A stretch of 64,000 nt of DNA from an uncultured Gammaproteobacteria bacterium (GTDB lineage Bacteria > Patescibacteriota > Patescibacteriia > Magasanikbacterales > GWA2-37-8), in assembly GCA_964536615.1 (NCBI GenBank), contig CAZHYG010000002.1:45000-108999 (forward strand), given 5' to 3'. This document shows positions 1 to 64,000 of this stretch, in pieces. The notes beneath the pieces were generated by a model. It was not told where the DNA came from. It ran no database searches and saw only the letters and a program-made list of their open reading frames with translations. The translations under genes and the position numbers were made by a program. How positions within the stretch are numbered: the first letter of the stretch is position 1; every line of letters begins with the position of its first letter.

Positions 1-545
1 TAGAAAAAATAAAAACAAACCAATTAATTTTAATTTCCACCATTGATGTTTATTCTCAAACTCAAGGAATTGATGAATCGTGTAAAATTGATATAGGCAT
101 GCTACAGCCATACGGCAAACACCGACGCCTCCTGGAGGAATTTGCTGAACAGAATTTTAACACTCTTATAATCAGACTGCCGGGCTTATTTGGCCCTGGT
201 TTGAAAAAAAACCCTCTCTTTGATTTAATGAATAATAATCTCACTTATATCCACCCTCAAAATTTACTTCAATTTTATAACCTAAATAATATCTGGAAAG
301 ACATTGAGATATCTTTACAACATAAACTGCCAATAGTTAATTTTGTTACCGAGCCCTTATTATTAGCCGAACTTGCCAAAAATGTCTTTGCCTTAGAACT
401 GCCAGCCCCATCTACCCCTCCTTCGCAAACCTATGATATTCATACTAAATATGGAAGCATATGGCAAAGCAAAAAACCATATCTTTATCTTAAAGATATG
501 GTTTTAGAAGATATAAAACAATTCATTAGCAGCACATCTCGTTAG
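1..545 (+). CDS. NAD-dependent epimerase/dehydratase (RmlD-like), 5'-truncated at window edge
   Basis: The ORF frame is open from base 3 with no upstream stop. 'PYGK..', 'LIIRLPGLFGPG' and the C-terminal substrate-domain pattern resemble SDR-fold sugar-nucleotide reductases/epimerases. Confidence 0.5.
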   Translation, partial: EKIKTNQLILISTIDVYSQTQGIDESCKIDIGMLQPYGKHRRLLEEFAEQNFNTLIIRLPGLFGPGLKKNPLFDLMNNNLTYIHPQNLLQFYNLNNIWKDIEISLQHKLPIVNFVTEPLLLAELAKNVFALELPAPSTPPSQTYDIHTKYGSIWQSKKPYLYLKDMVLEDIKQFISSTSR

Positions 546-546
546 A

Positions 547-1407
547 TCATTTTTTTTCCGCAATAACTTCCATAATATCAAATAGATTCAAACCGAAGTT
601 TACTTTATGTAAACCGAGTTTTTTTACTACACCATGCAAGAACTTTAAAATCTTAGAGCTGATGCTTTGCGGATTTTGTTTCCCCGCAAGCTGATTAAAC
701 ACAGAGTCTACATTGCGATAAATTGTAGTGTGGCCAAAATAAACGATTCTAAAACCGTGTTTTGCCAAAAGTTTCGTTATAGTTTTTTTATCAAAGTAAA
801 AAAGATGAGTTGGGGGATGCACCATGCGCCACTTATCTTTGCGAATTCTGGCTGCAACAGCACCTATATCCCCAGTTGTAAGCGCAATATGCCCTCCTTT
901 GTTTATTGAGGATGAGATTTTGCCTATAATCTGATCCGGGTTAGGTAAATGCTCTACCACATCCCAAAGACAAACCATATCTGCCTTTTCTCCCTCATAA
1001 TTCATAAAACTATCGCAATATACATCTAAACCGAGCTCTTTTTTTGCGTACTCTACACCTTCTTTTGTTATATCATACCCAACAATTTTTTTAGCTTTTT
1101 CTTTGCATAAATTTAAAAAAAATCCGTATGAACAACCTATTTCTAACAATATGGAGCTTGGCGAAAGATATGCTTCTAAGCGTTTTAGGCGATTTCTAAA
1201 ATTTTTTTCCAATGCGGGCCTATCTTGAAAATAATCAAAATACTCTTCACCAAAAAAATAATTTTCCTTATACGCCTGCTCTAACTCAGCCGCACTTGGA
1301 TTCATTTTAGCCCGCACCAAACCACAGATAACACATTCCATTAAACGGAGGCTGTAATCCTTCCATACCCGCTGCCCACACACATCACATTGTATTTCTA
1401 TATTCAT
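547..1407 (-). CDS. SAM-dependent methyltransferase with N-terminal zinc ribbon (sugar C/O-methyltransferase-like)
   Basis: N-terminal CxxC..CxxC ('CDVCGQ..CVICG'); class I MTase core 'LLEIGCSYGFF'; C-terminal part resembles hexose methyltransferase C-domains. Lies in a glycan-modification operon. Confidence 0.6.
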   Translation of the reverse strand: MNIEIQCDVCGQRVWKDYSLRLMECVICGLVRAKMNPSAAELEQAYKENYFFGEEYFDYFQDRPALEKNFRNRLKRLEAYLSPSSILLEIGCSYGFFLNLCKEKAKKIVGYDITKEGVEYAKKELGLDVYCDSFMNYEGEKADMVCLWDVVEHLPNPDQIIGKISSSINKGGHIALTTGDIGAVAARIRKDKWRMVHPPTHLFYFDKKTITKLLAKHGFRIVYFGHTTIYRNVDSVFNQLAGKQNPQSISSKILKFLHGVVKKLGLHKVNFGLNLFDIMEVIAEKK

Positions 1408-1428
1408 ATATAACTCAAGGAATATTTC

Positions 1429-2382
1429 TTACCGAGCGTTATCACCAAATCCATCGGTATAATTTACTATGTATAAAGGACGGCCTTTAACCTCGTAAAA
1501 CATCTTAAAAAGATATTCTCCAATAATGCCCAAAATAATCAGCTGTGCGCCACCAATAATTAATACAGCAATAATAAGAGATGTCCAACCGGCAATAAGA
1601 CGCTCCGGAAAATAAATATATTCCAATAAAATATAGCCCCCATATACAACGCCACTTAGCGTTACTAAAAGACCAAACCACCAAGCCAGCCTTAACGGAA
1701 ATGCCGAAAAAGAAGTAATTCCGGTTATGGCAAGCTTAAACATCTTATTAATACCATACTTGCTCACGCCGCTATTGCGCCTATCTGCTTCATATTGAAT
1801 ATAGGTTTTTTGAAATCCAACCCACTGAGCCAACCCTCGTAAAAACCTGTCTTTTTCCGGCATTTTTTTAAGCACATCTATTACTTTTCTATCATATAAA
1901 TTAAAATCGGCAACACTAGATCGAAATTCCACATTGCTTATTTTATTTAAAATAAAATAAAAAAGTCGGCTAAAAGTATTTTTAATTTTTCTACCGTCAT
2001 TATTAAACACTCGCTCGCCAAGCACTAGATCGTAGCCATTTTTATATTCTTGAAACATTTTTTTAATGAGCTCAGGCGGCTGTTGAAGATCAGCATCAAT
2101 TGTCACCACGGCTTTTCCAAGACTATAATCAAGCCCTGCATGCAAAGCTGCCTGATGACCAAAATTACGAGACAGGCAAATCAGCTTAATACGCCGATCG
2201 CGCTGCTGCAAATCATGAACTATCTGCGCAGTGCCATCAACACTCCCATCGTCAACAATAATAATTTCATAGTTAGGCACAAGAGAAGACAGCACTTCGG
2301 CCAACCGAGCAGTAAGCAACGGAATATTACCGGCTTCATTATACGCTGGGACAACTACCGACAAATCATATGTTTCTGGCAT
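1429..2382 (-). CDS. GT2 polyprenyl-phosphate glycosyltransferase (GtrB/ArnC/DPM1-like)
   Basis: 'LSVVVPAYNEAGNI...IIVDDGSVDGT' GT2 motifs, DxD, C-terminal TM helices. Start moved to the internal ATG (MPETYD) to avoid overlap with the upstream gene. Confidence 0.75.
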   Translation of the reverse strand: MPETYDLSVVVPAYNEAGNIPLLTARLAEVLSSLVPNYEIIIVDDGSVDGTAQIVHDLQQRDRRIKLICLSRNFGHQAALHAGLDYSLGKAVVTIDADLQQPPELIKKMFQEYKNGYDLVLGERVFNNDGRKIKNTFSRLFYFILNKISNVEFRSSVADFNLYDRKVIDVLKKMPEKDRFLRGLAQWVGFQKTYIQYEADRRNSGVSKYGINKMFKLAITGITSFSAFPLRLAWWFGLLVTLSGVVYGGYILLEYIYFPERLIAGWTSLIIAVLIIGGAQLIILGIIGEYLFKMFYEVKGRPLYIVNYTDGFGDNAR

Positions 2383-2383
2383 A

Positions 2384-4084
2384 TTATAAATGTTTATAAA
2401 TTTTAAAATACGCACTACTAAAAGACAGAGTAAAATTTTTATCAAGCGCGGGCTGTATCTGCTTCATAGCAAACGCATGCTCCTCACCTAAATCGGAGCC
2501 ATAAAACTTTGGCTCAAATATAATTACAATTTTACTGTTTTCTGCGCCGTCTAAAGTTGCCCCATACGCGCCGCCAGGCCTATAAAAAGAAACCAAAGGA
2601 AAACCGGCAGGAGGAATTTTGCCCAATAAATAATAAATTTCTGACGCTCGCGGGTATGCAGCTAAACTGCCTGCCTCCTGGCCAGCATCTAAGAACAACG
2701 AAAGATCCCGGAATTGAGCAGAAAAGCTTTTGTAATACGACATTGGCACCCACACATTTTCATTTTTTGTTTTACTCAGAAAATAATCTCTAGTTTTAAA
2801 ATCAAAATATAAAATAGTAAAATTACTAACAAACAAAAGCGCCACCAGCCCACCAGCCACAACATTGAACACGTTATTAAAAAATAAAAATTTACCATTC
2901 ATTTCCTGTTTAACGTTAAAAAGCCACAACACAAAGATCATGAAAAATACACTAAAATTCATCTGAAACACCAAAATGGACGAGGCAAAAAATATACCGA
3001 CCATACCTGTCCAAAGCAAAAAAACAGGTTCAATAGGTTCTTTATATCTAATCTTTTTTAAAAAAATATACACTATATATATTGCCATGTAAATTATAAA
3101 AAACAGGCCAAACAGAGAAAACACGGAAAACAGAAGACTCGATTTTTTCAAAAATACCTTATAAAACAGCCCTTCCGGCAACAGATCGGGCTCTTGCCCG
3201 AATTCTACAGCGGTATTTGACTGCTGTACCACATCTTTTGCGGGAGCAAACCGCTTGTAATACAGACTCCGAACGTTGGTAATTGAAGTGCGCCAAATTG
3301 TGCCGTAACCATAAGTGCCTGTGTACTGCTGATAGCCAGTAGCAAACGTTGATTCATACATTTTCTGCAAAGAAATCTTACCAAACATGACGAAACTGCC
3401 CAAAAATATAAACAGACACAAAAGTTGAGCGCTGACTAAAACAAATAATTTACGTATGCTTAGTTTGTTTTTATTCAATACATAGTCGGCAAACAGCACA
3501 AATAGACCTAATGCCATTGAAGCCATGCCGTATGTTTGCGTCACAAAAAAATTTGCAACCGAACATACCGCTACTACTCCTGCCCATATATAAATTTCTT
3601 TTTTTGAAACGGCCCTTATTAAGCCTATAAGGCAAAAAGCAACACAAGCAGAAAGTGTTACATCAAAGGAATGATGATTAAAACTAGGCAAAGTGGTAGT
3701 ATACACGCCAAAAAACAGCAGCAGGCTCAATACTTTCTCCCGAAATGAAAGCTTCAGAACATGCGCACTAGCAAAAACAATCAAAGAAGCTGCAAAAATG
3801 TTAAGTGCGCCTAAAATGTTCGCCGCATGGATTGGCAATTTAGCTAGCAACAAAAAACTCGCAACATACGAAGTTAGTGGCATGATATGCATATAGAAGT
3901 CAACATATGGAACGCGCCCGGATTTCACCATAGTTCCATAAGTTAATTCTACCGAACTATCCCCCATCTGCATTTTACCCCACGTAAAAAAACCTACACA
4001 CAAAGCGACAGTCACAATAAGCCCAAACAGCGCGTAATTTTGTTTTCTGTCCGAAAACTTAATCTTGAAATTACTAATATTCAT
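2384..4084 (-). CDS. Polytopic membrane protein, putative GT-C fold glycosyltransferase (ArnT/PMT/GtrII-like partner of the GT2)
   Basis: 566 aa with more than 10 predicted TM helices, immediately upstream of a GtrB-like GT2. No specific motif recognised. Confidence 0.4.
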   Translation of the reverse strand: MNISNFKIKFSDRKQNYALFGLIVTVALCVGFFTWGKMQMGDSSVELTYGTMVKSGRVPYVDFYMHIMPLTSYVASFLLLAKLPIHAANILGALNIFAASLIVFASAHVLKLSFREKVLSLLLFFGVYTTTLPSFNHHSFDVTLSACVAFCLIGLIRAVSKKEIYIWAGVVAVCSVANFFVTQTYGMASMALGLFVLFADYVLNKNKLSIRKLFVLVSAQLLCLFIFLGSFVMFGKISLQKMYESTFATGYQQYTGTYGYGTIWRTSITNVRSLYYKRFAPAKDVVQQSNTAVEFGQEPDLLPEGLFYKVFLKKSSLLFSVFSLFGLFFIIYMAIYIVYIFLKKIRYKEPIEPVFLLWTGMVGIFFASSILVFQMNFSVFFMIFVLWLFNVKQEMNGKFLFFNNVFNVVAGGLVALLFVSNFTILYFDFKTRDYFLSKTKNENVWVPMSYYKSFSAQFRDLSLFLDAGQEAGSLAAYPRASEIYYLLGKIPPAGFPLVSFYRPGGAYGATLDGAENSKIVIIFEPKFYGSDLGEEHAFAMKQIQPALDKNFTLSFSSAYFKIYKHL

Positions 4085-4118
4085 AGCATGATTAAGTTTG
4101 TTTTAAACAAACAGTAAA

Positions 4119-6209
4119 TTATTTAACTGGGGATGTCTTAAAAATCTCAGCAATTACGCCTTGATCTTTCGGGCTAAATACAACGCCATTTTTAATGGCT
4201 TCATCAATTATTTCATGGGCCTTTTCTGTTTTACCGGTTAATTGATATAAGTAGGCAAGGCGCCAATATCCTTCTGTTACTTTTGGATCATCGGTGATAG
4301 TGCCCTCAATTAATTTTACTGCTTCGTCCATCTTTCCAATTTGCAAATTAAAATTAGCAATATTATATATAATTTGCTGACGTTTAGGAGAATACGATAA
4401 AGCGGTTTGCAGATATGTTCCGTAATCTCCGATATACTTAACATCGCCGGTTAACCCATAACCAGACTGGCTCAACTGGCTTAGAGTTAAGTAGTTTCTA
4501 ATATCATAGGGATGAAGCTCGATATTTGCCTTAAGCGCGTCAGAGGCGATTGAAAACATCTCCAAACTCTTTTCTTTACCAATCTTACTTGTATCGCCAG
4601 TTAACACCTGGGCAACTGTACGAGCTAAGTCACTGCGAATATCATCTATATGCGGCGAGTTAAACGCCAAAGCAGATTTCATTAAATCAATGCCCGCATC
4701 AGGCTGGTAGCTAAGATACTTAAGCGCTTCCAGTGTTTTCATGTTAGCTCGTGCCGGCTGTATATTAAACACAAAAATTAACAGGGCAAATACCAATCCT
4801 GTTGTAACCACACTACCCGTACTTACAACACTATCCGGACGAATTGTTGAGACAGTATTTTTAGTCCCTGATGCTACAGCTAACTCTTTTTTAATATACG
4901 CAAGAGATCCAGTCATTGCCAACCAAAACATAAAATAAAGATAGGAGGTTGGATTTTCAAAAACAGTGATACTCTGCACCAAATGAGCTACAAGAAAACC
5001 GACACTGATAATTGCAAGATTAAGATCTAAAACTTTTTTTCTACGAGCCAACACAACTACTCCAACACTAGCTACAAACACCAACAAGTATGTAACCAAA
5101 CCTACAAGGCCCTGAACCGCCAATGTGTTAACTAAAATATTATGCGCATTATCAAACCAAGTTTCACCATAACCAAAACGCAATGATTTAGATTGGTAAT
5201 ATTTATTGAAGGCGTAGAAAAAATTGTTTGGACCCCACCCAAACACAGGCTTCTCTTTCCAACTCTCAACAGCTGATTCCCACGCCAACCAGCGCGGACT
5301 ATTTTTTATAGTTTCAAGCGAAGTTTCAAATACACGATTGACCGCCGGAATTTTTTGAACAAGCTCACTATTTCTAAACACATACAACAAAGCTATAAGA
5401 GCAAAACCCAGCACGGCAATAGCAACTAAAATTTTTCTGGTTTTTGGAAAATCACGTAAAAATATAATATACCCAAACAGCATAACCGCAGACCCGGCCA
5501 CAAGACCCAACATAGAACCGCGGGTGCCGCTAAAAATAAGAGCTGCAAAAGCGAGCAATCCTACACAAACCGATGCCCACTTCCAAATTTTATTTTCTTC
5601 TTTAAGAAAAAGTAAAAATGACACAAAGATCAAAAACATACCATATCCTCCCACATAAATAGCATTTCCAAGTGTAGCAATAATACGAGGGGATCCCTGA
5701 TTTAACAATAAATTAGGATTAAATATCTGCAAAATCCCCACTAACATAACTAATGAACCGGCGATCAAAAAAACACGCAGGGCTTTTTTCCAGTCATCCC
5801 ATGTCTTAAACAAAGAAGTGGCAATAAAATAATAAGCAATATAGTGAAAAATAGTAAACAACCCTAACATTCTTTCGTGATTGTCCCAAAAACTGTGATA
5901 CCAATCTACACCGGCAAAAGTTGAAATAGCAAAGCTTAGAAAAAATCCTGCCACCGCTACATTCAACCAAGAAAATTTTGGTCTAAATTCAGACCAATTT
6001 ATTATTAACAGCAGAACATAGGCGCCGATCATTAGCTCAACCAAAGATCGGAATACTAGAATTTTTGGCACGATAAACGGAAAGATAAACGAGGTTGGAA
6101 AAACAAGCAACGGCACAAAAAAAGTAAGATATACCAACACCTTTAACATACTAACGATTCGTTGTTTCATACAGAGAGTTTTAAAAAAATATAAAATTTT
6201 TCCGGTCAT
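4119..6209 (-). CDS. O-antigen ligase (Wzy_C)-like membrane protein with C-terminal TPR repeats
   Basis: Multi-TM N-terminal half with a 'SGTRGSMLGLVAG' Wzy_C-like motif; C-terminal about 250 aa with TPR-like repeats (ALKYL.., AYLYQLTGKTEKA). Confidence 0.55.
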   Translation of the reverse strand: MTGKILYFFKTLCMKQRIVSMLKVLVYLTFFVPLLVFPTSFIFPFIVPKILVFRSLVELMIGAYVLLLIINWSEFRPKFSWLNVAVAGFFLSFAISTFAGVDWYHSFWDNHERMLGLFTIFHYIAYYFIATSLFKTWDDWKKALRVFLIAGSLVMLVGILQIFNPNLLLNQGSPRIIATLGNAIYVGGYGMFLIFVSFLLFLKEENKIWKWASVCVGLLAFAALIFSGTRGSMLGLVAGSAVMLFGYIIFLRDFPKTRKILVAIAVLGFALIALLYVFRNSELVQKIPAVNRVFETSLETIKNSPRWLAWESAVESWKEKPVFGWGPNNFFYAFNKYYQSKSLRFGYGETWFDNAHNILVNTLAVQGLVGLVTYLLVFVASVGVVVLARRKKVLDLNLAIISVGFLVAHLVQSITVFENPTSYLYFMFWLAMTGSLAYIKKELAVASGTKNTVSTIRPDSVVSTGSVVTTGLVFALLIFVFNIQPARANMKTLEALKYLSYQPDAGIDLMKSALAFNSPHIDDIRSDLARTVAQVLTGDTSKIGKEKSLEMFSIASDALKANIELHPYDIRNYLTLSQLSQSGYGLTGDVKYIGDYGTYLQTALSYSPKRQQIIYNIANFNLQIGKMDEAVKLIEGTITDDPKVTEGYWRLAYLYQLTGKTEKAHEIIDEAIKNGVVFSPKDQGVIAEIFKTSPVK

Positions 6210-6291
6210 TAACCGGCTAATTTAGCTTGCAACTTTTCAGATATTCTATCCTGCTCAGGCTTTTGTGTCAACAAAAGCGGCTTACCTTGAG

Positions 6292-6320
6292 TTGACCCCT
6301 CCCCTATTATCTGCTATAAT
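6292..6320 (+). promoter_or_regulatory. Sigma70-like promoter TTGACC-17-TATAAT upstream of the ABC-F gene
   Basis: TTGACC at 6292-6297, 17-nt spacer, TATAAT at 6315-6320; the ATG at 6342 gives a very short leader. Confidence 0.4.
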
Positions 6321-6341
6321 AAGCCATCTATTTATGCATAT

Positions 6342-7802
6342 ATGGCACAAGAAAACGTTATTATAAGTTTTGACAACGTATCTTTTTCTTACAATTCCCA
6401 CAAGCCGATTCTTGAAGAGGCTAATTTTTCGGTACGCAAAAACTCTAAGATCACCATCATGGGACAAAACGGAGCCGGAAAAAGCACTATTTTTAAACTC
6501 ATAACTGGCGATTTAAAACCAGAGGTGGGCCAGGTAAATATCAGCCTCGGCGCTTCCATAGCCATCGCTACCCAGGTCATGAAGCCAGAAAATTTGGAAA
6601 AAACTATAGAAGAATTTTTTGGTCAGTTATTCCAGAAAAAAGTATACGATCTGCCAAAACGAATCGCCGACATTTTGGACGTTGTTCACCTAAACGCCCC
6701 TTTAGATAAAAAAATAAAACAATTTTCCGGAGGCCAGCAGGCGCGCTTACTTCTTGCTTACGCGCTTATTCAGCAGCCTGATATTTTGCTGTTAGATGAA
6801 CCAACTAACAATCTTGATACCGCGGGTATAGAGCACCTCACTCAATTCTTAATCTCCTACCAAAAAACATGCCTGGTTATTTCTCATGATGCGAACTTTT
6901 TAAACGCATTTACTGACGGCGTGTTGTATCTTGATTCATACACTCAAAAAATAGAACAATACGTTGGCGACTATTACAACGTGCTTGGTGAAATTGAAGC
7001 CAGAATTGAACGCGAACGCATGAAAAACGCACAGCTCCGCAAAAGCATTCAAGACCGCAAAGATAAAATAAACTTTTTCGCCAACAAAGGCGGCAAGATG
7101 AGAAAATTAGCCAGCAAACTGCGCGACCAGGTGGAAGACGCGGAAGAAAACATGGTTGACGAACGCCAAGAAGACAAAACTATCAATGAATTTACCATAC
7201 CTTCTCAAACCGAGATTATCGGACCAATGGTAGAAATTAAATCGGTTGGGGTTATGATAAATAATGAACCTGTTCGCAAAACATTGCTCCCACCTGTTTC
7301 TTTGCGCAAAAAACAACGTCTGCTTTTAAAAGGACCAAACGGCATAGGCAAAAGCACCTTGCTATACGCGCTCGCTCATGGAACTGAAGAAGGCGCGACT
7401 ATTTCTCCCGACATCCGAGTCGGTTATTACCGACAGGATTTTTCCGGGCTTGATTTTGAAAAAACCGCCTACCAGGCTTTGGAAGAAATGATGCCTAACC
7501 CATGGAACCAAGAAATATTCGCTACCGCCGCTCAATTTCTTTTGCCGGCACAGCTGCTCAAAAATAAAGTTGGATCACTATCTGAAGGTCAAAAAGGGCT
7601 CTTATGCTACGCGCGTTTTGTGCTGCAAAAACCAGGATTGTTAATTATGGATGAACCGACCAACCATATCAATTTCCGACACCTGCCAATTATCGCCAAA
7701 GCGCTGGATGAATTTGAAGGCGCTATTATATTGGTAAGCCACGTACCAGAATTTGTAGAACAGATTACAATTGACCAAGTGCTTGATCTGGAAAACCTAT
7801 AA
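6342..7802 (+). CDS. ABC-F family ATPase (two tandem ABC domains, no TMD)
   Basis: Two Walker A motifs ('GQNGAGKST', 'GPNGIGKST'), two signature motifs ('FSGGQQARL', 'LSEGQKGLL'), and an inter-domain linker. Confidence 0.8.
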   Translation: MAQENVIISFDNVSFSYNSHKPILEEANFSVRKNSKITIMGQNGAGKSTIFKLITGDLKPEVGQVNISLGASIAIATQVMKPENLEKTIEEFFGQLFQKKVYDLPKRIADILDVVHLNAPLDKKIKQFSGGQQARLLLAYALIQQPDILLLDEPTNNLDTAGIEHLTQFLISYQKTCLVISHDANFLNAFTDGVLYLDSYTQKIEQYVGDYYNVLGEIEARIERERMKNAQLRKSIQDRKDKINFFANKGGKMRKLASKLRDQVEDAEENMVDERQEDKTINEFTIPSQTEIIGPMVEIKSVGVMINNEPVRKTLLPPVSLRKKQRLLLKGPNGIGKSTLLYALAHGTEEGATISPDIRVGYYRQDFSGLDFEKTAYQALEEMMPNPWNQEIFATAAQFLLPAQLLKNKVGSLSEGQKGLLCYARFVLQKPGLLIMDEPTNHINFRHLPIIAKALDEFEGAIILVSHVPEFVEQITIDQVLDLENL

Positions 7803-7853
7803 TCAGATTGACTTTATACGATTTTTTGATACACTGTTTTTACCAAACATGTT

Positions 7854-7943
7854 GGAGAGATGGCTGAGCGGTCGATAGCAACGGTTTACTAAACCGTAGT
7901 CCACGCAAGTGGACCCTGGGTTCGAATCCCAGTCTCTCCGCCA
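7854..7943 (+). tRNA. Type II tRNA (long variable arm), anticodon loop UUACUAA, apparent anticodon ACU (Ser-like, atypical A34)
   Basis: Acceptor GGAGAGA/TCTCTCC + G + encoded CCA; anticodon stem ACGGT/ACCGT at 7881-7897; long variable arm TCCACGCAAGTGGAC; T-arm GGGTTCGAATCCC. Confidence 0.7.
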
Positions 7944-7952
7944 AACACACCT

Positions 7953-8040
<88 letters not shown>

Positions 8041-8070
8041 AATTGAAAATCGGAATGGGATGAGAAGTTT

Positions 8071-8104
8071 ACACCCCAAAGGGGTGAATCCCTCCCTCTC
8101 CGCA
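8071..8104 (+). pseudogene. tRNA 3'-end fragment (duplicate of the last ~20 nt of tRNA-Ser(GCU): T-arm-like hairpin + AATCCCTCCCTCTCCGC)
   Basis: 'CCCCaaaGGGGTGAATCCCTCCCTCTCCGCA' lies 30 nt after the intact tRNA. There is no 5' half. Confidence 0.4.
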
Positions 8105-8110
8105 TTATAA

Positions 8111-8141
8111 AAACACACGCCTAATAAAGCGTGTGTTTTTG
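8111..8141. terminator. Bidirectional rho-independent terminator (ACACACGC-loop-GCGTGTGT flanked by A/T runs)
   Basis: Perfect 8-bp stem with a T-run on the + side and an A-run upstream (a T-run on the - strand). It sits between the tRNA array (+) and the 3' end of the ATP-grasp gene (-). Confidence 0.6.
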
Positions 8142-8190
8142 CGATGATCAAGAGGAAGAAAATATGAAGTGAAAATTTGTATTAAAAAAT

Positions 8191-9243
8191 TTAAGACCTA
8201 AGCTCCGGAAACATGAGATAGACAAATTCTTTGGTTACCTCTCGAGATTTGCCCTGCATCGGCAGATCATGCATCGCAAACTCAGGCGCGGAATTCATTT
8301 CTATAATTGTATATGTTTCTACAGATTGTGGCTGAGAAAGATCTTTGCACATAAAGTCAATCCCCGACCAACTTAGACCCGGAATTGCTCGAACTGCATC
8401 AATTGCAATTTGCTTAACAGAAGGGTGCGCATTATCAGTTCTATCAACAGCAACACCACCAGCCATAATATTTGAAACTTTTTGCAAACGCACTAACTGA
8501 TCCTTTTTTGGAACAGATTTTTCGGTTAAATCCTGATCTTTAAGCAAGGCAACCGAATTATGATCTAACATAATATGAGGGTACAAATGCTGCGAGATAT
8601 TTCTCAACGGCTTTGTATTTTCAACCTCAATCAACTCACTAACTGTATGAACACCGTCACCGATAATATGGGCCGGGATTCGCTCCATAATGGCAAGCAC
8701 TTTTTCTTGGGTGGCCATAATACGATATTCGTGCCCAACAAACATTTCCTCCAAAATAAGGAGGCCTGGATATAATGGATTTTTAAAATATAATCGAATT
8801 TTTTCTAGACATTCATTAAAATCAAAGAGTTCCATTTCAACACCTTTTCCATGCGATCCTTTTGCAGGCTTAAGAACTAGCGGTTTTTGCAGCGAATCCC
8901 ATATTGATTTAATTCGATCATCGGAATCTGATTGATATATAGTATATCCAGGCATCACAGATAAACCTGATCTTTTAAGCATTACTTTGCATAACTGCTT
9001 ATCGTAGCAAGACTCCACGCCAGTAAAATTAGTAGTACTTGGAATTCTTTCTCTAAAAGTTAGGATTTTATTTTTATATTGCAATTGCACAACGTCGGTA
9101 TCAGGTATCACAAAAGCACTAACACCCATCTTTTGGGCCTCTTCAATAATCATTTGAGTGGACAAAAATGGATCAATTTCCTCTTCTTGCACTTCTCCTT
9201 CGGGTAAAGACCGCACGAAATATAACGGTTTAGATAGCGACAT
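8191..9243 (-). CDS. ATP-grasp fold ligase (RimK/cyanophycin-synthetase-like)
   Basis: ATP-grasp central/C-terminal motifs ('LVLKPAKGSHGKGV', 'IIEMNSAPEF'); 350 aa. Confidence 0.6.
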   Translation of the reverse strand: MSLSKPLYFVRSLPEGEVQEEEIDPFLSTQMIIEEAQKMGVSAFVIPDTDVVQLQYKNKILTFRERIPSTTNFTGVESCYDKQLCKVMLKRSGLSVMPGYTIYQSDSDDRIKSIWDSLQKPLVLKPAKGSHGKGVEMELFDFNECLEKIRLYFKNPLYPGLLILEEMFVGHEYRIMATQEKVLAIMERIPAHIIGDGVHTVSELIEVENTKPLRNISQHLYPHIMLDHNSVALLKDQDLTEKSVPKKDQLVRLQKVSNIMAGGVAVDRTDNAHPSVKQIAIDAVRAIPGLSWSGIDFMCKDLSQPQSVETYTIIEMNSAPEFAMHDLPMQGKSREVTKEFVYLMFPELRS

Positions 9244-9285
9244 ATACTATAAGAATATCCTTAACAAAAAAATAAAAATTAAACT

Positions 9286-10224
9286 CTAAGATAACGCACC
9301 GACAAGCATCTCCGCCATAGCATCCATATACCTGCGAGCATCATCCGATAAAGAAGGCACGCAAACTGCTGGGCGCGAATTTAGCTCAACAAGTTTAAAA
9401 CCTTGATCTGAATTAACAAAATCTGAAGCAAAAATACTTGGACGATACTGCGCTAACTGGAGATTAATTTGCTGAACCATAGCAAGCAATGCAGGGGGTA
9501 TTTGTTCTAGCCGAACCTGAACTTCGCTGCCTCCCTGCGAGACATTTGCCAAAAAAGAACCCGGTTTAGGCACTCGCACCAACATAAAAACCGGATTACC
9601 GTTGATAGTAATAACCCGAATGTCATGCAAACCATCTACAATACCCGGGATACCGACAGAGTTATCTATAAATTCCTGCAGCAAAACATCATTCCAATTA
9701 TCGTATAAGGATTCACTGATTTCGGATACTGGTCGTATATATATGCCTCGCCCGCCGGATAAAAAGTTTTTCTTTACAACAATTTTATCTGCTTGTTTTA
9801 ATTCCCATCCATTAACTACCTGTTCGTATTCTTTATATGAGTGGATGGCGGCGGTTTTAGGTGAAAAGTCTGGAAAAAGCTCAGCGGTAGCGACTTTATC
9901 AACGCAAATCTGATCTAAGTCAGGATGATTAATAATAGCACAATCGTAAATTGCAGGAATTGTATTCTTATCATCACGATTAAATATTAAATCTACGGCG
10001 ATTGGTTCATCTATCGCCACCATAACCCCATCTCGTATCTGCCAACCATTAGAAAACACTCCTTTTCCTACATAAGAATTACCGCGCACTATGTATACAG
10101 CAATATTATGCTGCTCGATATTTTTAACAAGACCTTGATACACTTCCCAGTAAGGATATACGGGAGAATTAAACGGATACCCCATTGGCTCCGGATCGGA
10201 AAAATAAATTGCTAATTTTTTCAT
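9286..10224 (-). CDS. RimK-like ATP-grasp ligase
   Basis: 'KIVVKKNFLSGGRGIYI', 'LVELNSRPAV' ATP-grasp signatures. Adjacent to a second ATP-grasp gene. Confidence 0.65.
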   Translation of the reverse strand: MKKLAIYFSDPEPMGYPFNSPVYPYWEVYQGLVKNIEQHNIAVYIVRGNSYVGKGVFSNGWQIRDGVMVAIDEPIAVDLIFNRDDKNTIPAIYDCAIINHPDLDQICVDKVATAELFPDFSPKTAAIHSYKEYEQVVNGWELKQADKIVVKKNFLSGGRGIYIRPVSEISESLYDNWNDVLLQEFIDNSVGIPGIVDGLHDIRVITINGNPVFMLVRVPKPGSFLANVSQGGSEVQVRLEQIPPALLAMVQQINLQLAQYRPSIFASDFVNSDQGFKLVELNSRPAVCVPSLSDDARRYMDAMAEMLVGALS

Positions 10225-10327
10225 AGTACCTATAACAATAACTCTAACTCCTCAACCTGTCAATTATATTATTGTCTGAAAAAACACCCTGTGATATAGT
10301 AGATTTCTAATCCAAGCTATTCATTTT

Positions 10328-11854
10328 ATGATACAAAAAATACTTGCGGTTTGCGCACTTGCCTCTTTAGCAAATAGCATCATTTCCATACCCGCGTCTG
10401 CTCAAAACACCCAACTTATCGCACCGCAAGAAAACACCGGTTTTTTTCTTGACGCGAAAATTACGTCTGAAAAGAATATCAGAATAGATAAAAAAGCAAT
10501 CTTTGACGCTTCAGAGTCAGTTCTATCAACCCCCACTCTCCCGGCTGAATACATTTGGGATTTTGGCACCGGACCTAAAATAGAAGGCAAAGAAGTAGTG
10601 CGGTCATTTTCTACAATTGGAAAACAGACAGTAACGCTTACTATTCGCCAAGCACAAACACAGGTCAGCACACAAAAAGACATATTTGTGTTTAATAAAA
10701 AAGCATTGCTAATTGCTGACCAGACCAATGTCCCTGCCATTGAAAGCATACAGGCCCAAGCAGCGGAAAATGGCATAGCTTTAGAATTACTGCCAACTGC
10801 AGAAAAGGAAGGAACACTACTCACTGAAGACGCGCTGGTACAAAAAATCAAAGAGGCAACCGATTATATTAAAGATTCAGATATCCTTATTTTTTACACC
10901 CAATCCCCTGTTGGGCTTCAAGCATTTAATTTGTATTGGCGCGATCTTGACCCGGCTACAAAAGAACTGGTCAAAAATAAATTTTTTACGGTTATTTCAG
11001 ATAATAATTTGGATACGGCTGCCAATTTAGCGTACCAGACATTTAATATCATAGAACCAAGCTATATTTTACTCACTCGCCCCGAGGCCATCAATCCGAT
11101 TTTTCTCGCCAAAGACACATCTGATGTGACCGGCATATTGGCGAATCGCGGCATTGAATATAAAATTATTGACAGACGGGGTGAAAAATCTCCGCTATTT
11201 GTACTCTCTCATTTTGTTACCGACCTGGTCTCTCAAGGAGTGTCCTCAAATATTATTTATATAATCTTAATCGTGCCTTTTTTAGCCTGCATTGCCTCAA
11301 TCGCCAAACAAGTTGTGGGTATTAGTGCGTTTGGCGTGTACACCCCCATTATTATCGCCATCTCATTTTTTATTCTTGGCTTGAGATTGGGTATTATCGC
11401 TTTTATCTGCGCAGTAATAATTGGCTATGTTACAAAATATATTCTTAATAAATTTGAACTTTTATACTTGCCAAAAGTGGCGCTAAACTTGGCTTTTATC
11501 AGTTTATCATTCTTGTTTGTCATCTGGCTGGCTCTGGAATACGGCACTTCGGTGCCCCTGTCTATAGCCGTATTTCCGATGCTTGTTATGTCTACGGTAT
11601 CTGAGAAATTTATGGCTGCGCAAAATGAAGAAGGTGTGCGCAGCGCCTTACTGGCAGTTGCGGGCACGCTTTTTATCGTTATCACCTCATATTATTTTGT
11701 AACTTGGACATATATCAACAATGTTCTGCTTGCCTGGCCGGAATTGGTTTTTGTACCAATACTTATCACCATAGCTCTTGGTAAATTTACCGGCTTACGT
11801 TTAGTTGAATACGTTCGCTTTAGAACTTTACTTACCGAACACCAAGAAGAATAA
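10328..11854 (+). CDS. Secreted/periplasmic PKD-like domain protein fused to a C-terminal ~7-TM module (7TM module of the type reported with amidoligases)
   Basis: Signal peptide; 'YIWDFGTGPK..VTLTI' PKD-like motif; roughly 7 hydrophobic helices in the last ~220 aa. Divergently transcribed from the ATP-grasp genes. Confidence 0.5.
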   Translation: MIQKILAVCALASLANSIISIPASAQNTQLIAPQENTGFFLDAKITSEKNIRIDKKAIFDASESVLSTPTLPAEYIWDFGTGPKIEGKEVVRSFSTIGKQTVTLTIRQAQTQVSTQKDIFVFNKKALLIADQTNVPAIESIQAQAAENGIALELLPTAEKEGTLLTEDALVQKIKEATDYIKDSDILIFYTQSPVGLQAFNLYWRDLDPATKELVKNKFFTVISDNNLDTAANLAYQTFNIIEPSYILLTRPEAINPIFLAKDTSDVTGILANRGIEYKIIDRRGEKSPLFVLSHFVTDLVSQGVSSNIIYIILIVPFLACIASIAKQVVGISAFGVYTPIIIAISFFILGLRLGIIAFICAVIIGYVTKYILNKFELLYLPKVALNLAFISLSFLFVIWLALEYGTSVPLSIAVFPMLVMSTVSEKFMAAQNEEGVRSALLAVAGTLFIVITSYYFVTWTYINNVLLAWPELVFVPILITIALGKFTGLRLVEYVRFRTLLTEHQEE

Positions 11855-11855
11855 T

Positions 11856-14204
11856 ATGGTTTTGCCAAATTTTCATAGGCAATCTTTTTTTAACAGGCTT
11901 TCGGGCGTACTCGGAATTAACGCGCGCAATTTATTATACATCAGCAGATTCAACAGCAAAGCAAACAAAAATTTTGCTGATGATAAAATGTTTACAAAAA
12001 ATTATCTGCGCTCCCGCGGCCTTGGGGCAGCCAAGGCATTTACGGTTATTAAGAATTACAACGATCTAAAAAATTTTAACCCAAAAAGCTTGCCTGATAA
12101 TTTTGTCATAAAACCAAATCACGGATATGGCGGCGAGGGTATTATCGTATTCACAGAAAAACACCATGGCCGATTTATTGACATTGCTGGAGACATATAC
12201 GACTGGCCGCGAATCCACCGCCATATTTCTTCAATCTTAGACGGTGAATATGCTATTTCCGGCTTAACTGATCAAGTTATTATTGAAGAACGATTAATTG
12301 CGCACTCATTTTTTAAACCGTACATTGCCAATGGATTACCGGATATTCGTGTTATTGTTTTTAATTACATACCGATTATCGCCATGTTGCGCTTACCCAC
12401 CCAAGCCTCACATGGTAAAGCAAACTTGCATCTAGGAGCTGTCGGACTGGGTATTGACATCGCTACCGGAACGGCAACTTATGGCGTATACCAGCATAAA
12501 CTAATACGCACCTTGCCAAATGGAGAAAAATTAGCACAGATAAAAATTCCGCACTGGGATGAAATACTGCTAACTGCTGCTCATGCGCAAAAAGTAAGCC
12601 AGATTGGTTTTTTGGCAGTAGACCTAGCACTCACTACCTCGGGCATAAAAATTCTTGAGCTTAACGCGAGAGCCGGACTTTCAATTCAAATTGCCAATCA
12701 AGTGCCTTTGAGGGCGCGCTTAGAAAAAGTGAGCGATCTAAAAATTGCATCCCCTGAAAAAGGTGTAGAACTCTGTAAAACATTGTTCGGGTCACATACG
12801 CCAGCGGAAGTAAAACATAATAAAGATACGCATGTTCCTATTAGCTTATTTGAACATGTGGAAATACTGAATACAAATCATAGCTCTGTATTAGCAAAAA
12901 TTGACCCTCATTACGATGGCGCGTTTTTTGATAACAGCCTTAAACCTACAGACGCGCACGATGCATTTCTCGGTATTAAATTAAAAACCAAACGCCTTAC
13001 ACTGCCTGCAAATTTTGGCGATTTAAGCCAGCATAATTACAAAATAATTATTGGCGGTAAATTTCTTGAAGGTTTTAGTATTTATAGCCATCCTAATAAA
13101 AATATTTCAGTACTCGCTCCTGCCACAGACACAACTCGTGAAGAAAAAATAATTGCCAATATTGATAAAAAAATATACGAACTTGATAAAAAAATAAGTA
13201 TTGCTAATTGTCTGCGCCCAATTAACCACGATCAGGAAAAACAAACTTTTTTTGAAAATAGATCCGGATCTCCACAATTTAGATATCGCCCTCTCACCCT
13301 CCCGTTTGCACATCTTAAAAAAGAGCTTGAATCTCTACCAGAATCACACCACACGCTCTATCCAATATACAAACAAAAAATTAAAGAAGTTGGCTTAAAG
13401 CTCAGCCTGCTAGAATCAATGGATACTCCATCCTTTCAAACCGCCTCAGAACAACTGTACGGAGCCGCCAATCGCGTCTTATATGACCAGGCCACACGCT
13501 ATATACATGAACATCCGTTTCAACCCGATACGAGCGACCTGATAAGCTTTAAACAAATTATTAAGCGTCTATCCGTATTTTTAGAGGAGCATAAACTTAC
13601 TCACTGGCGCATAAAAAGCTCTGCCGACCGCGTAAACGATATTTCGATTAGCCTTGATGGAACAATCCATATCCGCACCGGAGTAACGTTTACCGAAAAT
13701 CGCTTGCGCGCCGTAATCGCTCATGAAATTGAAACTCATATTTATCGCGCCGAAAATAGCCATTTGCAAAAATATAAAATTTTTGAAACGGGCACAGCTG
13801 GATATATAGCTACCGAAGAAGGTTTGGCTGTATATAACCAGAACGCGCTCGGCGTACCGCTCGGTGAAAAAGAAATCTGGGCTCCACTGCGTTCCATAGG
13901 GGCGTATTTGGCGCAGGAAATGTCATTTGCGGAGCTGTTTGATTATTTAAAGACAAACTATCAGCTAGAAGACGAATCCGCTTGGCGCACCTGCGTAAAA
14001 GTAAAACGAGGCATTTCCGATACCAGCCAAAAAATGGCATTTACCCGGGATACTATTTACTTTACCGGCTTTCAAAAAATATCTGAATTTATGCGCAACG
14101 CTTCGGCTGAAAAAATTAAATACCTATACTTAGGAAAAATCGGTATTGATGATTTGGAAAATATCGGCCCCTTAAGCCAATATAAAATTAAATATTTAAT
14201 TTAA
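11856..14204 (+). CDS. ATP-grasp ligase fused to a DUF1704-type putative metallopeptidase domain (HExxH; 'EEGLA' = QEGLA-like motif)
   Basis: N-terminal 'FVIKPNHGYGGEGIIVF', 'ILELNARAGLSIQ' ATP-grasp motifs; C-terminal 'IAHEIETHIYR' (HExxH) and 'GYIATEEGLAVYNQ'. Start set to ATG 11856 (MVLPNF) to avoid overlap. Confidence 0.6.
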   Translation: MVLPNFHRQSFFNRLSGVLGINARNLLYISRFNSKANKNFADDKMFTKNYLRSRGLGAAKAFTVIKNYNDLKNFNPKSLPDNFVIKPNHGYGGEGIIVFTEKHHGRFIDIAGDIYDWPRIHRHISSILDGEYAISGLTDQVIIEERLIAHSFFKPYIANGLPDIRVIVFNYIPIIAMLRLPTQASHGKANLHLGAVGLGIDIATGTATYGVYQHKLIRTLPNGEKLAQIKIPHWDEILLTAAHAQKVSQIGFLAVDLALTTSGIKILELNARAGLSIQIANQVPLRARLEKVSDLKIASPEKGVELCKTLFGSHTPAEVKHNKDTHVPISLFEHVEILNTNHSSVLAKIDPHYDGAFFDNSLKPTDAHDAFLGIKLKTKRLTLPANFGDLSQHNYKIIIGGKFLEGFSIYSHPNKNISVLAPATDTTREEKIIANIDKKIYELDKKISIANCLRPINHDQEKQTFFENRSGSPQFRYRPLTLPFAHLKKELESLPESHHTLYPIYKQKIKEVGLKLSLLESMDTPSFQTASEQLYGAANRVLYDQATRYIHEHPFQPDTSDLISFKQIIKRLSVFLEEHKLTHWRIKSSADRVNDISISLDGTIHIRTGVTFTENRLRAVIAHEIETHIYRAENSHLQKYKIFETGTAGYIATEEGLAVYNQNALGVPLGEKEIWAPLRSIGAYLAQEMSFAELFDYLKTNYQLEDESAWRTCVKVKRGISDTSQKMAFTRDTIYFTGFQKISEFMRNASAEKIKYLYLGKIGIDDLENIGPLSQYKIKYLI

Positions 14205-14231
14205 ATCTAACATACACTAATTCAAACACTT

Positions 14232-14603
14232 ATGAAAAAATTTTTACAAATATTTTTTATAACTTTAGGAGTAATATTCTTTTTGCTGATACTGGGAGGC
14301 GCTTATTTATATATAGCCGATCCATATGAAATTAGACCAATTATAGCAAGCTTTACCAACAAACCATCACAAACTGATACACAACCGACCGGAACTAACA
14401 TAGATAAAAATCCCCTACTATCTCCTACCCAAGAAAAAGCTTTAGAAAAAATAGGCATTGATCCAGCAACCCTGCCATCAGTAATTACACCTGCAATGGA
14501 AGCGTGCTTCTACCAAAAACTTGGCGCTAATCGTGCAAATGAAATTAAAAATGGCGCACAACCAACCGCATCCGATTACTTTACAGCTCGCGCTTGTTTT
14601 TAA
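14232..14603 (+). CDS. Hypothetical membrane-anchored protein
   Basis: N-terminal TM helix followed by a Pro/Thr/Gln-rich segment; no recognised domain. Confidence 0.4.
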   Translation: MKKFLQIFFITLGVIFFLLILGGAYLYIADPYEIRPIIASFTNKPSQTDTQPTGTNIDKNPLLSPTQEKALEKIGIDPATLPSVITPAMEACFYQKLGANRANEIKNGAQPTASDYFTARACF

Positions 14604-14629
14604 GCGCTCTAATTTATTTAATTTAAAAT

Positions 14630-15121
14630 ATGAAAAAAAAATTAATTATTTTAGCAGCGCTACTCACACTAACTGGGGCAGGATGCAGCAATAAAACCAA
14701 CGGCGCACAAATTCCAATTGGAGAAACACCAGTCATCTGCACCCAAGACGCGCGTCAATGTGCTGACGGGTCATATGTTGGGCGTACTGGACCAAACTGT
14801 GAATTTGCCGCATGCCCGGCTGAGTCAAAACCAGCACCTACTACAAACACAGACTGGAAAACCATCACTATTGGCGGAGTTGCAACCTTTAGCATTCCTC
14901 CACACTGCACTGCTGATCCCGGAGCTGGCACAACATATATTACATGCCCAACCTTAGACAACGAAACTCCTACACCAGAATTCACCTTCTCTTCCGACGG
15001 TATTCAGGTAAACATGAAGCGCTGGGAAGGCTTAAGCTCGCCATATTGGAACGATGTGATTGCTTCAATGCGCATAATTACCCCGCTCACCCATGCCATT
15101 CAAATCAATATAGAAAAATAA
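14630..15121 (+). CDS. Putative lipoprotein, Cys-rich
   Basis: Signal peptide with 'LTGAGC' lipobox-like Cys; several conserved Cys (CTQDARQCADGS..CEFAAC). Confidence 0.45.
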   Translation: MKKKLIILAALLTLTGAGCSNKTNGAQIPIGETPVICTQDARQCADGSYVGRTGPNCEFAACPAESKPAPTTNTDWKTITIGGVATFSIPPHCTADPGAGTTYITCPTLDNETPTPEFTFSSDGIQVNMKRWEGLSSPYWNDVIASMRIITPLTHAIQINIEK

Positions 15122-15122
15122 C

Positions 15123-15392
15123 ATGAAACCTCAAAATACGCCGACACCTTTTCAGCAAAAAGTATATGCTGTTGTTAAAAAAATCCCCAAAGGCAGCACT
15201 CTTACTTATAAACAAGTGGCTGAAAAAATTGGCAACCCCAATGCCGCACGCGCCATCGGTAACGCGCTGAATAAAAATTATAACCCTGCCATCCCCTGCC
15301 ACCGCGTAATTCGATCGGATGGAAAACTGGGCGGATACAATCGCGGCCGAGCCAAAAAACAGAAGATTCTTCAACAAGAAAAAGCGCTTTAG
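15123..15392 (+). CDS. MGMT-family DNA-binding domain protein (methylated-DNA-protein-cysteine methyltransferase C-domain only)
   Basis: 'IPCHRVIRSDGKLGGY' contains the PCHRV active-site motif with the helix-turn-helix region; 89 aa, no N-terminal domain. Confidence 0.7.
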   Translation: MKPQNTPTPFQQKVYAVVKKIPKGSTLTYKQVAEKIGNPNAARAIGNALNKNYNPAIPCHRVIRSDGKLGGYNRGRAKKQKILQQEKAL

Positions 15393-15432
15393 AAAACCTG
15401 ATTTTATCAGAATTTTTAGAGCATTTCCACCG

Positions 15433-15461
15433 TTGACTCAAGCCTTCGGAAGCTGTATTAT
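15433..15461 (+). promoter_or_regulatory. Sigma70-like promoter TTGACT-17-TATTAT upstream of the suf operon
   Basis: TTGACT at 15433-15438, 17-nt spacer, TATTAT at 15456-15461, 25 nt upstream of the sufC ATG. Confidence 0.4.
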
Positions 15462-15485
15462 AAGTTTCTGATATAGCCACATATT

Positions 15486-16247
15486 ATGTCTATTCTTTCC
15501 ATAAAAAACCTACACGCTTCTATCGGAAAAACCAAAATTTTAAACGGCGTTTCACTCACCGTAAACTCAAATGAGATCCATGTTATCATGGGACAAAACG
15601 GATCTGGCAAAAGCACTCTTCTATCTGTGCTAATGGGCAGCCCAAAATATACTGTTACAAACGGTGCTATTACTTTAGACAAAAAAAATATTCTTGAGCT
15701 AACTCCAGATAAACGCGCCCAAGCCGGATTGTTTTTAGGTTTTCAGCACCCTCAGGTTGTGGCTGGCGTGGCGTTAGGGAATTTTTTACGACTCGCTCGC
15801 AACACCATCGGCGCAGTGCAACCAATCAAAGAAGGTCCGATTGCCCCTGCCCAATTTGCCAACACCATGCGTGAAGAAATGGCTCGCCTGAACATAGATC
15901 CTTCATTCATGGCCCGGTCAATTAACGAGGGCTTTTCTGGCGGAGAAAAAAAGAAATCCGAGGTGCTACAAATGGCAATGCTCAAACCAGCATTTGCTTT
16001 TTTGGACGAAATTGACTCTGGTCTTGATATAGACGCTCTAAAAACAGTTGCGCGTCAATTAGCGGCCCTACAAAAAAAACAAAAAATGGGATTAATTATT
16101 GTAAGCCATAATCCAAAAATTTTAGAATTTTTAAAACCAGATACTATACATGTCATGGCCAAAGGCAAAATTGTTGCCAAGGGCCGTAAAGAATTATTAA
16201 AAAAGATAGAAAAAAACGGCTTTGCTTCATTTTTAAAAAAGAAATAA
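15486..16247 (+). CDS. sufC: Fe-S cluster assembly ATPase SufC
   Basis: Walker A 'GQNGSGKST', signature 'FSGGEKKK', SufC length; first gene of a sufCBD-S-U-T array. Confidence 0.9.
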
Positions 16248-16249
16248 TC

Positions 16250-17668
16250 ATGGCCATTCCACTTAAAACAAAGAAGATAATTGCCAATACCGGAGATAAA
16301 TCATCGGTTTCTTTTCGCACACAAACTACAAGTATTTTTACCGCAAAAAAAGGCCTGGACGAAAGCGTAATCAGGGAAATATCAAAACAAAAATCCGAGC
16401 CAAAATGGATGTTAGACTTTCGACTACAATCGTACAAAATTTTTTTGGAAAAAAAGATGCCGACTTGGGGCGCTGATTTAAGCTCTATTGATTTCGACTC
16501 AATCTACTATTATGTTCGCCCGCAAGACAAAACCAAACGCAGCTGGGATGACGTACCACAAGAAATAAAAGACACATTTGAAAAATTGGGCGTACCGGAA
16601 GCGGAACGTAAATTTTTAGCTGGCAGCGGAGCGCAGTTTGAATCGGAGATGATCTATCATTCATTGGCAAAAAAACTTGCCGCCCAAGGAGTTATTTTTG
16701 AATCTACTGACGATGCACTCAAAAACCACCCTGATCTATTTAAAAAATACTTTGGTACAATTATCCCCGCTCGAGACAATAAATTTGCAGCTCTTAACTC
16801 CGCTGTATGGTCTGGAGGCAGCTTTATTTATGTGCCAAAAGGCGTTCGGGTGGAATTGCCGCTGCAGGCATATTTCCGTATTAACCGAGAAAATATGGGA
16901 CAATTTGAACGAACGCTTATTATAGCCGACGAAGGCAGTTCGGTGCACTATGTTGAAGGCTGTACTGCCCCCACCTATTCAAGCGACTCACTACATTCAG
17001 CCGTCGTAGAAATTATCGTCAAAAAAAACGCACGCGTTCAATATACAACAATTCAAAATTGGTCGGATAATGTTTATAATCTCGTTACCAAAAGATCTTC
17101 GGTTGATGAAAATGGCGAAATGTTTTGGCTGGATTGCAATTTAGGATCCAAAATCACCATGAAATACCCGAGTATTATTTTGCAAGGCCGAGGCGCGCGC
17201 GGCGAGATTCAGTCGTTAGCTTTTGCCAGCAAAGGCCAGCATCAAGACGCAGGTGGCAAGGTTATCCATCTAGCACCCGACACCAGCTCCACAATCGCCT
17301 CCAAATCTATAAGTAAAAATGGCGGACAAACCACGTATCGTGGTTTAGTTAAAGTTATAAAAGGAGCAAAAAATGTAAAAACTAGAGTTGTGTGCGATGC
17401 GCTTATGCTTGACCCTTCCTCCCGATCTGACACATACCCAACCATGGATATTCGAGAAAAAGATGTAGCGATTGCCCACGAAGCTACCGTAGCCAGTATT
17501 GGCGAAGAAGAACTATTCTACCTCATGAGCCGCGGTCTTTCCGAGGAACAAGCGGCCACCCTTATTGTAAACGGTTTCGCCAATCCTATCATCAAACAAC
17601 TACCGATGGAGTACGCGGTAGAATTAAACCGGCTACTGGCCTTAGAAATGACTGGGTCTGTAGGATAA
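16250..17668 (+). CDS. sufB: Fe-S cluster assembly protein SufB
   Basis: 472 aa; conserved SufB C-terminal beta-helix region ('[13 protein letters not shown]..', '[23 protein letters not shown]'). Confidence 0.9.
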
Positions 17669-17672
17669 AATT

Positions 17673-18332
17673 ATGCCAAAAAAAATTATACAAAAAATTC
17701 CTTCTGCGCTGACTATACAAAAAAATAAGCGTGCTTTTTATTTTATAGATACAATTCCCAACGCGGAAATCAATCTTAAAAAACATACCGACACAACTAT
17801 TGTCGCGCTAGTTACTCAAGGCTGGGAAAATGAACGCCGACTTATAGTACGCGCTACCGAACCAGGAGCACGCTGTCGTTTAGTGTTTTTTATTCTGGGA
17901 AATGCTACAAATAAATTTACGGCTACTATACAAGCTATTCATCAAGATGAAAAAACTGACATAAAAGCTCGCATTCGCACAGCCTTAACCGACGAAGCCG
18001 TTTGCTCCGTCGCGGGTGACTGGATCATTGAACCGCGAGCTAAAGGAGCTGACACGCATTTTGCGCACCATACTCTTTTATTATCAGAAAAGGCTTCGGC
18101 AAAAACTTCACCGAACCTGGAAATTAAAACAGACAGCGTAAAGGCAGGCCATTCAGCCAGCGTGGGGAAAATAGATGAAGACGTATTATTTTACTTGCTT
18201 TCTCGCGGCATTTCGGAAACAGACGCGCGCGCTCTTTTGGTACAAGGGTTTTTTGAAAGCGAGCTAAACCAAATTGATAACCAGCGAGTGCAGGACACTA
18301 TTTCTCAAACTGTAAAAATATTTTTAGCATAA
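17673..18332 (+). CDS. sufD: SufD-like protein (short, C-terminal SufB/D core only)
   Basis: Follows sufB and shares its 'DEDVLFYLLSRGISETDARALL' motif. 219 aa, shorter than canonical SufD. Confidence 0.6.
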   Translation: MPKKIIQKIPSALTIQKNKRAFYFIDTIPNAEINLKKHTDTTIVALVTQGWENERRLIVRATEPGARCRLVFFILGNATNKFTATIQAIHQDEKTDIKARIRTALTDEAVCSVAGDWIIEPRAKGADTHFAHHTLLLSEKASAKTSPNLEIKTDSVKAGHSASVGKIDEDVLFYLLSRGISETDARALLVQGFFESELNQIDNQRVQDTISQTVKIFLA

Positions 18333-18337
18333 CATAT

Positions 18338-19555
18338 ATGCTTGCTACAAAAAAAGATTTTCCTATTTTACAAAGAAAAATCAATGGTAAAAAACTTGTA
18401 TACCTAGACAGCGCCTCTACCTCACAAAAACCAAAGGCACTTCTATCTGCTCTGCAAAATTTTTATACTACTTCTAACGCCAACATTCACCGAGGTATTC
18501 ATGATCTGTCCGTGGAATCAACTCAACAATACGAAGCGACCAGGAAAAAAGTTGCGGCTTTTATTGGCGCAGCTTCATCCGAAGAAATAGTTTTTACTAA
18601 AAATTGCACCGAGGCAATAAACTGCGTTCGTTTTTCATGGGGTGAAAAAAATATTAATCCTGGCGATGAAATTATTGTAAGCGGCTTAGAACATCATGCC
18701 AATTTTGTGCCCTGGCAAACTCTCGCCACAGAAAAACGCGCGACTTTAAAAATAATTCCGGTTACCTCCGATTTTCAGCTGGATCTGGAGGCGTATAAAA
18801 AAATGCTTTCAAAAAAAACTAAACTTGTTTGCGTTACCAGCCAGTCTAATGTAACTGGTACCATTAACCCCATACAGGAGATGACACGCCTGGCTCATAA
18901 TAAAGGCGCTTTCGTTATGATAGACGGCGCACAAAGCGTTGGCCACAGACCGATTAATGTGCGAAATATTGACTGCGACTTTCTTGCTTTTTCCGCCCAT
19001 AAAATGCTTGGACCAACTGGCGTAGGCGTTATATATATTAAACAAAAAATAATGATGGATATGCCTCCATTTATGTATGGCGGTGAAATGGTAGAAACGG
19101 TGCAAGACACTCACACAACCTACCGCACAGGTCCATGGAAATTTGAAGCCGGCACTCCTAACATTGCCGACATAATTGCATTTGGCGCATCACTTGATTA
19201 TCTGCAAAAAATAGGAGTGGCTCGTATTGCAAAACACGACAAACAGCTTCTTGCGCAGACAAAAAAAATGCTGCGGAAATATCCAAAAGTACGCCTATTC
19301 TCCCCTGCCAATAATAACTTGTGCGGAAATGTTCTGTCTTTTACTGTTGAAGGAGTTCATCCGCACGATATTGCCACAATTTTTAATAACGAAGGCATAG
19401 CCATTCGTTCCGGACTTCACTGCGCTGAACCGCTCGCCCGACGACTCGGCATAACCGGCACAGCGCGCCTAAGTTTTTATCTATACAACGATATGGCCGA
19501 TATAGACAAGGTTGAAAAAGCTCTGCAAAAAGTAATCAAAATTTTTAAATTATAG
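18338..19555 (+). CDS. sufS: Cysteine desulfurase SufS (class V aminotransferase)
   Basis: PLP-fold motifs ('SAHKMLGPTGVGVIY'), active-site Cys region 'RSGLHCAEP'; operon context. Confidence 0.85.
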   Translation: MLATKKDFPILQRKINGKKLVYLDSASTSQKPKALLSALQNFYTTSNANIHRGIHDLSVESTQQYEATRKKVAAFIGAASSEEIVFTKNCTEAINCVRFSWGEKNINPGDEIIVSGLEHHANFVPWQTLATEKRATLKIIPVTSDFQLDLEAYKKMLSKKTKLVCVTSQSNVTGTINPIQEMTRLAHNKGAFVMIDGAQSVGHRPINVRNIDCDFLAFSAHKMLGPTGVGVIYIKQKIMMDMPPFMYGGEMVETVQDTHTTYRTGPWKFEAGTPNIADIIAFGASLDYLQKIGVARIAKHDKQLLAQTKKMLRKYPKVRLFSPANNNLCGNVLSFTVEGVHPHDIATIFNNEGIAIRSGLHCAEPLARRLGITGTARLSFYLYNDMADIDKVEKALQKVIKIFKL

Positions 19556-19557
19556 AT

Positions 19558-19926
19558 ATGGATCTTTATAACGAAATAATTTTAGATCATTATCATAACC
19601 CGCACCACGCCACGGCTCTTCATACATTTACCCAGACTTCCACTGTACACAACCCTCTATGCGGAGATGTTCTAAAGCTCGACATCAATGTAAAAAATGG
19701 CATAATTGCAGACATCGGATTTACGGGCAATGGCTGCGCGATTAGCCAGGCTGCCATGTCTTTGCTAGCTGACGCAGTAATTGGAAAAAAAATTAGCGCT
19801 GTAAAAAAAATAAACCAAACTAAAATTTATGCGCTGCTTGGAATTCCTATCAGTCCCGGACGCAGTAAATGCGCCTTGCTTGGATTAAGCGCCTTAAAAC
19901 AAAATCTTACTGCTTATGAAAAATAA
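19558..19926 (+). CDS. sufU: SUF scaffold protein SufU (NifU/IscU-like)
   Basis: 'NPLCGDVLKL', 'GNGCAISQAAMSL', 'SKCALLGL' conserved Cys triad. Confidence 0.8.
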   Translation: MDLYNEIILDHYHNPHHATALHTFTQTSTVHNPLCGDVLKLDINVKNGIIADIGFTGNGCAISQAAMSLLADAVIGKKISAVKKINQTKIYALLGIPISPGRSKCALLGLSALKQNLTAYEK

Positions 19927-20245
19927 AACCGCCTGCACTCCGACACCGCCGGAAAAACGCACTGAGCCATACTGGAAAATACTCAACAATATTATTGACC
20001 CTGAAATTGGCGTTGGAGTTGTTGATCTTGGCTTAATTTATAACATAGAAATTAAACAAAACACAGCCACAATTACTATGACTTTTACCAGCATGGGCTG
20101 CCCGGCAGGACCAAGTATTACCGAACAAATAAAAGAAGAAATGGAAAAAATTCCTGGCGTAAAAAAAGCAAAAATTAATATCGTTTGGGACCCTATTTGG
20201 ACTGCAGATAGAATGAATCCGGATATCCGGTTCATGCTTCCGTAA
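19916..20245 (+). CDS. sufT: DUF59/MIP18-family Fe-S assembly protein (SufT-like)
   Basis: 'ILNNIIDPEIGVGVVDLGLIYNIEI' DUF59 signature; last gene of the suf array. Confidence 0.7.
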   Translation: MKNKTACTPTPPEKRTEPYWKILNNIIDPEIGVGVVDLGLIYNIEIKQNTATITMTFTSMGCPAGPSITEQIKEEMEKIPGVKKAKINIVWDPIWTADRMNPDIRFMLP

Positions 20246-20890
20246 CTAACCTTTGGCAAGCACCAACCCGTGCACTTCTCGCACACCAGCATCGCGCAGC
20301 ACAAGCGCGCACTCTCCCATGGTTGACCCAGTCGTAAAAATATCATCAATCAAAATCACTTTTTCCGGCACTTTTCTTTTACTCTCAAAGCTAAAAGCTC
20401 CTTTGGTATTTTGCATCCGCTCTAATCCGGATAATTTTGCTTGCTGTTTGGTGTATATATTACGACGCAGCATATGCGCCATCGGCACATCATAGATTCG
20501 TGAACATATATTCGCGATCGCCTCCGCTTGATTAAATCCGCGCTCACGATATCGGCGGGGATGCAGTGGCACTGGTACGAGCGCATATCCTGCCAAATCA
20601 AAAGAAAATATTTTTTTACGCATAAGGCTCTCTAAATCAGACAGCACATCCATTGCAAATTGATATTTTAACAAACGCGCCAATTCTGATATCGGATTAT
20701 CTCCATATTCGGATAAAAAAATCAGGCTATCTAAGCCTGCTCCTGGCGCAACTAAAAAACTACGGATTTGCGACTGATCTGATTCAGCCTGCAAACACTG
20801 AAGGCATAACCACTCTCCTTCTTGTTTGCATACCACACACAACTTTGGAAATAAAATATCAACCAAAAAAGAAACCCTCCTGTGAACCAT
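20246..20890 (-). CDS. comF: ComF-family protein (phosphoribosyltransferase-like, N-terminal Zn finger)
   Basis: 'CVVCKQEG..CLQCL' Zn finger; PRTase motif 'VILIDDIFTTGSTM'. Confidence 0.75.
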   Translation of the reverse strand: MVHRRVSFLVDILFPKLCVVCKQEGEWLCLQCLQAESDQSQIRSFLVAPGAGLDSLIFLSEYGDNPISELARLLKYQFAMDVLSDLESLMRKKIFSFDLAGYALVPVPLHPRRYRERGFNQAEAIANICSRIYDVPMAHMLRRNIYTKQQAKLSGLERMQNTKGAFSFESKRKVPEKVILIDDIFTTGSTMGECALVLRDAGVREVHGLVLAKG

Positions 20891-20893
20891 ATG

Positions 20894-21478
20894 CTAATTC
20901 CAAGTTAACGTGTTAGCCAGCCAAACACTTTCTATTTTTTTCATGCCAACCGTAACGTCTTGATACATATTTTTAATAGATCCATTTTTATTTTCCGTAC
21001 GCACAGTTTTTAAAACAACCGTAGCGGCATCACCCGACCAATCTGAAATTTGCGTACTGGCAACTTTGGTAGTAACGCCAAAAAAAGCAGTGTTGGTATT
21101 TTTAGTTTTCATAGCCGCGCTTATTTTTGTCCATAAGGCTGGCGTTACCAGTGTTTTTACTTCCAAAATATTTTGAAATTCATTATCTGTGGAATATGTG
21201 CCGTAGCGTTCAACCACAATCTTAGCAATCTGTTCTACGCTATTTTTTTCCAACTCCTCTGCGGTAAGGGGTTTAACTGGAGTGCCTGCGGGTATAACCG
21301 TAGCACCAGGCTGAGTTATTTGTCCGGATGAATTGTTATTAGATGTGGTGGAAGTAGGCTGTGCATTTGAAGATAGATCATTTTTCTGTTTGCCGCGCAC
21401 AAACAAAAATATGCTGACTGCTAAAATAAACAGAATAATAATGCTGAGAATAATGAAAATGCGAGCGCGCAGGGACAT
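20894..21478 (-). CDS. Hypothetical membrane-anchored protein with Ser/Thr/Asn-rich linker
   Basis: N-terminal TM helix and low-complexity linker. First gene of the T4SS-like cluster. Confidence 0.4.
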   Translation of the reverse strand: MSLRARIFIILSIIILFILAVSIFLFVRGKQKNDLSSNAQPTSTTSNNNSSGQITQPGATVIPAGTPVKPLTAEELEKNSVEQIAKIVVERYGTYSTDNEFQNILEVKTLVTPALWTKISAAMKTKNTNTAFFGVTTKVASTQISDWSGDAATVVLKTVRTENKNGSIKNMYQDVTVGMKKIESVWLANTLTWN

Positions 21479-21500
21479 ACAATAAAATTAAAATTGATAA

Positions 21501-23375
21501 TTATTTGGTTTGTTGTTCAAACTCTCGCTTAGAACGTTCTATTTCTAAAAGCTGCTCAGGATTGGTGGTTACGAGCTGATCTTCAGTATATGAAGCCACA
21601 ACTTTAATAGCTGCATGCTTGTTGCCGGCAAAAAATATCCCCTCCCCAACTCCGCTTTCCAATAATAAATACTTTTCTCCTTCAGTAAGAATAAAGACTT
21701 TCTGGACTAAATCAATTGCAGCCGGAGATTGGCGCAACAATAGCTGCAAAGCCGAGTTGGTTACGATAGCTTGGCCATACTGTGATTTAAGAAAATCATT
21801 AACATCCTGAGTAATGGTGGTAACGCCTAAATAATACTTGCGCGCGCGTTTAACTAACGCAAAAATAAATCGGGCGCTATCTTCATGCTGCATGAGCCAC
21901 CACGCCTCATCGATAACCAGCAGTCTTTTTTTGCGTTCGGAACGAACCACATTCCAAATATAATTAATAATGGCATATATAGACATTGGCCGTAGCTCAT
22001 CTTCCAAATCACGAACACTAAATACCACCAACTGATTTTTCATATCCACATTGGTTGGCGCATTGAACAACCCGCTAAATGTACCTTCGGTGTATTTCTT
22101 GAGGCGTAACACCAAATCTCCAGACCCTTCCATGCCTTCTAAAATTTCTTGCAAATCCTGAATAATTGGCGGCTGCACTATCTGCAAATCAGCTTCGGGA
22201 GTAATATCTTTCTTGGCATAAGTTTCAATTAGGGCTCGATCAATAATTGAGTCCTGCTCGGTAGTTAAATTTCCAAGCATGATTCGCAATAGTCCTTTTA
22301 CGGTAATAACCGCACCGCGAATTATGTCCTCAGTTGAAAAATCTTCACCACCAGTTGGTCGAGGCAAATCAAACGGGTTAACCTTGCTTTCTGAAGACAA
22401 AGAAATATTTATATATGTGCCGCCTACCGCATCTGCCAAATGCTTATATTCCATTTCAGGATCTATCACTATCACGTCAACACCCATCATCATGCTTCGC
22501 AAAATCTCCAACTTAATGGCATAACTTTTACCGGCACCAGAGGTAGCAAAAACAGCCATATTGGCGTTTTGCAAAGAGAATCTATCAAACAGAATAAGAC
22601 TGTTGTTATGGCGATTAACTCCGTATAAAATACCATCGTCTGAGGTAAGTTCCGCGGATGTAAATGGGAATGAGGCGGCAATTGGCGAAGAATTAAGGTT
22701 AAATGAAACCATAAGCTCATCATTGGCTAATGGCAATGTAGAGTTGAAACCCTGTTCGGCTTGGTATAGTACTTTACGGCTATTTATTAACTTGGAACCA
22801 AAAATATTTTCCACATCTTCGGAAACCTGATCAAGCTCTTCTTTGGTTTTCGCGTACAAAGTTACATAAAAAGCGAATTGGAAAAAATGCTCAACACCTT
22901 GGGTTAAATCATCTCGCAACTGTTCAATATCGCGCAAAGCGGTTTCTCGCACCGGATCGCGCGGGGCGCCTTTTTCTGAATCTGCCGTAAGCTGCGCTTC
23001 AAGCGCGCCGACTTTATTGCGCAGTTGTTTTAAAATAATAGCTGACTTGACTGGGTAAAAAAACATTCCCACATCCATGGTAATAGACAAATTAAGCACC
23101 GGCGAGCTCCAGCCAATAGAAATATATCGCGGATATGTAACAACAAAAAGAGTACGGCACACAATATTGCCGAGCTGCACATAACTTGGCTCAACATTAA
23201 ACGCAGAAGGTGCCAGCAAGTCTTTTATAGAAACCGTACCCTCTCTGTAGGCGCGCTCCTCTTCTAACGTTACTAGCTCTTCATTTGATTTTTTTTCAAT
23301 ATCTTCTGCCTTATTCTTAAACAAGCCCTTGCGTGCAGGAGCGGCGGTGTTGGAAAATTGTGGTTTAAAAGCCAT
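21501..23375 (-). CDS. VirB4/TraC/TrbE-family ATPase (T4SS-like), ATPase core
   Basis: Walker A 'FATSGAGKSY', VirB4-type Walker B 'LLVIDEAWWL'; 624 aa. Confidence 0.75.
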   Translation of the reverse strand: MAFKPQFSNTAAPARKGLFKNKAEDIEKKSNEELVTLEEERAYREGTVSIKDLLAPSAFNVEPSYVQLGNIVCRTLFVVTYPRYISIGWSSPVLNLSITMDVGMFFYPVKSAIILKQLRNKVGALEAQLTADSEKGAPRDPVRETALRDIEQLRDDLTQGVEHFFQFAFYVTLYAKTKEELDQVSEDVENIFGSKLINSRKVLYQAEQGFNSTLPLANDELMVSFNLNSSPIAASFPFTSAELTSDDGILYGVNRHNNSLILFDRFSLQNANMAVFATSGAGKSYAIKLEILRSMMMGVDVIVIDPEMEYKHLADAVGGTYINISLSSESKVNPFDLPRPTGGEDFSTEDIIRGAVITVKGLLRIMLGNLTTEQDSIIDRALIETYAKKDITPEADLQIVQPPIIQDLQEILEGMEGSGDLVLRLKKYTEGTFSGLFNAPTNVDMKNQLVVFSVRDLEDELRPMSIYAIINYIWNVVRSERKKRLLVIDEAWWLMQHEDSARFIFALVKRARKYYLGVTTITQDVNDFLKSQYGQAIVTNSALQLLLRQSPAAIDLVQKVFILTEGEKYLLLESGVGEGIFFAGNKHAAIKVVASYTEDQLVTTNPEQLLEIERSKREFEQQTK

Positions 23376-23400
23376 ATATTAAATTACCCAATTATCATAA

Positions 23401-24081
23401 TTATTCTGTGCGCAATTCATTAACCGGAGGCAGATGTTCGCTAAACGCGATATCGGGGTTATAGGTGGAATAAAACAACTCAATAAGCGATTGTGTATCC
23501 AGCCGCACCACCTCTAAATTCATACTGGTAAGGCCGGATTCAATCTGGCGCACCCGCATATCCAAATCATGTTTGCGCAATTGAAATCTTTCGTCCTTTA
23601 ATTTAATGGTTACCGCCGGATTAACCACTTCTTTTATGCGAGACCAAAATCCTTTTTTATTATTTGAAAGTGGGTCGTATGGCACAATCACAAAAAACTG
23701 CTTGCTCATAATATTGCCAAGACTCACCAATTCGGAGACAAACGAACGATAATCGGCAATTTGCACACGCAATAATTCGTTGGTTTGTTCACGCTCTTGT
23801 TTGAGCAGTTTTTCTAAATATGGCTTAATATATAGTTGTCGGGATTGCACCACAATTTGCAAAGGAAAATCAATACCGTTTAAAAATGAAACGTACGATG
23901 AAACAATCGCGTTTTGCTCATCTTCATTTTTAAGCGCAAAATTGATACTGGAAACCAAAAGAATGGCGCGCAGCGTTCCGTCTTTCATCACCACCGTATC
24001 AAATTTTATTTCCGCAAATGGCAAATGATTTTGCGCGCTTTCAATTTTTATATTGCCTTTTTTTACCCGTTCTTCTGGCAT
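23401..24081 (-). CDS. Hypothetical protein; possible detached N-terminal domain of VirB4
   Basis: 226 aa ORF 25 nt upstream of the VirB4 ATPase core; the two together add up to full VirB4 length. No motif recognised. Confidence 0.3.
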   Translation of the reverse strand: MPEERVKKGNIKIESAQNHLPFAEIKFDTVVMKDGTLRAILLVSSINFALKNEDEQNAIVSSYVSFLNGIDFPLQIVVQSRQLYIKPYLEKLLKQEREQTNELLRVQIADYRSFVSELVSLGNIMSKQFFVIVPYDPLSNNKKGFWSRIKEVVNPAVTIKLKDERFQLRKHDLDMRVRQIESGLTSMNLEVVRLDTQSLIELFYSTYNPDIAFSEHLPPVNELRTE

Positions 24082-24087
24082 ATATTT

Positions 24088-24522
24088 TTATGGTTTTTGT
24101 TCCCCGCTATAATATCCGCCCGTATTAACAATCAAGGATAAATCGCGAATACGGCTGTATGACATTTTTGGCATTTCTTTAACAGGTTCTGTAGATACAA
24201 CCGATACCGATTTGATAGCGTCTAAGAGCTCTTGTTTTTCATGCATTTTATGCCAAATTCTTCGGCTCGGACGACGTAAAGTTTGCACAATATTTAATAA
24301 AAAATAATGGAATGACTGTCCATTAATTTTTACAAATGCCAAAACTAAAGCCAAGCCACCGATAAGCACTGCTAAAAAAATAAACAATGCCGTATCTGCC
24401 CATTTAAAAGCAGCAGTCAATATTAATCCAGTCACAAGTAAAATAACAAACTGCCGCGTTGTAATAGGGCCGAAAATTTTGTCTTCAACTTCTATAAATT
24501 GTGGAACTACAAATTGATCCAT
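24088..24522 (-). CDS. PrgI/VirB3-like small two-TM membrane protein
   Basis: 144 aa with two hydrophobic helices, immediately upstream of the VirB4 ORFs as in Gram-positive-type T4SS. Confidence 0.5.
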   Translation of the reverse strand: MDQFVVPQFIEVEDKIFGPITTRQFVILLVTGLILTAAFKWADTALFIFLAVLIGGLALVLAFVKINGQSFHYFLLNIVQTLRRPSRRIWHKMHEKQELLDAIKSVSVVSTEPVKEMPKMSYSRIRDLSLIVNTGGYYSGEQKP

Positions 24523-24527
24523 AAATT

Positions 24528-25631
24528 TTATAAGGCTGATTCAATTTCAATTATCGCCATCACCTCACTTAATTTTATACTATTTTGCGCCGCAAGTACA
24601 TTGGCAATAGTTTTTCTCTCGGCTAGCGATGCGGCCACAGCATTCATATATGCGATATAGAGCGGACAACTATGAAACGCGGCCACACCATCCATATACC
24701 AAACATACGATTCTTCTTTCAAATTAAGGATTTTTTGCAAAACGCGTTTTGCTGCTTCTTCAGGCTTGCTGGAAAGCCGGCGAAAATCTTCTACGGTCAT
24801 TGATCTGATTTCTTCAATCGGCCCCATTTCCATCTCTGAAACTGTTATATCTTGCATAACTGGACGCGCAGACGGCTGAGTACTAATTTTAAAGACAGGT
24901 TCGTTAGCAAGGCTTTCGTTAATAATTTTTGACACAATTTTTTCTTTTTCATTAACGGGAGGACGAGCTGGAGTTGAGTTTTTTGTTCGCACACCTCCAG
25001 AAACTGGCAATACCATTGGCAATTCTGGCGGCTCCACCATTGGCAGCATATGCAAAGCAGATCCCTTGAGTACAGGCACACTCGTATTTTCAGATACAAC
25101 ATTTACAGAAACCTGTCGACAGATATCTAACATTTTTTGGACCTGTAAATCGGATAAACCCAATCCACCATTTTTTACCGGCTTACACAATATATCTTTT
25201 ACTTCATCGTCCGTTTTAATATCTTTAAGACGTGCCAAGACTAAACTTTTTAATCGCCCCTGCAGTTCTGAACCTACTGAAAACCCAAGCTTACGCACGA
25301 CTTCTTCAACCTGCTTTTCTCTTTTTTGGCTGGTGAGCCCACCAGCAGCTGATGCCGGTTTTTTTTCTTCAAGCAGCGAACGAGCATCATCACGCGTCAT
25401 AGCTACCGGCTTAGCCGGTTCTTTTTTTTCTTTTATCTCAACTGTTGTTTTGGAAACAATATTGCGCGCCGGCGAATTACCCGCAGCAGGTGCGTTTTGC
25501 GTCGATGCACGAGCTGGGGCAGGCGCAACCGCAACTGGTTTTTTGGCAGCTTGGGCTTTTTTAATATCGCTTAGCGGCACTTTAGCAAAAGTGCCGTCGG
25601 GGCGTTTTATAGTAATAAGCGGCTCGGTCAT
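24528..25631 (-). CDS. Hypothetical Ala/Pro/Lys-rich protein
   Basis: Low-complexity N-terminal half (APAPARASTQNAPAAG..); no TM helix; sits in the T4SS-like cluster. Confidence 0.35.
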   Translation of the reverse strand: MTEPLITIKRPDGTFAKVPLSDIKKAQAAKKPVAVAPAPARASTQNAPAAGNSPARNIVSKTTVEIKEKKEPAKPVAMTRDDARSLLEEKKPASAAGGLTSQKREKQVEEVVRKLGFSVGSELQGRLKSLVLARLKDIKTDDEVKDILCKPVKNGGLGLSDLQVQKMLDICRQVSVNVVSENTSVPVLKGSALHMLPMVEPPELPMVLPVSGGVRTKNSTPARPPVNEKEKIVSKIINESLANEPVFKISTQPSARPVMQDITVSEMEMGPIEEIRSMTVEDFRRLSSKPEEAAKRVLQKILNLKEESYVWYMDGVAAFHSCPLYIAYMNAVAASLAERKTIANVLAAQNSIKLSEVMAIIEIESAL

Positions 25632-25634
25632 ATG

Positions 25635-26558
25635 TTATATATTCCATTTAAATTGAGCGTCCTGTTCGTCAAAATAGAGTAGGTTTGCAATTTCTGGATT
25701 ATTATATTGTCCTGACAATTCTTGTAGTTTGTTTAAAACAGCTTCTATATCCTGAAATTCTCCAGCCTCGTTCTTTGGAAATTCAGATTCTATCTGGGAT
25801 TTGATTTCTGAAAGCACAGGAACTTGCATACGCACATTTTCCACATCTAACTCTGCTTCTTCATCATTAGTCACGAATAAGGATGCCGGCTCGTCGTAAA
25901 CTTGCGGGTTTAAAAAAACCTCTAGAACCTCTTGCAATTTTTCCACCGTATCTATATCTTCAAAAAAATTAACCAATTCTAGCAATCTATCCACTCCATC
26001 CGCTTTATTGCCTACCCCAAAATATTGTTCTGCCTCTAGTGGAAACAGTATTTGATTTAACTTACTGATAAATTCAGCCATTCGCATGGAATTATCTGTA
26101 CGTTTAAGATCTGCGTATTCCAAAACCAAATCTTTTAACTGCACGTTTTTACCTTGGTACTCCCCTAAAAATTCTTGGGAATTCAAAAAATTATTTCGAA
26201 CTTTAAAATACAGAGATGCTAGACGAGCTTTATCAGCCTTATTAGCGCTAAAAAACCAAAGCATTTCTTTAAAAATATCTATATCTAAAATGATAGCCAT
26301 TGGCGCCTGGCGCGCCATGATTTGTGCAAATACGTCCGCATCAGTAATGGTATCAATAACTTTCCAACTAAGGAGCACATATACCCGAAAATATGTCCAT
26401 CGCCAAACTTTATCTTTTTCATACATGTCCTTGGCAAAAAAACTATCCAGATCTTTCCATGTTTCATAGATACTATCAAAATTGGTATTATTATCAAAAA
26501 TACCTTGTTCAATTTGAACAAACTCTTCAAGCGTTTTTTTCTCAATTACAAGCTTCAT
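25635..26558 (-). CDS. Hypothetical acidic protein
   Basis: 307 aa, Glu/Asp-rich, no recognised domain. Confidence 0.35.
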   Translation of the reverse strand: MKLVIEKKTLEEFVQIEQGIFDNNTNFDSIYETWKDLDSFFAKDMYEKDKVWRWTYFRVYVLLSWKVIDTITDADVFAQIMARQAPMAIILDIDIFKEMLWFFSANKADKARLASLYFKVRNNFLNSQEFLGEYQGKNVQLKDLVLEYADLKRTDNSMRMAEFISKLNQILFPLEAEQYFGVGNKADGVDRLLELVNFFEDIDTVEKLQEVLEVFLNPQVYDEPASLFVTNDEEAELDVENVRMQVPVLSEIKSQIESEFPKNEAGEFQDIEAVLNKLQELSGQYNNPEIANLLYFDEQDAQFKWNI

Positions 26559-26568
26559 ACTGCCTAAT

Positions 26569-29500
26569 TTATTTTTTACGCTTATTCAATTCTTTTAGGG
26601 CTTCTTCAACTTCTTTTATATTATTACCATTTTTCATTCTACCTGTTTCTAGAGCAAACTTAAGCAGGGCCTCTACCCCTCTTTTATCCGGTACTTGTTT
26701 TTCTAAACGACCAAGTAAATCTTGCAAATCCGGAACGCTGCTGTTGTCAAAAATCGCACCAATATCACCCTTAGTGAACTCTTCTACATTTCCTAAATTG
26801 TTCCCAGTTAAACCGACTGCCAATTTTACAAATATATCTTTTGAATCCTCAGATTTGACTACCAACTTTCCATCAACTCCTCGATCCATACTACCTGCAA
26901 AACCAATTACATTTGTAAGTTTAGATCCAGATAAACCATTTTTTCTTCTACCCGCAACATACTCTCTGTCGCCCTTATTTTCTGCATCCACCAAAACTGT
27001 CTTCAGTGTTGCACTATCTATCTTATACAACCCAGCTCTACCCAACGAACCCTGACCAGCAGCTTTTTCATTTTTTAATCTTTTTTGTTCTAACATGGCA
27101 TTCGCCTTATCTCCATATATTTCATTCAATCTTTCTAAAGCTTTTTCTAAACTTGCATGACTGCTTGCATCAACTTTTTCATTTATGAGCTCTGCTAAAT
27201 CTTGAGCTTGTAAATTTCGAATAGCTTGAGGAGTTAGCTCCATTGACTGAGCATTTGACATTCCTACAGCTTCCAAAATTTTGCCTTTAATACCGTCTGC
27301 TACTGCCGCATGAGTACCTAAATTACTTATCTGCATTTCAGACAAACTTCTTTCTAAAATTCTTAAAACTGTTTCTGCGGCTTTTTTAGATTTTTCATCT
27401 TTTGCGCCTGCTATTATTTTTTTCTGGGCTTCGATTCTGGCGAGCTGAGCAGTAGTTTTGGCATCACTCTGAACATAATCGCCGGCCGCATTATGTCTCT
27501 TTATCCTCTCTTCAACTTGATTGTTTATGGTATTTTGCTCGTTATTCGCCTCACTGCTTCTATTTTCATCTCTCAAGACTTTATCGCGTGCTCGAGCGAT
27601 TTGTAAATCTTGCAACTCCTTTACATCAAAATTAAGCTGTTCAGCCATAGCCTTGCTTTTAGCAGGCTCAGTCACTTCTAAACCTTGTTTTAGCAGCTCT
27701 TTTATGGATTCCAATTCTTCAATCTGCTTTTTAGCAGCCAACTCGTCTTCAATTCGTTTTGTTTCTGCTCGCACTTCCGCAGATTTACCTTGTAATTCTT
27801 TCCCTTCATTTCCATGGAGATATTTTTCTAATTTTTCTACTTCTTGTTTTTTATGCTCCTCTCCAACATATTCTTTTTTTACTTTTGCTTCTGCTTTTGA
27901 TTTCATTGATTTATTGAACCGATCAAACCCTTGTCTGGCCTTAAATATATCCATATCATCTAAGCCAAGTTCCCTAAGCTCTTTGTCAACTTCTTCTTCA
28001 GACTTGCCACGCTCTTCACCACGTTCTAAGGTGTGCATTATTTTTTCACGCAATAATTCCATGTTCGCTTCTTTTCCTGCCTTGATATCTGCACCTGTAT
28101 GTTCCAAAAAATGCAACCATTCTTTGGCTTTCTGTTTTTTCATACCAATAGGCAAACTACTTGTACTAGCCAAATGGTCTAACTGCTCATGTTTTGCTTC
28201 AGCGGTAGCTTCCAGATCTTCAGAATAAGCTTTATGGAAAGCACCATATCCAATACCCCATTCCAACCTTGCTCTGGCAAATGTTCTTTTAGCCCAATCT
28301 CCCAAACCTTTCTGATCCACAGTGTCATACTTAATATTACCATGCTCATCTTTTATAATATTACCCTGCTCATCTCTCAAGGCAACTTTTTTCACATATT
28401 TACCCTTTTCATTAACAGCGAAAGTTTTTGAAATTTCCCCAGCCTTAACCGTGCTTTTTGCAAGCCGATCATAATACCAACCTGCTGCCCTACTCTTAAT
28501 ATTATGGCCTCGTCGCTGCCAAGCTTCCCCACCAATCAACGGCATTTTCATTACCGCAAATTTCCCGGCCGCCTTTGCCCCCTCGCCAACTTTACCACCA
28601 GCCCATTTTGCAGCCTGGAAGCCAGATGCGTACATGGCGGCTTTTTTGCCCAACTCACTGGCACTGCCCATCATATGTGCTCCGGCAACGCCAAGCTCTT
28701 CAGCCATTTTTGCCCCAGCCATTAAAATTGCAATGGCGATAATAAAATTTCCCATGTTTTCCCAACTCATTACTTCTGTAATACCTGTTTGTTCTTCGGC
28801 GGGTGCAGCTGATTCTTGCAACAACTGCCCTTGTTTAAGCGAATTATGCTTCACAATATCATCGTGAATATTTCCAGAACCAACTGTAACAAAAGAAAGC
28901 CAGAGAAAAAACGCGATTACCGGACCGGAAACAACGTTACTATTAAATTTTCCCCACCATTCACCGGCAAAATGTTCGGTTTGATGTAATACATTTAAAA
29001 CAAACGCAAATGGAGAAACCACGATAAGCACCCACAACATGGCCATGCGCGCCACAATCATAAACAAAAACGCCAGCATGGTGATAAGCATTGTTACCGA
29101 AAACATGATGGCCGCTACAGAAGCTAGAAAAATTGAAGCAGTGTCTCCGGTAAAATTGTCTCCATTGCCAAGTTTAAATATTTTATCTACCTGAAACATG
29201 TTGACCAAGTTGCCGCTGGCGGTGGCGGCGATACCGTTGAGAAATGTAACCATAACAATCTGCGCCACATCTATGATAAGACCGCAAATTAAACGGCTAA
29301 AATTAACGAGCACAGCTGCTGTAACCAGCTTAACCAGCATATGTTTCCATTCGTAGTGATCCAGACCAAGAATGGTACCGAATGCTATCATTAAAAGCAC
29401 AACCACAAAAAACATATTGGTGAGATCGCGAATCATAACCCAGCCAACCGTAACTGCCGGAGAATCTATGAACCCATTGTAACCAGCGACTTCAATGATA

Positions 29501-29757
29501 AATTTGAGAACAAAAAACGTAAGCTTGATACAAAAACCTGCCAACAAAAATAGCAGACCAGCAAATGCCTTGCCGATAGTTTCGCCAACACCACTTAACC
29601 AACCAGCTTGCGCAAACGGAGCAAAAACAAACCAACTAGTGATGATTGCGCTGGTAATTATAATAAAACTAACTAAGCCTAATTTTTTATGAGAACGAAA
29701 AAAAGACCAGAGCTGTCTGAAAATTAAACGCGCCTGTAGTGCAAATTGAGCAAACAT
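26569..29757 (-). CDS. VirB6/TrbL-like polytopic membrane protein with ~700 aa charged coiled-coil C-terminal extension
   Basis: N-terminal ~350 aa with multiple TM helices; then a long K/E/A-rich heptad-like region (KELQDLQIARARDKVLRDE..). Confidence 0.55.
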   Translation of the reverse strand: MFAQFALQARLIFRQLWSFFRSHKKLGLVSFIIITSAIITSWFVFAPFAQAGWLSGVGETIGKAFAGLLFLLAGFCIKLTFFVLKFIIEVAGYNGFIDSPAVTVGWVMIRDLTNMFFVVVLLMIAFGTILGLDHYEWKHMLVKLVTAAVLVNFSRLICGLIIDVAQIVMVTFLNGIAATASGNLVNMFQVDKIFKLGNGDNFTGDTASIFLASVAAIMFSVTMLITMLAFLFMIVARMAMLWVLIVVSPFAFVLNVLHQTEHFAGEWWGKFNSNVVSGPVIAFFLWLSFVTVGSGNIHDDIVKHNSLKQGQLLQESAAPAEEQTGITEVMSWENMGNFIIAIAILMAGAKMAEELGVAGAHMMGSASELGKKAAMYASGFQAAKWAGGKVGEGAKAAGKFAVMKMPLIGGEAWQRRGHNIKSRAAGWYYDRLAKSTVKAGEISKTFAVNEKGKYVKKVALRDEQGNIIKDEHGNIKYDTVDQKGLGDWAKRTFARARLEWGIGYGAFHKAYSEDLEATAEAKHEQLDHLASTSSLPIGMKKQKAKEWLHFLEHTGADIKAGKEANMELLREKIMHTLERGEERGKSEEEVDKELRELGLDDMDIFKARQGFDRFNKSMKSKAEAKVKKEYVGEEHKKQEVEKLEKYLHGNEGKELQGKSAEVRAETKRIEDELAAKKQIEELESIKELLKQGLEVTEPAKSKAMAEQLNFDVKELQDLQIARARDKVLRDENRSSEANNEQNTINNQVEERIKRHNAAGDYVQSDAKTTAQLARIEAQKKIIAGAKDEKSKKAAETVLRILERSLSEMQISNLGTHAAVADGIKGKILEAVGMSNAQSMELTPQAIRNLQAQDLAELINEKVDASSHASLEKALERLNEIYGDKANAMLEQKRLKNEKAAGQGSLGRAGLYKIDSATLKTVLVDAENKGDREYVAGRRKNGLSGSKLTNVIGFAGSMDRGVDGKLVVKSEDSKDIFVKLAVGLTGNNLGNVEEFTKGDIGAIFDNSSVPDLQDLLGRLEKQVPDKRGVEALLKFALETGRMKNGNNIKEVEEALKELNKRKK

Positions 29758-29950
29758 TTTTTAGCGATTATGTTGTATGCATTATACCATATTTTTAACA
29801 CGTCAACAACGCAAAAACATTAGTAAAAAATATGTGGATAAAAATATTATCGCGGGCTTGCATATTGCATTTTGGCATGGCCTATGTATAATACATATAT
29901 ACCTTTTTAGCGGCATATACGCGTATGCACTGTTTATGATGTGCTATAGA

Positions 29951-29979
29951 TTGACAAAATTGTTAAAAAGGTGTATACT
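29951..29979 (+). promoter_or_regulatory. Near-consensus sigma70 promoter TTGACA-17-TATACT
   Basis: TTGACA at 29951-29956, 17-nt spacer, TATACT at 29974-29979, in native AT-rich DNA pointing toward the GC-rich island. Confidence 0.45.
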
Positions 29980-29985
29980 TGTTAG

Positions 29986-30002
29986 TTATCCATAATGGAT
30001 AA
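29986..30002. promoter_or_regulatory. Perfect 17-bp palindrome TTATCCAT-A-ATGGATAA (candidate operator) at the predicted TSS
   Basis: 8-bp perfect arms around a single central base, 7 nt downstream of the -10 element. Confidence 0.4.
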
Positions 30003-30165
30003 TCGTTCTTTACAAAGTGCTGAAACGAGCAAAACTGCTAGTTTTAGCCAAATAATGAGTTACTACTGAAGACGCCTCTGGGCGAATATTTGCTTCTCTT
30101 CTAGACAAAGAGAGGTAGTTATTCGCCTAGAGGATTCAACTTCCCCCTCTGGGTAGGAGACCGCC

Positions 30166-30696
30166 ATGAGCAAGTCGTCCGTCAACAAGACCGCCGCGCT
30201 CGTGCGCGGCATCGTCCTGAGCATCCTCGTGATGCTCACCACCCTCCTCGCCGCCTGCGGCGGCGAGGACGACCCCATCGGCGACGCCACCACGTCGCCT
30301 GACGGCCCCGTCCAGCTGGACGGCGGCATCGACGCCATGTCGCCCCCCGATGCGCCGCAGCTGGACGTGTGCCAGCAACAGGACCCCCCTCCCCAGGGGG
30401 CGTACGTGATGAACGGAAAGAGCCTGCGGTGTGGCGCAAACGCCATGCCTGGAGACCACAACTCGTGGATCTTCGCCGGCTCCTCGGAGTTCTCCTGCAA
30501 CCTCGATGTCCACCCGGACACCGAAACGGGCGCAATTTGCGTCGTTCTGTGTGATGGGCACTTCGGCGCAGACTACACCAACCTGGTGGTGGAACGAGCG
30601 GGACTCCAAGGCCCCTACCGCTTCTACTACACCCCGCCGGGAGACGTGATGGAGTACGTGTGCTACGATCCGAGTACGCTCCCGTCTCAGTCGTAA
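30166..30696 (+). CDS. Small lipoprotein encoded in strongly GC-rich, foreign-composition DNA
   Basis: Signal peptide + 'LLAAC' lipobox; third codon positions almost all G/C; GGAGA RBS 8 nt upstream. Surrounded by AT-rich native sequence. Confidence 0.6.
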   Translation: MSKSSVNKTAALVRGIVLSILVMLTTLLAACGGEDDPIGDATTSPDGPVQLDGGIDAMSPPDAPQLDVCQQQDPPPQGAYVMNGKSLRCGANAMPGDHNSWIFAGSSEFSCNLDVHPDTETGAICVVLCDGHFGADYTNLVVERAGLQGPYRFYYTPPGDVMEYVCYDPSTLPSQS

Positions 30697-30760
30697 CTTT
30701 TGGGGCAGCTATCCGCGCTGCCCCGATCCGCTTAGTAGAAAAATAATTTTCTATTGAGCA

Positions 30761-30800
30761 AAATAAAAAATCGTTGTGTAATACAACGATTTTTTATTTT
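30761..30800. terminator. Bidirectional rho-independent terminator (AATCGTTGT-gtaat-ACAACGATT flanked by A/T runs)
   Basis: Perfect 9-bp stem; T-run on + after the island gene and T-run on - after the giant gene (which ends at 30813). Confidence 0.6.
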
Positions 30801-30812
30801 TAAAATATTATT

Positions 30813-33800
30813 TTAATTTGGCGTTACAACAACCTGCCCCGCAAATGGGGTGTACGCACCAATATTATCTTCACACTCATACTGAGGTATTGCGCCAACA
30901 GATCTATCGTAACACCCAACCCCACCTGAAGTTCCAGCAGATCCACAACTTCCATTACACCAACCCCAGTTATCTTTCAACTGTACAGCTGGTTTGAAGA
31001 CACAACATCCGCCATATAATGATTGGGTTTGCGCATCCGGACAAGTATTAGTCCAGCCGGTACCGTCGCGCGTACATTGATACACATGATCAAAACGGAA
31101 ATAGGCAGAGTCGCAAGTTTGTCCGATAATCTGACCAAAGCTTGGCGCCTTGCTTTCGGCTACACAATTATCCAAATACAAACAATCACTGCCCGACGAA
31201 CAATTTTTTCCGGTATCCAAATCGTATACACCTGCCGCGCCGGAAGAAATCATACACGTACCGCTGCTGCCGCAAATACCATTTACCGTACCGCGTTGAT
31301 TGCGGAAATAACCATCTAACGAAACTATATTGCCATCATTCCAGTCTAACTTAATTTTTTTCAACGGCATCTGATTTTTATCGGCAAAACCATAAAACTT
31401 AGCATTTACTACACCCACATTGGAACTAAACACAACATTACCGCTCGTTTTATCATTAACACTTATACCAGCGCTTAAACCTTCCAAACATTTACCTCCC
31501 GGCTTACAGGTGCCGAGCGGACGCACTTGCGGCGCGCGGTCTGGTGAAGATAATGTTTCGGTAAGATCATACGGACGAACCGCAGATGCATCACCAGCCG
31601 GCAACACACTGCTTATTTGCGTATTATTTTTATAGAAGAAGCCAGCAGATGGTGTCGAGCTAAGAGTCCAGTTCCATACACTGCTAATTTTGGCAAAAAT
31701 TTGCGAGAGGCTTGATTGCGCATCATCAAAATTACGCCCTGAAGCTTGGCCGGTTTGATCGGCGCGCGCGGAAGGATTTGTTTGCAAACAATTTCTGTCG
31801 GTACAAGCGTATGGAGAACCGACCGTTGCTGCAGGCAAAGCCGGAGTTGCGGCCGCATAATGAGAAAAAATTGAAATCAACTGATCCGGAACAAGCAAAC
31901 CTTGCATTGAGACACTGCCAAATGGTGAACCTGCTAAATTATTTTTATAATTTAATCCGGATGGATCTACGGCAAAATTACTTCTCTTCCACAAACGATC
32001 TGTCCAACCGACCGAAGTATATGGCGCATCTTTGGCTGTTTGCGCCACACTGGCACATGTTTCACGAAGACCCGCATATACATTAAATGTAGCATTTTCA
32101 AAATCAGTGCTTTCACCAGTAAAACAAACCAAACTTACATGATCAAGTTTTCCGCTCGCATCAAACATAGCTCGTATCGCACAACCATCATCATTATCAT
32201 CAACATTTTCATGTAAACAATTAGTTTGATAGTTATCGGCTCTTTCCACATCAACACTTCCACAATCTGCGCGAAGTAAATCTCTAAACTGAACTGCTGT
32301 TGTATCATACGGATCCGCATATTGATAATGCGGCAATGAAACCACGTCGCCCTGGCCATCATCCCATCGCATATACCACGCGCTTTTATCACGGCCATCA
32401 GACCAAACTTCTTGTCCGATATTTAACCCCGTTGCCTCTCCTGCAAATAACAACGATGAGTCGTTAACAAGATCTAAATTTGAACCATTGCCTGTAAAAA
32501 CTTGAGTTTGATTTGTATACTTACTTACATATCCATTTCTGATAAAAAATTTATTTGTACCATTAGGGAACCAGTCCGAATTTCCAGTTGCAGAAATCAA
32601 CAAATAATCAATTTCATCTCTGTAAACGGGCGTGCTAGCATTAACGGTCAACACCCTAATAGTACGATCATTTATCTGGTCGCTTTTTACCTCTTTGGTG
32701 CCTAATAATTTATCATAAATGGCAACATCACTACCCAACACACTTGTTACTGTTTGATTGCCTTTAGCATTTAAACAGTAGTATTTACCGGAGGCCTCAG
32801 TTGCTTGAAAACCAGCTTCCACATGCTGATTATTTATATCTAAAGCACCTGTAATACTGTCTTTAGGGAACCAGGTAAGACAAGCAAAACTTCCTTGTTC
32901 AGCATTTATCGGACGCGACAGATCTGGTTCAACGCAATATCCTTGCCAGCCAATGAGTTTGGACTGCTTCTTTAATTTTTGGCAAGTGCCGCCAGAACAA
33001 TCGCTATCAGTTGAACATACCTGATCAGCGTTATCTCCACCCACACAAATACCCGGCACAACACTCTTAAATATTTGCCCACTGCCACCAGCAATGCCCT
33101 GGCTATTCGGGTTATTGAAATTCCAATATCTTGTGAACGAATCACCGTATGATGCTTTGGTGTAACTACACTCGCAAGCATATGCCTTATCTCTGTCGGT
33201 GGTAGAGGTTGGCGATTCAGCACAGACGTTAACCGAGTTAAACAAGACTGAATTTTCTATATTGCTTGTATTTGGGAACGGGGATGTCTCCTCTGGATAC
33301 GCTCGGCAAGATGGCGAGATTGATTGACGAGGAGCGTTACTGGAAGCGTCATCTAAATTTTGCACACAGACTGGATTGCCTGCTCCCATACACACACCAA
33401 TGTTACTTCGACCGCAGGCCAGACCAACTGCATTTGATTTGCAGGCAGTGTTGTTTGGATTTGTGGTTTTACAATTTGCACCGCCGCCACAACCCATAGT
33501 TTTTGCCAAACGCCAATCGGTGTTTGTAGCACTGCCAACATTAACTTCGGATAATTCTTCCAACGGGAATGTATTTAAAATACTAAAGCCGCTAAAATCT
33601 TCTCCGCGCCAATCGGTACTTCGGTTGCGATACGCTGTTTCGGTCAATACTTGACCGCTCAAATCATGGGAATTATCAACCCAATTTGCACAATTAATAA
33701 GGCCATTACCTGTGGAACCTGAAACCTTATTACACCTTCCCACATCGTCACAAACCTCTTTATATGTGCCAGATTGGGGATCGAACACGCGATGCGAAGA

Positions 33801-36800
33801 TCGACACTGCAACCATTCGCCGCATTCTCTATCTCTACTTACTTTCAAAACTACATTAGCATCATTGACGGACGATCCTGAACCAGCAACCGGAGCAACC
33901 AATTCGCCATTTTGCGCTGTGCTGGCCGCATACGAAGCAGCTGTATTCCATAATTTATTTGGAGAATCTGTTTTATCAAACAAAACACAACCATTTTTTT
34001 CACTTACCTGGCCATTACATTGAGTCTGTTGCGATTTTAACTTATCGTCATTTATTAAATAATAAGTTTTATTATTTTCATTTCTGTCAATAAATTCGGT
34101 ACATCCGCTTTGCGCTGCGGCACATTCACCAACAAAATTACTGTATCTACCACTGTCACCATACGACCATAAGCCGTAATTATTGCCGGATTGCAGATAG
34201 CTTGGATAGCAAGCTTGCTCCCCCTTTCCCTGACATGTCGCGCCGCCTGTACAATCACTATCCGAAGAACATAATGCGGAACCTGACGATCCGCCGCCTT
34301 GGCAAACACCCACATCTTTCCAAAACCAACCATTATATTTAACACCATCTTTTACAACATTTTCTTTATAGGCACAAACTTTTTGACCGATAACTGCCGG
34401 ATCCTTAAAGAACAAAGATCCATTTGCCGAAGAATATGCGTTACATCCAACAGCCTCACTCTGACACAATGTTGTATCAAATGAAGCCGGATCTTTCTTA
34501 ATAAATACATCAGTATACACAGGTCCGGTCGGAGTTTCGGTAACTTTTCCGGCTTTGGAACAACCGACATCTACTGCGTTACAGGTTGTATTTCTGCTTG
34601 CAACCAAATATATTGGTGATGAAGTTGGTGTATCTGCTTGCACATACACAGTTGATGTGGAAACTACTCCGCCACCAGCAGTAATTTGAGCAATCGTAAT
34701 GCCGGTGGTATTAACATAACAACCGCTTTGGCCTAGCGCAACCTGGCATGTATATGAGGTTCCACCCATAATCTTTGTAACTGTTTGACCTTCCGGACCT
34801 GACAACCAAACATTATATGCGCGCGGTCCAGGATCATCAGGTGTATTGGCTGTATCAAAGAGAGCAGTGCAACCGATAGCATTTTCACGGCACAGCGAGG
34901 TGAAACCTGTTAAATATATTGAATTATTATCAGGTGTCTTGTATTGAGAGCAGCCAAGTGCTTCTCCTGGCAAGTTATCATTAACATTACTGTCGCATAC
35001 CGGATCAACTTTGAGCGTATTTTTTACCACATATATGTAATCGGAAATTTCTTTGAGGCTGACATTGTCTAAGAATAAACGGCCATTGACTATAAATTTA
35101 AGCTGAGTACTGCTAGCAGAGCCATTTAACTCTACTGGACCAAGATGATAGCTTTGCCAACTATCACCAACACTTACCGTACCCAGAGTTTGCACACTGT
35201 CATTTTCAAGAGTAACGGTTACTGTTTCTCCGGCAGATCCTTTTGCCCAGAAAACCAAATCATAACTTTGACCAGGCGTGAGAGATACGGTTTTAGATAC
35301 GAACTGTGAGCCCGTATATGACAATGAATGTTCGCCGGTGTGGGTTGATTCTAAAGATTGAGTTACTCCGTTAGCGCTCCAACCTGATAGAGCATCGCTT
35401 AATACTGACTGCTCAAAATTATTACTAAAAATATTGCGAACGTTATTGCCAGTATTGCCTTTGTACGCCCGACATGAACTTACTGTGGCTGCACAGGTCT
35501 TACTGGTTCCAGCCACATCTTGAGCACCGCCTGGCAAACCATAATAGAAACATTGCCCATCTCTATATTCACCGTTTTGGAAACATACTTGGCAAGTTTG
35601 CGTACCTGCATCAAATTTACCTTTATCCAAATCACATTTATCTTGACTTGAAGCTACTGTTTCCATTTCCGTGTCATTTAACCGATACGGAGTACACATG
35701 GTAGAAACCGTAATGGTTTTTGACAGCAATTTATAATAAACCTGTCCAGCATCATCGTTAAACTGCCGGCAATCCGGACTGGCTAGACCTGACTTATATA
35801 AAGACTCATTACATACTGCATCATAATCTTCTAACAAACGACTGCTGCGATAAAAATACTTTGGACTGCCATCAGAGTCTTGCTCCAACACAAATGATTT
35901 CAGTTGAAAACCGCCAACTGCAGAACCTTCGTAGGTATAAAATTTCTTTTGTTTGTTTGCGTCAGGCAAAATACATGGACGCAAATATGAGAAGTGCTCT
36001 ACTTTTTCCACGCCATTATTTGTATCACCTAAGTTGGTAAAGCTGGCACAACCTTCGTCAGCAGCGCTACATGCTGCGCCAGATGATGGGATAATATAGG
36101 CAACAGATTGGCCGCTAGAATAGCTGCTTGGCATTTCTTTGTATGCGCTATACCCGACACATCGAGCATCACATTGATCATTCCAAACAATTGCATCGTT
36201 TACAATTTGCGCAGGAGTAAATTTACCCGGAATACGATCTCCGCTATAGCTAGTCGGCTGATACCAGTTACAACTTACTTCATCGGCAATACATGCCGGG
36301 GCATAACTGCTGCATTCTGGTTTTGTTCCTAATTTATTCAAATCACTTGCGCTACGAGGCCAATCTACCGCAAGTGTTGATGTGTCTGTGTCATAACACT
36401 GAGCGTAATATGGCGCCTTCCGCAAATACAAATTATCTGCGGTACTGGCTGTTTTAAACGCACTACAACCATCTGAGTTGGCCGAACAATTTGTAGAAAC
36501 TTTATTATTAAAATAAATAACCGAATTTTCACCGCTGTTTATATCTGCCGGAGAGTAACCAGTCCATTGCCCCGAAGCATTCTTCTTTAAACTATACGCA
36601 GAGCAACCTACGGTATCTTGCGTACAAAAACCAGTATCCAACGTGCGATAGAGATAGCTGACGGTGACCCCATTGGCGTTTTGAAATGATTGGCAAGTGC
36701 GATACTGCGCATCGCATTTATTTGCATCAACTTTCCAAACATTTTTTTCTCTGGTGCAGTAACCTTGAGTGGCACAATTACCGTCTTTATCATAAGCGAC

Positions 36801-38426
36801 ACACGTGGTCATATCTACACATTCTTGGGTGCGATTAGCTGTGCCAGATAAAGCAGCTGGTGTAGAACCAAACGCCATAAAATTACAGGTGGCTGGAGGT
36901 GCTTTGATAACCCAGTTTGGATCAATGAGGTGACAGAATGGTTTATTTACAGGATCATTATCTACACCCACCACATTGCCATTTACGTCTTTAATAAAAT
37001 TACAGTCATTAAAACCATCAACCACTTGCTTGAGAGTCCAAGGCTTATCCGGATTGCTGTTTAACGTAGCGACCTCAAACCCAAGCGGCAAAATCCGCGC
37101 CTTACGCAATTTGGCAATGTTAGCATAACAATATGCGCGCTGATGACAGCTCGTGTCAGTGTTATCAGCGATGCGATCCGGGGACACAAGCTTCCATTCT
37201 CCGTGAAGCCAATTTTTTTCAATTGCTTCTCTTATAGTGACGGCCTTACCGACATTTGCTTCCTGTGCTGCTTGAGCTAACCCATTGTCTGCCACACAAT
37301 TTTCTGCGCTTGGGTTTGCTGGGCAGTTAGTGAAATTCAATAATAAATTATACTGATCAACACGCAGGTTAGGAGGGGTGAGCAGATCACTAAACAAAGC
37401 CTGCGCGGATTGTCTTCCGCCTCTGCCTAATTGACCTTCCAAACTACTAAGCGTATCTTGCAAAGTTTTACACCCTTCTCCACCCACACCGCCCACACAA
37501 ATTCCAAGAGGTAGCATGCCTTTTTCTTGCCAATTTTTTAACATCTGAGAAGCGAGCGTGTTGAAAAATAAAGAACCTGCGCTGGCAATACTGCCAATCG
37601 CTCCAGTGCCTAATGTGGCAAAAAATCCCGCTTCAGCAGATTTCTTTTGCTCGCTCGGATTTTGCGACTGCGCTTCTTCCGCAATATTTTTTGCCGGTGT
37701 TACAATCTCTCCCGAAATAAGAGTTGTTTTTGGATTGTACCCATCCCCCTCTTCGCGCTGCAGCTTAGCAGCTTCTGTTTGTTGAGCCACATAGTTATCA
37801 ATTTTTTCTGTGGCGCTAAGCAAAATACCCACATCTGTCTGCTCTAAAGAAAAAGCAACATTAAATTTACGGGCAATATCATCTGTGGAACCAAATTGAC
37901 TCTGCCAATTGCTGGCGCTTAACACTTCATTTTGAAAAGTTGACCAAGTACAAGTAGGTTTATTAACTCCTTGGGTTTGTGTATTAAGATTCGTATTAAG
38001 ATCCAAATATTTACGCGTCAAACCAATACGCATGGCCAAATCTATTTTTGGATCTGGGATTTTACATAAATTGAGGCCGTATGGAGAACCTAAAGCCTCA
38101 ATAGCCACACCGGCTGCATTATCCCCCACATCTTTCATGTAACTGCCGAAGTCTTTATATTGCGCGAACGGAGACTGGCCTTTATTGCCTGAGGCCAACC
38201 AAACAGCAGTATCATATGCAACTCGACGTAAAAAATATGAAAAAGACTGAATCGCAATATTTACCGCAGCGGTTTTAATAAAGCGTTCCGCCAAACTTGG
38301 TAAATCAGAAATAACTTCTACCGGGATTGCTTTGGCTGGACGAACATATAAAAACGAACCACCTACGCTTACAAATACAAAAATAAATAAAAGTATTTTA
38401 GTTGCGATTCTTTGAAACTTTGACAT
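30813..38426 (-). CDS. Giant (2537 aa) secreted Cys-rich cell-surface protein, putative adhesin with a beta-sandwich carbohydrate-binding-like region
   Basis: N-terminal signal/TM anchor; uninterrupted 7.6-kb ORF; many Cys pairs, Gly/Ser/Thr/Asn-rich; segment 'WQSYHLGPVELNGSASSTQLKFIVNGRLFLDNVSL' resembles CBM/LamG beta-sandwich modules. Confidence 0.6.
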   Translation of the reverse strand: MSKFQRIATKILLFIFVFVSVGGSFLYVRPAKAIPVEVISDLPSLAERFIKTAAVNIAIQSFSYFLRRVAYDTAVWLASGNKGQSPFAQYKDFGSYMKDVGDNAAGVAIEALGSPYGLNLCKIPDPKIDLAMRIGLTRKYLDLNTNLNTQTQGVNKPTCTWSTFQNEVLSASNWQSQFGSTDDIARKFNVAFSLEQTDVGILLSATEKIDNYVAQQTEAAKLQREEGDGYNPKTTLISGEIVTPAKNIAEEAQSQNPSEQKKSAEAGFFATLGTGAIGSIASAGSLFFNTLASQMLKNWQEKGMLPLGICVGGVGGEGCKTLQDTLSSLEGQLGRGGRQSAQALFSDLLTPPNLRVDQYNLLLNFTNCPANPSAENCVADNGLAQAAQEANVGKAVTIREAIEKNWLHGEWKLVSPDRIADNTDTSCHQRAYCYANIAKLRKARILPLGFEVATLNSNPDKPWTLKQVVDGFNDCNFIKDVNGNVVGVDNDPVNKPFCHLIDPNWVIKAPPATCNFMAFGSTPAALSGTANRTQECVDMTTCVAYDKDGNCATQGYCTREKNVWKVDANKCDAQYRTCQSFQNANGVTVSYLYRTLDTGFCTQDTVGCSAYSLKKNASGQWTGYSPADINSGENSVIYFNNKVSTNCSANSDGCSAFKTASTADNLYLRKAPYYAQCYDTDTSTLAVDWPRSASDLNKLGTKPECSSYAPACIADEVSCNWYQPTSYSGDRIPGKFTPAQIVNDAIVWNDQCDARCVGYSAYKEMPSSYSSGQSVAYIIPSSGAACSAADEGCASFTNLGDTNNGVEKVEHFSYLRPCILPDANKQKKFYTYEGSAVGGFQLKSFVLEQDSDGSPKYFYRSSRLLEDYDAVCNESLYKSGLASPDCRQFNDDAGQVYYKLLSKTITVSTMCTPYRLNDTEMETVASSQDKCDLDKGKFDAGTQTCQVCFQNGEYRDGQCFYYGLPGGAQDVAGTSKTCAATVSSCRAYKGNTGNNVRNIFSNNFEQSVLSDALSGWSANGVTQSLESTHTGEHSLSYTGSQFVSKTVSLTPGQSYDLVFWAKGSAGETVTVTLENDSVQTLGTVSVGDSWQSYHLGPVELNGSASSTQLKFIVNGRLFLDNVSLKEISDYIYVVKNTLKVDPVCDSNVNDNLPGEALGCSQYKTPDNNSIYLTGFTSLCRENAIGCTALFDTANTPDDPGPRAYNVWLSGPEGQTVTKIMGGTSYTCQVALGQSGCYVNTTGITIAQITAGGGVVSTSTVYVQADTPTSSPIYLVASRNTTCNAVDVGCSKAGKVTETPTGPVYTDVFIKKDPASFDTTLCQSEAVGCNAYSSANGSLFFKDPAVIGQKVCAYKENVVKDGVKYNGWFWKDVGVCQGGGSSGSALCSSDSDCTGGATCQGKGEQACYPSYLQSGNNYGLWSYGDSGRYSNFVGECAAAQSGCTEFIDRNENNKTYYLINDDKLKSQQTQCNGQVSEKNGCVLFDKTDSPNKLWNTAASYAASTAQNGELVAPVAGSGSSVNDANVVLKVSRDRECGEWLQCRSSHRVFDPQSGTYKEVCDDVGRCNKVSGSTGNGLINCANWVDNSHDLSGQVLTETAYRNRSTDWRGEDFSGFSILNTFPLEELSEVNVGSATNTDWRLAKTMGCGGGANCKTTNPNNTACKSNAVGLACGRSNIGVCMGAGNPVCVQNLDDASSNAPRQSISPSCRAYPEETSPFPNTSNIENSVLFNSVNVCAESPTSTTDRDKAYACECSYTKASYGDSFTRYWNFNNPNSQGIAGGSGQIFKSVVPGICVGGDNADQVCSTDSDCSGGTCQKLKKQSKLIGWQGYCVEPDLSRPINAEQGSFACLTWFPKDSITGALDINNQHVEAGFQATEASGKYYCLNAKGNQTVTSVLGSDVAIYDKLLGTKEVKSDQINDRTIRVLTVNASTPVYRDEIDYLLISATGNSDWFPNGTNKFFIRNGYVSKYTNQTQVFTGNGSNLDLVNDSSLLFAGEATGLNIGQEVWSDGRDKSAWYMRWDDGQGDVVSLPHYQYADPYDTTAVQFRDLLRADCGSVDVERADNYQTNCLHENVDDNDDGCAIRAMFDASGKLDHVSLVCFTGESTDFENATFNVYAGLRETCASVAQTAKDAPYTSVGWTDRLWKRSNFAVDPSGLNYKNNLAGSPFGSVSMQGLLVPDQLISIFSHYAAATPALPAATVGSPYACTDRNCLQTNPSARADQTGQASGRNFDDAQSSLSQIFAKISSVWNWTLSSTPSAGFFYKNNTQISSVLPAGDASAVRPYDLTETLSSPDRAPQVRPLGTCKPGGKCLEGLSAGISVNDKTSGNVVFSSNVGVVNAKFYGFADKNQMPLKKIKLDWNDGNIVSLDGYFRNQRGTVNGICGSSGTCMISSGAAGVYDLDTGKNCSSGSDCLYLDNCVAESKAPSFGQIIGQTCDSAYFRFDHVYQCTRDGTGWTNTCPDAQTQSLYGGCCVFKPAVQLKDNWGWCNGSCGSAGTSGGVGCYDRSVGAIPQYECEDNIGAYTPFAGQVVVTPN

Positions 38427-38437
38427 AGCGGCAAATT

Positions 38438-39043
38438 CTATGGATTATTGATATTGGTTGATGTTGCTGTAGCGCTCAACGCTTCTTGCACCATTTTTAT
38501 CAGATCAGCATCGGATGTTTTATCAAGTAAAGTTTTATCAAAACCGGCCTCAAGAAGCATCTTGCGAATCTGAGTTGGATTGCTGAGCATGGTTTCTAAT
38601 TCAGCCGCAGAAGGAGGCGGCCCAAGCGTGGAAGTGGCGGCTGCTACTGACGTTACTGGCGGGACACCATCACCGCTTAGAATAGAATCTGTACATGTTT
38701 GACCTTCAGGACAAGCGGGGTTAGTGCCTTTTTCAACTTCTTCTTTATCACTAATACCATCCGAATCGGTATCTTTTAAATATGGACTGGTAACATACAC
38801 ATACAACTCATCAAAATCATTAAGCCCGTCTTTATCGGTATCACGATACATCAAGCCTTCGTTGGTATCAATTTCTTCTTTGGTCGCATACGGAACATCT
38901 GAATTGAGCGCAAAAGGCGCATATAAAGTATTTCTAATTTTGAGCACTCCCAAACCAACCGCAAAAACAGCAAAAAGAGAAAGCATAAAAACACCCATCT
39001 TTTGCTGCTTGGTTAATCCTTGCTCTTCGTGCCCTTCTGGCAT
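38438..39043 (-). CDS. Membrane-anchored protein with thrombospondin type-3-like Ca-binding repeats
   Basis: N-terminal TM helix; 'DTDKDGLNDFDE' and 'DTDSDGISDKEE' Dx[DN]xDGxxDxxE repeats; immediately upstream of and co-oriented with the giant gene. Confidence 0.55.
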   Translation of the reverse strand: MPEGHEEQGLTKQQKMGVFMLSLFAVFAVGLGVLKIRNTLYAPFALNSDVPYATKEEIDTNEGLMYRDTDKDGLNDFDELYVYVTSPYLKDTDSDGISDKEEVEKGTNPACPEGQTCTDSILSGDGVPPVTSVAAATSTLGPPPSAAELETMLSNPTQIRKMLLEAGFDKTLLDKTSDADLIKMVQEALSATATSTNINNP

Positions 39044-39141
39044 AAAAACTGTCGGTTAAGTATATATAGTATAACACAAGGCAAGCCATCTGAGTAATGG
39101 GGATAACTACACGGTGAAGCACAACTAAAATTTAGGTGTGT

Positions 39142-39978
39142 TTAGGAGAGAATTGCTTGGGCCAGATCACGCCATTGCTGCACTGACAGCTCTTGCGGGC
39201 GCGCTTTTGGATTGATACCTAACATTTCAAACACCTTTTCAGTCTTTTGACGCGAACAAATACCTCCAATATTTTTGATAAGCATTTTTCTACGACTCAC
39301 AAACCCGGCTTTTACAATTTTAAAAAATTGATCATCTTCCTGCGCTGACGTAGACTGCGTATGATTAATATTAATCTTTATAACCGCTGAATCCACGGCT
39401 GGCACAGGCCAAAAATATGACCGAGGTACCTGCATGACAATTTCCGGATTACCATAATACTGAACTGAAAGCGCCAATACCGACATATCACCGGCCTGCG
39501 CACAAATTCTTTCAGCAACTTCTTTTTGCACCATAAGAACCAGCACGCGCGGCTTGCAGGCTGTTTCTAAAAACTTTCTCATCACCAAAGAAGTTATCTG
39601 GTATGGAAGATTAGCAACTACCGAATACGGCTCTGTTTGCAACACTGCTTGCTTCTCAAGTTCATACAGCACATTCCCCCACACAATTTCTATATTTTTA
39701 TATTGTTTCTGCAAACCATTCCAGTATGGTGTTAATTTTTTTTCAATTTCAAACGCAATAACCTGCTTGGCTTTTTCCGCCAAAGCAAGTGTTAACACTC
39801 CAAAACCAGGACCGACCTCTACAACCATATCATCTTTTGCAACCTCGCCAGCTTCCACCATCGCGGCAATCACCTCGGGTTGTAATAAAAAATTCTGGCC
39901 GTATTTTTTGGACGGAACCAAGCCATATTTTTGAGACAAGCTTTTTAAATATGATTCGTTATACAGCTGGAGTTGCAT
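39142..39978 (-). CDS. rsmA: 16S rRNA (adenine1518/1519-N6)-dimethyltransferase RsmA/KsgA
   Basis: 'KKYGQNFLL', 'VVEVGPGFGVLT' motifs; 278 aa. Confidence 0.85.
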   Translation of the reverse strand: MQLQLYNESYLKSLSQKYGLVPSKKYGQNFLLQPEVIAAMVEAGEVAKDDMVVEVGPGFGVLTLALAEKAKQVIAFEIEKKLTPYWNGLQKQYKNIEIVWGNVLYELEKQAVLQTEPYSVVANLPYQITSLVMRKFLETACKPRVLVLMVQKEVAERICAQAGDMSVLALSVQYYGNPEIVMQVPRSYFWPVPAVDSAVIKININHTQSTSAQEDDQFFKIVKAGFVSRRKMLIKNIGGICSRQKTEKVFEMLGINPKARPQELSVQQWRDLAQAILS

Positions 39979-41191
39979 ATAATTGATTGTTAGAGAAAAC
40001 TTTTTTCATACGAAATACAGTGAGCGCCAATACTGCTGATAACAACACCATTACATACGGCAAAACCGTGCTTTTGCCCACCATCCAAGCCGCCACTGGC
40101 AAAAAAGGAACTTCCATAATATGGCGTACAAAATTAGCTAAAGACAGCGTAGTGGCTCTGTTGTACGAACGAAACTGCTGGTTGAACAGATGCGAAAAAA
40201 ACGGATCGCGCAAAGCACTGCTCGCCATCATCAGAATATAGCTAGCAAATATTATATATTTATTTGGATAAAAAAACCATGCAACCAGAAACAAAGCAAC
40301 GGCACCGCCGGTAACCCCATTCAAAATATTAATTTTAGATTCGGCTGTATTTTTAAACAAAATTTTATCACCCAAACGATTGCCTGCAAAAACGACTAAA
40401 TGATGCATACTCCACAAAAAACCAAATATAATTACAGGTATGCGCAACGAATCAACAAATAAAACAGCTGCATACCGCCAACAAGCCGCAGCGGTAACCA
40501 CAACCATCATCTTATTAAAGATGGTCCATAATAAATTTTTATCATGAACCAATATGCGATACGCGTCTTTAATAATACCCGCCTCTTGCTGCTCCACATC
40601 CATATAATGATTTGGTTCAACCAAAGTAAAAGCATAAAATATAGCTATAATTGATGCTACCACATCCACTAAAATAATAAGCGAAAACTGCCAAGAAGCA
40701 AGATCTTTGGCAATTATGGCGCCTAAAAAGGCAGAAAAAATTTTAAACACCCTTTCCGAAGAAAAATAATAAGCTAGTTTTTTAAACGACTGATTATGAT
40801 CACCCAGCTCTTTATTTGTGTCAAATACAAAGGCTTCATCCGTACCGCTCATGAAAGATTCTGCCAAAGCAAAAAATATCGCTCCGACTGCAAACATGGC
40901 AAACGAGTCGGCTATCAAGTACACGGCCCAGTGCAACAGCGCAAAACATGTTGCCATAATTATCGTTCGCTTACGGCCAAATTTATCTGCCAAATAACTG
41001 GATGGCACCTCACTGGCAATAACCGTAACGGAATAGATAATGCCCAGATAAAAAATATCGGCAATACGCAAGCTGCGATATACAAAAAACAAAGAAATGA
41101 TCACGTTGATCATTTTTAAATTAAGAAGCGAGTTGATGAAAAATATTTTAAAAAAGTTTTTTTCTAATTTCTTTTTTCTATCGTCAGACAT
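39959..41191 (-). CDS. MFS transporter
   Basis: About 12 TM helices and an MFS-like loop motif between TM2 and TM3 ('DKFGRKRT'). Confidence 0.6.
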   Translation of the reverse strand: MSDDRKKKLEKNFFKIFFINSLLNLKMINVIISLFFVYRSLRIADIFYLGIIYSVTVIASEVPSSYLADKFGRKRTIIMATCFALLHWAVYLIADSFAMFAVGAIFFALAESFMSGTDEAFVFDTNKELGDHNQSFKKLAYYFSSERVFKIFSAFLGAIIAKDLASWQFSLIILVDVVASIIAIFYAFTLVEPNHYMDVEQQEAGIIKDAYRILVHDKNLLWTIFNKMMVVVTAAACWRYAAVLFVDSLRIPVIIFGFLWSMHHLVVFAGNRLGDKILFKNTAESKINILNGVTGGAVALFLVAWFFYPNKYIIFASYILMMASSALRDPFFSHLFNQQFRSYNRATTLSLANFVRHIMEVPFLPVAAWMVGKSTVLPYVMVLLSAVLALTVFRMKKVFSNNQLYATPAV

Positions 41192-41200
41192 ATATGTTTT

Positions 41201-42367
41201 TTACTCCTTTTCTAGCCCCGCCTCGCCATACCTGTTAGCCGCATTCCACAACACCCACCCATCAGCACCCGCATCATCGGATGCTTGAATTTGCGCACGA
41301 ATCTTTTTTCCATCATAGACTGCCCCCAAGTTAAAGGCTTGTATCCAGGCGCGCAATTTTGCCTTTTTGCCTTCAGCTTGTTTTACACCTGCTTTCATTG
41401 CGTTGTACACCACTTCATATGGATAATTGGCCGGATTTTTATACCCACGGTAACCGGTCGGATAATGTGAAGGATATACCATTGGCATAACATAATCAAA
41501 ATGATCAACCGCATCTGCCAAGCGCTGTCCAATGTGCAAGTCATCCGATCCTTTTTTCTCTGTAGTTAAGCCAAATAAATCAGCTGAAATATATACAGGC
41601 TCATCCTGCATCTGTTCTTCAACATACGAAAAAAAATCTCCAATTACTTCATACCGAGTCTGCGCGCCGTTGCTGTACACAATATCTGACAAACTGCCGT
41701 CAGTTGGAAAACGAATATAGTCAAAATTAATTTCATCAAACCCAAGATCTGCAGCCTCTTTGGCGACCGACACAACATGTTTCCACACTTCTGGGTTAGA
41801 TGGATCTACCCAAGCCAACTTGTTTCTATCTCTCCATAAACCGCCTTTTTTTGACTGTATTGCCCACTCTGGTTTTTTTACTGCCAATAACGGATCTTGA
41901 AAAACACTAACACGAGCAATTGTGTATATGTTATGTTCGCGCAACATCTTAAGCGTATCCCCTATGTTTTTAATTCTCTTATCACGCAATCCAAGCTTTT
42001 CAGCTAATGGCAATTTTGAATCATACAGGATATACCCGCTATAATCTTTAACATCAATTACAATCGCGTTGAGTTCTGTTTTTTCAATCAAATCAATAAT
42101 CTGCGTTAATTTTTTACTACTTCCCGCCGAATACGCGGTTAAGTACAGCCCTTTTACTTTAATTGGTTCGGCTTTAAAGCGCGAGATTTCCGGTACTGGC
42201 TCTGGAATAATTATCTGGCTAAATAAATCTGAGGCAGCCAAACCATCTATTTCCGCGCTAACCACTTCGTACTGGGCAAAACAAAACACTACCGAAAATA
42301 AACAGCACGAGGAAATTATAATCCAAGAAAAAACTGCGCTGATTTTTTTGGAAAAAAAATTAAACAT
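41201..42367 (-). CDS. Putative TIM-barrel glycoside hydrolase-like protein (DUF4015/GHL-type)
   Basis: Signal/TM N-terminus; 'KGLYLTAYSAGSSKKLTQIIDLIEKTELNAIVIDVKD' is typical of the putative-glycosidase GHL families. Confidence 0.45.
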   Translation of the reverse strand: MFNFFSKKISAVFSWIIISSCCLFSVVFCFAQYEVVSAEIDGLAASDLFSQIIIPEPVPEISRFKAEPIKVKGLYLTAYSAGSSKKLTQIIDLIEKTELNAIVIDVKDYSGYILYDSKLPLAEKLGLRDKRIKNIGDTLKMLREHNIYTIARVSVFQDPLLAVKKPEWAIQSKKGGLWRDRNKLAWVDPSNPEVWKHVVSVAKEAADLGFDEINFDYIRFPTDGSLSDIVYSNGAQTRYEVIGDFFSYVEEQMQDEPVYISADLFGLTTEKKGSDDLHIGQRLADAVDHFDYVMPMVYPSHYPTGYRGYKNPANYPYEVVYNAMKAGVKQAEGKKAKLRAWIQAFNLGAVYDGKKIRAQIQASDDAGADGWVLWNAANRYGEAGLEKE

Positions 42368-42965
42368 CGGTTATAGTTACGGCGCCTTGCCTAATAATAT
42401 TAATAGTATCATGACTTGCATCAACAATGGTAGTCGGCAAATTGCGAGCAATTTCTCCAACACTGAGCAGCATATCAGGTTGATGCGCAGCCCCGGCAAA
42501 CATTTGCATAACTTGATCGGCGCTATATAAGTCTCCCTTAGATGAAATATTGCCGGAGGTAGCTACCACCGGCTTACCAATACTATCAACCAAAAATTGC
42601 ACTGTCTGATCGGCGCTCACGCGAACTGCCACAGTGCCTGATTTTGAAACTACGCCGCGCGCCAAACCGCAATCCGGCTGCGCATTTCCCACAATTGTAA
42701 GAGGGCCGGGCCAAAACATCTGAGATAATTTTTCTATGGTATTGTTCCAGACAAGAATTTTTTTTGCCATTTCTACTGCAGAAACAACCACTAACAACGG
42801 TTTATTCTCATCTCTTTGCTTAATGGTAAAAATCGCATCAACCGCAGATTGATTACTGGCATCGCACCCCAAACCATATGATGTTTCAGTTGGGTATATA
42901 AGTGTTTTGCCATCTTTTAATCCAACAATAACTTCTGATAAATTACACATGCGTAATACTTCCAT
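42360..42965 (-). CDS. tsaC: L-threonylcarbamoyladenylate synthase TsaC/YrdC
   Basis: 'LIYPTETSYGLGCDA', 'KQRDENKPLLVVV' YrdC-domain motifs; 201 aa. Confidence 0.8.
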   Translation of the reverse strand: MEVLRMCNLSEVIVGLKDGKTLIYPTETSYGLGCDASNQSAVDAIFTIKQRDENKPLLVVVSAVEMAKKILVWNNTIEKLSQMFWPGPLTIVGNAQPDCGLARGVVSKSGTVAVRVSADQTVQFLVDSIGKPVVATSGNISSKGDLYSADQVMQMFAGAAHQPDMLLSVGEIARNLPTTIVDASHDTINIIRQGAVTITDV

Positions 42966-42968
42966 ATA

Positions 42969-44045
42969 TTATTTTTTAATCCATTTTAAATACGCTTCCG
43001 ATAACGGCCGCAGATCACCCTCTAAAACCGCTTCCGGGTCAGCAGATTCATAATCGGTACGATTGTCTTTAACCAGATGATATGGGTGCAGCACATAGGA
43101 ACGAATCTGATTTCCCCATTCGGCTGATTTGTATTCTCCGCGCATCTCTTGGCGCTCTTTGGCCAAACGCTCTTGCTCCAGCGCGTGCAATTTTGCTTTT
43201 AAAATTTTAAATGCCATTTCTTTATTTTGCTGTTGCGAGCGCTCATTTTGGCACGAAACCGAAATGCCGGTCGGAAGATGCACAATACGCACTGCTGAAT
43301 AGGTAGTGTTTACACTTTGACCGCCTTTACCGCCAGACATAAACGTGTCTATGCGAAGATCTTTCTGATCTATTTCAACCGCAACTTTATCATCTAGTTC
43401 CGGCAAAACTTCAATGAGGGCAAATGATGTGTGGCGCATTTTTTCCGCATCAAACGGAGATATGCGCACCAGGCGATGTACGCCATGCTCGGATTTTAAA
43501 TAACCATACGCATAACGCCCCGAGACTTCAACTGTTACCGATTTATACCCTGCCTCTGCCCCCAAAGACTGATCTAGAATTTTTGTCCGCCACCCCATTT
43601 TATCAGCAAAGCGCATAATCATACGCAACAGCATCTCCGCCCAGTCTTGGGCTTCGGTTCCCCCCGCACCAGCATGGACACTAATGATTGCATTATTCTT
43701 ATCATACGGCCCGGAAAGCAAAACCAAAAATTCATAATCGGAAAAATCTTTTTCCAACACCGCAGTTTGCTCCTCTATTTCTTGCACCAACGACATATCA
43801 TTGGACTGGGCTAATTCCAATAAGTCGGCAATTCTTTTTTCTAAGCCAACAAACGCATCTATTTCTTTTTTTATATCTTGATAATCTTGCGAAATTGATT
43901 GGGCAAGCTCTTGATTTGACCAAAAACTAGGCGCATTCATTTCTTGCGCCAACTGATCAAGCTTTTGCAGCAACCCTTCTATATTAAGAAGTTTTTTAGT
44001 ATCTAAAAGTTTATGCTGTAAATTTTTCAGAGCATCTAAAGACAT
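42969..44045 (-). CDS. prfB: Peptide chain release factor 2
   Basis: SPF tripeptide ('RISPFD') before the GGQ motif ('SGGKGGQSVN'); continuous ORF without a programmed frameshift. Confidence 0.85.
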   Translation of the reverse strand: MSLDALKNLQHKLLDTKKLLNIEGLLQKLDQLAQEMNAPSFWSNQELAQSISQDYQDIKKEIDAFVGLEKRIADLLELAQSNDMSLVQEIEEQTAVLEKDFSDYEFLVLLSGPYDKNNAIISVHAGAGGTEAQDWAEMLLRMIMRFADKMGWRTKILDQSLGAEAGYKSVTVEVSGRYAYGYLKSEHGVHRLVRISPFDAEKMRHTSFALIEVLPELDDKVAVEIDQKDLRIDTFMSGGKGGQSVNTTYSAVRIVHLPTGISVSCQNERSQQQNKEMAFKILKAKLHALEQERLAKERQEMRGEYKSAEWGNQIRSYVLHPYHLVKDNRTDYESADPEAVLEGDLRPLSEAYLKWIKK

Positions 44046-44060
44046 ATCTGAATTTTAAAT

Positions 44061-44552
44061 TCAAAAAATTTTACCAGCACCAACTGTAAGCAATAGCACT
44101 GCTGCGCCTGAAATAATTACTCCAGCCAAAATAGAAAACCATGACTTTGCAAATGGCAATGCAAAAATGAATGCGGCTAAAGCACCGGTCCAAGCACCGG
44201 TCATAGGCAACGGAATGCCTACAAAAATAGCAAGACCTATAAGACCGTATTTTTGATAATCACCGGCAAATTTACTTTGGGCCCTGTCTAAATATTTAAT
44301 CCATGTGGATGCAAACCGTCCAGATTTTTTATGAATCCACTGATGAAAATGCTTGGCAAAAGCCAAAATAATTGTTACAGGAACCATGTTGCCCATCACA
44401 CCCCAAAAAAATGCTTCCCAAATAGGAAGTTTATATACAAAAACAGCAATCGGAACTGCCAACCGAATTTCTCCAACCGGAGTCATGCCGATTAAAAAAG
44501 TAGCGAGCTCGCGAGGAAAACTGGAAAAAATATCAAGTATAACTTGCATCAT
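44061..44552 (-). CDS. Small 4-TM membrane protein (COG2426 / putative small multidrug-export-like family)
   Basis: 163 aa, four hydrophobic helices, 'PVGEIRLAVPIA' N-terminal motif. Confidence 0.4.
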   Translation of the reverse strand: MMQVILDIFSSFPRELATFLIGMTPVGEIRLAVPIAVFVYKLPIWEAFFWGVMGNMVPVTIILAFAKHFHQWIHKKSGRFASTWIKYLDRAQSKFAGDYQKYGLIGLAIFVGIPLPMTGAWTGALAAFIFALPFAKSWFSILAGVIISGAAVLLLTVGAGKIF

Positions 44553-44593
44553 AGCAAATTCATTTTACTCCGTATTCAATTTTTTTACAAATA

Positions 44594-44626
44594 AAAAGCG
44601 CCCGGGTAAACCGAAGCGCTTTTTAC
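44594..44626 (-). terminator. Rho-independent terminator downstream of groEL
   Basis: AAAAGCGC-ccgggtaaaccgaa-GCGCTTTTT; on the minus strand the hairpin is followed by a T-run directly after the groEL stop. Confidence 0.55.
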
Positions 44627-44645
44627 TTTAAATTGATATCGCTTT

Positions 44646-46301
<1,656 letters not shown>

Positions 46302-46328
46302 TCAAGAAATTATATACATTAAATTTTC

Positions 46329-46613
46329 TTATTCCAACACAGCCAAAATATCTTCTTGGAAAACAACTTTATATTCTTCTTTTCCAATTTCCACTTTTTC
46401 TCCACCCCAATTTTTTAATAACACTTTGTCGCCAACTTTTACTTCCATAGCGCCGCGTTCACCATTCTTTAACAGCTTACCTGGGCCTATGGCAACAACT
46501 TCAGCTTCGGCTTTTTTTTCATCCTTATCTGGCAAAACCAAACCAAATGAAGTAACTTCATCAGCCTTCACTTGTTTTACCAAAACATTATCTCCTAATG
46601 GTCTTATCTTCAT
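46329..46613 (-). CDS. groS: Co-chaperonin GroES
   Basis: 94 aa, 'IRPLGDNVLVK' mobile-loop region; directly upstream of groEL. Confidence 0.9.
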   Translation of the reverse strand: MKIRPLGDNVLVKQVKADEVTSFGLVLPDKDEKKAEAEVVAIGPGKLLKNGERGAMEVKVGDKVLLKNWGGEKVEIGKEEYKVVFQEDILAVLE

Positions 46614-46689
46614 ATAAACATTGAAGTAAGAGATTATGCTAAATGGTGTTAGCGTAATCTAAATTGAGTAATAAAATATATTAATATGC

Positions 46690-46716
46690 TTATCACTCAA
46701 AATATGAGAGTGATAA
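46690..46716. promoter_or_regulatory. CIRCE-like inverted repeat TTATCACTC-N9-GAGTGATAA upstream of groES
   Basis: Matches CIRCE consensus TTAGCACTC-N9-GAGTGCTAA except G to T at arm position 4 (symmetric C to A in the other arm); lies 77-103 nt upstream of the groES start. Confidence 0.5.
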
Positions 46717-46781
46717 GACTGGTATCAGTTTACTACAACAAAAAAATCTGTCAACCCTTAATTACAGGCATGTATAGATAT

Positions 46782-48095
46782 CTATCTAGAATATGGTTTT
46801 TTAGCTATATCTTGGGCAATATTTGAAATTCCTAAACCAACCCACCACAAAAGTATGCCACTAAACATGCTTACCAGCCAATGATCAAAAAGCCCGGCAC
46901 ACAACAATGAAATAAGCACAGGCAGGTACATTATATTAAACCGATACACATCTCGCACAACCAATAATAGCCACAACATAAACAGAAGAGCTGCTACCAA
47001 GCCAAGCTCTGTCGCCATCAGCATATATATATTATGCACGGGCTGATATTGCCACGATTCTAACTTGTTATATTTTTGATACACGGCATACGTATATGCA
47101 CCAGGACCAACTCCCAGCCATGGATGAGCAGCCACAAACAGCTCGGCATCACGATACTGCCCCGCTCTTTCAGCTACCGATCGTGCCTCAAGCCGGTTAT
47201 AAATATTAAAACGAGCGCTAAATACCGGATAAAAAATTAACACCCAAAATAGTATCACGCCTAAAGAAAAAAATATTTGTTTAACAAAATCTCGCACCGA
47301 CTCTTTTTGCTTAAAAAATAATATTGCGGCCAAAGATATAAGACCGGCCACAGCCGCAACCCAAGCTCCTCGAGAAAAAGAAAGCAGCAATCCTGATAAA
47401 ACAAACAGCTGGCCTACGCTTATAATAATTTTATGCCATGGTATTGTGGTCTTAACATATAACACAAGAGTTAATATAAATACCACCGCCAAATAAATAC
47501 CGAGCGAATTGGGCGAACCAAAACTGCCATACGCACGCAGCCAGCGCTGATCGGCAAACTCTATCACGCTAGCCCCGCCATTTAATGCTTGCTGCGATGC
47601 TATGCCTAGCCAACTATGCGCGGAAATCTGCTGTGATAAAAACTGATATATAGCCATTGCCCCCTGCACCACACCGCCAGCCAGCATCACTCCAGAAGCA
47701 GATGAAAAAGCGATGTTAGAAACACGAATGATTCCATACAGCATCAGGCCTTCCCATAATCGCAGCAAGAAATAATACGAAACAAACTGATTGCTACTCA
47801 AAACTGCAGATAGGACTACCAATCCAAAAAAAATAAACAATGCGATTTTTAATCGTGCATTCAGAGCCGGTAACCGCTGTTTTTTAATCCAAAAATAATC
47901 AATCGCAAAAACTATAGCCGCGAACCACAATAACAACTCGGTCACATACACGCTATATGTTCCATACTCCCAATTTCTATTATTAAGGGCGCCGAGATGC
48001 CAAATATACCTGGTTTGCCAGGGTAATAAAAACAATAACGCAGGCAGTGAAATAGATTTTATTTTTTCTATTATATTCATAAACGATTGAGCCAC
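46782..48095 (-). CDS. O-antigen ligase (Wzy_C)-like polytopic membrane protein
   Basis: About 11 TM helices; 'LLSFSRGAWVAAVAGL' Wzy_C-like motif. Confidence 0.5.
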   Translation of the reverse strand: MAQSFMNIIEKIKSISLPALLFLLPWQTRYIWHLGALNNRNWEYGTYSVYVTELLLWFAAIVFAIDYFWIKKQRLPALNARLKIALFIFFGLVVLSAVLSSNQFVSYYFLLRLWEGLMLYGIIRVSNIAFSSASGVMLAGGVVQGAMAIYQFLSQQISAHSWLGIASQQALNGGASVIEFADQRWLRAYGSFGSPNSLGIYLAVVFILTLVLYVKTTIPWHKIIISVGQLFVLSGLLLSFSRGAWVAAVAGLISLAAILFFKQKESVRDFVKQIFFSLGVILFWVLIFYPVFSARFNIYNRLEARSVAERAGQYRDAELFVAAHPWLGVGPGAYTYAVYQKYNKLESWQYQPVHNIYMLMATELGLVAALLFMLWLLLVVRDVYRFNIMYLPVLISLLCAGLFDHWLVSMFSGILLWWVGLGISNIAQDIAKKPYSR

Positions 48096-49015
48096 TCTTG
48101 CCGATAGCGCAGACGAGTATCTTCTTCGTGGAATTTTAACATATCGTCGGAAATAACTACACCGGCACCGGTCTTAGGCTCGCTGCGGCGCGCTGAAAAC
48201 TTCATTTTGGAAAGCTGGATTTTTTTTGCTTCTTGATTTATCAAATCACCATATCCGCCAGCCCACATTGTTTGCCAGGCTCGCTTCCACCACGAACCCA
48301 GCACAGACTCCGGCACGGAGTGCGCATAGGCGCGCAAGCTAGCTGCGGATATATGTGGCAAATATTTTTTTGTCCAACTATTTGCTTGTAAAAATAACTC
48401 GTACACATTATCGGGATCAAAAATCGGCAGCATTTGATGAATCCAAAACGCAAAATGGATATCATCATCCGCCACGCGCACTTCCGCCAAATCCAAACTT
48501 TTTTCCGACAAATAAAAGCTAAGGCAAATTTTATTTTTAATATTTTTTTTCGTCCGCCGCAAACCAAATATTTGCAGTATTCCCGTAACCAGCAAACGAG
48601 CAATCCAGATGCGCCGGTGTGCGGTAATAATCAAAAAATCTACATCGCTTTGCTCGCTCGCCTGCCCTGCCCCGACCGTATTACAAACAAAAACTGCTTT
48701 TACAAACGGCACCGCGCGAATCAATCGCGCCGCCCGCCTGGCAATCTTTAATTTTTTTTCAGAAAACCAAACCATTTCTCTGCGCTGATCTACCAATGCT
48801 TCCCTGCCAGGCAAAAAATAAAAACCGCGATCTTGCGCCACCAGTCCGGCTGGCACTGCTTCACCTTCCAAAAATAAAACAAAATCCTGATATTTTACTT
48901 GGAGCGGATTCCATAAATACGCGTACAGCTCTTCTTTGGTAAGCGGAACGCGCGCAATATCAAAATACACCAGTGTCTGTTTAAGAGATTCTGGCAATGA
49001 CAAAGCGGAGTTCAT
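48077..49015 (-). CDS. Hypothetical protein, possible nucleotidyltransferase fold
   Basis: 'NTVGAGQASEQSDVDFLII' resembles the G[SG]-x(n)-DxD minimal NTase motif; otherwise unrecognised. Confidence 0.3.
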   Translation of the reverse strand: MNSALSLPESLKQTLVYFDIARVPLTKEELYAYLWNPLQVKYQDFVLFLEGEAVPAGLVAQDRGFYFLPGREALVDQRREMVWFSEKKLKIARRAARLIRAVPFVKAVFVCNTVGAGQASEQSDVDFLIITAHRRIWIARLLVTGILQIFGLRRTKKNIKNKICLSFYLSEKSLDLAEVRVADDDIHFAFWIHQMLPIFDPDNVYELFLQANSWTKKYLPHISAASLRAYAHSVPESVLGSWWKRAWQTMWAGGYGDLINQEAKKIQLSKMKFSARRSEPKTGAGVVISDDMLKFHEEDTRLRYRQEWLNRL

Positions 49016-49020
49016 ACGAA

Positions 49021-49293
49021 TTATTCTTCTAAGGCCGGACGACCAAATATAGAAATGCGTTCGGCGGAGACTGAGTCGTCTACAACCATTTTTTCTTCGG
49101 TAATAGATACAACTTGTGAATATTGCACTAGAAAAGATGCCAGACTTATGGCGCTTGCTTTAACAATATATCGTGCCACCAGGTGTTTTTCCGCATCAAT
49201 TTCAGCGTCGGCAACTTTTCCCAGCTTAACGCCTGCGGCGGTATAAACCGGCAAACCAATCAGTTTACGAAGGTTTATGACCATAAAATGCAA
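49021..49293 (-). CDS. PRC-barrel domain protein
   Basis: 90 aa; 'LIGLPVYTAAGVKLGKVADAEID' pattern as in PRC-barrel/YlmC-like proteins. Confidence 0.45.
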   Translation of the reverse strand: MHFMVINLRKLIGLPVYTAAGVKLGKVADAEIDAEKHLVARYIVKASAISLASFLVQYSQVVSITEEKMVVDDSVSAERISIFGRPALEE

Positions 49294-49297
49294 ATTA

Positions 49298-50053
49298 TTA
49301 TTTTACAATTTGACCTTCTATAACATTATTATTTTCACTTACAGTTCCGCGAGTCAGCCAGATTTGCTGCAGCACCATAAGCACCGTACCGAAGAACCAG
49401 TACAATGTAAGACCAGCAGGTAAATTCAAGCCAATTAGCACAGTCATTACCGGCATAAAATACAGCATTTGTTTGTTCATCATGGAAAGCATTGCTTCAT
49501 CTTTTGAACCTTCACCTGCCTGTGGAGGAGGATTTTTTCGGCTCATGGTTTTTGCTTGCCAGAACTGCGCCAAACCTGCTAGTACTGCGAGAATATAATT
49601 TGGTTGGGCCAAATTGAACAGTCCAAGCGATACCTGGTTGATTGATTCTGGATTAGCCACAAATGAATACAAAGAATCGGCTAAATTTTTTGAATGTAGA
49701 CCGTCTTGCAAAACTCTATACAGCGCAATCAAAATTGGCAGCTGAATAAGCATTGGCAAACAAGAAGCTAACGGGTTTACTTTGTTATTTTTATACATTT
49801 CCATAATAGCCTGTGTCTGTTTTTGCTTATCATCCGGGTACTGTAATTTGATTGCAGCCATCTTTGGCTGCAAATCTTGCAAGGCACGTTGAGATTTTAT
49901 GGAAGAGCTAGTAAGCGGATACAAAGCCGCGCGCACAATAATGGTTATAGCCAAAATTACCAAACCGACATCATGGCCTGGCAAATAATTGTACAAAAAT
50001 ACAAAGATGTTAAAGATTGGCTGGTACAGCAAAACATGAAAAATAGAGAACAT
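49298..50053 (-). CDS. yidC: Membrane protein insertase YidC (short form)
   Basis: 'NKVNPLASCLPMLIQLPILIALYRVL' YidC/Oxa1 conserved helix; 251 aa with 5 TM helices. Confidence 0.8.
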   Translation of the reverse strand: MFSIFHVLLYQPIFNIFVFLYNYLPGHDVGLVILAITIIVRAALYPLTSSSIKSQRALQDLQPKMAAIKLQYPDDKQKQTQAIMEMYKNNKVNPLASCLPMLIQLPILIALYRVLQDGLHSKNLADSLYSFVANPESINQVSLGLFNLAQPNYILAVLAGLAQFWQAKTMSRKNPPPQAGEGSKDEAMLSMMNKQMLYFMPVMTVLIGLNLPAGLTLYWFFGTVLMVLQQIWLTRGTVSENNNVIEGQIVK

Positions 50054-50086
50054 ACAAAATTTTATTTATATAAATACCTCTGACGA

Positions 50087-51319
50087 TTATTTTTCTTCGT
50101 TTTCTTCTGTTTCTTCTACGGCTTCGACAGCTTCTTCGGATGATTCTACTGTTTCTGCTTCAGACTCTGCGGCTGCTGGAGCGCCACCTTCTTGCACTAC
50201 ATCAATACGCCAACCAGTGAGATCTGCAGCCAAACGAACATTTTGCCCATTACGGCCAATAGCTAACGAGAATTGATCTGCAACCACATGCACTTCGGCG
50301 ATTTTTTCGGCTTCATTGAGAGTTACGTTGGCAATTTTTGCTGGAGCAAGCGCGTGTGAAATATATTCGCGTGCATCTTCACTATATTGAATAACATCAA
50401 TCTTTTCACCGCCCAATTCTTCAATAATGGTGTTGATGCGGCCGCCGCGCTGACCAATACAAGAACCGATTGGGTCTATAGATTTATCACTGGTAGAAAC
50501 CGCCACTTTGGAACGAAAACCTGCGTCGCGAGCAATGCCTTTGATTTCAATGAGTCCGTCATTGATTTCTGGAATTTCTTGTTTAAATATTTCACGAACC
50601 ATACCAACATCACTGCGAGATAAGAGCACCTCTAAACCACGCACTGTCATCTGTACGGACAGAACTAAAAATTTCATGCGAGCGCCTGGGCGATAATGAT
50701 CGCGAGGATTTTGCTGATCCGACAGCAATACACCAGTTACCTTTCCAAAATCAACCAACACTTTGCGGGCTTCAGCTCGCTGAATAGTACCCATAACAAT
50801 TTGCCCTTCCTGTCCTTTGAAGTCATTAAACATGATACCACGCTCAGCTTCACGAATTTTTTGGATAATCACTTGCTTGGCGGTCTGCGCTGCCATACGA
50901 CCAAACTCATGAGGAATTTCCAACGGAATCTCCATCACTTCTCCTAGTTTTGCTTTTTTATCTATTTCTTTGGCAGCCGAAATCATGAGCTCCATTTTTG
51001 GATTGAAACGAACCAGGTCGGCGGTTTCTTCTTCAGAAAGTTCACGCTTTTCTTCTTTAGCTTTTTCACGGCGAGCAGCCAATTCTTCTTGCGCAGCCAG
51101 CAGCACATCTTCGGCAATATCTTCTACTACGGTTTTTACATCCCAAGCTTTCATATCGCCGGTTTCGGGATTAAATTGTACTTTGATATTTTGCTGTTTA
51201 TTGCCAAAATCTTTGCGGTACGCGGCGGCAAGCGCAAACTCAATCGCTTCCATTACGGATTCGTAAGAAAGGCCTTTTTCATCGCACAATACCTGAATTG
51301 CTTTTGTAATATCTGACAT
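50087..51319 (-). CDS. nusA: Transcription termination/antitermination factor NusA
   Basis: N-terminal domain, S1 ('GQIVMGTIQR') and two KH domains, acidic C-terminal tail. Confidence 0.9.
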   Translation of the reverse strand: MSDITKAIQVLCDEKGLSYESVMEAIEFALAAAYRKDFGNKQQNIKVQFNPETGDMKAWDVKTVVEDIAEDVLLAAQEELAARREKAKEEKRELSEEETADLVRFNPKMELMISAAKEIDKKAKLGEVMEIPLEIPHEFGRMAAQTAKQVIIQKIREAERGIMFNDFKGQEGQIVMGTIQRAEARKVLVDFGKVTGVLLSDQQNPRDHYRPGARMKFLVLSVQMTVRGLEVLLSRSDVGMVREIFKQEIPEINDGLIEIKGIARDAGFRSKVAVSTSDKSIDPIGSCIGQRGGRINTIIEELGGEKIDVIQYSEDAREYISHALAPAKIANVTLNEAEKIAEVHVVADQFSLAIGRNGQNVRLAADLTGWRIDVVQEGGAPAAAESEAETVESSEEAVEAVEETEENEEK

Positions 51320-51592
51320 ATGTTATATATGATTAATGTGTTAAAAGTATACCATAAAAATGGCTAACAAAAAAGAGCGTTTCTATATGAAAGCTCTTTA
51401 ATATTAAAAGGATACTATATTTCAAAATAAAAGTCAAGCAATACTTAAATAAAATACCATGCATTGTTCTGTATGGTATTTAAAAATTTTTTACGAGATC
51501 TCCGTATCAAACCATACAAATGAATTATACAGCTTAATACAACACGGAGACCTCGTCATCTTTCTTACACCTACCCCTACTGCTAGTTCGGA

Positions 51593-52498
51593 CTACTTGA
51601 TGTAGTCGGGATGACGGTAGGACGGCATGACACCACCCTTCAAAAACGACATCTCTGGGTCGGTGTTTTCCGCCTGAGCAAAGAAGCTCTGGCGGACGAA
51701 CTTCGTCCCGAGCTTGTTCATATGGCGGATATGGCCCTCCGGGTCGACGTCTGGGTCGGGGGCCCGATAGACCCTGACACCATCACCCCTGGGGAGGATA
51801 GGCGCGAAACAGGGGCCGAAGGTGCGCGCCAGCCGGATGAGTGGCACGATCTCTTCCACGCCCGCATTGTCGTAAGCATAGAAGAGCTTGCCGCTTTCCC
51901 AGGCTTCCGCGCGGGACTTGATCGGCGCATCCTTCTTCGGCTTGGCGCTTCGAGCGTCGAAGCAACCCACCTGAACCAGCGACATGAGATGCCACATCGC
52001 GAAGGTGTTCGCAATGCGGCCCTGCATGATCGACTCGGTCAGCTCAGTGATGGCGAGTCCCATCGCGAGCGCGCCAGCTTCGGCGGCAGTGACCAGATCT
52101 TCCGCGGCTTCATTCGTGAAGTAGGCCTCGGCCTCCTTTGAAAGAACAATGCCGTAGTCACAACCGGCGCGGAGGAGCTTGGCCGTCCCGTAGTTCAAGA
52201 TGCCGACGAAGATGTCGCCGTGCTTGACCTCGGAAACGAACACACCCTTCCAGCCCTTGACCCGGATGGCCTCGCGCAGCTTGGGCGCGGTTTGGCCACA
52301 GTCCTTCTCGGCGTAGGCATCGTCCGTGGGGACGAGGATCTCGACGCGCGAGACGAACGAGCGTCCACCGACCTGAACGGACAGCATCCGCTCCACACTT
52401 GCCACCGCAAGAGCGACGGCGTTGTCGACCAGGTTTGGTTCACGAGCAAAACAGCGCAGGAGGGCGCCTACCTTCTTTGAATCGAGCAGCATGATCAT
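51593..52498 (-). CDS. Hypothetical protein encoded in GC-rich foreign-composition DNA
   Basis: Ala/Gly/Arg-rich with high-GC codon usage, unlike its neighbours. Start set at the ATG preceded by GGAG (MLLDSKK). No domain recognised confidently. Confidence 0.5.
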   Translation of the reverse strand: MIMLLDSKKVGALLRCFAREPNLVDNAVALAVASVERMLSVQVGGRSFVSRVEILVPTDDAYAEKDCGQTAPKLREAIRVKGWKGVFVSEVKHGDIFVGILNYGTAKLLRAGCDYGIVLSKEAEAYFTNEAAEDLVTAAEAGALAMGLAITELTESIMQGRIANTFAMWHLMSLVQVGCFDARSAKPKKDAPIKSRAEAWESGKLFYAYDNAGVEEIVPLIRLARTFGPCFAPILPRGDGVRVYRAPDPDVDPEGHIRHMNKLGTKFVRQSFFAQAENTDPEMSFLKGGVMPSYRHPDYIK

Positions 52499-52607
52499 CT
52501 CCAGATTGGTGGGCCCTTGGGGTTCTTTTCCCCTCGGGCACTCTGTCGATTTTCCCTCTAAAAAGAGAGGGGGCTTCATTACACACTTCTTTATATGTGT
52601 AACAAAG

Positions 52608-52640
52608 GAGCATACTACAAAAACCAGGCTTCGTCAAGCC
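52608..52640 (-). terminator. Rho-independent terminator downstream of the ComEC-MBL gene
   Basis: CAGGCTT-cgtc-AAGCCTG perfect 7-bp stem; on the minus strand it is followed by TTTTTGT. Confidence 0.5.
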
Positions 52641-52661
52641 TGATATAGAAAACAAAACCTA

Positions 52662-53567
52662 TTAAAACTCCACTATACTACCTATTAAATCGGTTCGGAG
52701 AATCTGTATCTGCGCCCTTTCCAATTTTCGCAAGACTCGCAAAGACGGGTGTCCGTATTTATTACGCGCACCTACAGAAATAACGGCTTCTTTGGCTTTA
52801 ACCGCCTTTAAAAAATTTTCTCCCGACGATGTGTCGCTGCCATGATGACCAACTTTAAGAACCCTTGCTTCCAGAGACGGGCAATCAAACGTAGATGTGT
52901 TCACACAATATTTGGCAAGCAAAGCGTCTTCCAGCGGCATTTCCATATCGGCGGTAAATAAAAAACTGCTGCTGGCATTAGTTAAACGAAATATAATGGA
53001 ATAATTATTACTATCATCGGCGCCAACAGACATATTCAAAGTTTTATCCGGAGATAAAAACTCCAAAGTAGAGCTGGCTATTTTCCACACTTCCGGAGCG
53101 TTAATGATTTGTGTCTGCGCCCGCTCGCCTGCCGCTGCCTGCTCAAATGTTTTATAAAAAGAATCCGGTTTAACATGTCCGTTAAGAATGATTTTTTTAA
53201 CTACATAGTTTCGCAGCACGTCCACACAGCCGCCATAATGATCCAAATCGGGATGTGTAACCAGCAGATAATCTATAGTGCGATCATAAAACCGCAACGA
53301 CTGGCCAAGCTGAGATAAAATTTTTCTATCCGGCCCGCAATCTACCAGCATCTGTTCTCCATTTGCAAAATCAATAAGCGTCGCGTCGCCTTGTCCGATA
53401 TCAAAAAAACTTACTTTAAACGCATGTCTGGCAGTTTCTTTATACAAAAAATAAATCAGCAAACCCACTGAGAACAACAATACAATACCGGCAATAATCA
53501 AAAGTTTTTTGCGTAACAGCATTGATTTAATATAATTACCAAGCGTATAATGTACCCATAGTATCAT
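52662..53567 (-). CDS. ComEC/Rec2-type metallo-beta-lactamase domain protein (stand-alone, N-terminal TM anchor)
   Basis: 'DIGQGDATLID', 'LLVTHPDLDHYGG' MBL motifs characteristic of the ComEC C-terminal domain. Confidence 0.7.
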   Translation of the reverse strand: MILWVHYTLGNYIKSMLLRKKLLIIAGIVLLFSVGLLIYFLYKETARHAFKVSFFDIGQGDATLIDFANGEQMLVDCGPDRKILSQLGQSLRFYDRTIDYLLVTHPDLDHYGGCVDVLRNYVVKKIILNGHVKPDSFYKTFEQAAAGERAQTQIINAPEVWKIASSTLEFLSPDKTLNMSVGADDSNNYSIIFRLTNASSSFLFTADMEMPLEDALLAKYCVNTSTFDCPSLEARVLKVGHHGSDTSSGENFLKAVKAKEAVISVGARNKYGHPSLRVLRKLERAQIQILRTDLIGSIVEF

Positions 53568-53589
53568 ATTTACTTATTCGCAACCATCT

Positions 53590-54693
53590 ATGAATAAAGC
53601 CTCTGTTATACGTTTTTTCTATCAAAACTTTCTTAAGAAAATATTTTTTCGCATTGACCCCGAAGTGGTGCATGACCACATGGTGCGTGCCGGCATATTC
53701 CTAGGTTCGCACGCGTTTACCCGCACTATCACCCGCTGGTTTTTTGACTACCAAAACGACGTGCTTAAGCAGCAAATTTTAGGAATTACGTTTGCCAATC
53801 CAGTCGGCTTATCGGCAGGCTTTGATAAAAATGCCGAGCTGACCGATATTCTTCCATGTGTTGGTTTTGGCTTTGTTGAAGTAGGATCTGTTACCGGAGA
53901 ACCTTGCGCCGGCAATCCCAAGCCAAGATTGTGGCGCTTACCGCAAAGCAAAGGCTTGGTGGTATATTACGGATTAAAAAATGACGGTTGCGTCGCTATC
54001 GCCAACCGTTTGCGCAGTAAAAAATTTACCTTTCCGGTTGGCGTTAGTATTGCTAAAACAAATTGCGAAAGAACAGCAGACACACAAGCTGGCGTTGAAG
54101 ATTACACTGCCGCATATGTGGCTCTTAAAGATATCGGTGATTATATAACGGTTAACATTAGCTGCCCGAACGCATTTGGCGGACAACCATTTACCGATAC
54201 TGAACGGCTTGAAAAGCTGCTCGCGTCTTTAGACCAGCACCCATCTTCCAAACCGATTTTTATTAAACTATCTCCGGATTTAAGCGACGCTGAGCTTGAG
54301 AATATTATATGTGTTTCAGAAAATCATCATGTAGACGGTTTTATCTGCACCAACCTTGTTAAAAAAAGAGAAAATATTACCCTAGCTGATAAAACACTTC
54401 CGGAAACCGGAGGCATCAGTGGCCGCGCCATTAGCGCTCAATCGGATCGCTGCATTGCGACCGTATACAAAAAAACGGGCGGTAAGAAAATAATCATTGG
54501 CGTGGGAGGCATATTTAGCGCCGAAGATGCATATGCAAAAATACGCCTTGGCGCTTCTCTATTACAACTTATTACCGGCATGATATTTGAAGGGCCGCAG
54601 CTGATTGGCGAAATAAACCGAGGATTGGTGCGGCTGTTAAAACGCGACGGGTTTAACCATATTTCTGAAGCAATCGGCGTTGATAATAAATAA
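53590..54693 (+). CDS. pyrD: Dihydroorotate dehydrogenase (quinone), class 2
   Basis: N-terminal membrane-association segment, 'FGFVEVGSVT', 'NISCPN', 'GVGGI' DHOD motifs; 367 aa. Confidence 0.8.
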   Translation: MNKASVIRFFYQNFLKKIFFRIDPEVVHDHMVRAGIFLGSHAFTRTITRWFFDYQNDVLKQQILGITFANPVGLSAGFDKNAELTDILPCVGFGFVEVGSVTGEPCAGNPKPRLWRLPQSKGLVVYYGLKNDGCVAIANRLRSKKFTFPVGVSIAKTNCERTADTQAGVEDYTAAYVALKDIGDYITVNISCPNAFGGQPFTDTERLEKLLASLDQHPSSKPIFIKLSPDLSDAELENIICVSENHHVDGFICTNLVKKRENITLADKTLPETGGISGRAISAQSDRCIATVYKKTGGKKIIIGVGGIFSAEDAYAKIRLGASLLQLITGMIFEGPQLIGEINRGLVRLLKRDGFNHISEAIGVDNK

Positions 54694-54695
54694 AA

Positions 54696-55304
54696 TTATT
54701 TCTTTGCAATAATAATCTGATTAACCCAAAGCTCGCCTTCTTTTATAAAAACTTCTTCTTGTATTTGGAAAGCAAGCGACTCAATAATTTCTCTGACTTT
54801 TTCTGGACGATGATAATATGATTCTATAATAATCAAGCCGCTATCAGTTTTTACTTCTGGCGGAGTTTTTTGATTAATGTTTGTTACTGCCAAAATTCCT
54901 CCATCCTTTAAAACTCTGTATGCTTCATCAAAAAACCTGGTCGGATCTTTTAAATGCACAATCAAAAATGAAGCTGTCACGATATCAAATGTTTCATCGG
55001 CAAAATCCAAACGCTCCGCATCGCCCACCTGAGTTATAATCTTATTATTTTTTCTTTTAAGAAGCTCCAACATTTTTGGCGAAACATCTACTGCTGTAAC
55101 CTGCGCACCCCTATTTGCCATAGGCAAAGATAAGCGGCCCGTACCAGCTCCCACGTCTAAAACTGCCTTGCCGGCCAAAGAGCCAAGCAACGGCACCAGC
55201 TCCCCTTGCTCAAAACTATTTAGGTAATTCTCGTTTTTATCATATTCCTTAGCAGCCAAATTGTATCCGTCTTCGGAAGATAATACTTTTATTTTTTTTG
55301 CCAT
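54696..55304 (-). CDS. Class I SAM-dependent methyltransferase
   Basis: 'VLDVGAGTGRLSL' motif I, 'LKDGGILAV' post-II region. Confidence 0.7.
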   Translation of the reverse strand: MAKKIKVLSSEDGYNLAAKEYDKNENYLNSFEQGELVPLLGSLAGKAVLDVGAGTGRLSLPMANRGAQVTAVDVSPKMLELLKRKNNKIITQVGDAERLDFADETFDIVTASFLIVHLKDPTRFFDEAYRVLKDGGILAVTNINQKTPPEVKTDSGLIIIESYYHRPEKVREIIESLAFQIQEEVFIKEGELWVNQIIIAKK

Positions 55305-56830
55305 ACAAATATTTTTTGTTTTTTATGTTCTCGCACAATTATATATATGATGCTGCTATATAGCAAGATCATGGCCCAAAACGGAATGTGCACTTCAAGC
55401 GCAGACCAAGCCTGCCTGCCAAACCAATCCACCACCATTATAACATACCTGGTGCCCAGCCAAGCACACCACGCTACCGCCTGACCCAATGGAAAAAATA
55501 TAAAACTGAGCACAAGCCCCACAAAACCAAATAGCATAAGCATCGGAATAATCCAAAGCACTAATATGTTTACCAGCGGCGCTGATACGGAAAATCTGCC
55601 GAACTGATGCATGATAAGCGGTAACGTAGCCACAATCGCGGCCATGGTAGTAAAAAAAGTTTCAGATATAGTTTGTATAAAAGCCGGCATAGCACCAACA
55701 ACCGACTCGGCATAGCGCTGAAAAATTGGCGCGATATATACCAACCCGATAGTGGCTAAAAACGACAGCTGAAATCCCGCGTCCCATAATAAGACATATG
55801 GATTAAAAATCATCATAACCACAGCCGCATATATAAGCGCGCGGCTTATAGCAGACATGCGACCGATATGCTGAGAAACAAGTGTTAACAGCGCCATAAT
55901 TCCAGCTCGCACTACCGAAGCGCTAGCACCGGTAAAAAATACAAAACAACCAACCAGGCAAACCAAAAACCAAAAGGATTGCCGCCGAAATAATCCGGCG
56001 TATATAAGAAGCGTATTAAGAGCCACAACCATAATGGTTACGTTGTACCCGGATACCGCCACAATATGACTCACTCCCGTGCGGCTAAAATTGTCTGTTA
56101 TCTGCTTGGGAAGCCCGCTGCGACTACCGTACAATATACCAGCCAATAAACTACTATCCGGCTCAGGCCAAAGCTTAGCAATATGCGCAGCAATTATATT
56201 TTTAACTGTCAGCATATACATAACTACTCTGTTGCCTTTATTGCCTCCCAACGATTTAATTTTTGGATTGCCGCACACAGACCATACATTTTGTTTGGCC
56301 AAATATTTTTTGTAATTAAACCCGCTGCCTTCTATATTTTTAGGCTCTTGCAATACGCATTCCATTTGCAGCGCTTCTCCATACATATACTCCGGATATA
56401 TTTTTGTTTTTAGCAGAATATTTCCTGATACATTGCGCCATTTATCTTTTTCTTGCAGACGCGTGGCGCGCAATATAAACTGCGCTTCGCCAATACCGCG
56501 ATACGGTTCGGCATTAACAAACCCTTCGATTGTTAACTTTTGATTATAGTACGCATAAACAGAGGAAGAATTTATATGTGGTATGGTTATTAAAAATCGG
56601 CATCCGCCCGCTAGAAATACACATATACATGCCAAAATAAACGCAATATATTTTTTATGCCAACACATAATAGCGCTGGCAGCCAAACCAAACATTGCAA
56701 CATACGCATACATCAAAAAACGATCTGTGTTTAACAAAGAAAAGCTGCCTGCGCCGGCAATAAAACAAAAACAAAACGCCAGAAGCATTTTGTTTTTGGA
56801 TAACAAAATTTTTTCCACCCCCTCCTTCAT
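55289..56830 (-). CDS. comEC: ComEC/Rec2 competence channel, membrane part (DUF4131 + Competence domain)
   Basis: Polytopic protein; 'LLAGILYGSRSGLP', 'GVSHIVAVSGYNVTI' conserved Competence-domain motifs. Lacks the MBL domain, which is encoded separately at 52662-53567. Confidence 0.75.
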   Translation of the reverse strand: MKEGVEKILLSKNKMLLAFCFCFIAGAGSFSLLNTDRFLMYAYVAMFGLAASAIMCWHKKYIAFILACICVFLAGGCRFLITIPHINSSSVYAYYNQKLTIEGFVNAEPYRGIGEAQFILRATRLQEKDKWRNVSGNILLKTKIYPEYMYGEALQMECVLQEPKNIEGSGFNYKKYLAKQNVWSVCGNPKIKSLGGNKGNRVVMYMLTVKNIIAAHIAKLWPEPDSSLLAGILYGSRSGLPKQITDNFSRTGVSHIVAVSGYNVTIMVVALNTLLIYAGLFRRQSFWFLVCLVGCFVFFTGASASVVRAGIMALLTLVSQHIGRMSAISRALIYAAVVMMIFNPYVLLWDAGFQLSFLATIGLVYIAPIFQRYAESVVGAMPAFIQTISETFFTTMAAIVATLPLIMHQFGRFSVSAPLVNILVLWIIPMLMLFGFVGLVLSFIFFPLGQAVAWCAWLGTRYVIMVVDWFGRQAWSALEVHIPFWAMILLYSSIIYIIVREHKKQKIFVWQKK

Positions 56831-56836
56831 ACTGCA

Positions 56837-59800
56837 CTAAACCACGATACTAATTAATTTTCCTTTGACGTAAATAATTTTTTTCGGTTCTTTTCCTTCC
56901 AGCCATTTTTGCACTGCGGGACTAGCCAAGACAATTTCTTTGGCAGCAGCTTCGGTAATTTCTGCATCTACAGAAATTGCATCGCGCAATTTGCCATTTA
57001 TCTGCACCGCCAATGTAATTTCCTGCTCTTTAGTTAGAGCTTCGTTATATTCCGGCCAAACCTCTAAAGCAATGCTGCCGCTATTTCCCAATTGATTCCA
57101 TATTTCTTCGCATAAATGAGGCGCGAACGGAGATAATATTTTTACAAACAAAGCATAATCAGACGCGGCGATCTTTTCTTGCTTAGACATTTCATTTGCC
57201 AGCTCCATCATTTTAGCAATGGCCGTATTAAACCGCATATCATCAATATCTTCCGTCACTTTTTTTATAGTTTGATGCAAATACATTTGCGTCTTTGCGT
57301 CTGACGCGGCTGCGCCGCTGGTTTTTTCCTGCAACCCCCAGACTTTTTCCAAAAACCTTCGTACACCCACCAAACCATTAGTATCCCATTCCACCGCCTG
57401 ATCAAACGGGCCCATAAACATAATGTAAGTGCGCAAGGCATCAGCGCCAAATTGCCCCACCATTTCATCCGGGTTTACCACATTGCCGCGGGATTTACTC
57501 ATCTTTTCTCCGCCTTTTGCCAAAATCATGCCGTGCGATGTGCGTTTTTTGTACGGTTCACTGGTTGGCACAAAACCAACATCATACAAAAATTGATTCC
57601 AGAAACGCGAATACAACAAATGCAGCACCGTATGTTCCATGCCGCCATTGTACCAATCTACAGGCATCCACTGTTTTAATAATTCTTGATTCCAAAAATT
57701 CTGTTCTGCCAATCTTTTTTCACCGCCCAGCGCGTACGCCAAGAAATACCAGCTGGACCCGGCCCAATTTGGCATTGTATCTGTTTCACGCCGTGCTGCC
57801 CCGCCACAATTTGGACATTTTGTTTTTACCCATTTTTCCATAGCGGCCAATGGTGATTCACCTGTATCGGTTGGCTGATACTGTTCAACTTTAGGAAGTT
57901 TAAGCGGCAATTCGCTTTCTGGCAGCGGCACCCAGCCGGTGTTTTTAGCTGAAACAATAATCTCCGACAAAAAGCTGCCGGTATATTGATTAAAATGACC
58001 GAAACCATTTGTTTTATACAGATACCAATCTGATGGATATATTGAACGCGAGGGTTCGGGTACTTTCTCATCGTCTGCAGACCATACTACAGTTTTATTT
58101 TTTACTAATGAGGAAACCAGTTCAATATCAATTGGCGTTTCAATAAATAGTCGCAACAACTCAACACTGTCTTCGTGATCTGGATGATCTTTTTTTCTAA
58201 TATCCCAATATTGCTCTGAATATTTTCCAAATGCTGGCGCAATTAAATACAGTGAACCGATACGTTTTTTATTTTTTGCCAAAACGCTTAAAGCCGCGTG
58301 TCCGCCTAAACTATGCCCTATCACAATATCATTTTCACCCAACTGTTCGACATACTGTTTTAATTCTTCCATCCATTTTTCAAATACAGGCTCATCTTTC
58401 GTAGACATTACTGGCGCCATCACTTCAAAACCCTGCGCTTCAAGCTGTTTTTGCAGTGCGCCTGTAGTCACGCCAGAACTTCTAAACCCATGAATAAGCA
58501 ATACTTTTTGTTTTTTATTTTTACAGTGCTCGCAATACACAAGCGGAATCGGTTCACCCCAATACCGCTGGCGAGAAAATACCCAATCGCGCAATTTATA
58601 ATTTGTCTGCTTTTTGCCGATTTTATTTTTTTCCAGCCAGGCAACTATTTTTTCTTTAGCCTCATCTGAAACTAAACCATCAAATTCTCCCGAATTAACT
58701 ATTCTACCAGTTTCGGTAAATGGTTTATTTTTTATATAATGCTCAAAAAAAACTTTATGACTTGTGGCAAATGTAGGAAGTTTTAAAATCTCTTCAGCAC
58801 TCATCCAACCTCCTTTTACAGTTTCGGCATCAATTATTTCACGGCGAGCGTTACTACCTAGTTGAGCAACAAATACAGAATCGTGGCAAATTTCTTCACG
58901 AGATTTCCTTACTTTATAACCTCGACCATATGCATGCTCAAGCAGAGGTTTAATACTTTTAATATCTGTATAACCTGATTCTTCGGTAACTTCACGTGAA
59001 GCAGTATCTAAAACAGCTTCACCGGATTCAACATGCCCCCCAACAAAACCTTGTAATGCTTCAGAAAAATTAACTACATAAAACAATTCTTTGTCCCAAT
59101 GTTTAATAATGGTGGTAGCTGCACGAAACTCAATAATATTTTGATCACTGCGTGGAGCACCATCTCCAGTTTGCACAATATATGGTGCAACAACTTGTTT
59201 AATCGGCAGCCCAAACTTCTTTGCAAAATCAAAATCACGTTCATCATGCGCTGGCACGCCCATAAGCGCCCCCGTACCAACTCCACCCATTACATAATTG
59301 GTTACCCATACCGACACAGATTCTTTTGATACCGGGTTAACAGCCAATACATCCGTGCGTACACCGGTTTTTTCTTGCTCTTCACGCGTGGTAATTGCAG
59401 CGCGATTTTTTAATTCTTGATCAATATATTGCACCACTTCTGCGCTTGGCTTCCAACCGGCGTCCAGCCAGCTTTTTGCCAGCTCCGGAGAAATAGCTAA
59501 AAAAGTTACGCCAAAAATAGTATCGGGGCGCGTAGTAAACACGGTAACTGAATACGCGCCGTCAGCCTGACCCGGCACACGCAACGGAAACACCACTTCC
59601 GCGCCTTCGCTTTTACCAATCCAATTTTCCTGTTGCACGCGAGCGCGTTCAATATAATTTACATCTTTGAGGCCTTCCAATAATTTATCGGCATATTTGG
59701 TTATACCGAGCATCCATTGTTCTTTGTTTCTTTTTTCTACAGCTGTACCGCAACGCTCACAACAACCCCCAACCACCTCTTCATTAGCCAAACCAATTTT

Positions 59801-60307
59801 ATCTTTAGGGCACCAATTGATTGGCTGATTTTTTTTATATGCCAAACCATGCTTGTAGAATTGCAAAAACAACCACTGTGTCCATTTATAATAATTGGGA
59901 TCAGTAGTATCTACCTGCCTTGACCAATCAAAACCAAAGCCGAGCATTTTTAACTGCCGAGTAAAATTGGCAATATTTTTTTTGGTCACTTCGGCTGGCG
60001 GCTTGCCAGTTTTAATAGCAAAATTTTCGGTTGGCAATCCAAAGGCATCAAAACCAATCGGAAACAAAACATTTTTGCCCTCCATGCGTTTTTTACGAGT
60101 TATAACATCCATGGCGGTAAACGGACGCGGATGGCCAACATGCAAACCTTCACCACTCGGATATGGAAACTCAATCAGGCCATAAAACTTTTCCCCGGAA
60201 GGGATCCCTGCGGGACTTTGGGTATTTTCTGCAACCTCAAATGTTTTTTGTTTAGCCCAATATTTTTGCCATTTTGGCTCAATTTTTTTCGGATCGTATT
60301 TTTTCAT
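56837..60307 (-). CDS. leuS: Leucyl-tRNA synthetase with two large inserted domains (Nudix-box domain; GxSxG alpha/beta-hydrolase-like domain)
   Basis: HIGH 'HVGH', KMSKS 'KMSKS', CP1 editing domain, 'RDWVFSRQRYWGEPIP', 'RETDTM' all present. Extra ~160 aa with Nudix box 'GGHVESGEAVLDTASREVTEESGY' and extra ~200 aa with 'VIGHSLGGHAA'. Confidence 0.9.
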   Translation of the reverse strand: MKKYDPKKIEPKWQKYWAKQKTFEVAENTQSPAGIPSGEKFYGLIEFPYPSGEGLHVGHPRPFTAMDVITRKKRMEGKNVLFPIGFDAFGLPTENFAIKTGKPPAEVTKKNIANFTRQLKMLGFGFDWSRQVDTTDPNYYKWTQWLFLQFYKHGLAYKKNQPINWCPKDKIGLANEEVVGGCCERCGTAVEKRNKEQWMLGITKYADKLLEGLKDVNYIERARVQQENWIGKSEGAEVVFPLRVPGQADGAYSVTVFTTRPDTIFGVTFLAISPELAKSWLDAGWKPSAEVVQYIDQELKNRAAITTREEQEKTGVRTDVLAVNPVSKESVSVWVTNYVMGGVGTGALMGVPAHDERDFDFAKKFGLPIKQVVAPYIVQTGDGAPRSDQNIIEFRAATTIIKHWDKELFYVVNFSEALQGFVGGHVESGEAVLDTASREVTEESGYTDIKSIKPLLEHAYGRGYKVRKSREEICHDSVFVAQLGSNARREIIDAETVKGGWMSAEEILKLPTFATSHKVFFEHYIKNKPFTETGRIVNSGEFDGLVSDEAKEKIVAWLEKNKIGKKQTNYKLRDWVFSRQRYWGEPIPLVYCEHCKNKKQKVLLIHGFRSSGVTTGALQKQLEAQGFEVMAPVMSTKDEPVFEKWMEELKQYVEQLGENDIVIGHSLGGHAALSVLAKNKKRIGSLYLIAPAFGKYSEQYWDIRKKDHPDHEDSVELLRLFIETPIDIELVSSLVKNKTVVWSADDEKVPEPSRSIYPSDWYLYKTNGFGHFNQYTGSFLSEIIVSAKNTGWVPLPESELPLKLPKVEQYQPTDTGESPLAAMEKWVKTKCPNCGGAARRETDTMPNWAGSSWYFLAYALGGEKRLAEQNFWNQELLKQWMPVDWYNGGMEHTVLHLLYSRFWNQFLYDVGFVPTSEPYKKRTSHGMILAKGGEKMSKSRGNVVNPDEMVGQFGADALRTYIMFMGPFDQAVEWDTNGLVGVRRFLEKVWGLQEKTSGAAASDAKTQMYLHQTIKKVTEDIDDMRFNTAIAKMMELANEMSKQEKIAASDYALFVKILSPFAPHLCEEIWNQLGNSGSIALEVWPEYNEALTKEQEITLAVQINGKLRDAISVDAEITEAAAKEIVLASPAVQKWLEGKEPKKIIYVKGKLISIVV

Positions 60308-60382
60308 ACTCTCAACTTTGCTTATAGAAACATATTAAACCTATTTTCTTAGTTTACCTAAGAATAGACAAATAATCAAGAA

Positions 60383-60411
60383 AAGACAGCCATTTTCAGG
60401 CTGTCTTTTTT
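60383..60411. terminator. Bidirectional hairpin terminator downstream of trxA
   Basis: AGACAGCC-attttca-GGCTGTCT with A-run before and T-run after. Confidence 0.5.
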
Positions 60412-60426
60412 ATATATGTATTTTAT

Positions 60427-60720
60427 TTATACGTGCTTATCAATCATTGCTTGCAGCTTTTCTTTCGGCACGCCGCCAACCACTTGGTCTGCCGGCTGTC
60501 CGTCTTTAAACAATACAAAAGAAGGGATGCTCATGATGTTATATTTGGTGGCGATTTCCGGATTTTCATCTACATTGCATTTGCCGATTTTTATATTTTT
60601 ACCTTCGTAGGCTTTGGCCATTTCTTCTACCACCGGCCCCATCATTTGGCATGGACCGCACCAGGCTGCCCAAAAATCAACAAAAACAGGTGTAGTTGAT
60701 TTTAACACTTCAGCATCAAA
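60427..60720 (-). CDS. trxA: Thioredoxin
   Basis: 'WAAWCGPCQM' active site; start moved to the internal ATG (MEHIFTE) to give a typical length. Confidence 0.85.
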   Translation of the reverse strand, partial: FDAEVLKSTTPVFVDFWAAWCGPCQMMGPVVEEMAKAYEGKNIKIGKCNVDENPEIATKYNIMSIPSFVLFKDGQPADQVVGGVPKEKLQAMIDKHV

Positions 60721-60849
60721 GTTTGCTTCAGTAAATATGTGTTCCATATTATGAAAAGAGTGATAGAAAAAGTTAAATGTGCTTAACTTTTTCCGATAAA
60801 TAAGCATACACGGGCTACCGCCTATGTATTTTAAAAATTAATAATACGG

Positions 60850-62868
60850 CTATTCAAGCACCAGTTTCTTTTCTTTTTCTTCTTCTCGGTATGCTTCCAG
60901 CACATCGCCAACTTCTAATTTTAATTTACCATCAAATTGCAAACCGCCTTCGTTGCCTTCAGGCAATTCATTTACGGACTGCTTACCAGATTGCAACTGA
61001 GAAATTTTTCCTACGCCAATAATCTCTCCTTTTCTTTTCACGCGCAACTTAGCATCTTTTTTAATTTTACCAGACTCAACTCGCCCACCCACAATCATAC
61101 TGCTGCGATCGGTTCTAAATATGGCGGACACGCGCAACGAACCAAGTTCGATCGTAATCTTTTCAGGGTTCAACATTTTTTTCAACTCAGCTTTTACAAA
61201 ATCAATTAAATCATAAATAACACTGAACTGTAAGAACTGTATATTTTTATCCTGTATCATATTTTTGGCCAGTGAAACCGGAGTTACATTGAATCCAAAA
61301 ATTACACCGTGGGTCGTTTCGGCTTTAGCCACGTCGTCGGCCATAATATTTCCCAGCCCCTTGCCTACCACGCGCACACCAACTTCATCGTTTTTAATTT
61401 TTTCCAAAGATCCAATAATCGCTTCTAAAGATCCAAGCGTATCGGCTTTTACAACTATATTCAAAACTTTTTTCTGCTCTTCGTCTTCAGGATCGGCAGT
61501 CATAGATACCAATTTCTTTTCAGCACCAGACTGAATATTTTTCTTTTCTTTAATATTAATGCTGTGAGCAGAATCGGCACTGCCAACATCTAGAATGTCT
61601 CCCACCTGCGGCGCAACTTTAAAACCTAAAATACGCGCTGGACAGCTTGGGGTGGCTTCAGATAAATTTTCACCTTTATAATCTTTCATGGCGCGGACCT
61701 TGCCATAAATTTCTCCGTTTATAACTAACGGATCATTAAGCTTGAGAGTCCCTGTCTGCACAAGCACGGTTGCCACCGGACCCTGGCCCTTATCTACGTG
61801 CGCCTCAATAACAGTACCGGCTGCGGCGCGATGCGGGTTTGCTTTAATGCTATCAGCATGCACATCAGCGACCAATAACAAAACATCGAGCAGTTTATCA
61901 ATATTTAAATTTTGTTTTGCGGAAATTTCCACCATCGGCACATCACCGCCCCATTCTTCAGCCAACACATCATGCTGAGCCAAGTCTGAGCGCACCCGCT
62001 GCACATCCGCACCCTCTTTATCTATTTTATTTATCGCTACCACAATCGGCAATTTTACCGCTTTAATAATTTTTATAGCTTCAATAGTTTGCGGCTTAAC
62101 ACTATCATCTGCAGCTACTACTAATACGGCAATATCAGCAACTTTTGCGCCACGACCGCGCATAACGGAAAAAGCTTCATGGCCCGGCGTATCAATAAAC
62201 GTAAGCGGTGATTTTTCTTTGGTTTTTGGATTATTCCAAACTACTTGATATGCACCAATATGCTGAGTAATACCGCCAGCTTCTTGCGCCACCACATTGG
62301 CGCTGCGAATAGAATCAAGCAGTTTTGTTTTACCATGATCAACATGGCCCATAACCACAACAACAGGCGCTCGAGAAATATGAGCATCTTTTCCTAAAAT
62401 ATTTTCTAAATTTTCTACATGAGCGCTTTCAGCAGAAGAAGTTTCGGTCGCAGCATTATCTACAACCGTAAACCCTAATTCTTGAGCAACCAACGCAGCT
62501 GTATCATGGTCAATATTCTCATTTTGAGTTGCTAAAATACCGTTTTTCATAAACTCCATGATGAGGCGGTTTACCGGCATTTGCAAAATATCCGACAATT
62601 GTTTAACAGTTATTTTTTCTGGGATCGCCACTGTAATACCACTGCTTTTACGGGCTTCTTTTTCCAATTCTTTCTGCTTTTCTTTTTCTTTTTGCTCTCT
62701 ATCTTCCAAAATAAACTTAATGCGCTTCCACTCTTTTTGAATCTGCTGAGCTACTCTATCATCAACTTTAACCGCTTTTGCGCCAATATCAAAACCAAAC
62801 TCAGGCAGAATTTGGAGCATTTTTTGCGGATGTATTTTAAGTTTTCGGGCTAATTCGGTAACATTCAT
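60850..62868 (-). CDS. infB: Translation initiation factor IF-2
   Basis: G-domain 'VVVMGHVDHGKTKLLD', 'DTPGHEAF', 'NKIDK'; short N-terminal region. Confidence 0.9.
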   Translation of the reverse strand: MNVTELARKLKIHPQKMLQILPEFGFDIGAKAVKVDDRVAQQIQKEWKRIKFILEDREQKEKEKQKELEKEARKSSGITVAIPEKITVKQLSDILQMPVNRLIMEFMKNGILATQNENIDHDTAALVAQELGFTVVDNAATETSSAESAHVENLENILGKDAHISRAPVVVVMGHVDHGKTKLLDSIRSANVVAQEAGGITQHIGAYQVVWNNPKTKEKSPLTFIDTPGHEAFSVMRGRGAKVADIAVLVVAADDSVKPQTIEAIKIIKAVKLPIVVAINKIDKEGADVQRVRSDLAQHDVLAEEWGGDVPMVEISAKQNLNIDKLLDVLLLVADVHADSIKANPHRAAAGTVIEAHVDKGQGPVATVLVQTGTLKLNDPLVINGEIYGKVRAMKDYKGENLSEATPSCPARILGFKVAPQVGDILDVGSADSAHSINIKEKKNIQSGAEKKLVSMTADPEDEEQKKVLNIVVKADTLGSLEAIIGSLEKIKNDEVGVRVVGKGLGNIMADDVAKAETTHGVIFGFNVTPVSLAKNMIQDKNIQFLQFSVIYDLIDFVKAELKKMLNPEKITIELGSLRVSAIFRTDRSSMIVGGRVESGKIKKDAKLRVKRKGEIIGVGKISQLQSGKQSVNELPEGNEGGLQFDGKLKLEVGDVLEAYREEEKEKKLVLE

Positions 62869-62978
62869 GCGATTTAATGTTTAGAAAGAGTAATACCCGC
62901 TAGTATATAGAAGTTACAGTAAAAAGTCAATCGGGCGATATTGTATTTTTTCATATTTCCGCCTATGATACCGGCTAT

Positions 62979-63644
62979 ATGGATTTTTTACTTGTAAACA
63001 AACCTGCAGGATGGACCAGCTTTGATGCCGTGGCTTATGTGCGCAAACATGCGGATACTGCTTCGCTGCGCACCGACAGCAAACAAAAACGGGTTAGGGT
63101 TGGCCATGCTGGCACACTCGATCCGTTTGCCACGGGCCTGCTTATCATTGGCGTGGGACGAGAAGCAACCAAACAACTTGACCAATGCAAAGCAATGCCA
63201 AAAACATACCAGGCCGTGATTATGCTGGGAAAAACCAGTACTACCCAGGATAAAACCGGAGTCATTACCGAAAACACTATAACTGACACTCAAATTCCAG
63301 ACAAAGACAAAATTACTGAAGTATTACAATCAATGACCGGCATACAGATGCAAACACCCCCTATGTTTTCCGCAAAGAAAATAAACGGCCAGCGGCTTTA
63401 TACCCTGGCCAGAAAAGGTATTGAGGTGGAAAGAAAGCCAAATCAGGTAGAAATAACAAGCATACATCTGTTAGAATATAGCTGGCCGCTCCTTACCATA
63501 GAGGTTGAGTGTTCTGCCGGCACTTATATCCGCACTCTTGCACAAGACATTGGCGAAAAATTAGGCACCGGGGCATACTGCCAAGAACTAACCCGTACAC
63601 GCATCGGTCCATATTCTTTATCTAACGCTATAAACTTAACTTAA
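62979..63644 (+). CDS. truB: tRNA pseudouridine(55) synthase TruB
   Basis: 'LLVNKPAGWTSFD', catalytic 'GHAGTLDPFATGLL' motif. Confidence 0.85.
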   Translation: MDFLLVNKPAGWTSFDAVAYVRKHADTASLRTDSKQKRVRVGHAGTLDPFATGLLIIGVGREATKQLDQCKAMPKTYQAVIMLGKTSTTQDKTGVITENTITDTQIPDKDKITEVLQSMTGIQMQTPPMFSAKKINGQRLYTLARKGIEVERKPNQVEITSIHLLEYSWPLLTIEVECSAGTYIRTLAQDIGEKLGTGAYCQELTRTRIGPYSLSNAINLT

Positions 63645-64000
63645 ATAAACTAAGCTATAAGATATGCCGAAACCAATAGAATGGATGCCAAACCAAGACC
63701 AACCCTCTCCTGTATCTCCAGAAGAAATCCAATGAAGAATTGACCGTGAAAAAGAAAAGCAAAACCCACCACCGCCAAGACCGGTAGTTGAAATAGATAT
63801 CACCCCACCACCAACTGACGAACCACCAAAAAGTGACGACGAATCAAAACGAGGGGTTTGGGAAACCGACATCTAGACAGTTTGACAAAACAGACCTGCA
63901 ATGTTACCATACGCACATCATTAAATAATTAACGATTTTTAAGTCTTTTTATTCCGTAACCGTTAAGAAGTATTGGAAAAAAACGATTGTTTGAACTATA

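What the first reader, a model, noticed from the sequence alone, without database searches (positions are those of the whole stretch)
30063..30735. GC-rich single-gene island encoding a lipoprotein, embedded in AT-rich native DNA
Between about 30070 and 30730 the composition switches abruptly from the window's AT-rich background to strongly GC-rich DNA. It contains exactly one ORF (30166-30696) with nearly every third codon position G/C, an 'LLAAC' lipobox and Pro/Asp-rich actinobacterial- or myxobacterial-style usage. It has its own GGAGA RBS and is flanked on both sides by native low-GC sequence, including native terminators. Native sequence on both sides of such a short foreign segment argues for a recent horizontal acquisition from a high-GC donor rather than an end-of-contig chimera. 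For a small-genome, possibly episymbiotic organism the donor could be its high-GC host. A second island of the same character sits at 51.6-52.6 kb.
Basis: seen in the sequence. Interest (0 to 1): 0.7.

Follow-up and report, generated by a model that had tools for sequence, protein, structure and literature searches.

The report
Persistently GC-rich secretion-locus lipoprotein gene
A small surface-lipoprotein gene in the type IV secretion cluster of an ultra-small (Patescibacteria/CPR) bacterium uses GC-rich codons foreign to its AT-rich genome. It is not a recent import: it is an old, vertically inherited resident that has kept this composition through very long divergence.

Summary
Only two stretches of the 41% GC window exceed 55% GC. 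One is the 176-aa lipoprotein ORF at 30166-30696 (65% GC, GC3 0.86, against about 0.36 for the other genes). An assembly chimera is excluded: the identical gene with the same neighbours occurs in at least 7 independent assemblies.

"Recent acquisition from a high-GC host" is not supported. The gene sits in the same slot, between a ~2,530-aa Cys-rich surface protein and a VirB6-like membrane protein of a type IV secretion-like cluster, in every relative found. This holds down to lineages whose neighbouring proteins are only 55-68% identical. The gene co-diverges with those neighbours. Its four-fold sites have turned over heavily, yet GC stays at 0.70-0.88 while flanks sit at 0.23-0.43. An exhaustive profile search of 1.84 billion proteins found full-length homologues only in this slot, none in a high-GC organism.

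The gene has a conserved native promoter and a structured ~180-nt leader. Its C-terminal domain exists in at least three mutually unalignable types.

Best reading: an old, fast-evolving secretion-associated surface lipoprotein whose GC-rich, strongly structured mRNA is actively maintained. The reason is unknown.

The second island (51593-52498) shares the codon usage but is a conserved Patescibacteria GT-A-fold enzyme gene that has been relocated.

The parts
29951..29979 (+). Sigma-70-type promoter of the lipoprotein gene: TTGACA, 17-nt spacer, TATACT.
   Evidence: Matches 11 of 12 consensus positions. TTGACAAAA and the -10 box are invariant or conserved in 8 lineages.
29986..30002 (+). Leader hairpin P1, at or near the predicted 5' end (palindrome UUAUCCAUAAUGGAUAA). 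It could equally be a palindromic operator.
   Evidence: Folding. The stem changes by paired substitutions between lineages: GTTATCC/GGATAAC, GTTATT/AATAAC, GTTGT/ACAAC, TTGTTG/CAACAA.
30008..30053 (+). Conserved leader core: motif CTTTACAAAGTGCT, hairpin P2 (30019-30048) and motif GTTTTAGCCAAAT.
   Evidence: The blocks are conserved down to the most distant lineage, L035. P2 is predicted in most lineages. The first motif has no other match in the window, and the second has no other match closer than 2 mismatches, at about the number expected by chance. No Rfam family matches.
30075..30133 (+). Leader hairpin P3: long imperfect stem (26-nt arms) of intermediate GC content.
   Evidence: Inverted repeat I1. 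The whole leader folds with MFE z = -6.7. A long hairpin occupies the same position with unrelated sequence in L009, L035 and L039; L037 folds into a longer, more interrupted stem there.
30155..30160 (+). Shine-Dalgarno sequence AGGAGA, 5 nt upstream of the ATG.
   Evidence: Read directly from the sequence. A GGAG is kept upstream of the start in most orthologues; L039 has AAGG.
30166..30696 (+). GC-rich lipoprotein CDS (176 aa). Residues 1-31 are the signal peptide with lipobox LAAC (Cys31, 30256-30258). Residues 32-68 are an Asp/Pro/Gly-rich disordered linker. Residues 69-176 are a Cys-containing beta-rich domain (type A).
   Evidence: ORF and composition. Cys31, Cys69, Cys89, Cys125 and Cys166 are invariant in 5 type-A homologues. 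The AF2 model shows a helix at 9-29, a disordered 30-80 and strands at 85-167, but with mean pLDDT only 54. No Pfam or NCBIfam family matches.
30702..30724 (+). GC-rich 3' hairpin directly after the stop codon (GGGGCAGC...GCUGCCCC), with no U-tract.
   Evidence: Read from the sequence. A GC-rich hairpin of different sequence follows the stop codon in L009, L012, L035, L037 and L039.
30760..30800 (.). Native AT-rich bidirectional intrinsic terminator, shared with the convergent giant gene.
   Evidence: Inverted repeat I2: 18-nt arms, 100% complementary, A-tract and T-tract on either side. It is present with compensated stems in all lineages.
30813..38426 (-). Neighbour: 2,537-aa Cys-rich secreted or surface protein.
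   Evidence: ORF. Weak CBM_4_9 hit in orthologues. It flanks the slot in every lineage that carries the lipoprotein gene.
26569..29757 (-). Neighbour: 1,062-aa polytopic membrane protein, VirB6-like by topology and position only. The N-terminal membrane domain is highly conserved and the C-terminal half is variable.
   Evidence: ORF. No Pfam hit. The N-terminal 330 aa are 78-99% identical in relatives. The C-terminal half is replaced in L008.
21501..24522 (-). Core genes of the type IV secretion-like cluster: VirB4-type ATPase (21501-23375), TraC-like protein (23401-24081) and PrgI/VirB3-like protein (24088-24522).
   Evidence: Pfam: P-loop_TraG 8e-27, AAA_10, DUF87 and PrgI 1e-9. The TraC_F_IV match to the 23401-24081 protein is below the curated cut-off. 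Relatives have the same gene order, where the precomputed Pfam label for that gene is TraC-like.
51593..52498 (-). Second GC-rich gene (301 aa from MIMLL...; GC3 0.76), using the same codon dialect. It encodes a conserved Patescibacteria GT-A-fold enzyme.
   Evidence: It has 98 homologues; every one that carries a source name is from Patescibacteria. AF2 model pLDDT 84 with GT-A fold matches. Codon table.

Best explanation
The island is one independent transcription unit: native promoter, a ~180-nt structured leader, CDS, a GC-rich 3' hairpin and a shared terminator. It encodes a small surface lipoprotein belonging to the chromosomal type IV secretion-like (MPF-FATA-type) cluster of a Patescibacteria lineage related to 'Ca. 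Magasanikbacteria'.

Shown: the gene has been in this slot, inherited vertically, since before the radiation of a clade whose neighbouring proteins have diverged to 55-68% identity. Its protein evolves about twice as fast as its neighbours, and its C-terminal domain exists in at least three mutually unalignable types exchanged by recombination. Its GC-rich composition is a stationary state, not a fading trace of recent transfer: synonymous sites keep being substituted but stay about 80% G/C.

Inferred: a fixation bias favouring G/C acts on this CDS, with a population-scaled strength of about 2 per site. The most likely form is selection on the nucleic acid itself, giving an unusually stable, highly structured mRNA. 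An ancient high-GC source may have seeded it.

Inferred from context only: the protein is a polymorphic surface factor working with the secretion apparatus in partner recognition, adhesion or exclusion.
For: Not an artefact: the identical gene and context are found on contigs from at least 7 independent samples.

Same slot and same GC anomaly in every relative:
- L008: GC3 0.80.
- L012/L033 (type B): 0.86 in L012.
- L009/L034: 0.68-0.75.
- L037/L038: 0.79.
- L039: 0.85.
- L035 (type C): 0.73.
- Flanks in these loci are mostly 38-44% GC.

Co-divergence: identities of the island protein and of the giant protein's C-terminus rank the same way, at 88/96, 68/75 and 42-45/61-64%. Island dS against flank dS is 0.41 vs 0.49 (L008) and 1.16 vs 2.3 (L009), so there is no hypermutation and no later arrival.

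Stationarity: at four-fold sites of conserved residues the flanks are at or near strong/weak (S/W; S = G or C, W = A or T) saturation (tau 1.5 to more than 6), with four-fold-site GC 0.23-0.43. Tau is the relaxation measure from a two-state S/W model. The island sites have also turned over (tau 0.7-3.3 about their own equilibrium) but remain at 0.70-0.88. Even starting from 100% GC at the L037 split, neutral decay should leave 0.50 or less; observed values are 0.81 and 0.73.

No donor: the full HMMER scan of 1.84e9 representatives gives full-length hits only in this slot. Nothing was found in plasmids, phages or viral contigs.

Native regulatory integration: conserved promoter, leader motifs and hairpins with compensatory changes.

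Not translational codon optimisation: both G- and C-ending codons are favoured (AAG 100%, CAG 87%), and the GroEL-sized gene and NusA have GC3 0.34-0.36.

mRNA structure: the CDS folds at -0.41 to -0.49 kcal/mol/nt against -0.28 for a native gene. It is more stable than block-wise synonymous shuffles in 6 of 6 lineages (z -1.5 to -3.4); four native controls gave -2.5 to +1.2.

Secretion context: and PMC12102498.
Against: - The cause of the G/C bias is not demonstrated. The folding excess is modest, rests on 20-24 shuffles per gene, does not control dinucleotides across codon boundaries, and one native control also gave z = -2.5.
- Four-fold site counts in the island are small (27-87), and the two-state decay model is crude.
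- Types B and C cannot be shown to descend from type A, so part of the persistence could reflect replacement by other GC-rich alleles of unknown source.
- A short high-GC contig encodes a 67-aa ORF 44% identical over the signal peptide and linker, so an external high-GC pool is not fully excluded.
- All genomes are metagenome assemblies, with no expression or population data.
- The proposed function rests on gene context alone. The lipoprotein type does not co-vary with the variable part of the VirB6-like protein: window vs L012 has a different type but 95% identical VirB6-like protein, while window vs L008 has the same type but only 67%.
Confidence: 0.55

Rival explanations
1. Recurrent allele import. 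The slot is repeatedly overwritten, by homologous recombination through its highly conserved flanks, with alleles from an unsampled GC-rich gene pool. The pool could be GC-richer Patescibacteria relatives or a host. The gene would then always look freshly foreign.
For: - The locus is a recombination mosaic: L008 lacks homology to window 25848-27820 and L012 lacks 30376-30780. The VirB6-like genes of L012 and L033 are 96% identical at four-fold sites, against 79% for the island and the giant gene.
- There are three unalignable C-terminal types.
- Relatives of this family range from 41 to 54% genomic GC.
- Island 2 appears to have moved between contexts.
- P0109 is a high-GC look-alike of the N-terminal module.
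Against: - Type-A identities rank exactly as the flanks do, and dS scales with flank dS.
- Every homologue retrieved from about 15 billion proteins that could be placed on a contig long enough to show its neighbours sits in a low-GC Patescibacteria slot; none was found in a GC-rich genome.
- The N-terminal module, which is shared between types, is the most GC-rich part, with GC3 0.97-1.0.
Confidence: 0.15
2. A single ancient transfer from a high-GC donor followed by slow, still unfinished amelioration, with no force maintaining GC.
For: - The codon usage looks like that of a genome of 65% GC or more.
- GC3 varies between lineages (0.68-0.86), and sites with A/T in one lineage are largely independent of those in another. 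This is compatible with independent decay from about 100%.
- A relative with a different architecture (L036) has no such gene.
Against: - Flank four-fold sites are saturated between the window and L009, L037 and L035 (tau 1.5 to more than 6), so at most about 20% of any initial excess should remain. Observed four-fold-site GC is 0.73-0.87.
- GC3 does not fall with divergence: L037 is 0.79 and L039 is 0.85, although both are more distant than L009.
- Island synonymous sites themselves have turned over (S/W tau 0.7-3.3).
Confidence: 0.1
3. GC-biased gene conversion at a recombination hotspot drives G/C alleles to fixation in this gene.
For: - Clear recombination in the locus.
- Both G- and C-ending codons and GC-rich amino acids are enriched, as expected from a nucleotide-level bias rather than codon optimisation.
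Against: - The adjacent giant and VirB6-like genes take part in the same recombination mosaic but keep GC3 about 0.33.
- The GC-rich tract stops sharply at the ends of the CDS and its 3' hairpin, although exchange tracts run beyond them into the terminator and the giant gene.
Confidence: 0.08
4. One reading: a recent horizontal acquisition by this genome from a high-GC donor, possibly its host.
For: An abrupt compositional switch, high-GC-type codon usage and a single-gene extent.
Against: - Present in the same slot across a deep clade and co-diverging with it.
- Conserved native promoter and leader.
- No donor homologue in any collection searched.
Confidence: 0.04
5. Assembly chimera or contamination.
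For: None beyond the compositional jump.
Against: The identical junctions occur in at least 7 assemblies from different samples and assemblers. The same architecture occurs in diverged lineages.
Confidence: 0.01

Closest known systems
Compositionally atypical, horizontally acquired genes (genomic islets) and the amelioration model (Lawrence & Ochman; from my own knowledge)
   Same: A sharp single-gene jump in GC and codon usage relative to the resident genome. The gene is absent from one distant relative with a different locus architecture.
   Different: The anomaly is as old as a family-level clade and shows no progressive amelioration. The gene has a conserved native promoter and leader. No donor lineage, mobility gene, tRNA or convincing target duplication was found.
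Entry-exclusion proteins of conjugative elements that target the VirB6 homologue, such as YddJ/ConG of ICEBs1 (10.1101/2021.01.25.428195); TrbK of RP4 (from my own knowledge)
   Same: A small, lipid-anchored, fast-evolving and polymorphic protein encoded inside an MPF-FATA-type secretion cluster next to the VirB6-like gene, which itself has a variable region.
   Different: There is no sequence or fold similarity. The lipoprotein type does not co-vary with the variable part of the VirB6-like protein. The Patescibacteria system is chromosomal and reported to lack key conjugation components (PMC12102498). YddJ is not compositionally anomalous as far as I know.
Patescibacteria chromosomal type IV secretion system, MPF-FATA-like (PMC12102498)
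   Same: The cluster contains a VirB4-type ATPase, a PrgI/VirB3-like protein and a TraC-like protein. The 1,062-aa protein is VirB6-like only by topology and position.
   Different: That study does not describe a lipoprotein gene or a GC anomaly in the cluster. Here a divergently oriented GC-rich lipoprotein unit splits the cluster between the giant surface protein and the VirB6-like gene.
VirB7 lipoproteins of diderm type IV secretion systems
   Same: A small, fast-evolving lipoprotein encoded within a secretion cluster, with no usable HMM.
   Different: VirB7 works with the outer-membrane proteins VirB9 and VirB10, which monoderm MPF-FATA-type systems lack. At 176 aa with a ~110-aa beta-rich, Cys-containing domain, this protein is much larger than classical VirB7.
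Very stable envelope-protein mRNAs with protective 5' hairpins (E. coli ompA and lpp; from my own knowledge)
   Same: A strong promoter, a hairpin at the extreme 5' end, a 3' stem-loop and an abundant envelope lipoprotein as the product.
   Different: In those cases stability comes from the untranslated regions, not from recoding the whole CDS to about 65% GC. Stability has not been measured here.

Membership tests
Recently acquired horizontal gene / genomic island | Atypical base composition and codon usage relative to the resident genome | tested here: met
   GC 65% against 41%. GC3 0.86 against a median of 0.36.
Recently acquired horizontal gene / genomic island | Patchy distribution: absent from close relatives at the same site | tested here: not met
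   Present in the same slot in all relatives retrieved whose giant neighbour is 55-96% identical. It is missing only in L036, which also lacks the giant gene.
Recently acquired horizontal gene / genomic island | Closest homologues lie in a compositionally matching donor lineage | tested here: not met
   1.84e9-representative HMM scan, word-indexed search of about 5.8e9 clustered proteins, plasmids, phages and viral contigs: full-length homologues were found only in the Patescibacteria slot. There is one 50-residue look-alike of the signal peptide and linker on a high-GC contig.
Recently acquired horizontal gene / genomic island | Mobility hallmarks at the borders (integrase, tRNA, direct repeats) | tested here: not met
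   There is no tRNA within 22 kb and the neighbours are secretion-cluster genes. The only bracketing repeat is a 10-nt match at about chance level, and one copy of it is coding.
Recently acquired horizontal gene / genomic island | Synonymous composition decaying towards the host genome (amelioration) | tested here: not met
   Four-fold-site GC is 0.70-0.88 in all lineages despite saturated flanks, and there is no trend with divergence.
Bacterial lipoprotein (Lgt/Lsp substrate) | Signal peptide with a positively charged n-region, a hydrophobic h-region and a lipobox [LVI][ASTVI][GAS]C | tested here: met
   MSKSSVNKTAALVR / GIVLSILVMLTTL / LAAC. The Cys is invariant in 5 type-A homologues and is also present in types B and C. 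This is a pattern reading; no dedicated predictor was available.
Bacterial lipoprotein (Lgt/Lsp substrate) | Lipid modification and cleavage by Lgt and Lsp | not testable with these tools
   Needs biochemistry. The presence of lgt and lsp in the genome was not checked.
Entry-exclusion lipoprotein of a type IV secretion system (YddJ/TrbK-like) | Small membrane-anchored protein encoded in the secretion cluster | tested here: met
   A 176-aa lipoprotein lying between the giant surface protein and the VirB6-like gene.
Entry-exclusion lipoprotein of a type IV secretion system (YddJ/TrbK-like) | Allelic specificity types matched to a variable region of the VirB6 homologue | tested here: inconclusive
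   At least three C-terminal types exist, but the type does not track the variable half of the VirB6-like protein. It does track the last ~20 residues of the giant protein, which may be mere linkage.
Entry-exclusion lipoprotein of a type IV secretion system (YddJ/TrbK-like) | Sequence or fold homology to a known exclusion protein | tested here: not met
   No Pfam or NCBIfam hit. The AF2 model is weak (pLDDT 54) and gave no PDB match.
Entry-exclusion lipoprotein of a type IV secretion system (YddJ/TrbK-like) | Blocks transfer from cells carrying the cognate system | not testable with these tools
   Needs a cultured host-epibiont system.
Known cis-regulatory RNA (Rfam) | Leader matches a curated covariance model | tested here: not met
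   No match near a gathering score in 29600-30900.

The most novel reading that the evidence does not exclude
The GC-rich state is an adaptive property that selection keeps in place. A small set of Patescibacteria genes, here the polymorphic secretion-cluster lipoprotein and an unrelated GT-A enzyme gene, would be written in a second codon dialect of about 65% GC. This dialect yields hyper-structured, probably long-lived or specially regulated mRNAs, and it persists as a gene-specific compositional equilibrium through the whole history of a family-level clade. A more extreme version would be that the dialect is matched to a high-GC partner cell in which the nucleic acid acts. In either version the locus would be a natural experiment separating selection on GC content from mutation bias and from biased gene conversion in bacteria.
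Probability: 0.3. Interest if true: 0.75.

Novelty: new variant of a known kind. Interest (0 to 1): 0.6.

Why it matters
Compositional islands are routinely read as recent horizontal transfers. This one shows that reading can be wrong. A single gene has held GC3 near 0.8 in a genome with GC3 about 0.35 for long enough to saturate its neighbours' synonymous sites.

That makes it a compact, tractable case for an old question: is GC content in bacteria shaped by selection or by biased fixation, rather than by mutation alone?

It also adds an undescribed, polymorphic lipoprotein family with a conserved structured leader to the Patescibacteria type IV secretion cluster. That apparatus has been shown elsewhere to be essential for epibiotic growth. 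The variable surface domain is an obvious candidate for partner or host specificity.

Tried and rejected
- Pfam and NCBIfam on both island proteins: no family.
- Rfam on the locus: only sub-threshold noise.
- AF2 of the lipoprotein with a 5-sequence alignment: pLDDT 54. Foldseek against PDB gave no match with E below 0.3, so no fold assignment was made.
- Plasmid, phage and viral-contig searches: nothing.
- Type B as a frameshifted or overprinted version of type A: six-frame comparison gives only weak low-complexity hits, so this was rejected.
- Hypermutation: rejected because island dS is no higher than flank dS.
- Translational codon optimisation: rejected because G-ending codons are favoured as much as C-ending ones, and the GroEL-sized gene and NusA are not GC3-rich.
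- Tandem repeats in the island: none.
- Target-site duplication: the 10-nt repeat ATTGAGCAAA brackets the unit, but it is at about chance level and the left copy is coding.
- Antisense ORFs 30063-30521 and 30136-30609: treated as shadow ORFs of a GC3-rich frame.
- Polarising strong/weak changes on the window and L008 branches with L009 as outgroup: abandoned, because with 34 sites and a nearly saturated outgroup the two models predict indistinguishable counts.
- First folding script: timed out.
- Metagenome scan with the VirB6-like N-terminal domain: only 3 loci returned.
Full report
**1. The observation**

The window is 41.1% GC. In 300-bp windows the mean is 0.411 and the sd 0.050. Only two stretches exceed 55%: 30001-30750 (peak 0.70) and 51551-52600 (peak 0.63). 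At 200-bp resolution GC climbs from 0.36 to 0.73 and drops back to 0.38 within about 700 bp.

The stretch holds one sense ORF, 30166-30696 (+), of 176 aa. Its GC1/GC2/GC3 are 0.64/0.48/0.86. The median GC3 over 53 ORFs is 0.36, and credible genes range from 0.24 to 0.45. The only comparable outlier is the ORF in the second island, at 0.76.

The protein starts with a textbook lipoprotein signal: a basic n-region, a hydrophobic core and the lipobox LAAC with Cys31. An AGGAGA ribosome-binding site precedes the ATG. A perfect 18-bp bidirectional terminator follows at 30760-30800.

**2. Not an artefact**

The identical protein is encoded on contigs from at least seven independent samples and assemblers. 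Where the contigs are long enough, the neighbours are the same. L001 is 99.98% identical to the window over 9.4 kb, straight across both junctions.

**3. Genomic context**

The gene lies, in opposite orientation, between two genes on the minus strand: a 2,537-aa Cys-rich secreted protein (30813-38426) and a 1,062-aa polytopic membrane protein (26569-29757). Downstream on the minus strand come two unannotated genes, then a PrgI/VirB3-like gene, a TraC-like gene and a VirB4-type ATPase (Pfam: P-loop_TraG 8e-27, PrgI 1e-9; the TraC_F_IV match is below the curated cut-off).

This is the chromosomal MPF-FATA-like type IV secretion cluster recently described for Patescibacteria (PMC12102498). That paper mentions no lipoprotein or GC anomaly in it. 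A relative's orthologue is named 'Candidatus Magasanikbacteria' by NCBI.

**4. Relatives**

A word-indexed search of about 5.8 billion clustered proteins found five relatives. An exhaustive HMMER scan of 1.84 billion cluster representatives with a three-sequence profile found eight hits. Five of them are real family members and the other three are a synthetic construct and signal-peptide or linker look-alikes.

Every family member whose contig is long enough to show neighbours sits in the same slot of a Patescibacteria genome with low-GC flanks (mostly 38-44% GC). A metagenome scan with the conserved membrane domain of the 1,062-aa neighbour added three more loci.

| Locus | Giant-protein identity to window | Slot gene | Slot-gene GC3 |
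|---|---|---|---|
| L008 | 93% | type A, 88% identical | 0.80 |
| L012 / L033 | 91% (L012) | type B | 0.86 (L012) |
| L009 / L034 | 76% | type A, 68% identical | 0.68-0.75 |
| L037 / L038 | 68% | type A, about 45% identical | 0.79 |
| L039 | not measured over full length | type A, about 42% identical | 0.85 |
| L035 | 55% | third type | 0.73 |

Types A, B and C share the signal peptide, the lipobox and an Asp/Pro/Gly-rich linker ending near '...PQLD.C'. Their ~110-residue C-terminal domains cannot be aligned with one another. They are not frameshifted versions of each other.

The most distant locus, L036, has neither the giant gene nor a lipoprotein gene. A 154-aa ORF carrying only the giant protein's C-terminal domain ends 190 bp before the VirB6-like gene.

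**5. Age and mode of inheritance**

For type A, the identities of the island protein and of the giant protein's C-terminus rank identically: 88/96, 65-68/75-76 and 42-45/61-64%.

Island dS is close to flank dS. Window vs L008 gives 0.41 against 0.49. Window vs L009 gives 1.16 against about 2.3, where both are near saturation.

dN is about twice that of the giant gene (0.085 vs 0.040; 0.27 vs 0.17). The gene has therefore co-diverged with its neighbours. It evolves fast at the protein level but is not hypermutating. 'Recent acquisition' is excluded.

**6. The composition is stationary**

I looked at four-fold degenerate sites of codons whose amino acid is conserved and classed each base as strong (G/C) or weak (A/T). 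Tau is the relaxation measure from a two-state strong/weak model.

- In the flanks, strong/weak mismatch between the window and L009, L037 or L035 is at or near its saturation value (tau 1.5 to more than 6). Four-fold-site GC there is 0.23-0.43.
- In the island the same sites have also turned over. Strong/weak mismatch is 0.13-0.37, giving tau 0.7-3.3 about the island's own equilibrium. Only 43-57% of bases are identical at the deeper splits. Four-fold-site GC nevertheless stays at 0.70-0.88 in every lineage, with no trend with distance.
- Under the genome's mutational regime, even a gene that was 100% GC at the L037 split should now be at 0.50 or below (my inference from the two-state model). 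Observed values are 0.81 and 0.73.

The odds ratio between island and flank composition implies a population-scaled bias of about ln(8.7), or roughly 2, per site in favour of G/C (inference). The site counts are small (27-87) and the model is crude. The direction is nevertheless consistent in all seven pairwise comparisons, including a type-B pair.

**7. What kind of bias**

The codon table of the island family is a high-GC dialect. AAG is 100% (background 18%), ATC 96% (15%), CAG 87% and GAG 68%. CTC/CTG and GTC dominate, and TTA is absent. The unrelated gene in island 2 uses nearly the same table.

- Because G-ending codons are favoured as much as C-ending ones, and the GroEL-sized gene and NusA have GC3 0.34-0.36, ordinary selection for translationally optimal codons is unlikely.
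- Amino-acid usage is also shifted towards GC-rich codons, pointing to a nucleotide-level pressure.
- Biased gene conversion fits poorly. The locus is clearly a recombination mosaic: L008 lacks homology to 25848-27820 and L012 lacks 30376-30780. The VirB6-like genes of L012 and L033 are 96% identical at four-fold sites while the island and giant gene are 79%. Yet the recombining neighbours keep GC3 about 0.33. The GC-rich tract ends sharply at the CDS plus a GC-rich 3' hairpin.
- RNA-level selection has some support. The CDS folds at -0.41 to -0.49 kcal/mol/nt, against -0.28 for a native gene. It is more stable than synonymous shuffles (global z -2.9 to -4.6; within 40-codon blocks z -1.5 to -3.4 in six of six lineages). 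Four native controls gave -2.5 to +1.2.
- The unit has a near-consensus promoter (11/12), a hairpin at the predicted 5' end and a GC-rich stem-loop right after the stop codon in every lineage. Together these suggest a very stable, heavily structured mRNA.

This last step is inference, not demonstration.

**8. The leader**

Between the promoter (29951-29979) and the ATG lies a leader of about 180 nt.

- It contains hairpin P1 (29986-30002), a conserved core (CTTTACAAAGTGCT, hairpin P2, GTTTTAGCCAAAT; 30008-30053) and a long hairpin P3 (30075-30133).
- The whole leader folds with z = -6.7.
- The sequence blocks are conserved down to L035.
- The P1 stem changes by paired substitutions.
- P3 is replaced by long hairpins of unrelated sequence in L009, L035 and L039 (L037 has a more interrupted stem there).
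- No Rfam family matches. The first core motif has no other match in the window and the second has none closer than two mismatches, at chance level.

A foreign CDS would not be expected to carry such an old, lineage-wide native control region unless it had been resident for a very long time.

**9. Function (inference from context)**

The product is a surface-anchored lipoprotein with a disordered acidic linker and a small Cys-containing beta-rich domain. The AF2 model has pLDDT of only 54 and gives no fold match.

A small, polymorphic lipoprotein next to a VirB6-like gene recalls exclusion proteins such as YddJ of ICEBs1, which targets the VirB6 homologue ConG with allele specificity (10.1101/2021.01.25.428195). 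There is no homology, however, and the lipoprotein type does not co-vary with the variable half of the VirB6-like protein. It does co-vary with the last ~20 residues of the giant protein, which may simply be linkage.

I therefore file it only as 'works perhaps like' a recognition or exclusion factor.

**10. The second island**

ORF 51593-52498 (-) has 98 homologues at 36-92% identity; every one that carries a source name is from Patescibacteria. Its predicted structure (pLDDT 84) has a GT-A glycosyltransferase/nucleotidyltransferase fold.

In relatives with 48-54% GC genomes (L016 at 87% identity, L018 at 78%) it sits in a glycan-synthesis cluster: PMT_2, LPG_synthase_TM, GT4, UDP-glucose dehydrogenase and GT2. 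Only L017 shares the window's NusA/ComEC context.

Its GC3 exceeds that of its neighbours by about 0.4 in the window and L017. The excess is about 0.25 in L016, L018 and L024, and 0-0.13 elsewhere.

It is thus a conserved phylum-level gene that was relocated or transferred within the phylum. It is not a gift from a high-GC host, although it shares the dialect of island 1.

**11. Verdict**

The most interesting residue is unexplained: a gene-specific GC-rich equilibrium maintained over deep time in a hypervariable secretion-associated gene.

The main alternatives are listed with the tests that would separate them:

- recurrent import from an unsampled GC-rich pool;
- unfinished amelioration;
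- biased gene conversion.

Noticed in passing
window 51593-52498 (-); L016, L017, L018: The second GC-rich gene encodes a conserved Patescibacteria GT-A-fold enzyme (98 homologues). In relatives with 48-54% GC genomes it lies in a glycan-synthesis cluster. In the window and L017 it sits alone between NusA and a ComEC-like gene. It shares island 1's codon dialect (AAG 100%, ATC 87%).
   Followed up: partly
window 7854-7943 and 7953-8040: ARAGORN calls two adjacent tRNA-Ser genes. One has the unusual anticodon ACT (A at position 34) and the other has GCT.
   Followed up: no
window 25848-27820; L008, L012, L033: The secretion locus is a recombination mosaic. L008 has no nucleotide homology to the C-terminal half of the 1,062-aa VirB6-like gene (67% aa identity overall, against 99% in the N-terminal domain). 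The VirB6-like genes of L012 and L033 are 96% identical at four-fold sites, while their island and giant genes are 79%.
   Followed up: partly
window 30816-30890 (C-terminus of the giant protein, minus strand): The last ~20 residues of the giant protein differ with the lipoprotein type next door: type A has YDRSVGAIPQYEC, type B has YDGGWQTNGTNEC and type C has YDAGWRAGGQDEC. This could be linkage within one exchange tract or co-adaptation.
   Followed up: no
window 29745-29754 and 30753-30762: An exact 10-nt direct repeat, ATTGAGCAAA, brackets the whole lipoprotein transcription unit (spacing 1,008 bp). It is at about chance level for AT-rich DNA, and the left copy is coding (start of the 1,062-aa gene), so it was not taken as a target-site duplication.
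   Followed up: partly
window 29889-29909 vs 29964-29984: The -10 module of the lipoprotein promoter (TAAAAAGGTGTATACT) recurs as an inverted copy 54 nt upstream. It is probably the divergent promoter of the VirB6-like operon. A block TGTGGATAAAAA (29833-29844) between them is conserved in all four aligned lineages.
   Followed up: no
L036 3347-4001: The most distant relative has no giant gene. A 154-aa ORF carrying only the giant protein's C-terminal domain ends 190 bp upstream of the VirB6-like gene. There is no lipoprotein gene and no GC-rich stretch. Unrelated genes lie upstream.
   Followed up: partly
L040 (553-bp contig, GC-rich throughout): A 67-aa ORF on this contig is 44% identical over 50 residues to the lipobox and linker of the island protein (...GIDAM..PDA...D.C.Q). 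It is the only link of any kind to a high-GC organism, and it may be low-complexity convergence.
   Followed up: partly
window 28400-28700: A local GC bump (0.48-0.56) inside the 1,062-aa gene coincides with an Ala/Gly-rich stretch. The gene's overall GC3 is ordinary (0.33), and the bump's own third-position GC was not measured.
   Followed up: no
L016, L018, L019, L020 versus the window: Lineages whose island-2 protein is 58-87% identical to the window's range from 41% to 54% genomic GC. Genome-wide GC therefore appears to shift quickly in this group.
   Followed up: no

Follow-up and report, generated by a model that had tools for sequence, protein, structure and literature searches.

A GC-rich single-gene unit upstream of nusA in a Patescibacteria genome appears to be an old insertion with a structured RNA leader and stationary codon usage

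The 64-kb stretch of DNA analysed here (the window) carries a GC-rich block between an MBL gene and nusA that has the appearance of recently imported DNA. The best explanation of our data, to which we give a probability of about 0.6, is an old, self-contained unit that is controlled by its own RNA leader and whose GC-rich codon usage is maintained by selection at the level of the transcript. Comparison of related genomes places its insertion, after the MBL gene and ahead of the promoter of nusA, in the common ancestor of a subclade, with vertical inheritance since. On recent branches its codon usage is stationary at a GC3 of about 0.8, with other genes at about 0.34, and is not a fading foreign signature.

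An earlier note on this DNA had described a block of about 1 kb with a GC-rich composition and a codon usage unlike that of its neighbours, and both observations held. The block (51.56–52.6 kb) is 60% GC in a window of 41% GC, and a continuous GC of at least 0.55 is reached at only two places in the 64 kb, 30.1–30.75 kb and 51.6–52.55 kb. Its single minus-strand ORF (51593–52498) has a GC of 0.608, compared with 0.408 for the remainder of the window, and GC1/2/3 of 0.63/0.42/0.77; with a GC3 of 0.76–0.77 it ranks first among the ORFs of the window, for which the median is 0.36 (sd 0.05–0.08, 42–51 ORFs). The product had been called Ala/Arg-rich, which is true to a mild degree (Ala 12.0% versus 8.8%, Arg 6.3% versus 3.9%). 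Far more extreme is the synonymous usage: 18 of 18 Lys codons are AAG (18% in the genome), and A occupies 6.6% of third positions, compared with 28%. Long antisense ORFs occur as a by-product, because TTA, CTA and TCA codons are avoided; an antisense gene was rejected as the cause of the GC-richness, the antisense ORF being broken in the window (176 aa versus 236–303 aa in relatives). Conventional translational selection was also rejected, since the composition of groEL and nusA is unshifted. The GGAG motif ahead of the ORF (52499–52502) directly adjoins the ATG at 52498, with a spacer of zero. Because a second ATG at 52492 lies at a 6-nt spacing from GGAG and agrees with the N-terminus 'MLL' of the family, the true coding sequence is more likely 51593–52492 (299 aa), so that the ORF first noted stands and its start codon probably does not. 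A 328-aa reading (start 52579) and the gene calls of 326–339 aa in relatives overrun the RNA leader.

Table 1. Features of the unit and its immediate context (positions are those of the window)
Feature	Position	Strand	Basis or remarks
Whole inserted unit (limits approximate)	51440..52660	-	comparison with empty MBL–nusA sites of sister lineages; occupied-site alignments
Terminator-like hairpin of the upstream MBL gene, AGGCTTGACGAAGCCT + T-run; holds the -35 box of the cassette	52623..52644	-	invariant in 5 genomes
Sigma-70-type promoter, TTGACG, 17-nt spacer, TATGCT	52609..52637	-	predicted; TATAAT in L011 and L015
Structured 5′ leader RNA P1–P4, ~108 nt	52497..52604	-	covariance models R1 95 bits, R2 85.8 bits
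P1 hairpin, approximately at the predicted 5′ end of the transcript; 'imperfect palindrome' of the earlier note	52578..52603	-	6/6 pairs vary with compensation
P2 hairpin, CCCUCU...AGAGGG	52554..52571	-	5/5 pairs with double changes
P3 hairpin, GCCC-GA-GGGG / CCCC-AA-GGGC, loop AAAAGAA	52513..52539	-	fold and covariation
P4 helix, linker CAGA 52542-52545 with UCUG 52502-52505	52499..52545	-	predicted fold
CDS, GT-A-fold glycosyltransferase-like, 299 aa (301 aa from ATG 52498)	51593..52492	-	GC 0.61, GC3 0.77
Long 3′-UTR hairpin; spaced inverted repeat of the earlier note	51493..51556	-	fold z -5.9
Terminator-like hairpin that ends the unit, immediately ahead of the nusA promoter	51452..51481	.	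predicted hairpin, occupied-site alignment
nusA promoter (TTGACT, 17-nt spacer, TATCCT), nusA leader hairpin and U-run; context, outside the insert	51365..51437	-	also at empty sites

The arrangement of the block (Table 1) is best explained as a self-contained single-gene expression unit with a promoter, a structured leader, an enzyme, a 3′ hairpin and a terminator-like hairpin. It follows the stop of the MBL gene and precedes the nusA promoter, as had been noted; the nusA upstream region was said to be interrupted, and the promoter and leader hairpin of nusA are intact. TTGACA-N17-TATAAT is found at an equal distance in nearly every family member. The arms of the 3′-UTR hairpin (51493–51505 and 51544–51556) are 13 nt long, 92% complementary and 38 nt apart, and a G·U pair in it is possible on the sense RNA only. 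These arms are invariant in 5 aligned genomes and their exact pattern occurs also in L012 and L051; the hairpin was missing from the empty sites and from the copies of the gene in glycosylation loci. We rejected it as a part of the nusA leader, as it is absent at empty sites, and as a dispersed repeat, as it has a single copy in the window. At P1 the arms of the inverted repeat are 52574–52585 and 52596–52607. Both inverted repeats of the earlier note thus exist, but they are conserved covarying RNA hairpins, P1 of the leader and the 3′ hairpin, without a match to each other, and the role of element ends does not suit them. The only flanking direct repeat found was a 30-nt, 70%, AT-rich match. 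There is no tRNA target at the insert, the only tRNAs of the window being at 7.85–8.04 kb, and no integrase or transposase Pfam was detected among the Pfam-annotated neighbours in the examined loci.

The leader begins approximately at the transcription start predicted from the promoter and finishes at the Shine–Dalgarno (SD) sequence. Covariation supports its structure: 96.8% of cells in the leader alignment are paired and 12 of 18 pairs have double changes, none of 500 shuffles paired as highly, and slid controls gave 34–50%. With distant members included the values were 91.3% and 20 of 22 pairs. The minimum free energy of the fold is −40.9 kcal/mol (z −4.5). P4 encloses P3 and a conserved loop, YYACCAA; its UCUG extends into the SD GGAG by one base, the first G, and it is predicted to sequester the SD partly. 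The strands of P4 vary as CCGG/CUGG, CCAG/CUGG, CCAA/UUGG and CAGA/UCUG, and 73.9% of its cells are paired in model alignment A9, in which the register shift of the window clade is not accommodated. In the ~1.35 Mb searched, all strong leader hits were located directly upstream of the GT-A-like gene or of three other GC-rich ORFs, and in 7 distant family members a weak hit of model R2 fell at precisely this position ahead of the gene. The leaders track the type of locus and not the relationships of the coding sequences. No match to the leader pattern was found in IMG/VR.

Translational riboswitches and RNA thermometers are 5′ leaders that sequester the SD. Like such leaders, the RNA described here has a multi-helix secondary structure backed by covariation, it occupies the 5′ UTR between a (predicted) promoter and a start codon, it has a conserved unpaired YYACCAA next to a helix predicted to engage part of the SD, and it stands ahead of several different genes in the fashion of a regulon. 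It differs from them in that a scan of 49.5–54 kb with Rfam 15 gave no match to the leader at E ≤ 1 and in that the occlusion of the SD is partial and predicted.

An empty site was found, as the earlier note had anticipated, in at least 10 related contigs with NusA 83–88% identical (lineages L054, L055, L057, L058, L060, L063 and L074 among them). At these sites only ~95–120 bp separate the MBL stop from the promoter and leader of nusA, with no gene, cassette leader or 3′ hairpin, so that by sequence comparison with sister lineages the block is a true insertion. Occupied sites at this position were found in L001, L008, L011/L012, L015 and L051 (at least 6 lineages) and in four contigs from independent assemblies, which encode the exact protein and have identical junctions to the MBL gene and nusA. 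Identity at 4-fold sites was 0.85/0.68/0.45 for the gene and 0.85/0.72/0.42 for nusA/groEL. Since copies occupy the same site in at least 6 lineages, synonymous divergence matches that of the neighbours and the junctions are common to independent assemblies, we consider the insertion old and not recent, contrary to the active import proposed earlier. A recent island is expected to be absent from close relatives; this gene was found in all 6 nearest lineages. The earlier note held that a related genome with the ORF at this locus in a sequence of native composition would make the anomaly ancestral: the ORF is indeed at the same locus in relatives, but the relatives too are anomalous in composition.

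Other inserts are seen in the MBL–nusA spacer of some relatives, namely a GT2 gene in L008 and 1–2 kb in L053, L056 and L061. The GT-A gene and nusA give different relationships for L015, and a comparison of the window with L001 shows higher divergence in the MBL–GT-A–nusA tract than in yidC, groEL or prfA. The gene tree is star-like, with the copies of higher-GC hosts (L003, L014) closest to all others, a shape that would also fit acquisition from, or exchange with, GC-richer relatives.

In the model of Lawrence and Ochman, horizontally acquired islands reportedly undergo amelioration. The cassette is like an ameliorating genomic island in being a sharp compositional island, inserted relative to its sisters and with a single accessory gene. 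It is unlike one in being old and vertical, without mobility genes, a tRNA target or a convincing target duplication, and in that its synonymous changes on recent branches are balanced at a GC3 of ~0.8, and not strong-to-weak (S>W) by ~8:1, with an excess of GC that is family-wide.

Synonymous changes of the gene, polarised on the window and L001 branches, comprised 12 S>W and 11 W>S, for an implied equilibrium GC3 of 0.80; those of 12 neighbouring genes on the same branches comprised 78 S>W and 75 W>S, for an implied equilibrium of 0.34. The window branch and the L001 branch each gave ~1:1 when taken alone. Tested against the ~8.5:1 S>W ratio expected for decay, the counts of the cassette gene gave a binomial p of 7e-6, a value that rests on 23 substitutions. 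Amelioration would show as a surplus of GC-to-AT synonymous substitutions that draws a gene to the host equilibrium; recent branches had no such surplus, and the GC-richness cannot be read there as a decaying foreign signature. Per site, the W>S rate is ~7-fold that of the neighbours and the S>W rate is unchanged. Other triplets implied equilibria of 0.50–0.79, always well above the host. Between the window and L011 a turnover of ~82% at 4-fold sites has left GC4 at 0.72–0.79, and overall GC4 is 0.72–0.84 where turnover exceeds 80%. On longer branches, where parsimony is unreliable, S>W exceeded W>S (14:5 and 50:16), and some slow decay of GC is possible; at the very few sites that could be polarised on the deep branch separating the window clade from L003/L014, 4 changes were S>W and none W>S.

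The excess of GC extends through the family. Same-site copies have GC3 of 0.60–0.84; the GC of the gene exceeds that of its flanks in 37 of 39 loci (mean +10 points), and in at least 25 of 36 loci its GC3 is the highest among the neighbouring ORFs. In GC-richer hosts, too, its GC3 is ~0.2 above the genome median, and distant subfamilies in unrelated low-GC hosts have a like excess. The canonical GT2 gene next door in L008 has a host-like GC3 of 0.31, GC4 of groEL is 0.43, and the implied equilibrium GC3 of nusA is ~0.31. GC may be kept high by selection that acts on the mRNA, by biased gene conversion or by gene flow from GC-richer relatives. Gene sets held off the synonymous composition of their genome over evolutionary time are the outcome of gene-specific selection on composition, of GC-biased conversion and of codon-gated regulons such as bldA/TTA in Streptomyces, and the cassette gene resembles them in this respect. 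Compared with such cases, +0.4 GC3 in an AT-rich reduced genome is unusual in direction and size, highly expressed genes are here unshifted and the effect is tied to one RNA leader.

The leader is not restricted to the GT-A-like gene. L003 has four leader-bearing genes with GC3 of 0.81–0.85 (genome median 0.64), and the coding sequences of different cassettes are non-homologous. The leader-plus-ORF units of L003 form a tandem array with 224-nt repeats, in which four unrelated single ORFs follow in one orientation, each behind a near-identical structured repeat, and the leader copies are 100% identical over 224 nt. The close relatives L003 and L014 do not have the same cassette content. Where the leader motif was present the median GC excess was +0.12, compared with +0.05 (p ~0.001, with motif classes set post hoc and phylogeny uncorrected). 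Pfam and PDB searches with the three other leader-bearing ORFs of L003 and with the ORF of island 1, the other GC-rich island of the window, gave no match. Integron gene-cassette arrays have attC sites and an IntI integrase. The L003 array is like them in its same-orientation ORFs with near-identical structured repeats and in a content that varies between relatives; it differs in that its repeat is a terminator, a promoter and a 5′ UTR ending at the SD and not an attC site, in that there are no R/L core sites and no integrase nearby (no integrase Pfam in the annotated loci), and in that a separate promoter serves each cassette. Island 1, too, is ancestral and has stayed GC-rich; the two islands therefore reflect a common property of a special class of genes and not, as had been suggested, two recent imports.

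These observations have to be set against other ways of producing such an island. One would be a flow from source to sink, in which a GC-richer Moraniibacteriota-like reservoir (for example L003/L014/L017, genome GC 0.47–0.55, with the gene in a glycosylation locus) supplies alleles that take over the nusA-site copy again and again through homologous recombination and so keep it GC-rich in the face of AT-biased mutation. The identity matrix lends itself to this: the L014 protein is 87–88% identical to those of the window and L001, and the same-site L011 and L051 proteins reach only 79–80%; window–L014 identity at 4-fold sites (0.67) is similar to that of window–L008; L017 and L018, about equidistant from L003 by their neighbours, have proteins 82% and 60% identical to it; and the incongruent distances of L015 and the spread of GC3 among same-site copies point the same way. 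A star phylogeny with unequal rates, however, fits the same matrix without recent transfers, and same-site synonymous divergence equals that of the neighbours. Moreover, since the gene exceeds the median GC3 even in the GC-richer hosts, no examined member of the clade is 'native' in composition, and neither the like excess in distant subfamilies nor the association of the leaders with locus type is expected from such a flow. We regard it as unlikely. GC-biased gene conversion, with the cassette in a recombination hot spot or recombining with other leader-bearing copies, would account for the raised W>S rate at an unchanged S>W rate; the extra divergence of the MBL–GT-A–nusA tract suggests recombination, and the identical L003 leader copies indicate conversion between copies. 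Against this, nusA and the MBL gene in the same putative tract keep a host-like composition, GC falls abruptly to 0.27–0.31 at the borders of the transcription unit, and conversion between copies cannot cover the coding sequences, as these are non-homologous. The bias needed corresponds to a population-scaled conversion coefficient of ~2, which is large for bacteria, and we find the explanation improbable.

Recent import from a high-GC organism (for instance the host) or by a small mobile cassette, phage or plasmid, with GC still un-ameliorated and the inverted repeats as the ends of the element, was the reading of the earlier note. The strong compositional contrast, the empty sites of sister lineages, the other inserts in the same spacer and the tandem array of L003 would all agree with it. 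It is made very improbable by a gene that stays at one site and co-diverges with its neighbours in at least 6 lineages, by recent branches without net S>W decay, by the lack of integrase or transposase among the Pfam-annotated neighbours and by the nature of the inverted repeats; nor was a donor of the kind envisaged found, as all named homologues are from Patescibacteria and the IMG/VR, phage and plasmid collections gave no match. An artefact (an assembly chimera, contaminating reads, or a spurious ORF over GC-rich non-coding RNA) would be suggested by the compositional contrast alone. The earlier note had already argued against contamination, rightly in view of the junctions seen in four independent assemblies; the relatives come from many samples, the protein is conserved down to 36% identity at a constant length, and its AF2 model has a pLDDT of 93. 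We consider the chance of an artefact negligible.

For the old leader-controlled unit, the donor would be a related Moraniibacteriota-like lineage with the gene in a glycosylation locus, and selection on the transcript would keep GC high. Its most likely form would be a long-lived, tightly regulated mRNA with a 5′-terminal hairpin, an A/U-depleted body and 3′ hairpins; alternatively, translation may be controlled in a codon-dependent manner. Translation would be switched by the leader in response to some signal. A broader proposal, which we put forward tentatively and rather doubt, is that Patescibacteria have an undescribed regulon of single-gene units with their own promoters, a new class of SD-sequestering, riboswitch-like leader and coding sequences recoded to be GC-rich. 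Composition would then reflect control (through mRNA longevity or through translation gated by tRNAs or their modification) and not ancestry, and the GT-A-like enzyme would be a core member acting in the synthesis of cell-surface glycans.

The protein belongs to a discrete family. We found 98 homologues of ~300 aa, of which all the meaningfully named ones are from Patescibacteria, and an exhaustive search gave ~280 clusters. The AF2 model has a Rossmann-like alpha/beta/alpha fold of the GT-A type, by which the protein is judged to be glycosyltransferase-like and the capsid-like family considered earlier is not borne out; with no evident DxD motif, glycosyl-transfer activity is not assured. In the family alignment, the position that would correspond to DxD after the central strand reads S120-x-E122: S120 is invariant, and x-E/G/D comes after it where strand 115–119 ends. 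Invariant acidic residues are D59, D66, D95, E152, D181, E215 and E216. Scans of the protein with Pfam, NCBIfam, PHROG and PADLOC gave no match at E ≤ 1 save one to a PHROG of unknown function (E-value 0.31), and PDB sequence searches, by single sequence and by profile, gave only a match to YbgL with an E-value of 0.15. The protein lies outside curated GT family models (e.g. PF00535), and hhalign against an adjacent GT2 gave a probability of 0.2. The closest folds are GT2-type GT-A enzymes (PcManGT of Pyrobaculum, PDB 6YV7; BcsA; mannosylglycerate synthase) at 9–12% identity, from which the family stands apart as ~280 clusters limited to Patescibacteria where names are meaningful. In L003, L006, L009, L013, L017 and L018 the gene is set in a glycosylation locus. 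Literature searches brought up no account of the protein family or the leader, nor of classes of GC-rich genes among Patescibacteria.

Compositional islands are routinely taken as recent horizontal transfer. By eye the cassette would be classed as foreign DNA on every count, but it is old, vertical and compositionally stationary, and as a counter-example it calls for caution in island-calling in reduced AT-rich genomes; a GC-rich codon usage kept above that of the genome in many relatives is not predicted by ordinary models of gene transfer. The uncharacterised GT-A-fold family is found in glycosylation loci and so far in Patescibacteria only, and surface chemistry is probably important for the attachment of episymbionts to their hosts. 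The strongly covarying 5′ leader has no counterpart in Rfam and stands ahead of several different unannotated genes. A link between this leader and GC-rich recoding would make the long-debated selection on GC testable on a defined set of genes.

The compositional anomaly described in the earlier note is real and striking. In the window, whose gene content is that of a Patescibacteria (CPR) genome and whose GC averages ~41%, GC above 55% was sustained only in the block listed in the table and in a second GC-rich block, island 1 (30.1-30.75 kb). The minus-strand ORF 51593-52498, termed here the GT-A gene after the modelled GT-A glycosyltransferase-like fold of its product, showed a GC content of 0.608 versus 0.408 in the remaining window (GC1/2/3 = 0.63/0.42/0.77), and its GC3 of 0.76 ranked first among 42-51 window ORFs (median 0.36). 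All 18 lysine codons were AAG (genome-wide share 18%), the codons AAA, ATA, ACA, TTA, CTA and AGA did not occur, and third-position A amounted to 6.6% versus 28%. Codon usage is thus extreme, but the Ala/Arg-richness proposed earlier is slight (Ala 12.0% against 8.8%, Arg 6.3% against 3.9%). The ORF itself was also confirmed, but not its proposed start: GGAG directly adjoins the ATG at 52498, and a start at the ATG at 52492 is likelier because its spacing is normal and the resulting N-terminus agrees with that of the family. Public gene calls for relatives (P0001, P0002, P0020, P0022, P0037; from L001, L008, L011 and others) are often 326-339 aa long. Since their in-frame start ATG falls inside a structured leader, the additional ~27-38 residues probably remain untranslated.

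Features of the window and of related loci (L-numbers; own coordinates)
Feature	Position	Strand	Description
GC-rich block	~51560-52580		mean GC 57-61%
GT-A coding sequence, likelier form	51593-52492	-	
Insertion	~51440-52660		
Direct repeat	51402-51431 / 52660-52689		30 nt, 70% identity, AT-rich; brackets insert, spacing 1258 bp
Hairpin + U-run	51365-51406		between nusA promoter and nusA start codon (AAGAGC...GCTCTTTTTT)
MBL terminator hairpin	52623-52644		contains -35 box of TTGACG-17-TATGCT promoter
Island 1 unit	29949-30725		monocistronic
Island 1 promoter	~29949-29978		TTGACA-17-TATACT
Island 1 ORF	30166-30696	+	176-aa predicted lipoprotein, GC3 0.85
Island 1 terminator hairpin	~30702-30724		GC-rich
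ORF beside island 1	26569-29757		1062 aa
ORF beside island 1	30813-38426		2537 aa, Cys-rich
Two neighbouring tRNA-Ser genes	7854-8040		anticodons ACT and GCT
Leucyl-tRNA synthetase	56837-60307		1156 aa
L003 array	8627-12746		four unrelated GC-rich ORFs in tandem, 224-nt repeat ahead of each
L008 GT2 gene	9068-9970		canonical; between MBL gene and GT-A unit
Other DNA in MBL-nusA spacer, sister contigs	L053 3861-6001; L056 4965-6001; L061 4843-6001; L066 5022-6001		1-2 kb, uncharacterised

The exact GT-A protein was found with the same junctions in four independent assemblies, which excludes the chimera or assembly error that a lack of spanning support would have indicated. A metagenome scan with NusA retrieved many sister contigs (NusA 83-88% identical) in which the nusA promoter and leader hairpin lie within ~95-120 bp of the MBL stop and the junction lacks the GT-A gene, its leader and the 3' hairpin. 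Because the MBL-nusA site is empty in these contigs, the block is a genuine insertion that marks a subclade, and the insertion upstream of nusA proposed earlier was borne out. Inside the subclade the gene occupies the same site in L001, L008, L015, L011/L012 and L051 (protein identity to the window 93, 89, 83, 80 and 79%, respectively) and co-diverges vertically with its neighbours. Identities at 4-fold sites of the GT-A gene, nusA and groEL were 0.85, 0.85 and 0.93 for L001, 0.68, 0.72 and 0.70 for L008 and 0.45, 0.42 and 0.42 for L011. The insertion is therefore old and vertically inherited, contrary to the suggestion of an active route of gene import. Relatives do carry the ORF, but in GC-rich form and not in native composition.

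Insertions have recurred in the MBL-nusA spacer, which contains an additional GT2 gene in L008 and other DNA in several sister contigs. The direct repeat could be a remnant target duplication or a chance similarity of promoter-proximal AT-rich DNA. The hairpin and U-run ahead of nusA, conserved in occupied and empty sites (L055, L059), looks like a nusA leader attenuator.

Flank alignments of five same-site genomes revealed long invariant non-coding stretches despite near-saturated synonymous sites, and these showed the anatomy of a transcription unit. The leader, ~108 nt long, starts close to the transcription start predicted from the promoter and contains the helices P1, P2 and P3, followed by P4, in which a linker is predicted to pair with the bases immediately ahead of the Shine-Dalgarno sequence and reaching into it (CAGA/UCUG in the window; CCGG/CUGG, CCAG/CUGG and CCAA/UUGG in relatives). 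A stretch YYACCAA is conserved and unpaired. The leader covaries strongly: in its alignment 96.8% of cells were paired, with compensatory changes in 12 of 18 pairs; none of 500 shuffles matched these values and slid controls reached 34-50%. With distant members included, 91.3% were paired (20/22 pairs). The leader had no match in Rfam. A covariance model run on ~1.35 Mb of loci gave strong matches only directly upstream of the GT-A gene or other ORFs, a second model with P4 gave weak matches that in seven distant members fell exactly ahead of the gene, and promoter, hairpin and YUACCAA-N-GGAG were recognized by eye in most family members. At the 3' end a long hairpin (z = -5.9), with a G.U pair possible in the sense RNA only, is followed by a terminator-like hairpin. 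The arms of the long hairpin do not vary among the aligned same-site genomes, and neither empty sites nor the copies located in glycosylation loci have this element. Both inverted repeats reported to flank the block exist, but the upstream palindrome is P1 and the downstream spaced repeat is the base of the 3' hairpin. They were rejected as element termini because they are unlike each other and no mobility gene was found near the block.

The GC-richness is not peculiar to the window. The GT-A gene was GC-richer than its flanks in 37 of 39 loci from many Patescibacteria lineages (mean +10 points), even in 55% GC hosts, and ranked highest in GC3 among the ORFs around it in at least 25 of 36. At ~82%, the turnover of its 4-fold sites between the window and L011 equals that of nusA, groEL and yidC, and yet its GC4 is still 0.72-0.79 versus 0.31-0.58 in neighbours. 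Polarised with the outgroup L008, synonymous substitutions along the branches to the window and to L001 comprised 12 S>W and 11 W>S in the GT-A gene (298 S and 69 W sites; implied equilibrium GC3 0.80) and 78 S>W and 75 W>S in 12 neighbouring genes (1834 S and 3475 W sites; equilibrium 0.34). At the neighbours' rates ~8.5 S>W per W>S would be expected in the GT-A gene (binomial p = 7e-6). The result survives import of one allele, because each branch alone is ~1:1 (5:5 and 7:6). The GC3 of the gene is thus stationary on recent branches. Deeper triplets, for which parsimony is less reliable, showed a net S>W excess (14:5 and 50:16); the equilibria they imply, 0.50-0.79, still exceed the host value by far in every case. 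As a control, GC3 is host-like (0.31) in the GT2 gene that L008 carries as an insert at this junction. The excess is family-wide and associated with the leader: its median was +0.12 with the leader motif versus +0.05 in motif-less or ambiguous members (Mann-Whitney p ~0.001; a post hoc comparison that ignores phylogeny), and the motif was missing from each of the seven members whose excess was below +0.05.

The leader also precedes other genes. L003 carries a 224-nt terminator-promoter-leader repeat in four copies, two of them 100% identical, ahead of a 306-aa ORF, the GT-A gene, a 278-aa ORF and a 148-aa ORF; GC3 was 0.81-0.85 in all four (genome median 0.64). The three other ORFs had no Pfam or PDB match, and the 278-aa ORF contains, by eye, a Nudix-box-like stretch. 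In L018 the leader is present in two copies. Since L014/L009, a close relative of L003, is without three of the four units, closely related genomes gain and lose such leader-plus-ORF modules.

Island 1, taken earlier as one of two independent insertions, likewise has its own promoter and a structured leader (~185 nt, z -5.5) unrelated to that of the GT-A gene. Only five homologues of its protein were found. Relatives have the island at this locus too, and in one of them, with a protein only 60% identical, GC3 is still 0.68 versus 0.40 GC in the flanks; both islands thus show one syndrome of being monocistronic, preceded by a long structured leader, ancestral and persistently GC-rich. The neighbouring 2537-aa ORF, with a weak CBM_4_9 match in a relative, is probably a surface protein. 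Elsewhere in the window, a small GC bump near 7.9 kb is due to two tRNA-Ser genes, of which an A34 (ACU) serine tRNA is unusual, and Pfam annotation of relatives' leucyl-tRNA synthetases places HAD_2 and Ser_hydrolase matches between synthetase domains.

The GT-A protein had no match in Pfam, NCBIfam, PHROG, PADLOC or, by sequence, among solved structures. A search of 5.8 billion proteins returned 98 homologues of ~300 aa, down to 36% identity and all without Pfam domains, and profile searching, done exhaustively on 1.84 billion representatives, gave 280 clusters (252 at E<=1e-10); the family is thus a small, discrete one, separate from the large GT2 superfamily. A sequence-level test for GT2 membership failed. 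Because S120-x-E122 stands at the usual DxD position, the chemistry may differ from that of canonical GT2 enzymes. For the enzyme's substrate, as for the signal that the leader would sense, genomic context suggests nucleotide-sugar or cell-envelope glycan metabolism. All meaningfully named homologues were Patescibacteria (Moraniibacteriota, Paceibacterota, Kerfeldbacteria and others), and IMG/VR, phage and plasmid collections held no relatives, which speaks against the high-GC donor and the phage or plasmid origin raised before.

In glycosylation loci of Moraniibacteriota-like genomes (L003, L014=L009, L017, L018, L019=L006) and more distant ones (L013, L028, L047) the gene neighbours PMT, GT2, GT4, UDP-glucose dehydrogenase and epimerase genes. 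Such a locus is probably its original home. Several GT-A-bearing MAG records (L014, L015, L016, L017, L022 and others) are titled 'uncultured Bdellovibrionales' or 'uncultured Gammaproteobacteria'; synteny with Moraniibacteriota contigs (L014, L017 vs L018, L019) suggests that such titles were placeholders or wrongly given. Protein identities form a star-like matrix, the L003 and L014 copies from GC-richer glycosylation-locus hosts being nearest to all others (81-88%) and same-site copies further apart from each other (74-84%). This fits one allele group having spread once, plausibly from a glycosylation-locus lineage, through diverged lineages of Moraniibacteriota-like type around when the nusA-site insertion arose. 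Alleles may also have been exchanged later, L015 being nearer to the window in the GT-A gene than in nusA, and the GC-richness may thus owe something to gene flow from GC-richer relatives. Such gene flow is not the whole explanation, since the excess is present in the GC-richer relatives and in distant subfamilies too. GC-biased conversion is another alternative, but nusA and the MBL gene lie in the same tract without GC enrichment. Codon-gated translation is an alternative favoured by the exclusive use of AAG for lysine in a genome that prefers AAA.

We infer instead a force on the transcript that would keep A/U from third positions. With a hairpin near its predicted 5' end, an A/U-depleted body and a strong 3' hairpin pair, the mRNA would be long-lived; a 5'-terminal hairpin impedes 5'-end-dependent RNases. 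A leader partly hiding the Shine-Dalgarno sequence would fit a controlled transcript. The family, its leader RNA and its maintained composition appear undescribed in the libraries and literature searched. The anomaly is no evidence of active import, of faulty assembly or of a gene from a high-GC donor, a phage or a plasmid: the block is an old insertion of a modular, leader-controlled gene, and its GC-rich coding composition is a conserved trait.
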